IMG/VR virus record: IMGVR_UViG_2563367173_000013 | DNA: 20,000 nt | DNA from: an uncultured virus (IMG/VR IMGVR_UViG_2563367173_000013) | Taxonomy: Duplodnaviria > Heunggongvirae > Uroviricota > Caudoviricetes | Strand: one strand, 5' to 3' | Shown: piece after piece, positions 1 to 20,000 of the stretch | Layout: the number at the start of each line of letters is the position of its first letter | Position numbering within the stretch: the stretch's first letter is position 1 | Notes under the pieces: generated by a model | Told to the model about the DNA's origin: nothing | The model's database searches: none | The model's input: the letters and a program-made list of their open reading frames with translations, nothing else | Made by a program: the position numbers and the translations under genes

Positions 1-210
1 CACACAACATTTTTCTTCTTTTGAAAGCTTATCCTGCACATCAAACAACTCTTCAAACAAATCATTTGAAGTACTTACTCAATATAAATAGCCTTCATTA
101 TCAATAATCTTATCATAATTATCAATTGTATATAAACATTTACAATTTTTACACTCCTGCTCAATGTCATCGTCAGTTCTCAATATTTTTTCATCTATAA
201 TCTTCAACAT
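1..210 (-). pseudogene. Small Cys-rich hypothetical protein interrupted by an in-frame TGA (79-81); the frame continues to the window edge
   Basis: RBS GGAGGTG (226-220) and ATG at 210 give MLKIIDEKILRTDDDIEQECKNCKCLYTIDNYDKIIDNEGYLY*VSTSNDLFEELFDVQDKLSKEEKCCV...; 26 sense codons follow the TGA. Confidence 0.55.
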
Positions 211-367
211 ATATCTAGTCACCTCCGCGTTATACCATTATGCTTATTGTACAACCTCAGTTTTCCGTTTCAGTTGTCCGTCAAAAGACACATCTTTCTT
301 CGTTCCGTAATCTATGTTTTGCTGATGTAAAACATGAAACTGACAAAGTTCAATCATCTTTCAAATC

Positions 368-1900
368 TTATATATTCAAAAGCGTCCCCGCATATTTCAG
401 CACATTCACTTTCTCCACCGCTTCTCTATTTCCCACAATATTAGCCCCCAACGCACCTGCAATATTCCCCATAAAAGTTCCCAACTCTACAGATGCACCA
501 GCCGCTGCATACAACCCGGCAAGAGAATAAAACGCATCCCCAGCCCCTATCGTATCCTTCACCGATAACGTAAATGCCGGACAATCATATATTTTCTGAT
601 CCTCTATTCCATAAGCACCAAATGACCCTCGTGTAAGCCAGCCATTTCCTCCCAAATATTCACTAAGTTTTTTCAATGCATAATTTTCATTTGCTATATA
701 CATTGGAAACGCAAGCTTTAATTCCTTCTGATCCAACGTAAATACATCAGCTCTATGATACTTTGTAATAACATTCAGTCCATAATTTGTCGAATTTGTC
801 TGACAGTTCAAAACCAGATATTTCGCTCTCTGCTGTATAATTTCTCCCGCTTTTTCATCTATCAGACCATGACCAAAATCACATAAAAACACAACGTCAA
901 ACTCTTCAATTCTATCCAAAAGTCCTCTATAAAATTCTTCTCTGGCCTCTTCTTCATATTCCATTCGTTCCGGAATATTATTAATCGAAAATATTTTTCT
1001 GTATTCTTCTCTTTTTTCATTTCTTGTAAGATAACGGTGTTTTACAATTGTAGGAAATTTATTACTATACGTTAACTTCAAACGCATCTTATCCGCAAGG
1101 CCATCAAAAAGTTTTAATCGCATTTCTTCTTCATTTCCTACAATCGACATTAAAGTCACATTCTCTGTAAAACTGCTAAGATGTCTTGCTACAGCTGCAG
1201 CACCACCAAGATACTCTTCGGAATATTCCAGTTTCGACGAATATCCCATATCCTTGCTCATCAGTCCATGTACAATGCAGTAAGTATATTTATCTATAAT
1301 TATATCTCCTACAACAAGTACCTTGAGCTTTTCGGCTTTTTCTGCATATTTTTTAATGTCTTCCATGGAATATTTTTTTACAAATTGCTCCATATATTGT
1401 ATAACATCTTCCGGAAGTCCGGATAATGCTGTGTTGATCAATTTCGTCGAGCTGAATACCTGTCCTGATGTATATGCTACCTTTCCCCCATGTAACTCAA
1501 CTAACTCTCTTTCAGCAGTAATCTTCCCTGTAATATCTTCACTCTCTTTTGCGTATTCTTCCCCTTTAATATAAAGATCCGGCTCTACGTTTTCTACAAT
1601 ATCATCTACCGTATAACCTTCTGAAAGCATTACATAATCTACATACTCTAATGCTTCCAATACTTTCAGGCGCATCTCGTCATTAAAATATGGTCTCCCA
1701 GGGCCTTTCCGCACAAATTCAGCTGCCGTGATGGACACAACCAAAATGTCCGCCATCTGTTTCGCCTGCTGCAGATGTATAATATGTCCCGGATGTACCA
1801 GATCAAATACACCGTGACAAAGAGCTATCTGCTTGCCTTCTTTTTTTAATTTTGGCCTTATTTGTGTTTTGAACACAAGCTTGTCCACTATTTTTCCCAT
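368..1900 (-). CDS. Bifunctional nucleotidyltransferase (N-term) / PfkB sugar kinase (C-term), HldE/RfaE-like with reversed domain order
   Basis: N-term HGVFDLVHPGH, KGPGRP, KGEEY, FSST; C-term GDIIIDKY, GGAAAVA, TRG, DTIGAGDAF; co-operonic with gmhA/gmhB-like genes. Confidence 0.85.
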   Translation of the reverse strand: MGKIVDKLVFKTQIRPKLKKEGKQIALCHGVFDLVHPGHIIHLQQAKQMADILVVSITAAEFVRKGPGRPYFNDEMRLKVLEALEYVDYVMLSEGYTVDDIVENVEPDLYIKGEEYAKESEDITGKITAERELVELHGGKVAYTSGQVFSSTKLINTALSGLPEDVIQYMEQFVKKYSMEDIKKYAEKAEKLKVLVVGDIIIDKYTYCIVHGLMSKDMGYSSKLEYSEEYLGGAAAVARHLSSFTENVTLMSIVGNEEEMRLKLFDGLADKMRLKLTYSNKFPTIVKHRYLTRNEKREEYRKIFSINNIPERMEYEEEAREEFYRGLLDRIEEFDVVFLCDFGHGLIDEKAGEIIQQRAKYLVLNCQTNSTNYGLNVITKYHRADVFTLDQKELKLAFPMYIANENYALKKLSEYLGGNGWLTRGSFGAYGIEDQKIYDCPAFTLSVKDTIGAGDAFYSLAGLYAAAGASVELGTFMGNIAGALGANIVGNREAVEKVNVLKYAGTLLNI

Positions 1901-1915
1901 TTGCAGTCTATCCTT

Positions 1916-2902
1916 TTATTTTCCAAGATATTTAAACCAATCTTCTGTCGCTTCTCCTATGCTGTCTGGTGTCCATACAGGCGCTTCACGCCAATAATCA
2001 ATATTGTCCAGCACCTTCTTTACGCCTTCCTCGAATGTAACTTTTGCTTTCCATCCCAATATTTGCTCAATCTTGGCAGTGTCCGCAAAGGTGCAATCCG
2101 GTTCTCCCGGCCGCTTTGGAATATGTACAATTTCTCCCTCTAACAACTCACACAAACGATTGACGGAATAAGTTCCTCCACTGCCTACATTGAAAGTTTC
2201 CTGTACTACATCCGACATTGCTGCCGTATAAAATGCATCTGCAATATCAGTCACATATGTGAAATCTCTGGTCTGATTCCCATCTCCCACAACAGTAAAT
2301 GGATTTTCTGCCAACTTTTGTGCCAAAAATACGCCAAACACCGCACCGTATGTTCCTGATGTCCTTGATCTCGTGCCATATACATTAAACAATCTAAGTG
2401 TAATCACCGGCAGGTGATACACCTGTCCCCAATGCAAGACTGTTTCTTCTCCCAGTCTTTTCGTAAGTGCATAAGGATATTGTGGTCTGATTTCTGCTGT
2501 TTCTTTTGTCGGATATTCATCAGGAATCCCATAACAGGAAGAGGATGCTGCATAAACGAGTTTTTTGATTCCCTTGTTTTTAGCACATTCAACTACATTG
2601 AAAGTACCTAGCACATTTGATGAATAATAATCCCATGGTCTCTGAATAGAAGGAACAATATCTGCCAATGCTGCAAAATGAAATACATAATCCACATCAT
2701 TGAAAATCGGTTCTATTTCCTCTTTATTTCGAATATCCATATGATATACCGATAACATCTTATTATTTTTCTGATGATCCAGATTTTCAGGCCGTCCTGT
2801 CGTCCAGTTATCAATTACCCTGACCTCGTGTCCTTCTGCCAGTAATCTATCCACCATATGTGAACCAATAAAACCGCATCCACCTGTTACTAATGATATC
2901 AT
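1916..2902 (-). CDS. NAD-dependent nucleotide-sugar epimerase/dehydratase (extended SDR)
   Basis: TGGCGFIGSH, ASSSCYG, YALTK, RLFNVYG, GDGNQTRDF; GGAGG (2913-2909) favours the ATG at 2902. Confidence 0.9.
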   Translation of the reverse strand: MISLVTGGCGFIGSHMVDRLLAEGHEVRVIDNWTTGRPENLDHQKNNKMLSVYHMDIRNKEEIEPIFNDVDYVFHFAALADIVPSIQRPWDYYSSNVLGTFNVVECAKNKGIKKLVYAASSSCYGIPDEYPTKETAEIRPQYPYALTKRLGEETVLHWGQVYHLPVITLRLFNVYGTRSRTSGTYGAVFGVFLAQKLAENPFTVVGDGNQTRDFTYVTDIADAFYTAAMSDVVQETFNVGSGGTYSVNRLCELLEGEIVHIPKRPGEPDCTFADTAKIEQILGWKAKVTFEEGVKKVLDNIDYWREAPVWTPDSIGEATEDWFKYLGK

Positions 2903-2914
2903 AAGCATCCTCCA

Positions 2915-3448
2915 TCACAATATTTTTATAACATCCGTTAAATCTTCAAAGATGAAATCCGGCTTTACATTCTTCTCCAGCCGCGCTGTTCCATAGCCGG
3001 ATTCCAGCAAAATCGTCCGTATACCTATATTTTGCCCGGCAATGATATCTCCTGCCCTGTCTCCCACCATGTAAGAATGTTCCATATCTATCACAAAATC
3101 CCTACAGGCCATATCAAACATTCCCTTTTGAGGCTTACGACAATTGCAGCCTGCATCCGGATGATGTGGGCAGTAGTACACAGCATCTACCCCGGTTTGC
3201 AATATCAGGTACCGATTCATTTCCTGTAATACTTTTTCTGTAAGTAATCCCCTTGCAATACCACTTTGGTTTGTAATAACAATGGCATAATATCCCTTAT
3301 TATGTATTCTTTTTATACAATCTGCTGCATATGGGAAGATTTTAAAATCTTCCATTACAGTAATATAACTCTTTTCTTCGGTTAAAACTCCATCACGATC
3401 CAAAAATACGGCAGGTTTTAAAAAAACAGACGATTCTTCCATACACAT
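2915..3448 (-). CDS. gmhB: D,D-heptose-1,7-bisphosphate phosphatase-like HAD enzyme
   Basis: FLDRDGVL, ITNQSGIARG, CPHHP...CNCRKP Zn motif, MVGDR. Confidence 0.85.
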   Translation of the reverse strand: MCMEESSVFLKPAVFLDRDGVLTEEKSYITVMEDFKIFPYAADCIKRIHNKGYYAIVITNQSGIARGLLTEKVLQEMNRYLILQTGVDAVYYCPHHPDAGCNCRKPQKGMFDMACRDFVIDMEHSYMVGDRAGDIIAGQNIGIRTILLESGYGTARLEKNVKPDFIFEDLTDVIKIL

Positions 3449-3449
3449 A

Positions 3450-4028
3450 TCAGAATTTTACTCCATCTCTCTCCATAATCATGTCTACAATCTGCTGAAG
3501 TATTAAGTTATGAATGGATTCAACAATTCCATATTTTTTACAGGGAACATATACATTTATATTACCCAATTGTTTTAACTGATTATCTTCTTCAAAACCG
3601 GTAAATGTAATTATTTCTGCTTTCTTTAATTTTGCTGTTTCTACTGCATTGATAATATTTTTTGAATTACCTGAACTGCTAATGGCTACTATTAAATCAT
3701 CTTCTCTAATTAAAAATTGTAACGGTCTTGAAAAGATATATTCATAACCATAGTCATTACCCATACAGGTTGTTACTGCCTGATCATATAGACTATATGT
3801 ATTCATTCCGCCATTTTTCATAAAATCAGCTGTCATATGACTGGCTATCGCAGAACTTCCTCCGTTTCCAATAAAAAACAACTGCGATTGATTTTTTTTA
3901 TGCTTTGTAAACGCATCCAGTAACATCTGAACTGCTTCATTATAATTATCACATAGTTTCCCAGTTCCATTCCAAAATTCAGTTGCTTCCAATTTTCCAA
4001 TTAATTCATTAATATAGCAATTATCCAT
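3450..4028 (-). CDS. gmhA: SIS-domain phosphosugar isomerase, divergent GmhA-like
   Basis: GNGGSSAIASH, GNDYGYEYIFSR, ISSSGNSKNI, TGF motifs; first gene of the operon. Confidence 0.75.
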   Translation of the reverse strand: MDNCYINELIGKLEATEFWNGTGKLCDNYNEAVQMLLDAFTKHKKNQSQLFFIGNGGSSAIASHMTADFMKNGGMNTYSLYDQAVTTCMGNDYGYEYIFSRPLQFLIREDDLIVAISSSGNSKNIINAVETAKLKKAEIITFTGFEEDNQLKQLGNINVYVPCKKYGIVESIHNLILQQIVDMIMERDGVKF

Positions 4029-4114
4029 CTATCATTCTCTCTGTCTTCTTAAATATAAAGCAAGATTATTTAATTAATACATTGATCTTTCAAAAATAGC
4101 AATATTTACCACAT

Positions 4115-4149
4115 ATAAAAAAGTCCATGAATATACTTCATGAACTTTT
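4115..4149 (-). terminator. Intrinsic terminator upstream of the gmhA-like gene
   Basis: Minus strand AAAAGTTCATGAA-GTATA-TTCATGGACTTTT (one G-U pair) ending in a T run. Confidence 0.7.
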
Positions 4150-4228
4150 ATGCCTATTATAACTTCAATTCCTTATATATGCATCCTGCATATCAGCATT
4201 CATCCATGAATATCAGAATTTTTATATT
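4115..4228 (-). ncRNA. Putative sigma28-dependent small RNA or leader RNA with GGA-loop hairpins (CsrA-binding type)
   Basis: Lies between the sigma28 promoter and the terminator; hairpins ATTCA-TGGA-TGAAT (4211-4198) and ATATGC-AGGAT-GCATAT (4193-4177), a further AAGGAA near 4170, and no ORF of meaningful length. Confidence 0.5.
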
Positions 4229-4233
4229 ATAAC

Positions 4234-4261
4234 ATATCGGCAATAACCCTGTAAATCTTTA
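4234..4261 (-). promoter_or_regulatory. sigma28 (FliA/SigD) promoter
   Basis: TAAA (4261-4258)-N16-GCCGATAT (4241-4234) in an intergenic region; matches the B. subtilis sigmaD consensus. Confidence 0.8.
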
Positions 4262-4304
4262 GATAACAATTTCTGTTTCCTTTATTTTACATGAAACTAC
4301 TGAT

Positions 4305-6041
4305 TTATATCTTTCTGTCAAAATTTTCTTTTCCAATCAATACCCTATTCCCACAAAAAGCAAACCCATACTTTCGTATACGCCCTCTCTCAATTCCTTT
4401 CCGAATCAAAATCTCCTCATACCGCTTCTTCTCTATCTGCATTAACGCAGCGTTCACCGTATCCTCCAGCGCTTTTTCCCCATGCTCTTGATCCTGCACC
4501 TTAAATTCCAAAATAAACGCATTATCATTTTGTTTCTTTGGCTCAAACATTACGTCATACCTTCCAAATCCACTTTCTCTGTTAGAAGTTATCACATATC
4601 TGTCATTCAGCTCAATCATCAGTCCCAGAACAAAACCATGATAAAAACATTCCGGCTCACTAACCGACGGCTTCTTTCCCGTATCAAAACAACTGAATGT
4701 TCCAAGCGCTACTTTATTCATATATATGTTCATTGCGCTTACATCGTTTTTAAGAAATGCCTTAATAAAATCATTATAATCTGATATTTGTCCGACAAAC
4801 CACCCATGTATCATTCTGCCAAACATCAATTTTACTTCCAGATTGGTAATCGCCAGTTCATATTTAAGTACATGTGTAGTAAATCCGACAGGATTTTGTT
4901 CTTCCACATTCAAAACTTTCAGATATCCACTTGCCAGCAAAAGTCCCCAGATCGCAGACTCGTCGTCGTTAAGCATGTTATACGCAACCTGTTCATCAAT
5001 AAATGTTTCAAAATGTCCACCTGAAAGAAGCTGTTCAAATGACTGCTTAAGATCTCGCGACCCCTTTTGAATTAATTTTCCAATGAAATCATTGGAACTT
5101 GTATTTGCCCAATAAGTACGCAATTTTCCTGTATCCAGATAATTGATGACAGACCATGGATTATAAATATCCGTTTTATTTCCAAATGTATAACCGTCAT
5201 ACCATAGTTTTACTTTTGATTGTTCATCAGACATTCCAAATTGCTTCAATGCAGCAAAAACTTCTTCTTCTGTAAATCCAAAACTATCAGCATATTCATC
5301 AGACGTCGTTGTAATCACTTTCAGATTGTTGAGATCCGAAAAAACAGATTCTTTACTTACTCGCGTTATCCCGGTCATAACCGACCGATCCATATACGGA
5401 TTTGTCTTAAATGTGGAATGAAACAAACTTCTGATAAATTTCGACAATTGATCCCAATATCCATGAACATATGCTTCCTGCATTGGAGTATCATATTCAT
5501 CCAGTAAAATAATTACTTTCTTTTTGTAGTAACGAGAAAGAAAGTCTGACATCTTGTGAATTGCCCATACTGCTGTTGTTTCTTTCATCTCACTGTTTAC
5601 ACTGCGAAAGTACATCTTTTCATTTTCCGTTAACAGATCCCCTTCAAGCAAAAAAATATTTTTATTATATAAATCCTCTATAATCCAATTCACAGACTGC
5701 CTGATCTTTTCATAATCTGTTTCCTTCACATTTGCAAACGACAGACTTATTACCGGATAAGATCCCTGTAGTGTACGATAATTTTCATCTTTCCATATGG
5801 AAAATTTTTGAAACAGTTCGCTTCGCCCGGCATACTTTAATGAAAAAAATTTTTCCAGCATACTCATATTCAAAGTTTTTCCAAATCTTCGTGGACGGGT
5901 AATTAATGTAACAATATCTTTACTCTCCCACCATTCTTTAATAAACATTGTCTTATCAATATAAAAATTGTCATCCAAAACCAACTGCTCAAAATCCTGA
6001 TGACCAATCCCTACCACTTTTTTTACCGTACACTCACCCAC
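4305..6041 (-). CDS. AAA-ATPase-like protein with C-terminal PD-(D/E)XK nuclease domain (DUF1703/PDDEXK_9 type)
   Basis: RPRRFGKT Walker A, IILLDEYDTP Walker B, YNPWS, SNRESGFGRYD...ILEFK, ALMQIEKKRY; GGAGGTG (6053-6047) favours the GTG at 6041. Confidence 0.9.
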   Translation of the reverse strand: MGECTVKKVVGIGHQDFEQLVLDDNFYIDKTMFIKEWWESKDIVTLITRPRRFGKTLNMSMLEKFFSLKYAGRSELFQKFSIWKDENYRTLQGSYPVISLSFANVKETDYEKIRQSVNWIIEDLYNKNIFLLEGDLLTENEKMYFRSVNSEMKETTAVWAIHKMSDFLSRYYKKKVIILLDEYDTPMQEAYVHGYWDQLSKFIRSLFHSTFKTNPYMDRSVMTGITRVSKESVFSDLNNLKVITTTSDEYADSFGFTEEEVFAALKQFGMSDEQSKVKLWYDGYTFGNKTDIYNPWSVINYLDTGKLRTYWANTSSNDFIGKLIQKGSRDLKQSFEQLLSGGHFETFIDEQVAYNMLNDDESAIWGLLLASGYLKVLNVEEQNPVGFTTHVLKYELAITNLEVKLMFGRMIHGWFVGQISDYNDFIKAFLKNDVSAMNIYMNKVALGTFSCFDTGKKPSVSEPECFYHGFVLGLMIELNDRYVITSNRESGFGRYDVMFEPKKQNDNAFILEFKVQDQEHGEKALEDTVNAALMQIEKKRYEEILIRKGIERGRIRKYGFAFCGNRVLIGKENFDRKI

Positions 6042-6077
6042 AAAGCCACCTCCAGCTTCTCTCAATCCGAAGTATTA

Positions 6078-6167
6078 TCAGCCGTCTTTTTCTGCCCTCA
6101 CATCATCCGAAATAGCTTCATACCGATCAATAGTAATTCTCTCAGAACATGGCTGTAATGCCGGCAT
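6078..6167 (-). pseudogene. 29-aa ORF, probable N-terminal remnant of a Uma2-family endonuclease
   Basis: RBS AAAGGGAG then MPALQPCSERITIDRYEAISDDVRAEKDG*; resembles, from memory, the 'T..dy.alp...RAELIDG' start of Uma2 proteins. Confidence 0.45.
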
Positions 6168-6198
6168 CAAAACACTCCCTTTCTCAAATTTCCTTTCG

Positions 6199-6369
6199 TT
6201 ATTCACTTTCTGATCGTGAAGCCATTTTTATAAGACCTCGCATATATGCCTGAACAAGTTTTTGATTCTCCTCAGTTAAAAGATGATATTCAGCTATCAG
6301 CTGTTGATCGGAAACTGTCAATTGTTTCACTTCCACGTTTTTTTCATTACCGCATTCATATTCTCTCAT
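6199..6369 (-). CDS. 56-aa HTH-less paralog of the XRE C-terminal domain (putative antirepressor 1)
   Basis: RBS AAGGAG (6386-6381); MREYECGNEKNVEVKQLTVSDQQLIAEYHLLTEENQKLVQAYMRGLIKMASRSESE; 24/35 identical to the 8533-8718 product by manual alignment. Confidence 0.85.
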   Translation of the reverse strand: MREYECGNEKNVEVKQLTVSDQQLIAEYHLLTEENQKLVQAYMRGLIKMASRSESE

Positions 6370-6392
6370 TGTGTAATTTTCTCCTTCTCATT

Positions 6393-6456
6393 TGTATTAT
6401 ATTTTATATATTAATATATATTATAATTTTCCAAAAGATGTTAATATGTATTATAT
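6393..6456 (-). promoter_or_regulatory. Conserved upstream element, copy 1 (two ATATAATACA boxes 54 bp apart)
   Basis: TGTATTATAT on + at 6393-6402 and 6447-6456; the intervening sequence is similar to 8742-8806. Confidence 0.6.
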
Positions 6457-6593
6457 ATTAATATTTATATGTAATGCAATCTGACTTCCGAATCCGAATC
6501 TTATCATACGGATGTATTTTTGAAATTTTAATTGCAGCTATTTGTTACGATATGATAATATAATTCATATGAATCATCACGGAGGAAAAACAT

Positions 6594-7340
6594 ATGAATT
6601 CCAAAGATCATACAAGAACATATACCGTTATTCTTTCCGGCGGCATCGGCTCTCGATTAAAAGGAATAGATATTCCTAAACAGTATTATAAAATCTGCGG
6701 AAGAACGATTCTGAGCTACTGTCTGGAACAAATAGAACAAACGGAATGTATCAATGGCTACATCGTCATTGCTGTGGCAGAATGGCAGGACTTTATCTTA
6801 CAGGAAATAAAACAACTGCCGGCTACCGCATCCACAGGCTCAGCTGCATCTAAATTTCTGGGATTTGCTTTACCGGGTAAAAATCGACAGCAGTCTATCC
6901 TGCATGGACTGCAAAGTCTGAAAACAACTGCAAAAGATAACGATATTGTGTTAATTCAGGACGCTGTCAGACCGCTTACCTCCAAAACCCTGATTGTAAA
7001 CTGCATACAGGCTGCCGCAGGTGCGGACGGTGCAATGCCGATACTCCCAATGACAGATACCGTCTATTATAGTAAAGACGGAAAACAAGTAGATGCATTG
7101 TTAGATCGGGATAAAATTATTGCAGGACAGGCTCCGGAAGCATTTGTCTTTGGAGCATATCTGCGAGCAAATGAATCTTTATCAGAGGCTGAAATGCTGG
7201 CTGTCAGAGGCAGCACGGAACCGGCTATAAAGGCCGGCATGCGCATTGCATTATTGGATGGAGACGAACGGAATTTAAAAATTACAACCGAAAAAGATTT
7301 AAAACAATTTGAAAAACTATTGGAGGACCGCAGGATATGA
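6594..7340 (+). CDS. IspD/TarI-family cytidylyltransferase (probable alditol-phosphate cytidylyltransferase)
   Basis: LSGGIGSR...PKQY, RQQSI, QDAVRP, QAPEAF, NLKITT; GGAGG RBS; overlaps the next gene (ATGA). Confidence 0.88.
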   Translation: MNSKDHTRTYTVILSGGIGSRLKGIDIPKQYYKICGRTILSYCLEQIEQTECINGYIVIAVAEWQDFILQEIKQLPATASTGSAASKFLGFALPGKNRQQSILHGLQSLKTTAKDNDIVLIQDAVRPLTSKTLIVNCIQAAAGADGAMPILPMTDTVYYSKDGKQVDALLDRDKIIAGQAPEAFVFGAYLRANESLSEAEMLAVRGSTEPAIKAGMRIALLDGDERNLKITTEKDLKQFEKLLEDRRI

Positions 7341-8422
7341 AAGCTTATTCACTAAAAGGAATTGGACAGTTAGAATATGTAGATGTTCCAATGCCTGTCA
7401 TGCAAAGCGGCTGGGCTTTGGTACAGGTAGGCGCCGCCGGTATTTGCGGTTCCGATATACCTAGAATTTTCAGTACCGGTACATATCATTTTCCAACGAT
7501 TCCAGGCCATGAATTTTCCGGGAGAGTCGTTGATGTATTTGACAGGCAAAATCAACGTTGGATCGGCAAACGGGTTGGTATTTTCCCTCTCATTCCATGT
7601 AAAAAGTGTATGTCCTGCCAAAACAAAGAGTATGAAATGTGCAGCGATTACGATTATCTTGGTTCCAGACGAGACGGAGGCTTTGCGGAATACACGGCCG
7701 TTCCGGTATGGAATATGATCGAACTACCGGATAATATAAGTATGAACGAAGCTGCCATGCTGGAACCCGCAGCCGTTGCTCTCCATGCGGTAAGAAGAAT
7801 ACGGCTGCCGCACAACAGTGTTGTTGCGTTACTTGGTCTTGGAACAATTGGAATCATGATTACACAGTGGCTTCACATTTTTGGAATACATAAAGTCTAT
7901 ACTACCGGACATAATCCCGGTCATGGCTCACTCATGCAGCAGATTGTATCGGCGGACTATGAATACATCAATATTGATAATTCTCAAAACAAGGATATGC
8001 AAACCGTATCGGAAAACGAGGCTGTCTCTCAGATCATAGACAGTACAAAAGGGCAAGGTGTATCGATCGCTGTCGATTGTATCGGAACATCCGCTTCTTT
8101 GGACCAATGCATAAAATGTGTAAGGCCAGGCGGACAGATTTTAATCGTAGGAAATCCAAAAGAAAATATATTTTTAGACAAAGATATTTACTGGAAAATA
8201 CTGCGTAAACAAATTCATCTTACAGGAACATGGAACTCCTCCTTTTTTCATGATGCTAAAGACGACTGGCATCAGGTAATCGCGTCCGCAAGCAATAGAA
8301 CTTTCCAAATGTCTGCATTGATTACGCACCGGCTTTCTTTTGACAAGCTGCACCTGGGATTAGATATCGCGAGAAGCCATAATCAGTATCATAACAAAAT
8401 TATGATTTGCAATGATCTTTAA
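7337..8422 (+). CDS. Zn-dependent medium-chain sugar-alcohol(-phosphate) dehydrogenase (GatD/TarJ-like)
   Basis: GICGSD, GHEFSG, CKKCMSC...C structural Zn site, GLGTIG. Confidence 0.88.
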   Translation: MKAYSLKGIGQLEYVDVPMPVMQSGWALVQVGAAGICGSDIPRIFSTGTYHFPTIPGHEFSGRVVDVFDRQNQRWIGKRVGIFPLIPCKKCMSCQNKEYEMCSDYDYLGSRRDGGFAEYTAVPVWNMIELPDNISMNEAAMLEPAAVALHAVRRIRLPHNSVVALLGLGTIGIMITQWLHIFGIHKVYTTGHNPGHGSLMQQIVSADYEYINIDNSQNKDMQTVSENEAVSQIIDSTKGQGVSIAVDCIGTSASLDQCIKCVRPGGQILIVGNPKENIFLDKDIYWKILRKQIHLTGTWNSSFFHDAKDDWHQVIASASNRTFQMSALITHRLSFDKLHLGLDIARSHNQYHNKIMICNDL

Positions 8423-8431
8423 ATTATCAAA

Positions 8432-8471
8432 GCCTCAATCCATCACAATACTGTTTTTCATGGATTGAGGC
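8432..8471. terminator. Hairpin between convergent genes, likely bidirectional terminator
   Basis: GCCTCAATCCAT (8432-8443) / ATGGATTGAGGC (8460-8471), perfect 12-bp arms. Confidence 0.7.
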
Positions 8472-8532
8472 ACATTTGTTTCTGTTTATCCCATTTCAGA
8501 AATCATGAACAGAAACACACTTGAAAGCAGCT

Positions 8533-8718
8533 CTAATTTTCACCGGCTTGGTTACCAAATGAACCAGAAGCTTTTAACAATCCATGCACATATGCTTTCA
8601 CGAGTTTTTGATTATCATTTGGCAATTGATGAAATTCTGCTATCAGTTGCTGATCAGCGATTGTCAGCTGCTTTACTACAGCTCCTTCTTCATAACCGTA
8701 TTTCAAGTCTTCCTTCAT
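8533..8718 (-). CDS. 61-aa HTH-less paralog of the XRE C-terminal domain (putative antirepressor 2)
   Basis: RBS AAGGAGG; EEGAVVKQLTIADQQLIAEFHQLPNDNQKLVKAYVHGLLK is 25/40 identical to the XRE segment EEGTAVKKLTIADQRLLADFHRLPREEKKLLTAYMQGLLK. Confidence 0.88.
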   Translation of the reverse strand: MKEDLKYGYEEGAVVKQLTIADQQLIAEFHQLPNDNQKLVKAYVHGLLKASGSFGNQAGEN

Positions 8719-8741
8719 TGTATTGCATCAACCTCCTTTTA

Positions 8742-8806
8742 TGTATTATATTCCTATATTTTAATATAAAAAAATTGTTACAAAAAGATAGTAAAATGTA
8801 TTATAT
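8742..8806 (-). promoter_or_regulatory. Conserved upstream element, copy 2 (two ATATAATACA boxes 55 bp apart)
   Basis: TGTATTATAT on + at 8742-8751 and 8797-8806. Confidence 0.6.
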
Positions 8807-8837
8807 GTTTTTGTTGAGGGCATTCCATACTGTCGGA

Positions 8838-11126
8838 TCAATATTGTACATCCTGCAGCATTACCGGCACCATACGGTCCAGACATGCCTGAGCCGCATA
8901 TCCCCGGTCTCCATAATAACCATCACATAATTGTATCGCCTCATTTATATGATCGGAAGTTCCCAGAATACCCCATCCTTGTTTTTCATACTGTGTGACT
9001 AATTCATGGTACGCCGCCCAGATTTTCTCATATTTTTTCTCAACGATCTGATTTTTTCGCCCAAATGGAATCCAGATCAAAGCGATTTCCTCACAGTTAT
9101 CCCAAAACAGTTCAAGTACACGCTTCATCTTTTCCAGCATTTTACCTTCATAATGAAATAATACACTTATGTCCGTTCCATATAATAGTACTTTTTTCAG
9201 GTTTCCATCTTGTTTCTTTAATACAGACATCCATTGTTCCGGCAAATGTATCAAATCCTTTTTCTCTGTTCTTTTATCCATTTTAGGAGAACCCATTCCC
9301 AGTATTTTTTCTTCCCATTGTGCTCTCATTTTTCCACCTGCGAAATCAGTTAAAATATCAATGTAAATTTGTCGCATCTTTTCGGATTGTACGACCACTT
9401 TATCGGCATGTATTACGCCGGGAACCGCGCAGCTGTATCGTATATTGGCTACTGCTCTCTCATCCTTTTCATCAATTTCTTTTACAAAATAAGGTGGAAT
9501 ATAAACAAGCTGACACGCATATTGTTTCAAATTAGGCGAATAAAAAAACGGATGTACGCTCATAGCGCTATCATATTCATCGTATGGATTTTGTATATAA
9601 ATAACATCCAGATCATGGCTTGAAAAATCAAATGTATCATATCTTATGACAGATACATAATGAGGAAATTCATTTATTTCATTCTGCAGTTCTCCCGCGG
9701 TTCCGTCCGGTTTTTTATAAAAATATGGAATTGGTATTACATAAGCTATGCAGTCCCGATCTGACTGAGCCGCTTCCCAAATGCTTTCCAGATGTTCCCA
9801 CAAAGATGCATGATACGGTAAAAATGCCACTTCATAGCGCAGCTCTATTTCTTCTCTTATTTTTGATTCTATCAGTTCCGGCTGACTTTTTATCATCTCC
9901 AGAAGTGCTTCCATTTCCGATTTATTTTGATTTAAGACAGCTTCATGCATTCGATATATCAACTCACAAAAATTTTCAAGGCTTCTAACCGATTGACTCC
10001 CTTCGCCTGTTTTTTCCTCCAGCAAAGTTCCAATCATAATAGCTGCTTCCTGATAGTTCGTTAATATGTCTACCGTTTCCTGAATATCCTTGCTCCGGTT
10101 TTTCAACTGATCATGTGCATTTCCTATTAATTTTAAAAACTGTTTCACACGTTGTTTTAACGTATTTTTGCTTAAAACCTTTTGATCTTCTTCTGAAAAC
10201 GTATATACATAAGGGTTTTTACCAATCGCCTGAACTAAAGCTGTTTCCTGCTTTCGAAAAATTGGATAGTCATGCATGCCCGCACTTTTTACATTATTCA
10301 TGTAATCCCCAAATTTTTTCCACAACACACAGTCATACATGGCAGGTACAGGAACCATAAACCGATCAAATTTCAGGCTTTCGGTTCTGTCATACCATGA
10401 TTTTTGCCACTTATATTGTTTATTTTTGATCCATAACGGCATTACTGTAATTTCTTCCGCTTCCTGCCCGGAATACATAGAAAAAAGACTTTCTTCCAGA
10501 CGGAGCATTTGATTCAGCCACGGGCGATTATAATCAATTCGAACATGAAGCATTTCTTCAATCATACCGGTCTGTTCTACCAGCTTATCTCCATCTACTT
10601 TCCCATCCAAAACCGATACAATCAGATCATCTATTGTATTTAGAACAAGGTATAAAAATTCACTTTCCTCAGCTGAAGACGGCACATAATCCATAACAAA
10701 TAAATCAATTCCCATACCATATGGACATCCATGATATTTATTCAAAAAATCAGGTTTAAAATTAATCTCTCTGCTGTTAATAATTCTCGTAAATAATTCG
10801 GTATATGAATCATCCGTCCGTATATTCCTTAAGCAATAGCCTCCTGCAATTTTTTGCAGTTCTTTTTCCGCAACAGCAATAAATCGGTTATAATCGTCTC
10901 GCATCATGCATATATCCAGATCATCATCCCATGGAATAAATCCCCGATGGCGCACAGCTCCTAAGAGTGTTCCGGCATCTGCATAATAGGAGATACTGTG
11001 CATCCGGCATATGGAATCAACATCTTTTAATATTTCCAGCTGTGCTGCCCATGACCTTTTCATCATACTTGTCACGAAAAATCCTTCTATTACTTCGCTT
11101 TCAAAGTAGTTATCCTGAAATTCCAT
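8838..11126 (-). CDS. LicD-family phosphotransferase fused to a C-terminal domain homologous to the upstream 11160-12515 protein
   Basis: GTLLGAVRHRGFIPWDDDLDICMMRDDY, IDLFVMD; C-term FLPYHASLWEHLESIW, IYIQNPYD, LVYIPPYF, ADKVVVQSE, GSPKMD, YYGD; GAGGA RBS favours the ATG at 11126. Confidence 0.85.
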   Translation of the reverse strand: MEFQDNYFESEVIEGFFVTSMMKRSWAAQLEILKDVDSICRMHSISYYADAGTLLGAVRHRGFIPWDDDLDICMMRDDYNRFIAVAEKELQKIAGGYCLRNIRTDDSYTELFTRIINSREINFKPDFLNKYHGCPYGMGIDLFVMDYVPSSAEESEFLYLVLNTIDDLIVSVLDGKVDGDKLVEQTGMIEEMLHVRIDYNRPWLNQMLRLEESLFSMYSGQEAEEITVMPLWIKNKQYKWQKSWYDRTESLKFDRFMVPVPAMYDCVLWKKFGDYMNNVKSAGMHDYPIFRKQETALVQAIGKNPYVYTFSEEDQKVLSKNTLKQRVKQFLKLIGNAHDQLKNRSKDIQETVDILTNYQEAAIMIGTLLEEKTGEGSQSVRSLENFCELIYRMHEAVLNQNKSEMEALLEMIKSQPELIESKIREEIELRYEVAFLPYHASLWEHLESIWEAAQSDRDCIAYVIPIPYFYKKPDGTAGELQNEINEFPHYVSVIRYDTFDFSSHDLDVIYIQNPYDEYDSAMSVHPFFYSPNLKQYACQLVYIPPYFVKEIDEKDERAVANIRYSCAVPGVIHADKVVVQSEKMRQIYIDILTDFAGGKMRAQWEEKILGMGSPKMDKRTEKKDLIHLPEQWMSVLKKQDGNLKKVLLYGTDISVLFHYEGKMLEKMKRVLELFWDNCEEIALIWIPFGRKNQIVEKKYEKIWAAYHELVTQYEKQGWGILGTSDHINEAIQLCDGYYGDRGYAAQACLDRMVPVMLQDVQY

Positions 11127-11159
11127 TTTTTCCTCTTTCCACAAATTCACAATCTGCTT

Positions 11160-12515
11160 TTAAACAATATTTACATCCTGTATCATAATAGGTTTTCCAG
11201 TCAGACGATATAATTCAACCAAAGAACTTGGATCCCCATAATAAGCATCGGAAATTGCAATCGCTCTATGCAGCTCTGACGTATCATCATAAATGCCCCA
11301 ATTTTCATTTCGATATAGCTCTACAATTTCATAATACTGTTCCAGTAAATCCGGCCGCATTGCCTCACAGGTTTCTTTGCTAAATGGATGCGGACGCCAA
11401 AGCAGAACAACATCTTTGCGATCTTTTATCAACTTCAGTACGGACCGAATCTTTTGCAGTGCCTTCTCTTTTTCCTTCAACAAAACTACTAAGCTGGTAT
11501 TATACAGTATAACTTTCTTTTTTTCTCCGTCTTCTCCTTCCATTTTTTCAATCCAGTCAGATGGTATTTTTACATTTTCTCTTGTTGTACTTAATACTTT
11601 ATCATATTTCGGAGAACCCAACGCTAAAAACTTTTCTTCCGCACATCCAAAATAACCCTTACAGTTATTCTCTTCTTCAAATTTATGAAATTCATTGATA
11701 TAAACTTCTCGGGCCTTTTCTGACTGAACAATTACTTTATCCGCATACATCGTTCCGGGCTGAACACATAAATGTTCCGGAACGGAATCATCCATACATA
11801 CAAAATAAGGAATATACACCAGAAGTTCCGTATACTTTTTCAACACTTTTGCATAAAAATCCGGATGTACCGTTGTCACTTTGTTTGTATTATCATACGG
11901 ATTATGAATATATATTACATCGGGATGATGTTCTTCCACATCATAATCTTCCCAATCTACGATTGAAACATATTCCGGTAATTCATCACCTTCATAATGC
12001 ATTGCCATGACAGTTCCATCCTGATGTTTATCAAAATATGGAATCGGAACTACATATGCATCACAATCTTTGTCAGCCTCCGCTGCCATCCATACACTTT
12101 CCAGGCTATCCCACATGGAAGCCTTGTATGGAAAAAAAGCTGCCTCTATCTTTTCTTCTACTTTATTTTTTACGTATTCTTTCACCTGGTTTATACACCG
12201 ATCCATACCACGACGTATCGGCTGCATGATGTGCTTTGCTTCGTTATACTTTAACTGTTTGCCGTATTTTGATGTCTTTACAGCCATCTCATAGACAATT
12301 TCACAATATTCTTCCAGGCTTTTTACCGCATCTTTATGAGGTGCCGTATCCTGTTCTAACATATCACCTGCAAGAATCGCCATTTCCTGACATTGTACCA
12401 AAAGACTCTGCACCTTATTATAATTTCCTTTCAAAAATGCCTGTTCTATCTGTCTGTGATTTTCTGCAAAAAGTAAAAATTCTTCCATTAACCTTTTCTT
12501 TTTATATCTACGCAT
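11160..12515 (-). CDS. Putative CDP-alcohol glycerophosphotransferase-like / GT-B protein
   Basis: FFPYKASMWDSLESVW, IYIHNPYD, ADKVIVQSE, LGSPKYD, ILYNTS, LLWRPHP, SDAYYGDPSS (resembles TagF-like motifs); GGAG RBS favours the ATG at 12515 (track start 12533). Confidence 0.65.
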   Translation of the reverse strand: MRRYKKKRLMEEFLLFAENHRQIEQAFLKGNYNKVQSLLVQCQEMAILAGDMLEQDTAPHKDAVKSLEEYCEIVYEMAVKTSKYGKQLKYNEAKHIMQPIRRGMDRCINQVKEYVKNKVEEKIEAAFFPYKASMWDSLESVWMAAEADKDCDAYVVPIPYFDKHQDGTVMAMHYEGDELPEYVSIVDWEDYDVEEHHPDVIYIHNPYDNTNKVTTVHPDFYAKVLKKYTELLVYIPYFVCMDDSVPEHLCVQPGTMYADKVIVQSEKAREVYINEFHKFEEENNCKGYFGCAEEKFLALGSPKYDKVLSTTRENVKIPSDWIEKMEGEDGEKKKVILYNTSLVVLLKEKEKALQKIRSVLKLIKDRKDVVLLWRPHPFSKETCEAMRPDLLEQYYEIVELYRNENWGIYDDTSELHRAIAISDAYYGDPSSLVELYRLTGKPIMIQDVNIV

Positions 12516-12567
12516 TTCCTGATCTCCAATCATTCCTCAGACTGTTCTGCCATTTTTCATACATAAA

Positions 12568-12576
12568 ATTATAACA
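12568..12576 (-). promoter_or_regulatory. Extended -10 promoter for the 12515/LicD genes
   Basis: TGTTATAAT on the minus strand just downstream of a terminator. Confidence 0.5.
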
Positions 12577-12613
12577 CGTGAAAGACAATTTGTATTCAAT
12601 AATTGTAAAAAAC

Positions 12614-12663
12614 AAAAAAATGTATATTCGGAAAACGCAATACTTTTCCGAATATACATTTTT
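12614..12663 (-). terminator. Intrinsic terminator of the XRE gene
   Basis: Perfect 20-bp arms AAAAATGTATATTCGGAAAA (12616-12635) / TTTTCCGAATATACATTTTT (12644-12663), 8-nt loop. Confidence 0.85.
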
Positions 12664-12727
12664 CTGTTACGCTTCCTGACACTACATCAGATAAAACCTG
12701 TACTGTTTTAATATCTATAATATGATA

Positions 12728-13159
12728 TTATACTTCCTCTGTTTTATCGCCATTCTCATCCGAGCCGTTTGTTGAATCAGCTTCATCTGAAATATCTGTC
12801 CCCATTTGCATATCGGTTTCTTCTATGTTAGAAACAGCAATTTTAAGAAGTCCCTGCATATATGCAGTTAAAAGCTTCTTTTCTTCTCTCGGAAGTCGAT
12901 GAAAATCTGCCAATAGCCGTTGATCTGCTATCGTAAGTTTCTTTACCGCTGTTCCTTCCTCATCAAAAAATTCCGACAATGTAATGCCTAATCCATCACA
13001 AACACGCATAAGCGTAGATACTGATGGCACATTATTGCGGTGAAACGTGTTGCTCAAGGTAGAATAACTAATATCGGCTTCTTTTGCCAGACGATATAGT
13101 GTCCAGTTTCTCTCTTCTAAAAGCTGCGTTACCTTACTTAATACGTATTCTTCCTTCAT
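12728..13159 (-). CDS. XRE-family HTH transcriptional regulator with C-terminal helical domain and acidic tail
   Basis: WTLYRLAKEADISYSTLSNTFHRNNVPSVSTLMRVCDGLGITLSEFF; GAGGAGG RBS favours the ATG at 13159. Confidence 0.92.
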   Translation of the reverse strand: MKEEYVLSKVTQLLEERNWTLYRLAKEADISYSTLSNTFHRNNVPSVSTLMRVCDGLGITLSEFFDEEGTAVKKLTIADQRLLADFHRLPREEKKLLTAYMQGLLKIAVSNIEETDMQMGTDISDEADSTNGSDENGDKTEEV

Positions 13160-13658
13160 TGTATCATTCAATCCTCCTCGTTTGTATTTTTGCAGCACGG
13201 AAACATCTGCTTTTCTTAATTCCTTTTATCTGTTGTAATGATAATGATTAAGTGACAAATTGTGCTGCGGTTATTTATTCTTTATCGTATCCATACTTCC
13301 TTTTCACGAAAGGTTCAAAAGCCGTTTAGAAGCTCATAAACCTCTTTTAACGGAAAATATTAAGTATAAATACAGATATTTCACACTTATTACGAAACAT
13401 ATCGTTCCATATTTGATCATCGCTTATTGTATAATTATTGTTTTCTCAAATGTATAATATAGTTATATTGTAATAAATACCGAATGTTCCCAATAGATGT
13501 TAATGAGTATCATACAATCAGCTCTCATATGAATTATGCATTATTTTATCATTAAATGAAAAATAATACAATGCACAATACGACTATTTTTAAGAAATTA
13601 TAACATATTAATACCCATTTCGACAAGATATGCTACAAATATATTATAAACATTATTC

Positions 13659-13687
13659 TTGAACACACATAAATTGTATGTTATGAT
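13659..13687 (+). promoter_or_regulatory. sigmaA-type promoter for the Rpn-like gene
   Basis: TTGAAC-N17-TATGAT with an extended TG. Confidence 0.6.
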
Positions 13688-13707
13688 ACTTCCAGAGAGG
13701 AATATTT

Positions 13708-14805
13708 ATGAATAACAGCAAATCATTAAACTCACATACCACCTCATCGGAGCCTTCCGATAAGGTTAACAAAAAGAAAAAAGCAGCTGGCATAGAAATT
13801 TTGGCAAATAAAGATGATATAGAGCCTACTTTGATAAAAAAGGCTAATATTCGGTATCAGGACAGTTTTTTCAGAAGATTATTTAAAGAACCAAAATATA
13901 GGAAGGCATTATATTTGATTTTGCATCAGGAAGACATAAATGTTGAAGATACGGAATTTGAAAATATAGAACTTGATAATATTCTGAATGTTGATATTTA
14001 CAATGATATTTGCTTTACGGTCCGAAACCGATTGATTATATTACTCGAACATCAATCAACATTGAATCAAAATATGCCTATTCGGATACTTTTATATCTT
14101 GCAGAAGAATATAAACGTCTTCTTACGCGAAGTGAATTTTCTTCTGCTCTTTATGCGGCACCGCTTGTGAAAATACCAAGACCGGAGTTTTATATCGTAT
14201 ATACCGGTACGGAACCATGTGCTTCCGTTATGAAATTATCCGATGCTTTTTTAGATTGCACTTCTTCCGGCATCAATGCCGAAAGTAAAATTGAACTGAC
14301 CATCCCGGTATTGACTGCGACCGATTCAAAAGGCATTCTTGCCGAATATTTTGATATTATAAACTATATAAAATCAGAAACCAGGTACTGCGGCTCTCTT
14401 GAGACAGCCATAAGCCATGCTATTTTGAAATATCAGTCCGGATACGAAATATCAGAATTTATCAGAAATCAGAAAGGGGTGTATGATACATTGTTTGAGC
14501 AAATCAGTAGAGAAGAATTATTAGCGAGACAGCTTGAAGCCAATGCAAGAGTCCTGACCCAACAGGTGACTGAACAGGTGACCCAGCAGGTAACCCAGCA
14601 GGTAACCCAGCAGGTGACTGAACAAGTGACCCAGCAGGTAACCCAGCAGGTAACCCAGCAGGTAACCCAGCAGGTGAAAAAAAATGATATTTTAATATCT
14701 TATAAAATGTTACTTGAAGCTGGCATTGCACCGGAAAATGCCCTGCAATCTATAGTACGGAATTATAACTTGGAAGAAACGGAAGTACGGAAAATTTTAG
14801 AATAA
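13708..14805 (+). CDS. Rpn/YhgA-like PD-(D/E)XK nuclease (putative transposase family) with C-terminal 4-aa repeat
   Basis: YQDSFFRRLF, YNDICF, LLEHQSTLNQNMPIRILLY, KIPRPEFYIVYTG, MKLSDAF. Confidence 0.8.
   Translation: MNNSKSLNSHTTSSEPSDKVNKKKKAAGIEILANKDDIEPTLIKKANIRYQDSFFRRLFKEPKYRKALYLILHQEDINVEDTEFENIELDNILNVDIYNDICFTVRNRLIILLEHQSTLNQNMPIRILLYLAEEYKRLLTRSEFSSALYAAPLVKIPRPEFYIVYTGTEPCASVMKLSDAFLDCTSSGINAESKIELTIPVLTATDSKGILAEYFDIINYIKSETRYCGSLETAISHAILKYQSGYEISEFIRNQKGVYDTLFEQISREELLARQLEANARVLTQQVTEQVTQQVTQQVTQQVTEQVTQQVTQQVTQQVTQQVKKNDILISYKMLLEAGIAPENALQSIVRNYNLEETEVRKILE
14557..14676 (+). repeat. 10 x 12-bp coding tandem repeat (consensus ACCCAGCAGGTA/G; T[Q/E]QV)
   Basis: Ten adjacent units read directly; units 2 and 6 are the ACTGAA (TEQV) variants. 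Confidence 0.95.
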
Positions 14806-14824
14806 CATGATGACAATTTTTTAC

Positions 14825-14853
14825 AGAGTGCAGGCAGCGGTCCGCACTCTTTT
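14825..14853 (+). terminator. Intrinsic terminator after the Rpn-like gene
   Basis: AGAGTGC (14825-14831) / GCACTCT (14844-14850) followed by TTT. Confidence 0.6.
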
Positions 14854-14897
14854 GTCTACAAATAAAACTTTTACAGACATCTATTATGGAGTACATT

Positions 14898-15838
14898 ATG
14901 ACAACGTATCATATATTATACTATACATGGCATGAATACACCTTTCATGATTGTACGGAATCTATGCGCAGTTTGGGCTGCACAGTTGATATCATATCAG
15001 GAAATATGAAAAATATCGCAGTAAAGGTATTCGTACCGTCTTTCATATGCCGCTTGCATACAACCGGCCTCGTTTGGATAGAACGCTTATATCTTTGCAG
15101 CCACATTATGAACACGACATCACGTTTCTTGGTTCCCTTTATGATGATGCATATGATTTTTTCGATCAGATTCATTACCTTCCGCCTTATTTAAAAGGAT
15201 ATATTCATGCTATCATAGATGCACAACAGCAAATCTACGGTGCGGATCTGTGTAATTGTCTATTTGATCATGAAAAGTGTAAAGAGATGGCAATGTATGT
15301 AAAAGTGGATTTTGGTACCCAATATTCGGACTACCGAGATGATGTATTTCGAAATATGATTCGAAAAAAAATAACCGTACTGGAACGCCGTAAGATACTG
15401 TCTATGATTGGACAAAAATATAATGTAGACCTGTATTCATCACAAAATCCATCCGGCCTGGAAATTCACTATAAAGGATATGCGGACTATGACCATCAAA
15501 TGCCAAACATATTTTATACAAGCAAAATTAATCTGAATATTACGCTTCGTTCTATTTTATCCGGAATTCCTCTCCGTGTCATCGACATTCTTGGCGCTCA
15601 TGGATTTCTACTAACTAATTATCAGCTGGAATTCACAGATTACTTTAGCAATCATGAAGATTTGGTATGGTATGACAATTATGAGGATTTAATGGATAAA
15701 ATTCGTTTCTATCTTGCTCATGAAAAAGAACGGGAACGCATAGCACAAAACGGAAATCTGAAAGCCCAAAAATATTTTACTTATGACAGACTTCTGCAAA
15801 AAATATTTGATCTTGCTTTTGAAACTACTTGCGGTTAA
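14898..15838 (+). pseudogene. CgeB/DUF3880-like glycosyltransferase broken by a frameshift, probably an internal deletion, near 15002-15015
   Basis: GGAG RBS with MTTYHILYYTW...ISGNMKN in one frame; KYEKYRSKGIRTVFHMPLA...ITFLGSLY...SKINLNITLRSILSGIPLRVIDILGAHGFLLTNYQ in another frame that is closed by TGA at 14987. Confidence 0.75.
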
Positions 15839-15848
15839 GGAGAAATTT

Positions 15849-17501
15849 ATGAATACGGATTCCTATATTATAATTGTTCACAACAAAACACATTTACAAA
15901 CGCGGCAGTTAAACTTTTTAGATATTCTTCTGGATGAGACACTGATAAATGGAACAATCTATATTCCTAAAGCGTGTTTGAAAAAAGTAAGCACGATGAA
16001 TAAAAGACTTCCTGCCAAACAGACTTATGAATTTCTTTTAAGATTAGCACAATTATATCCGGTGCGGCTTACAGATGCGGCACCGGATGTTTTAGATTCT
16101 TACATGATTTTATCATCAGAACAATCTTTTTCCAATACGGATGGAATAAAAACCGATTGTTATATTACGGCTCTTTATAAAAAAATACTGCTGCAGCACA
16201 ATCTTTTTGACAGTGTCATTAACAGTATTTTAGATCTTGCAAAGAAATCTGACTGCTATGCACAGACAGTTACTTTTTTAGAAAATATGCTGCAAAATAA
16301 AGCCTCTTATGAATATTTTTTTCAGGGCAGCCAGCCATTTCTAATTTATACGGGAGATACGGTATGCTACAATATATTAAGTGTATTTGCCAGCTGCCTT
16401 GGAGCCGCGTTAGAACAGAAAGGATACCTTGTAGAATATTTTGACCTGTCCAAAGAATCACATACTGCAGCTGCCAGATATATCGGTCAAAGCTTCCAGG
16501 CTGTCATAGGCATACAGAGTTATATGTTCTCTGCACGTTTAACAGATCGAAGTCTTTTACACGACAAGATTAACGGACCAAAATATAATTTTGTATTTGA
16601 TCATATCAATTCCTTTCGCCAGCATCTGGAAGATACTCCAAAAAATCTGACAATTCTGGCTCCGGATCTGCACTATGTACAGTTCGGTAAAAAATATTAT
16701 CAGGTTAATACCCGTTTTTTACCTCCTGGCGGAATAGTAAAACCGATCGACAATTTAAACCGTATTTATGATATTGTTTTTATCGGCAGCTTCGTTGATA
16801 ATACGGACTATATAACCGCACAAATCAAACAACTGAGCCGCCCCATGCGCTTTCTGTTAAATCATTACTGGATGTATATGCGCAGACATCCGGAACTTCC
16901 GGCAGAAGAGCTGCTCCGACTTACTTTAAATGAAAAAAACAAAACGTTATCTGACATTGAATTTAAAGATTTGCTTTACCGTTTTCATCATTTTACATTA
17001 TATATGGCATATCGGTATCGCTGTAAAATATTGAAAACAATCATTGAACATGGTATAAAGATAGATGTATTTGGCAAAAGCTGGCAATCGTGCCTTTTAC
17101 GAAATCATCCGAATTTTATATGGCATAATATAGATTTAACGACCGAAGAAAGCCTGATCGTATGGCAGCAATCTAAAATCGCACTGAATACAATGACCTG
17201 GCATAAAAATGCAATTACCGAACGTATTATTAACAGTATGCTGCAAAAGGCTGTTGTACTGACCGAACGCAATCCTTACCTTGAACAACAGTTTTCGGAA
17301 GGACTGGATATTCTCTACTATGACCTTGCAAAAACAGAAAAACTTCCACAACTTTTGAACTCTTATTTAACCTCTCCTGACCAGTTATCTGCGATTGGAG
17401 AAAACGGATATCAAAAAGCAATGCAAACTCATACCTGGGAAAGCAGAGCAGATGAACTGCTGCACATCGTCCGTGAGGATGCTTCATCTATGTATTTATA
17501 A
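15849..17501 (+). CDS. Glycosyltransferase with C-terminal CgeB-like (Glyco_trans_1_2) domain
   Basis: RIYDIVFIGS, IDVFGKSW, SKIALNTM...ERIINSML..AVVLTE, HTWESRA; AAGGAG RBS before the ATG at 15849. Confidence 0.8.
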   Translation: MNTDSYIIIVHNKTHLQTRQLNFLDILLDETLINGTIYIPKACLKKVSTMNKRLPAKQTYEFLLRLAQLYPVRLTDAAPDVLDSYMILSSEQSFSNTDGIKTDCYITALYKKILLQHNLFDSVINSILDLAKKSDCYAQTVTFLENMLQNKASYEYFFQGSQPFLIYTGDTVCYNILSVFASCLGAALEQKGYLVEYFDLSKESHTAAARYIGQSFQAVIGIQSYMFSARLTDRSLLHDKINGPKYNFVFDHINSFRQHLEDTPKNLTILAPDLHYVQFGKKYYQVNTRFLPPGGIVKPIDNLNRIYDIVFIGSFVDNTDYITAQIKQLSRPMRFLLNHYWMYMRRHPELPAEELLRLTLNEKNKTLSDIEFKDLLYRFHHFTLYMAYRYRCKILKTIIEHGIKIDVFGKSWQSCLLRNHPNFIWHNIDLTTEESLIVWQQSKIALNTMTWHKNAITERIINSMLQKAVVLTERNPYLEQQFSEGLDILYYDLAKTEKLPQLLNSYLTSPDQLSAIGENGYQKAMQTHTWESRADELLHIVREDASSMYL

Positions 17502-17528
17502 CATTTGATTTTACGAGGAGAACGCATC

Positions 17529-18605
17529 ATGAACAATAAAAAAATAGCATTTATCATCTGTGTCAATGATCCTATGGAATTTTCCGAATGCAGATTTTAT
17601 CTGGACAGACTCATTTTACCGGATGAATATGAAAAAGATATTATCTCCATAGAAGAGGCGCCCTCCATGACCTCCGGATATAATGCAGGAATGAATAGTA
17701 CCGATGCGAAATATAAAATCTATCTGCATCAGGATGTATTTATTATTCATAAAAACTTTATTACCGATCTTTTGAGCCTTTTTCAAAAGAATCCAAATAT
17801 CGGACTTGCCGGATGCATCGGAGCTTCCAAAATCCAGGCGCAGACACTGGCCATAACATCCTGGGATACCGGAAACATATATCATAACTGTACACCTATG
17901 CACATGCACTTTCCTTATGCTGTCATCGGACAGCCTGCAAAAACAGATGCTGTAGACGGACTGATGCTGGCTACACAATATGATATCCAATGGCGTGAAG
18001 ATCTTATGGACGGATGGGATTTCTACGATATATCCCAATGTCTGGAATTCCGGAAAAATGGATATGACGTAGTCGTGCCATACCAATCCGTTCCCTGGTG
18101 TTATCATGATAATCAATACAGCAATATGAAAAACTACCATAATTATCGACAAAAGTTTGTCCGCGAATATTTTGCTGACAGTAACTTTTCCTTACACACT
18201 GAATGTGACATGGCAAAAGAATATACAGATTTGAAAGAACGTTCACGTAATGCAATGGAATCTCTCATTCAGACCGAGAATCGTACCGAGCTTCATGAAA
18301 TATTCGAACAATCGGATAACAGAGGATATTTACATTTGAGAGAATTTGAGTTAATCGCAGATATTAACCGATTGGAGCAGGAAAATCATGTTTCCGAGCC
18401 GTTATGGGAAGCAGGAATGGATATAGACAAACTGTTAAATAAACTTCGTTTTTTAAAACTTCAATTAAAGCGATTGGAATATCTGGCAGACCGTACGGAA
18501 GATGTACTTAACCGTATTTCTATTTATTCCGATTACGCAAAAGCTGAAGTATGCAACAAATATGTGTATCATAAAGATATGATAATGAAAATATTAAAAT
18601 TATAA
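17529..18605 (+). CDS. GT-A glycosyltransferase (Glyco_tranf_2_5-like)
   Basis: KIAFIICVN, SMTSGYN, KYKIYLHQDVFI, AVDGLMLATQYD, WDFYDISQ; GAGGAG RBS before the ATG at 17529. Confidence 0.82.
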   Translation: MNNKKIAFIICVNDPMEFSECRFYLDRLILPDEYEKDIISIEEAPSMTSGYNAGMNSTDAKYKIYLHQDVFIIHKNFITDLLSLFQKNPNIGLAGCIGASKIQAQTLAITSWDTGNIYHNCTPMHMHFPYAVIGQPAKTDAVDGLMLATQYDIQWREDLMDGWDFYDISQCLEFRKNGYDVVVPYQSVPWCYHDNQYSNMKNYHNYRQKFVREYFADSNFSLHTECDMAKEYTDLKERSRNAMESLIQTENRTELHEIFEQSDNRGYLHLREFELIADINRLEQENHVSEPLWEAGMDIDKLLNKLRFLKLQLKRLEYLADRTEDVLNRISIYSDYAKAEVCNKYVYHKDMIMKILKL

Positions 18606-18629
18606 AATTACACTTGTATAGTTTCATTT

Positions 18630-18670
18630 ATGTTATAAAAAGAGAGGAACATCCCTCTCTTTTATGACAT
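18630..18670. terminator. Bidirectional terminator between convergent glycosyltransferases
   Basis: ATGTTATAAAAAGAGAGG-AACATC-CCTCTCTTTTATGACAT. Confidence 0.75.
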
Positions 18671-18773
18671 ATATTCATTATAATCTTTAATACATATATA
18701 ATAGTTCCTAATTGCTCAAAAATGTACGAAATAATCTTCCCTACTTTGTCTCTTTTACTTCTCGAACTATTTC

Positions 18774-19913
18774 TTATTTTGTTTCATTACAGTATGTTCT
18801 TTTCGAATTTTTTGATAAACAACTTTTTAATTTATTCATTACCTTCACTTGATCAAACACAGTATGACCAGCAATGATTTTTTCTGCAGCTAAACGTTCA
18901 TCACTTATAGAGATTGATTTTACAACATCCTGCAATGTTTCTATAGAATTACCTAATTCTAAACGTTTTAACAAAAATCTATACAGCATATATTTCTCTA
19001 TTAAATCATTTAACTTCATGCCAGTTACATAAAATCCATGTTCGACACCCAGATTTTTCTCTTTTGTTATTATTTCAGTTAAAACATGTATATAAAACAA
19101 TTTCGTATGAAATGGATAATAATCTATTGCTACATCTAAAGCACTATTTAAATATACAAGATCTCCCACTTCCAAAGCATCTGTTATCTGTGGTATCACA
19201 TTATCTATCACTCTATTACGTATCTTTCGATTTTCTATTTGTTCATCTATAGTATAAAGATATCCCAATTCTTTATATGTCTCACAAAATCTTTTTCTGT
19301 ACCTGTCATATTCTGAAAGGCTGCTGTCTCCACAGTCATGAAAACACCAGGGTTGCTCTTGCTTTACTACACCCACTTTATATCCTGCCAATAAAAATTC
19401 TTTGCTCTGTGAGATATCATAAAAATCAAATCCGTCAAAAATATCCTGTTTCCAAGGTACATCATATTGTGTCATCATGATCATTCCGTCGATTGCATCC
19501 ACACTCTCTACCAAGTCCTGCACTCCACCTAATGACAGATGTACCGATTTCAAAGTATCCCAGGCATAAACTTCACCAACATTCCATTTATCCCAGTAAA
19601 TTGCATCGGCAATCATTCTGTTGCTCCCAATCACTCCAAGCATTCCATACTCCGAATGATTTTCAAACACCGTTATCATATCCCGTATAAAATTCTTATT
19701 TAATATAAAAACGTCCTGGTGAAGATATACTTTGTATTTTGCATCGGATGAGTTCATTGCAGCGTTATATCCGGATGTCATACTATCAGCATCGGCAACC
19801 CCGATTACTTCCGTTTCTATCCCTTCCGGAATATTTAACCAGGAAATATAATCCATACACTCTTTCATATATATTGTATGATTATAACACACAATAAAAG
19901 CAACTTTTGTCAT
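18774..19913 (-). CDS. GT-A glycosyltransferase (Glyco_tranf_2_5-like), paralog of 17529-18605
   Basis: KVAFIVCYN, SMTSGYN, KYKVYLHQDVFI, AIDGMIMMTQYD, FDFYDISQ; GGAGG RBS. Confidence 0.82.
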   Translation of the reverse strand: MTKVAFIVCYNHTIYMKECMDYISWLNIPEGIETEVIGVADADSMTSGYNAAMNSSDAKYKVYLHQDVFILNKNFIRDMITVFENHSEYGMLGVIGSNRMIADAIYWDKWNVGEVYAWDTLKSVHLSLGGVQDLVESVDAIDGMIMMTQYDVPWKQDIFDGFDFYDISQSKEFLLAGYKVGVVKQEQPWCFHDCGDSSLSEYDRYRKRFCETYKELGYLYTIDEQIENRKIRNRVIDNVIPQITDALEVGDLVYLNSALDVAIDYYPFHTKLFYIHVLTEIITKEKNLGVEHGFYVTGMKLNDLIEKYMLYRFLLKRLELGNSIETLQDVVKSISISDERLAAEKIIAGHTVFDQVKVMNKLKSCLSKNSKRTYCNETK

Positions 19914-20000
19914 AATCGACTGATCCTCCGTAAGCGATGAATAACCTACCGTTCCACATATGTTCCGTTTAGGTGTAAAATAGTCTATATTGGCAATTGA

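Follow-up and report, generated by a model that had tools for sequence, protein, structure and literature searches.

A conserved flagellar-type promoter, leader and terminator ahead of sugar-nucleotide operons: a candidate CsrA-responsive attenuator in motile gut Lachnospiraceae

The Sugar Operon and Its Genomic Setting

The window analysed here, a 20,000-nt stretch of DNA, carries on its minus strand an operon of sugar-nucleotide enzyme genes. The operon opens with a SIS-domain protein resembling the sedoheptulose-7-phosphate isomerase GmhA (3450..4028; Pfam SIS_2/SIS), whose best NCBIfam matches are gmhA models below their cut-offs. It is followed by a GmhB-like phosphatase (3448..2915), an NAD-dependent epimerase/dehydratase (2908..1916) and an HldE-like protein that combines cytidylyl/adenylyltransferase and PfkB kinase domains (1900..368), all assigned by Pfam and NCBIfam, with equivalog-model matches that lie below cut-off throughout this part of the heptose operon (368..3448). 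Orthologs of the GmhA-like gene were found in 10 other genera among 301 genomes searched, where they sit mid-operon and lack a leader of the kind described below.

In G001, the nearest genome, the gene order is flgK-flgL-fliW-csrA-flaG-fliD-fliS-x-flagellin, after which ~58 kb of glycosyltransferase and sugar genes follow, the window among them. The same gene order is described for the F1 and F2 regions of Clostridioides difficile in excerpts of PMC10889297. Judged by position alone, the island that holds the window would be the one that glycosylates flagellin. The island carries IS elements and is subject to recombination. Of the regulators that the earlier note had called for, CsrA (84.4 bits) and FliW (125.9 bits) are encoded by adjacent genes in G001, and FliW was found as well in G021, a second species of the same genus; the sigma factor is borne out in part, since the FliA/WhiG-family gene is split over two frames in G001 and intact in G021 (266 bits).

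Architecture of the Cassette

Between the upstream neighbour and the GmhA-like gene lies a conserved cassette of ~180 nt (4292..4117, minus strand). The promoter, hairpin, AAGGAA and terminator motifs that the earlier note had read there are all present on the minus strand at 4261..4117. At its 5′ border, an A/T-rich block ahead of the −35 box (4262..4292) is kept in homologs, with BLAST homology to G021 starting at ~4292; it could possibly be an UP element or a regulator site. Behind it stands a sigma28/SigD-type promoter motif (4234..4261) composed of TAAA (4261..4258), a spacer of 16 nt and GCCGATAT (4241..4234), the reference sigma28 motif of a related motile species being TAAA N16-17 MCGATAa (PMC3720852, partial text). 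A housekeeping-type promoter motif overlaps it (4226..4255), with TTTACA at 4255..4250, N18 and TGtTATAAT; in a promoter scan it is near-consensus, at 11/12 matches plus the TG, and it is also present in G021. For Butyrivibrio fibrisolvens, the housekeeping motif is given as TTtACA N19 cATAAT in the same partial text (PMC3720852).

The predicted RNA of ~105 nt would carry four GGA, placed in two hairpin loops, in AAGGAA and in the terminator stem. Hairpin 1, AUUCA-UGGA-UGAAU (4198..4211), and hairpin 2, AUAUGC-AGGAU-GCAUAU (4177..4193), which contains CAGGAUG, are both predicted to expose a CsrA-type GGA loop, with 19 nt from one GGA to the other. The third GGA, 14 nt past that of hairpin 2, belongs to the Shine-Dalgarno-like AAGGAA (4169..4174), behind which no start codon is found. 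The leader is closed by a predicted intrinsic terminator (4117..4149), a hairpin at 4149..4119 with 13 pairs and a loop of 5 nt followed by U6 that runs to 4117; a terminator scan of 3400-4900 returned 2 terminator-like sites, where shuffles predict 0.2. An 11-nt direct repeat, ATATTCATGGA, occurs in hairpin 1 (4213..4203) and in the 3′ arm of the terminator (4134..4124); like the housekeeping-type motif and the 19-nt GGA spacing, it goes beyond what the earlier note had read. The spacer from the terminator to the first gene (4029..4116) is poorly conserved and contains a weak promoter-like site, TTGAAA-17-AATAAT (4093..4065; 10/12 matches in the promoter scan), and the corresponding spacer of G021 also has a weak promoter-like site, with 9/12 matches.

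The view of the element as non-coding held up, in that no conserved ORF overlaps the motifs when ORFs of at least 20 aa at 4100-4270 are compared with G021. Only two such frames overlap this interval, a 25-aa frame that stops upstream of the −35 box and a 30-aa antisense ORF, which was rejected because its ends differ in the G021 homolog. A leader peptide was likewise rejected, given that the ATG in the 5′ arm of the terminator opens frames of 10-14 codons that differ between homologs.

Among four RNA-library runs, whose assembled contigs cannot show starts, ends or levels, one contig of 10,293 nt covers the whole stretch. The small ones among these runs gave contig pieces at 2900-3180, 3251-3689, 4251-4574 and 4963-5300, none of them over the element, and they are uninformative on a short RNA. 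An Rfam cmscan of 3300-5000 at E up to 10 returned 7 weak matches, none of them within 4113-4265 and none of Csr or Rsm type, so that membership in a known sponge family is not borne out. The element also lacks a match to any riboswitch or leader family in Rfam.

Conservation and Distribution

The cassette is known from three places only: the source genome, G021 and the metagenome contig L071, and two of these three homologs are close relatives. In all three, the unit is co-oriented with a sugar operon and lies upstream of its first gene, at a distance of 88 nt in the window, 76 nt in L071 and 53 nt in G021. The setting is in each case within the presumed flagellin glycosylation island or compatible with it. 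The operon is of the GmhA/GmhB/epimerase/HldE-like (heptose) type in the window and in L071, and it consists of a TviB/TviC-like dehydrogenase/epimerase and an aminotransferase (a UDP-amino/uronic-sugar set) in G021. The upstream neighbours also differ in all three, being an AAA-ATPase/PDDEXK_9 gene, an HTH protein and a divergent DDE transposase. In G021, a co-directional upstream gene able to feed the operon is absent, and the promoter scan found no other strong promoter for the sugar operon.

Identity with G021 is 80% from ~30 nt upstream of the −35 box to the end of the terminator, and the flanks are non-homologous. Compared with L071, the unit is identical at 137/145 positions (94%), the spacer behind the terminator at 58/88 (66%) and the third codon positions of gmhA at 77%. 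The sigma28 boxes are identical in the three homologs and 7 spacer positions are changed in G021, a pattern of invariant boxes and variable spacer that is promoter-like in the aligned sequences. The best conserved part of the unit is the 50 nt with both hairpins. Hairpin 2 is invariant except for its outermost pair in G021, where hairpin 1 has lost its closing pair and AAGGAA reads AA-GAA; the GGA sites kept there are the two of the hairpins and a CAUGGA in the terminator. A terminator-like hairpin with a U-tract is found in G021 too, and L071 has the same terminator sequence; in the homolog alignment, 97% of the terminator cells are paired, with 3 one-sided changes. Covariation was not detected among the three homologs, as double changes occur in 0/24 pairs of the proposed structure and in 0/32 RNAalifold pairs, and RNAalifold favours a different fold for the 5′ half.

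When 61 relatives were searched by BLAST, G021 alone was a real match; those in 10 other genomes were 19-52 nt long, at E 2.4e-4 or worse. The unit is present in 2/22 genomes of the genus, was not found in any further genus sampled from the family, and has no second copy in its own genome. A covariance model (R1) run over 151 family genomes recovered G001 and two weak matches (E 0.01 and 0.04), which were dismissed as having neither the hairpins nor the −10 box. The exact two-site pattern matched 1 stretch in genome contigs, the G021 record, and 15 stretches in metagenome contigs, of which only L071 is homologous. The likeness of several of these metagenome loci to Rsm-type RNAs is unsupported by Rfam, with no match in the 15 at gathering score and nothing relevant in 7 of them at E up to 1. 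The loose pattern CCGATAW..GGATG..GGATG is uninformative, matching 235/401 genomes, mostly within genes; of five such matches inspected, only G261 and G258 resemble sigma28 leaders, and neither lies upstream of a sugar operon.

Loosely defined, the sigma28 motif and the pair of GGA hairpins are no rarer than expected by chance. G001 has 26 occurrences of TAAA-N14-17-GCCGATA and 24 of the reversed control, and GGA-loop hairpin pairs, loosely defined with stems of at least 5, number 17 in 136 kb of strand. The motifs alone are thus weak evidence, and the feature is held to be more than chance because it is conserved as a unit. Exact TAA[AG]-N14-17-CCGATA[TA] motifs number 4 in the 68 kb that surround the flagellin gene. 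Three of them fall between genes, share the strand of the genes and lead into a hairpin with a UGGA(U/A)G loop: those of the flagellin gene, of a 120-aa ORF and of this unit.

Likeness to Flagellin Leaders

The loop motifs of the two hairpins, CAGGAUG and CAUGGA, also stand ~45 nt before sigma28-type flagellin starts in both species. Among the 13 flagellin upstream regions of G001 and G021, 4 have a hairpin with CAUGGA or CAGGAU that lies 40-48 nt ahead of the start of the flagellin match. A TCCGATAT −10 box at −135 to −155 is present in precisely these 4 and in no other; flagellin genes of the source genome have TAAA/TAAG-N15-TCCGATAT. Hairpin 1 (AUAUUCA-UGGA-UGAAU with its flank) is one loop base away from the hairpins of the flagellin leaders L004 (AUUCA-GGA-UGAAU) and L097 (AUAUUCA-GGA-UGAAUAU), and hairpin 2 shares the CAGGAUG loop with flagellin leaders. 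Between L001 and L093, the flagellin hairpin shows a compensatory change from A-U to G-C. When the whole unit was compared with the 13 flagellin upstream regions, 0/13 scored above the shuffle maximum, so that a copy of an extant flagellin leader is rejected. It is nonetheless likely that the unit derives from a flagellin leader or imitates one.

Computed Folding of the Leader

Folded alone, hairpin 1 is very weak, at −1.8 kcal/mol in the window and −0.2 in G021, and hairpin 2 reaches −5.8 and −4.2 kcal/mol, respectively. Across the three homologs, the energies of the terminator hairpin are −13.4, −14.0 and −11.6 kcal/mol. The 5′ half of hairpin 1, UUCAUGGAU, can alternatively pair with the 5′ arm of the terminator, in a duplex of −8.5 kcal/mol in all three. 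In the nascent RNA before synthesis of the 3′ arm, this pairing is the best computed fold in all three homologs (−15.6, −11.9 and −15.7 kcal/mol), against −9.5, −6.7 and −11.4 kcal/mol with both hairpins enforced. Shuffled upstream sequences do as well in fractions of 0.022, 0.092 and 0.015. The margin of the antiterminator pairing over shuffles is slim, and the pairing arises in part because the UUCAUGAA core is palindromic. Once the RNA is complete, the terminator is the preferred computed fold over the antiterminator.

A Proposed CsrA-Responsive Leader and Its Alternatives

What the sequences show is the motifs, their conservation as a unit, their setting, their likeness to flagellin-leader hairpins and the partner genes; from these we infer that a transcript with such ends exists, which sigma factor makes it, that CsrA binds it, which way control runs and any read-through into the operon. 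At about even probability, the cassette is a flagellar-class leader and attenuator of a glycan operon that responds to CsrA and whose terminated product may also hold CsrA; it would probably tie the sugar supply of flagellin to the flagellin checkpoint. A leader acting in cis is favoured over a free-standing small RNA because in all three homologs a sugar operon follows in the same orientation.

In the proposed mechanism, transcription would start from the flagellar-class sigma28 promoter that overlaps the housekeeping-type one; as the latter is equally conserved, dependence on sigma28 is presumptive. The ~105-nt leader would then present two GGA-loop hairpins of the flagellin-mRNA kind, 19 nt apart, as CsrA-type sites, and close with the intrinsic terminator 88 nt ahead of the first gene. 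Free CsrA bound to both hairpins would block the pairing of UUCAUGGAU with the 5′ arm of the terminator, whereupon the terminator would form and the short RNA would be released. During flagellin export, FliW would hold CsrA, the antiterminator pairing would form and RNA polymerase would proceed into the sugar genes. The supply of sugars for flagellin glycosylation would in this way track the Hag/FliC-FliW-CsrA checkpoint, and the terminated RNA may additionally act as a CsrA decoy.

The reading closest to the earlier note, a free-standing, trans-acting sRNA of ~105 nt with a flagellar-class promoter and its own terminator, would sequester CsrA as a decoy of flagellin leaders and so raise flagellin translation, its place before sugar operons being incidental. 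The compactness of the unit speaks for it, with promoter, RNA and terminator kept together while both flanks change and the spacer behind the terminator is poorly conserved; so do a terminator that is strong on paper (13 pairs and U6, −11.6 to −14.0 kcal/mol), four GGA in ~105 nt with two of them in loops like those of flagellin leaders, and a genome that has csrA and fliW. An incidental location fits poorly, however, with three of three copies co-oriented and 53-88 nt upstream of sugar operons of two unrelated types, one of which, that of G021, has no other strong promoter. Moreover, only two sites are conserved, AAGGAA being lost in G021, and an Rfam match and a second genomic copy are both lacking; we consider the sponge improbable.

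Equally in cis, the cassette might be simply the promoter and leader of the sugar operon, with hairpins and terminator that have nothing to do with CsrA: a leaky terminator, a stabilising 5′ structure, or an attenuator for another protein or for a metabolite of the sugar pathway. This explanation shares the cis position of the CsrA-responsive leader and draws on the near-consensus housekeeping-type promoter, conserved as well as the sigma28 motif, on the frequency of GGA-loop hairpin pairs by loose criteria, and on CsrA sites that are predicted from sequence and show no covariation. Against it, the loops carry the CAGGAUG/CAUGGAUG motif of the pre-start flagellin hairpins in both species and have the GGAUG core in common with the predicted BS1 site of C. 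difficile fliC, TGACAAGGATGT (PMC8523840, partial text). The 50 nt with the two hairpins are furthermore the best conserved part, the leader would seem to lack the size and complexity of a typical ligand aptamer, and a riboswitch or leader family is missing from its Rfam matches; we regard a role without CsrA as unlikely.

Very unlikely is a non-functional scar, left where a flagellin gene lost its coding part and now drifting as promoter, leader and terminator, a relic of the kind that the earlier note had allowed for: the layout is indeed that of a flagellin leader minus its ORF (flagellar-type promoter, GGA hairpin(s), Shine-Dalgarno-like AAGGAA, terminator) within a recombining island with IS elements, but a decaying relic would hardly be 94% identical to L071 next to a spacer at 66% and third codon positions at 77%, nor be retained in a second species ahead of a different operon, the similarity to 13 flagellin upstream regions does not exceed shuffles, and the 88-nt spacer fits no flagellin coding remnant.

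Comparison with Known CsrA Systems

The CsrA-responsive leader proposed here has its closest counterparts in the hag leader of Bacillus subtilis and the fliC leader of C. difficile, with which it shares a SigD/sigma28-type promoter motif and, as predicted for the element, GGA in hairpin loops of an untranslated leader. Two GGA stem-loops are described for B. subtilis hag (PMC13443453, in excerpt), and the predicted CsrA sites of C. difficile fliC are BS1, TGACAAGGATGT, and BS2, CTAAGGAGGG (PMC8523840, in excerpt). The location of csrA beside fliW in the late flagellar cluster is also that of the hag/fliC systems, as far as the partial text of PMC10889297 goes. Unlike in those systems, the sites of the element are found without a flagellin ORF or a start codon, and the hairpins lie off any ribosome-binding site; an intrinsic terminator comes next, and then the sugar-nucleotide enzyme genes. 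Accordingly, a second site that overlaps the Shine-Dalgarno sequence of a flagellin ORF was not found, the next gene being GmhA-like and placed behind the terminator.

CsrB/CsrC of E. coli and RsmX/Y/Z of Pseudomonas resemble the predicted RNA of the element as small untranslated RNAs with their own promoter and terminator and with GGA in loops. One of the two loop motifs of the element, CAGGAUG, is the repeat of E. coli CsrB. Sponge RNAs of the CsrB/Rsm type carry many more GGA sites and are under GacA/UvrY control, whereas the element has two conserved sites only, no Rfam match at E up to 10, a flagellar-type promoter and a host with a FliW-type CsrA, and its unit is fixed before an operon. 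In Campylobacter jejuni, which has a FliW-containing system, the leader of the flaA mRNA is a CsrA target that also titrates CsrA. It is thus both target and competitor for a FliW-controlled CsrA, the same role that is proposed for the terminated leader; the C. jejuni RNA is the flagellin mRNA itself and belongs to another phylum, while the element would be a flagellin-less leader before glycosylation genes.

Protein-mediated attenuators are represented by TRAP at the trp leader of B. subtilis and by CsrA with Rho at pgaA of E. coli, where CsrA itself alters termination. The element would have the attenuator layout in common with them: a promoter, predicted leader sites that would overlap one strand of a possible antiterminator, a terminator and an operon, the switch being here a computed possibility. 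A predicted intrinsic terminator lies between promoter and first gene in the window, G021 and L071 alike. That TRAP-like attenuation by CsrA sets the read-through into flagellin-glycan operons, with the terminated ~105-nt leader as the first RNA decoy of CsrA in a Firmicute, is a more specific form of the proposal that we consider doubtful. In literature searches on CsrA with FliW, sRNA and Firmicutes, with flagellin glycosylation and with antitermination at intrinsic terminators, no such element appears in the partial records among the matches listed; the nearest case there is jhp0106 of H. pylori, which is controlled by CsrA/RpoN. An intrinsic terminator governed by CsrA is likewise absent among the titles and the opening parts of the abstracts.

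Significance

In the Firmicutes, CsrA has been described, in excerpts of PMC13443453 and PMC8523840, as regulating a single target, the translation of flagellin, with the protein FliW as its antagonist. A conserved mimic of the flagellin leader before glycosylation operons, if true, would extend this checkpoint to the supply of sugars for flagellin decoration. Control would then act at termination as well, and the system might gain an RNA that competes for CsrA. The element offers a concrete, small and mutable test object in motile gut Lachnospiraceae, whose flagellins matter for immune recognition by the host (PMC3720852, partial text).

Architecture and Conservation of the Cassette

All the motifs that the earlier note had listed, in support of a sigma28-driven non-coding RNA of ~115 nt, were found on the minus strand. 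The TAAA -35 box (4261..4258) of a sigma28-type motif is separated by a 16-nt spacer from its -10 box, GCCGATAT (4241..4234), and is followed by hairpin 1, ATTCA-TGGA-TGAAT (4211..4198), hairpin 2, ATATGC-AGGAT-GCATAT (4193..4177), AAGGAA (4174..4169) and a terminator hairpin of 13 pairs (4149..4119) leading into T6, with the T-run reaching 4117. The GGA triplets of both hairpins lie 19 nt apart, while an 11-nt direct repeat, ATATTCATGGA, is common to hairpin 1 and the terminator 3′ arm. From either predicted start to the U-tract, the RNA would measure ~103-109 nt. A terminator scan of 3400-4900 returned two terminator-like sites vs 0.2 expected from shuffles. At a threshold of 20 aa, two ORFs overlap this stretch, one an antisense frame of 30 aa and the other a frame of 25 aa whose end precedes the -35 box; neither resembles a gene. 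The antisense frame (window 4140-4232, plus strand) spans both hairpins, is kept in the metagenome contig L071 and has different ends in G021, a genome of another species of the genus; it most likely arises as a side effect of the conservation of the RNA.

By themselves, these motifs do not exceed chance, and the weight of the case rests on conservation. The nearest genome (G001) contains 26 occurrences of TAAA-N14-17-GCCGATA vs 24 of the reversed control, GGA-loop hairpin pairs under a loose definition (stem of at least 5, 10-30 nt apart) number 17 in 136 kb of strand, and the fold of 4100-4235, a stretch that includes promoter DNA, has z = -3.3.

Just three copies of the unit were located, those in G001, which stands in for the window's own assembly (100% of sampled words are common to both) and thus represents the window itself, G021 and L071. 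It was not found in the other 20 of the 22 genomes of the genus, and a covariance model run on 151 family genomes did not find it in other genera, yielding two weak matches without the hairpins. Over 175 nt, beginning ~30 nt ahead of the -35 box and closing with the terminator, the G021 copy shares 80% identity with the window, and its flanks do not align. The -35 and -10 blocks are invariant between the two, seven differing positions fall in the spacer between them, and the 50 nt holding both hairpins carry 2-3 changes, as would be anticipated for a promoter with a constrained RNA behind it. Relative to L071, identity reaches 137/145 (94%) in the unit, 58/88 (66%) in the spacer to the next gene and 77% at third codon positions of the gmhA-like gene. 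Double changes affect 0/24 pairs of the model comprising both hairpins and the terminator, and 0/32 RNAalifold pairs, so that the secondary structure rests on the sequences themselves. Judged by sequence comparison, the unit is a real, conserved and narrowly distributed cassette of putative regulatory function.

Promoter Class and Partner Genes

The sigma28 motif agrees with the promoters of flagellin genes in the same genome, as well as with the Butyrivibrio fibrisolvens motif TAAA N16-17 MCGATAa given in an excerpt of PMC3720852. It is overlapped by a near-consensus housekeeping-type promoter (TTTACA, 18 nt, TGtTATAAT; 11/12 with TG), and both are kept in 3/3 homologs. The TTTACA-N18-TATAAT arrangement likewise fits the B. 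fibrisolvens housekeeping motif TTtACA N19 cATAAT, and that excerpt describes two promoters on one of the fliC genes of this species (PMC3720852). A dual promoter would be the simplest reading of the overlapping motifs.

Regarding the partner genes, csrA and fliW are adjacent to each other in G001. G021 has an intact FliA-family gene (266 bits), and that of G001 (C1:1870226-1870884) is split, the FliA/WhiG-family match covering two overlapping frames of 133 and 121 bits. G001 fliD (L087:8225-10539) is also divided into N- and C-terminal ORFs, and in an RNA-library contig one additional A follows window 3419, within the GmhB-like gene. These three genes may contain assembly indel errors or be truly broken; for the FliA-family gene an assembly error is likely, because further splits, and one or more indels relative to an RNA-library contig, are seen in the G001 assembly.

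Relationship with Flagellin Leaders

Of the 13 regions examined upstream of flagellin genes in G001 and G021, four place CAUGGA or CAGGAU in a hairpin lying 40-48 nt ahead of the flagellin match start, and these coincide exactly with the regions whose -10 box is TCCGATAT, at -135 to -155. The leader L004 forms AUUCA-GGA-UGAAU and its G021 counterpart L097 AUAUUCA-GGA-UGAAUAU, to be compared with AUAUUCA-UGGA-UGAAU in hairpin 1 of the unit; hairpin 2 has the same CAGGAUG loop as both leaders on a different stem. The main flagellin hairpin, ~40 nt before the flagellin match, changes from AUACAUC-AUGGAA-GAUGUAU in L001 (G001) to AUGCAUC-AUGGAA-GAUGCAU in L093 (G021); this compensatory replacement of A-U by G-C between the two species backs the hairpin in genuine flagellin leaders. 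When the unit was compared with the 13 upstream regions, 0/13 scored above the shuffle maximum; overall, therefore, it is no copy of any of these leaders. The GGAUG loop core is also common to the unit and the predicted site BS1 of Clostridioides difficile fliC, as described in part of PMC8523840.

Within the 68 kb surrounding the flagellin gene, exact TAA[AG]-N14-17-CCGATA[TA] motifs occur four times. Three of these lie between genes, on the gene strand, and each has a UGGA(U/A)G-loop hairpin behind it; they belong to the flagellin gene, a 120-aa ORF and the unit. At the second of these sites (L086:16275-16363, minus; G001:C1 ~4635163-4635251), TAAG-N16-GCCGATAT precedes a CGGUC-UGGAU-GACCG hairpin abutting the ribosome-binding site of the 120-aa island ORF, which has no Pfam or NCBIfam family; the arrangement resembles a classical translational operator of the CsrA type, here on a gene of the island. 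In a different genus, L142 (G261:C16, minus, ~2837 of the reversed locus) displays TAAA-N16-GCCGATAA and then, in a span of 65 nt, three GGAUG motifs ahead of a 139-aa ORF, and is by its motifs another sigma28-type leader rich in CsrA-like sites. Three unrelated metagenome contigs (L065, L068 and L069) share a conserved non-coding stretch with the same two-site motif as the unit (UCAUGGAUGA, 10 nt, GCAGGAUGC), and the other two-site pattern matches (L066/L067, L073 and L079) are non-coding in appearance; Rfam gave no match for any of them.

Sugar Operons and the Glycosylation Island

In the window, the first gene starts 88 nt beyond the unit and the upstream neighbour is an AAA-ATPase/PDDEXK_9 gene. 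The four genes that follow on the unit's strand encode a GmhA-like isomerase, a GmhB-like phosphatase, an NAD-dependent epimerase/dehydratase and an HldE-like kinase/nucleotidyltransferase; together they are a predicted nucleotide-heptose pathway, their equivalog-model matches scoring below the model cut-offs. In L071 the same gmhA-like gene lies 76 nt downstream and an HTH gene upstream. In G021 the gap is 53 nt and the operon includes a TviB-like UDP-sugar dehydrogenase, a TviC-like epimerase, a DegT-type aminotransferase, a radical SAM protein, a methyltransferase and others. The upstream neighbour there is a divergent DDE transposase, no upstream gene is able to transcribe into the operon, and the cassette promoter is the only strong promoter-like site.

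In G001, the window lies inside a ~58-kb run of genes for glycosyltransferases and sugar modification, nearly all of them minus-strand, that starts directly downstream of flgK-flgL-fliW-csrA-flaG-fliD-fliS-x-flagellin, the order of the late (F1) and glycan (F2) regions of C. difficile in an excerpt of PMC10889297. A flagellin-like gene is located on the unit's contig 72 kb away in G001 and 50 kb away in G021, distances consistent with one shared neighbourhood, without proving it. A 365-aa ORF elsewhere on the plus strand of the window (13708-14805), for which Pfam gives no family, contains a tandem array of ~11 QQVT/EQVT repeats close to the C-terminal third. A further observation concerns L059:203-235 (G021:C1) and L061:9091-9109: close to the start of contig C1 there is an isolated, perfectly palindromic and bidirectional terminator whose GTTCATGAA core matches that of the unit's terminator. 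This contig starts with an IS-end sequence also found beside the transposase upstream of the unit on C7, so both contigs may join through an IS copy.

A Putative Attenuator and Decoy

In 3/3 homologs, the best fold of the nascent RNA up to the terminator loop pairs UUCAUGGAU, the 5′ half of hairpin 1 with its GGA included, with the terminator 5′ arm. For the window, G021 and L071, respectively, this antiterminator fold has -15.6, -11.9 and -15.7 kcal/mol, vs -9.5, -6.7 and -11.4 kcal/mol with both hairpins enforced. The antiterminator duplex contributes -8.5 kcal/mol in each, and the terminator hairpin -13.4, -14.0 and -11.6 kcal/mol; in the full-length RNA the terminator fold wins. Shuffles equal the duplex in fractions of 0.022, 0.092 and 0.015, a modest statistical backing for the modelled switch. 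Since the antiterminator prevails in the nascent RNA and the terminator at full length, a protein holding both GGA hairpins would favour termination, and its departure would favour read-through. In addition, the terminated RNA, with two flagellin-type sites, could compete in trans with flagellin mRNAs for CsrA. The cis attenuator and the trans decoy are compatible and both fit. A putative cis attenuator, with or without the decoy, ranks first because the unit keeps its position ahead of two sugar operons that are unrelated to each other, and because these operons have no other conserved promoter.

The nearest described kinds are the Csr/Rsm sponge RNAs, but Rfam does not place the unit in those families, and the hag/fliC leader with FliW-CsrA, from which it differs in that no ORF lies behind the sites and none overlaps a ribosome-binding site. 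We also take the C. jejuni flaA leader as CsrA competitor and protein-mediated attenuators to be among the nearest systems. The earlier interpretation as a candidate CsrA sponge is partly supported: csrA and fliW are present and the hairpins resemble those of flagellin leaders, and Rfam gave no sponge-family match. The titles and abstract openings returned by literature searches mention neither an RNA that antagonises CsrA in a Firmicute nor control of an intrinsic terminator by CsrA; for leaders of flagellin glycosylation operons, the one link to CsrA among them is the indirect H. pylori jhp0106 case. From its motifs, the unit appears to combine known kinds, a CsrA-type leader and an attenuator, in a new form.

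The partner-switch logic applied here comes from B. subtilis, as outlined in part of PMC13443453. By analogy, and with the direction of CsrA control that we infer, capture of CsrA by FliW, when flagellin is being exported and made, would allow the sugar operon to be read through. The unit may best be described as a flagellin-leader mimic heading a flagellin-glycan sugar operon.

Follow-up and report, generated by a model that had tools for sequence, protein, structure and literature searches.

The window, i.e. the whole stretch of 20,000 nt that was analysed, carries a gene for an XRE-family regulator and two short ORFs (ORF1 and ORF2) that resemble only the part of the regulator following its HTH. 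All three genes are on the minus strand and were found where the first-pass annotation had located them. The host of XRE is a mouse-gut Eubacterium-like bacterium; by word matching 17 runs share part of a 7.7-kb stretch, and the mouse-gut metatranscriptome X1 contains 0.90 of its sampled words. The features of the locus are as follows:

368..6065, minus strand: string of genes downstream of ORF1, including heptose-nucleotide genes (SIS, HAD, epimerase, HldE-like; Pfam/NCBIfam)
4305-6065, minus strand: AAA-ATPase_like/PDDEXK_9 protein, downstream of ORF1
6199..6369, minus strand: ORF1, 56 aa, hook-only (HTH-less) paralog of the XRE C-terminal part (BLASTP, synteny)
6361..6491, minus strand: module copy 1, directly 5' of ORF1, intergenic with the divergent tarI (nhmmer E 4.9e-18)
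6594-7340, plus strand: tarI-like cytidylyltransferase, divergent from ORF1 (Pfam IspD)
7337-8422, plus strand: tarJ-like Zn-dehydrogenase (Pfam ADH_N/ADH_zinc_N)
8533..8718, minus strand: ORF2, 61 aa, second hook-only paralog, of a lineage different from ORF1 (BLASTP, tree)
8708..8835, minus strand: module copy 2, directly 5' of ORF2 (nhmmer E 1.4e-18)
8838-11150, minus strand: LicD-family protein, between XRE and ORF2 (Pfam LicD 2.2e-34)
11160-12533, minus strand: glycerophosphotransferase-like protein (Glyphos_transf 2.4e-4, below cut-off)
12616..12663, minus strand: terminator-like hairpin, 20-pair stem and T run, directly 3' of XRE
12728..13159, minus strand: XRE-family regulator, 143 aa (Pfam HTH and orthologue match)
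12824-12961, minus strand: conserved two-helix "hook" of XRE, residues ~67-112
12968-13153, minus strand: HTH of XRE, residues ~3-64 (Pfam and AF2)
within XRE, minus strand: acidic disordered tail, residues 113-143 (AF2 pLDDT <50)
13190..13416, minus strand: ~230-nt insert, unique to this genome, separating module copy 3 from the XRE ribosome-binding site
13417..13539, minus strand: module copy 3, 258-380 nt 5' of the XRE start (nhmmer E 5.6e-21)

XRE and its two HTH-less paralogs

The XRE ORF opens with a GTG at 13198; read from the ATG at 13159 the protein has 143 aa, and it is this form that agrees with every orthologue. Residues 11-66 match HTH_26 (1.6e-9; 38.3 bits, cut-off 22) and HTH_3 (2.3e-7; 31.2 bits, cut-off 23), exceeding the Pfam gathering score for the XRE / Cro-C1 HTH (PF01381, PF13443). 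As a terminator-like hairpin directly follows the gene, XRE is probably monocistronic. A HipB-like antitoxin of a toxin-antitoxin pair was considered and rejected, the HipB model reaching 16.3 bits for a cut-off of 79 and the neighbours being glycan enzymes and a terminator. A prophage or AimC-AimX-like context was rejected as well, since the 17 proteins of the window and 24 of its flanks include no phage structural or integrase families; a family scan of about 59 kb (window and flanks) revealed no phage genes.

BLASTP aligns both small ORFs to XRE within residues 63-110. ORF2 shares 26 of 44 residues with XRE residues 67-110 (E 3e-18), ORF1 shares 22 of 46 with XRE (E 3e-15), and the two small ORFs are identical at 26 of 45 positions (E 1e-18); the three hooks align with 19 invariant columns. 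These figures are near those that had been counted by eye (24/35 for ORF1 with ORF2, 25/40 for ORF2 with XRE) and far beyond chance. No HTH is found in ORF1 or ORF2, which have no Pfam match of any kind. From their sequences, ORF1, ORF2 and the post-HTH part of XRE are clear paralogs. The start context ACAATGA(A/G)(G/A)GAA is indeed common to the three genes. The ribosome-binding sites, described as intact, are present as GGAG or GGAGG, but lie 11-13 nt from the ATG, whereas the genus consensus leader has 7 nt.

In genome G001, which contains 100% of the sampled words of the window, only these three copies exist (the fourth match has an E of 1.8). According to database records the exact ORF1 protein occurs on 54 contigs. 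When longer, fused relatives of ORF2 were sought by word matching, four candidates emerged, none significant, and the window's own XRE was not recovered either. A metagenome scan with the small-protein alignment yielded one weak locus among 385 pattern matches, and in the ESM Atlas the best score was 0.83, under the 0.9 threshold for a lead.

The shared promoter module and selection on the small genes

A promoter/leader module of ~125 nt is found upstream of XRE genes throughout the genus, and a copy stands 5' of each of the three genes of the window. Its profile was built from 20 upstream regions, 19 of them from 15 species of the genus and the last being the window's XRE-distal copy; with it nhmmer detects exactly three full modules in the window and none in 39 kb of flanks. 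Copy 2, which starts 3 nt past the stop of the LicD-family gene, is 79% identical to copy 1 (BLAST, E 3.9e-7). This is the only significant match of copy 1 in G001, the other 34 having E>=1e-3 and being taken as AT-rich noise; no wider regulon was found. An 18-nt degenerate pattern matched copy 1 alone, and a simple sigma-70 scan of the window finds 33 sites for 31 +/- 7.5 in shuffled sequences, i.e. no enrichment.

In copy 3 the start codon that belongs to the module has decayed (ACAATG to ACAATA). In two relatives, G013 and G021, the module adjoins the XRE leader directly; here the ~230-nt insert separates them. It appears as a blastn gap at 13190-13426, overlapping the end of the module by ~10 nt, is missing at this site in G021 and G013, and is single-copy in G001. 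Its predicted RNA fold has a z of -3.1, none of 200 shuffles being as stable, and the insert may be a structured 5' leader of XRE. No Rfam family matches anywhere in the window, insert included.

The small genes retain the first 4-5 codons of XRE, the leader and the entire genus-conserved promoter module. Since the module precedes all three genes, the small genes derive from a whole XRE gene that lost its HTH in frame; the duplication with in-frame loss of the HTH proposed by the first-pass annotation is thus borne out by common codons, leader and module. At the level of sequence, the small genes are descendants of the complete XRE gene through an in-frame deletion of codons ~5-62.

It could be asked whether the coding parts matter at all: the small ORFs might be by-products of promoter capture, an XRE-controlled module having been copied before new units together with a functionless coding remnant. 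The intact copying of module and leader would fit this, as would the same-strand gene string that follows ORF1 with no terminator-like site found between ORF1 and position 6065, the decayed start codon 5' of XRE, and a small gene of G021 whose C-terminal tail is frameshifted relative to that of G013. The constraint on the amino acids points the other way. In the core of the small genes pN/pS is 0.17-0.33 with pS of 0.53-0.83, and pN reaches or exceeds pS in only 0-2 of 2000 bootstraps for nine of the ten pairs; the ratios are 0.21-0.28 for ORF1 against the syntenic small genes of G013 and G021, and 0.17-0.22 for ORF2 against other small genes. Over the whole length, dN/dS is 0.14-0.27 for the window's small ORFs against each other or against the small genes of G013 and G021. 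The sense frame is the only one open in all four small genes compared as DNA, and 10 columns are still invariant among small proteins that have diverged to 38-59% identity. Moreover ORF2, opposed by a convergent gene, does not lead an operon, and G001 and G021 have different, non-syntenic genes after ORF1. We therefore regard promoter capture as very improbable.

A pseudogene or decay reading was rejected in view of purifying selection and conservation. The claim of selection rather than decay, and the conservation, dN/dS and synteny comparison that had been suggested to probe it, agree: the small ORFs are constrained, open in relatives and represented by diverged homologues in other organisms. 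To judge by these sequence comparisons, they are real genes kept by purifying selection. An antisense ORF of 141 aa (8505-8930, plus strand) was rejected, as that frame is not open in any of the three remaining small genes.

Relatives and genomic context

XRE is near-universal in the genus, with orthologues in 21 of 22 genomes. An HTH-less copy is absent in most of the species: 17 of the 21 genomes with an XRE-family match have only HTH-bearing forms, so XRE functions without antagonists in most relatives. Among 1.84 billion representatives we found 17 matches, of which 13 were classified by form: five hook-only (53-74 aa), three double-hook (93-115 aa) and five HTH-bearing. The four left out (P0018, P0019, P0022 and P0023) are proteins of 294-1012 aa in which the match is split over several short segments (E 1.8e-5 to 7.7e-5). 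Relatives thus have single-hook and double-hook paralogs as well as tandem HTH-bearing ones, the last as XRE-XRE' pairs in G006, G007 and G011. In G010 a double-hook gene (115 aa) lies 274 nt 5' of XRE.

In the tree, XRE hooks form one clade (94/99) separate from the small proteins, which split into several diverged lineages; ORF2 clusters with P0010, P0008, P0031 and P0033 (support 94/89). G013 and G021 each have a small gene that is syntenic with ORF1 and divergent from tarI/tarJ, that of G021 being 7.4 kb from XRE with unchanged neighbours, whereas neither genome has a counterpart of ORF2 at its position. Equal longest-contig values in the records suggest that pairs of small paralogs lie on single contigs of 17,954 and 23,714 nt and, by the same reasoning, that two small proteins and a 98%-identical XRE share a contig of 2,309 nt.

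The neighbours of XRE in the window point to surface glycans. The tarI-like protein matches the NCBIfam D-ribitol-5-phosphate cytidylyltransferase subfamily (4.7e-34, below cut-off). The tarI/tarJ arrangement recurs in G013 and G021, where the LicD-family and glycerophosphotransferase-like genes are also syntenic. These two and the tarI/tarJ pair are possible targets of XRE. A glycan island surrounds the XRE locus in G001, G013 and G021, and in G010 a flagellin gene is directly downstream. In three other species, XRE stands beside PBP1, an AP-endonuclease-like gene, RecQ, VanZ or MCP, not glycan genes. A near-universal XRE with non-glycan neighbours in three species argues against a strict "glycan-locus regulator".

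Structural comparison and candidate mechanism

The AF2 model of XRE (mean pLDDT 75) has helices at residues 3-64, 77-84(88) and 91-118, followed by the acidic disordered tail, the length of which varies between orthologues. The top Foldseek match of the model is SinR of the SinR-SinI complex (1b0n_A; E 7.8e-3, 100 columns), and no match attains E<=1e-3. Of the 50 entries listed by VIA-align, 1b0n_A alone covers the two domains with a Z of at least 9 (Z 9.2, 93 residues, model residues 5-120, rmsd 6.1); the only other both-domain entry among these 50 is ClgR (3f51_B, Z 8.6). The both-domain superpositions are weak (rmsd 6-9 Å). Residues 1-70 of the model find structural matches at Z 9-11. With scores this weak, the match to SinR stands at the level of architecture only.

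At the level of sequence, SinR is the second-best PDB match of the XRE HTH (E 1.5e-7), and the hook matches no PDB chain. Pfam SinI (PF08671) matches none of 13 small proteins at E<=10 and is not matched by XRE at E<=0.01. In a six-frame scan of G001, G013 and G021, SinI was found neither at the three loci nor anywhere above cut-off, for one case above cut-off in 14 control genomes. A SinR-like architecture outside the Sin sequence family, as the first reading allowed, is therefore what we obtain: an HTH and a two-helix hairpin are modelled, and Pfam SinI is unmatched. The model of the 115-aa double-hook protein of G010, made with three relatives, shows four helices at low confidence (pLDDT 56, pTM 0.30).

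SinI and the C-terminus of SinR are described as each forming a two-helix hook, the two interlocking in a four-helix bundle that abolishes DNA binding (PMC3163267). The present locus shares with that system a repressor of the XRE HTH type whose C-terminal part forms a two-helix hook (here predicted), a ~57-aa HTH-less protein resembling the hook alone, at least two small paralogs, paralogs that bear an HTH (SlrR there, the tandem XRE-XRE' pairs of relatives here) and a link, here by location, to surface polysaccharide or motility genes. It differs in that the hook has no detectable sequence relation to Pfam SinI or any PDB chain. The candidate antagonist genes are dispersed, ORF2 being 4.0 kb and ORF1 6.4 kb from XRE, and there is no sinI-sinR operon. 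The small genes carry the regulator's own promoter module instead of a Spo0A-controlled promoter, and XRE has a long acidic disordered tail and double-hook forms exist.

Two other systems can be compared. In C. difficile SinR' is described as antagonising SinR, with motility among the controlled traits (PMC5864091); this Clostridia paralog antagonist resembles, by description, the tandem XRE-XRE' pairs of three relatives, but SinR' retains its HTH and is co-operonic, whereas the candidates of the window are HTH-less and dispersed. AimX, a small helical protein, is reported to bind the C-terminal oligomerisation domain of AimC and to block oligomerisation and DNA binding (bioRxiv 10.1101/2025.11.23.689978). 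The likeness is that of a small protein directed against the C-terminal domain of an XRE-type repressor, here as a candidate antagonist. The differences are that AimX has three helices, that the available part of the same preprint does not describe paralogy to AimC, and that AimC/AimX controls phage lysis-lysogeny, no phage genes being seen in the ~59 kb here. As for generic short XRE/Cro-C1 proteins (HTH_3, HTH_26; prophage Lp1 protein 11, 3b7h; restriction-modification C-proteins), the HTH here is equally ordinary, but their matches span only model residues 1-70; the hook and its free-standing copies distinguish the present XRE family.

The best explanation in our view, and by a little the probable one, is that the hook-only proteins act as SinI-like antagonists of XRE in an autoregulated feedback switch. 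If SinR/SinI, SlrR/SlrA and AimC/AimX are a guide, the regulator would oligomerise through its hairpin. Pairing with XRE, hook-only proteins would give mixed complexes having one DNA-binding head or none, and thereby lower the occupancy of operators by XRE (dominant-negative antagonism). The cis module, which is also conserved in species with XRE alone, is likely the auto-operator of XRE; as the same module precedes all three genes, XRE probably sets the level of its own antagonists, which would close a feedback switch. Likely outputs would be the units starting at or beside modules: the gene string that follows ORF1, tarI/tarJ in the opposite direction, and perhaps further parts of the surface-glycan island. 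This explanation is favoured by the paralogy, the origin from a whole gene, the selection on the small genes, their recurrent company with XRE in relatives, the SinR-like architecture and the published precedents. Counting against it are the weakness of the structural likeness to SinR, the unmatched Pfam SinI model, the hook without a PDB sequence match, the many relatives with HTH-bearing forms alone, the distance of the small genes from XRE and their long Shine-Dalgarno spacing.

The contact between hooks is itself an assumption made by analogy. The hook might instead be where a third partner docks, such as a sigma or anti-sigma factor, a sensor, or a flagellar or glycosylation component; the small proteins would compete with XRE for this partner, or signal to it on their own, and so modulate the same pathway without touching XRE. 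The most conserved residues of the hook include polar ones (T, D, Q, H, K, G) besides apolar ones, lineage-specific differences are kept across species (QLI/NQ-type in small proteins, QLL/DK-type in XRE), and double-hook proteins could be bivalent adaptors. We nevertheless consider such docking unlikely: the solved two-domain XRE precedents of this size are described as self-associating via C-terminal helices (SinR, PMC3163267; AimC, bioRxiv 10.1101/2025.11.23.689978), and no conserved candidate partner gene accompanies XRE across the contexts examined.

The small proteins could also be positive or specificity-changing subunits of XRE oligomers that, for example, stabilise XRE dimers or re-space them along the module's direct repeats, or they could be homodimers with a function unrelated to XRE. 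Two distinct small lineages are apparently kept together in at least three organisms, which suggests non-redundant roles beyond titration, and SinR-SlrR mixed complexes are described as able to acquire new targets (PMC3163267). A hook-only subunit, however, brings no DNA contact, so that the simplest outcome of mixing is a loss of avidity, and the characterised HTH-less mimics in the literature searched (SinI and AimX) are all inhibitors. This makes a positive role, or one unrelated to XRE, quite unlikely.

Beyond antagonism by hook-only proteins, a broader proposal, which we hold as tentative and somewhat unlikely, is that the SinI principle evolved here a second time, independently, or diverged beyond recognition. 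In a genus of mouse-gut "Eubacterium", an autoregulated XRE repressor would then have given rise to a toolkit of hook-only, double-hook and HTH-bearing paralogs that all reuse its own module, with a feedback that is possibly a bistable switch diversifying surface or flagellin glycosylation within a population, and the hook-only genes would be portable "de-repressor cassettes" accompanying glycan islands.

Mimics of an oligomerisation domain are a known route to switches (SinI/SinR, AimX/AimC), for which few families are known; none is described in gut Lachnospiraceae-type anaerobes in the literature searched. What is new beyond the first reading is the sharing of the module, the purifying selection, the several diverged small lineages, the modelled HTH-plus-hairpin architecture with its weak likeness to SinR, and the lack of a Pfam SinI match. 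The locus is a compact case, with a 143-aa regulator, two candidate antagonists of 56-61 aa and three cis modules of 125 nt. Even if the mechanism is false, the small proteins are still a conserved, unexplained family. If it is true, such a design would arise simply, by deletion of the HTH from a duplicated autoregulated gene, and unannotated ORFs of <70 aa would be flagged as regulators. It would also offer a way to study how surface and flagellar glycans, which are seen by host immunity, are regulated or diversified in gut commensals.

Paralogous genes and their upstream module

The window encodes an HTH regulator of 143 aa (XRE) and two small HTH-less paralogs (ORF1 and ORF2). They are listed here with the full copies of a promoter/leader stretch of ~125 nt, the module.

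Paralogous genes and full modules in the window
6199-6369, minus strand: ORF1, 56 aa, open frame
8533-8718, minus strand: ORF2, 61 aa, open frame
12728-13159, minus strand: XRE-family gene, counted from its ATG; upstream the open frame extends to a GTG at 13198
6361-6491: module copy 1, profile E 5e-18
8708-8835: module copy 2, profile E 1e-18
13417-13539: module copy 3, profile E 6e-21

By pairwise BLASTP ORF1 and ORF2 share 26/45 residues (E 1e-18), ORF2 and XRE residues 67-110 share 26/44 (E 3e-18), and ORF1 and XRE residues 63-108 share 22/46 (E 3e-15); 19 columns are invariant in the three-way alignment. Pfam places HTH_26 and HTH_3 at residues 11-66 of XRE only, and has no match in the ORF1 and ORF2 proteins. 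The alignment of both small ORFs to the post-HTH part of XRE, reported by the first-pass annotation, is thus borne out, and the start context it described is found in all three genes. The nearest genome (G001, 6.7 Mb, containing 100% of the window's sampled words) has these three copies only.

The sequence 5' of ORF1 aligns with that 5' of ORF2, and both align with a site 258-380 nt 5' of the XRE start. This module is common to the XRE upstream regions of 15 species of the genus, where it usually abuts the XRE start codon directly. In our reading of the alignment it comprises an upstream block, a highly conserved 14-nt block (TTAACATCTTTTGG type), a semi-conserved TTgnCA ~16 nt 5' of a near-invariant TATAAT, TACAAT-like repeats, and a purine-rich leader ending in a ACAATGAGAGAAGA start. 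The same reading yields the putative -35 and -10 elements; a simple promoter scan performed no better on the sequence than on shuffles. A profile built from 20 upstream regions detects exactly three full copies of the module within the window and none in 39 kb of flanks.

The small proteins keep the first 4-5 residues of XRE (MRE-/MKE-), then resume at XRE residue ~63. Because these residues and the module are shared, the ancestor of the small genes was a whole XRE gene with its promoter, from which the HTH was deleted in frame, in agreement with the duplication proposed earlier.

In two genomes of the same genus (G021 and G013) ~30 nt with a second ribosome-binding site lie between module and XRE start. 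In the window a 237-nt insert (13190-13426, minus strand), which G021 and G013 lack in this position and G001 has once, separates the module from the XRE ribosome-binding site, and the ATG of module copy 3 is changed to ATA. As RNA the insert has an unusually stable predicted fold (z -3.1; 0/200 shuffles as stable) and matches no Rfam family, and it could act as a structured leader. A mini-ORF of three codons, ATG ATA CAA TGA (13157-13168, minus strand), begins 5 nt 3' of GGAGG and ends in a stop codon that overlaps the XRE ATG. Translational coupling of the two is hinted at by the Shine-Dalgarno spacing, which favours the mini-ORF over the XRE start (13 nt). A 20-pair terminator-like hairpin lies 3' of XRE.

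Selection, relatives and gene neighbourhoods

In a 35-codon core pN/pS is 0.17-0.33, with pS at 0.53-0.83. The pairs, ten in all, were drawn from ORF1, ORF2, the small genes of G013 and G021, and the C-terminal two-helix domain of XRE (residues ~67-112, the hook). For nine of them pN reaches pS in 0-2 of 2000 codon bootstraps; the tenth, G013 against G021, is near-identical and uninformative (245/2000). Over whole lengths dN/dS is 0.14-0.27 for ORF1 against ORF2 and for each against the G013 and G021 small genes. The value of 1.16 between G013 and G021 arises because, compared with the G013 gene (L035 10022-10231), that of G021 (L034 8599-8778) has a 1-nt frameshift past the conserved core; the shift swaps the acidic tail for a short different one (59 vs 69 aa) and leaves the core unaffected. 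The sense frame is the sole open frame in all four small-gene DNA copies. We therefore take the small ORFs as genuine, long-maintained genes, and the earlier suggestion of selection rather than decay survives the dN/dS analysis. That the small proteins are by-products of promoter capture is highly improbable, as the selection data speak against it. A 141-aa ORF antisense to ORF2 and its module (8505-8930, plus strand) is probably not a gene, because neither ORF1 nor the small genes of G013 and G021 keep that frame open.

Homologues exist beyond the window, as the first-pass annotation had proposed to check. A word-based search returned four 69-aa relatives (67-70% identity), one of them on 36 contigs. 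An exhaustive profile search of 1.84 billion representatives gave 17 matches; four of these are to long proteins in which short stretches match repeatedly, and the 13 fetched comprise five hook-only proteins (53-74 aa), three double-hook proteins (93-115 aa; two tandem hooks, no HTH) and five HTH-bearing forms. Ten columns are invariant over 13 small proteins, which are 38-59% identical to ORF2. In a hook tree, rough because of its short alignment (59 columns), 30 XRE hooks form one clade (94/99) and the small proteins fall outside it in several groups, among them those of ORF2 (94/89) and ORF1 (88/88). Equal lengths of the longest contigs of these proteins suggest that two further organisms have one member of each small lineage on the same contig (17,954 and 23,714 nt), and that a 2,309-nt contig carries two small proteins together with a 98%-identical XRE.

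The hook profile matches 21/22 genomes of the genus and, weakly, 2/39 from other genera. Four genomes have HTH-less forms at the loci fetched: two in G001, one each in G013 and G021, and one double-hook in G010. The latter (115 aa) lies 274 nt upstream of XRE, which a flagellin of 1276 aa directly follows (the stretch is L036 8282-13271); on the upstream side are RgpF, two radical-SAM genes and one GT2 gene. Tandem pairs of XRE with a second HTH-bearing paralog, XRE', occur in G006 (L013), G007 (L011) and G011 (L017). There XRE' has 116-119 aa and a basic Cys-containing tail, and lies directly upstream of an acidic-tailed XRE. Three of the 39 matches are outside the fetched loci (G010:C51, G011:C67, G019:C60); their frames, open over 123-146 aa, point to forms with an HTH.

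Synteny holds in part: in G013 and G021 a small gene occupies the ORF1 position, divergent from a tarI/tarJ-like pair that is followed by LicD-family and glycerophosphotransferase-like genes, but the ORF2 position is empty in both. In G021, XRE is 7.4 kb from the small gene. An 891-aa LRR-Roc-COR GTPase-like protein and a Uma2-family nuclease adjoin the latter (L034 4556-8436), where the window has heptose genes.

The window is part of a glycan island of at least ~59 kb, with CDP-ribitol-type and heptose-nucleotide genes, LicD, Glyco_tranf_2_5, Glyco_trans_1_2, DUF4422, radical-SAM/SPASM proteins, methyltransferases and an aminotransferase. Flagellin genes are 25-55 kb distant in G001; from its gene families the island may serve flagellin or surface glycosylation. 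It also contains two putative nuclease-type genes: one for a 586-aa AAA-ATPase_like and PDDEXK_9 protein directly downstream of ORF1 (4305-6065, minus strand), and a 365-aa ORF with weak Rpn/Transposase_31-like matches (13708-14805, plus strand), divergent from the XRE upstream region. The XRE neighbourhood of three other species is a conserved HAD - PBP1 - AP_endonuc_2 set, followed by VanZ/MCP, RecQ or DUF6465/ABC/polysaccharide genes. XRE is thus a genus-wide regulator and not a dedicated glycan-locus gene.

Comparison with SinR and SinI

An AF2 model of XRE from a 32-sequence alignment (mean pLDDT 75) has a five-helix HTH (3-64), a linker, helices at 77-84(88) and 91-118, and a disordered acidic tail. 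Foldseek gave no match at E<=1e-3; its top match is SinR of the SinR-SinI complex (1b0n_A, E 7.8e-3, 100 columns, rmsd 8.9). With VIA-align 1b0n_A spans model residues 5-120 (Z 9.2, 93 aligned, rmsd 6.1), ClgR (3f51_B, Z 8.6) likewise spans both domains, and 20 higher-ranked entries are restricted to residues 1-72. By sequence the XRE HTH matches SinR at E 1.5e-7, second among PDB entries to prophage Lp1 protein 11; the hook has no match there (best E 0.29, an unrelated enzyme). A natural double-hook protein, used as a stand-in for a hook-hook pair, folded poorly.

The Pfam SinI model matches 0/13 small proteins at E<=10, and a six-frame scan of G001, G013 and G021 gave no match at the three loci and none over the cut-off (control genomes: 1/14 over it). 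The system thus has the Sin architecture without the Sin sequence family, because 1b0n_A spans both domains yet the SinI model is unmatched. This fits the earlier wording, i.e. analogous but not necessarily homologous to Sin. Separately, a multi-copy ORF of 134-136 aa at ~45 places in G001 (e.g. C1:725713-725766; C1:4621531-4621578 in L048) gives identical sub-threshold SinI-model matches (24.7 or 18.4 bits vs a cut-off of 31.4; 28-position model) and probably belongs to a repeated mobile element; L048 has an IS66-family transposase at 383-1282.

According to PMC3163267, one pair of helices is formed by SinR residues 74-111 and another by SinI residues 3-39, and the two pairs interlock into an intermolecular four-helix bundle whose core residues are kept in both proteins; the 1:1 complex loses DNA binding. 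C. difficile SinR' is reported to antagonise SinR (PMC5864091), and the XRE-XRE' pairs are reminiscent of SinR/SlrR or of C. difficile SinR/SinR'. A preprint (bioRxiv 10.1101/2025.11.23.689978) describes a heterodimer of small AimX with XRE-type AimC that blocks AimC oligomerisation, an action its authors liken to that of SinI.

A putative antagonist loop

The paralogy, the HTH-deletion origin, the common cis module and purifying selection are established, as is the recurrence of hook-only, double-hook and HTH-bearing paralogs. We lean, by analogy, towards small proteins that pair with the XRE hook as antagonists, with feedback through the module. The hook would be the self-association domain of XRE, and pairing would lower operator occupancy. 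The module would contain an XRE auto-operator, since it is conserved even where XRE stands alone; XRE would then also control its own antagonists, and a double-negative loop would result. Outputs would be units at or beside modules, namely the genes downstream of ORF1, the divergent tarI/tarJ pair and possibly others. The hook might instead dock a third partner for which the small proteins compete, which we consider unlikely; that they are non-inhibitory subunits, or act independently, seems quite unlikely. The antagonist interpretation is plausible and better grounded than before.

In the literature consulted, mostly outside subscription journals, no such system is described for these bacteria, no transcriptional regulator of flagellin glycosylation is reported in Lachnospiraceae, and nothing relevant to an XRE-paralog antirepressor is among the papers listed; for SinR with SinI in Lachnospiraceae only a C. 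difficile biofilm review was found. The observation of an XRE gene with two small paralogs is confirmed and extended, and the locus would represent a known regulatory design in a new, sequence-distinct version.
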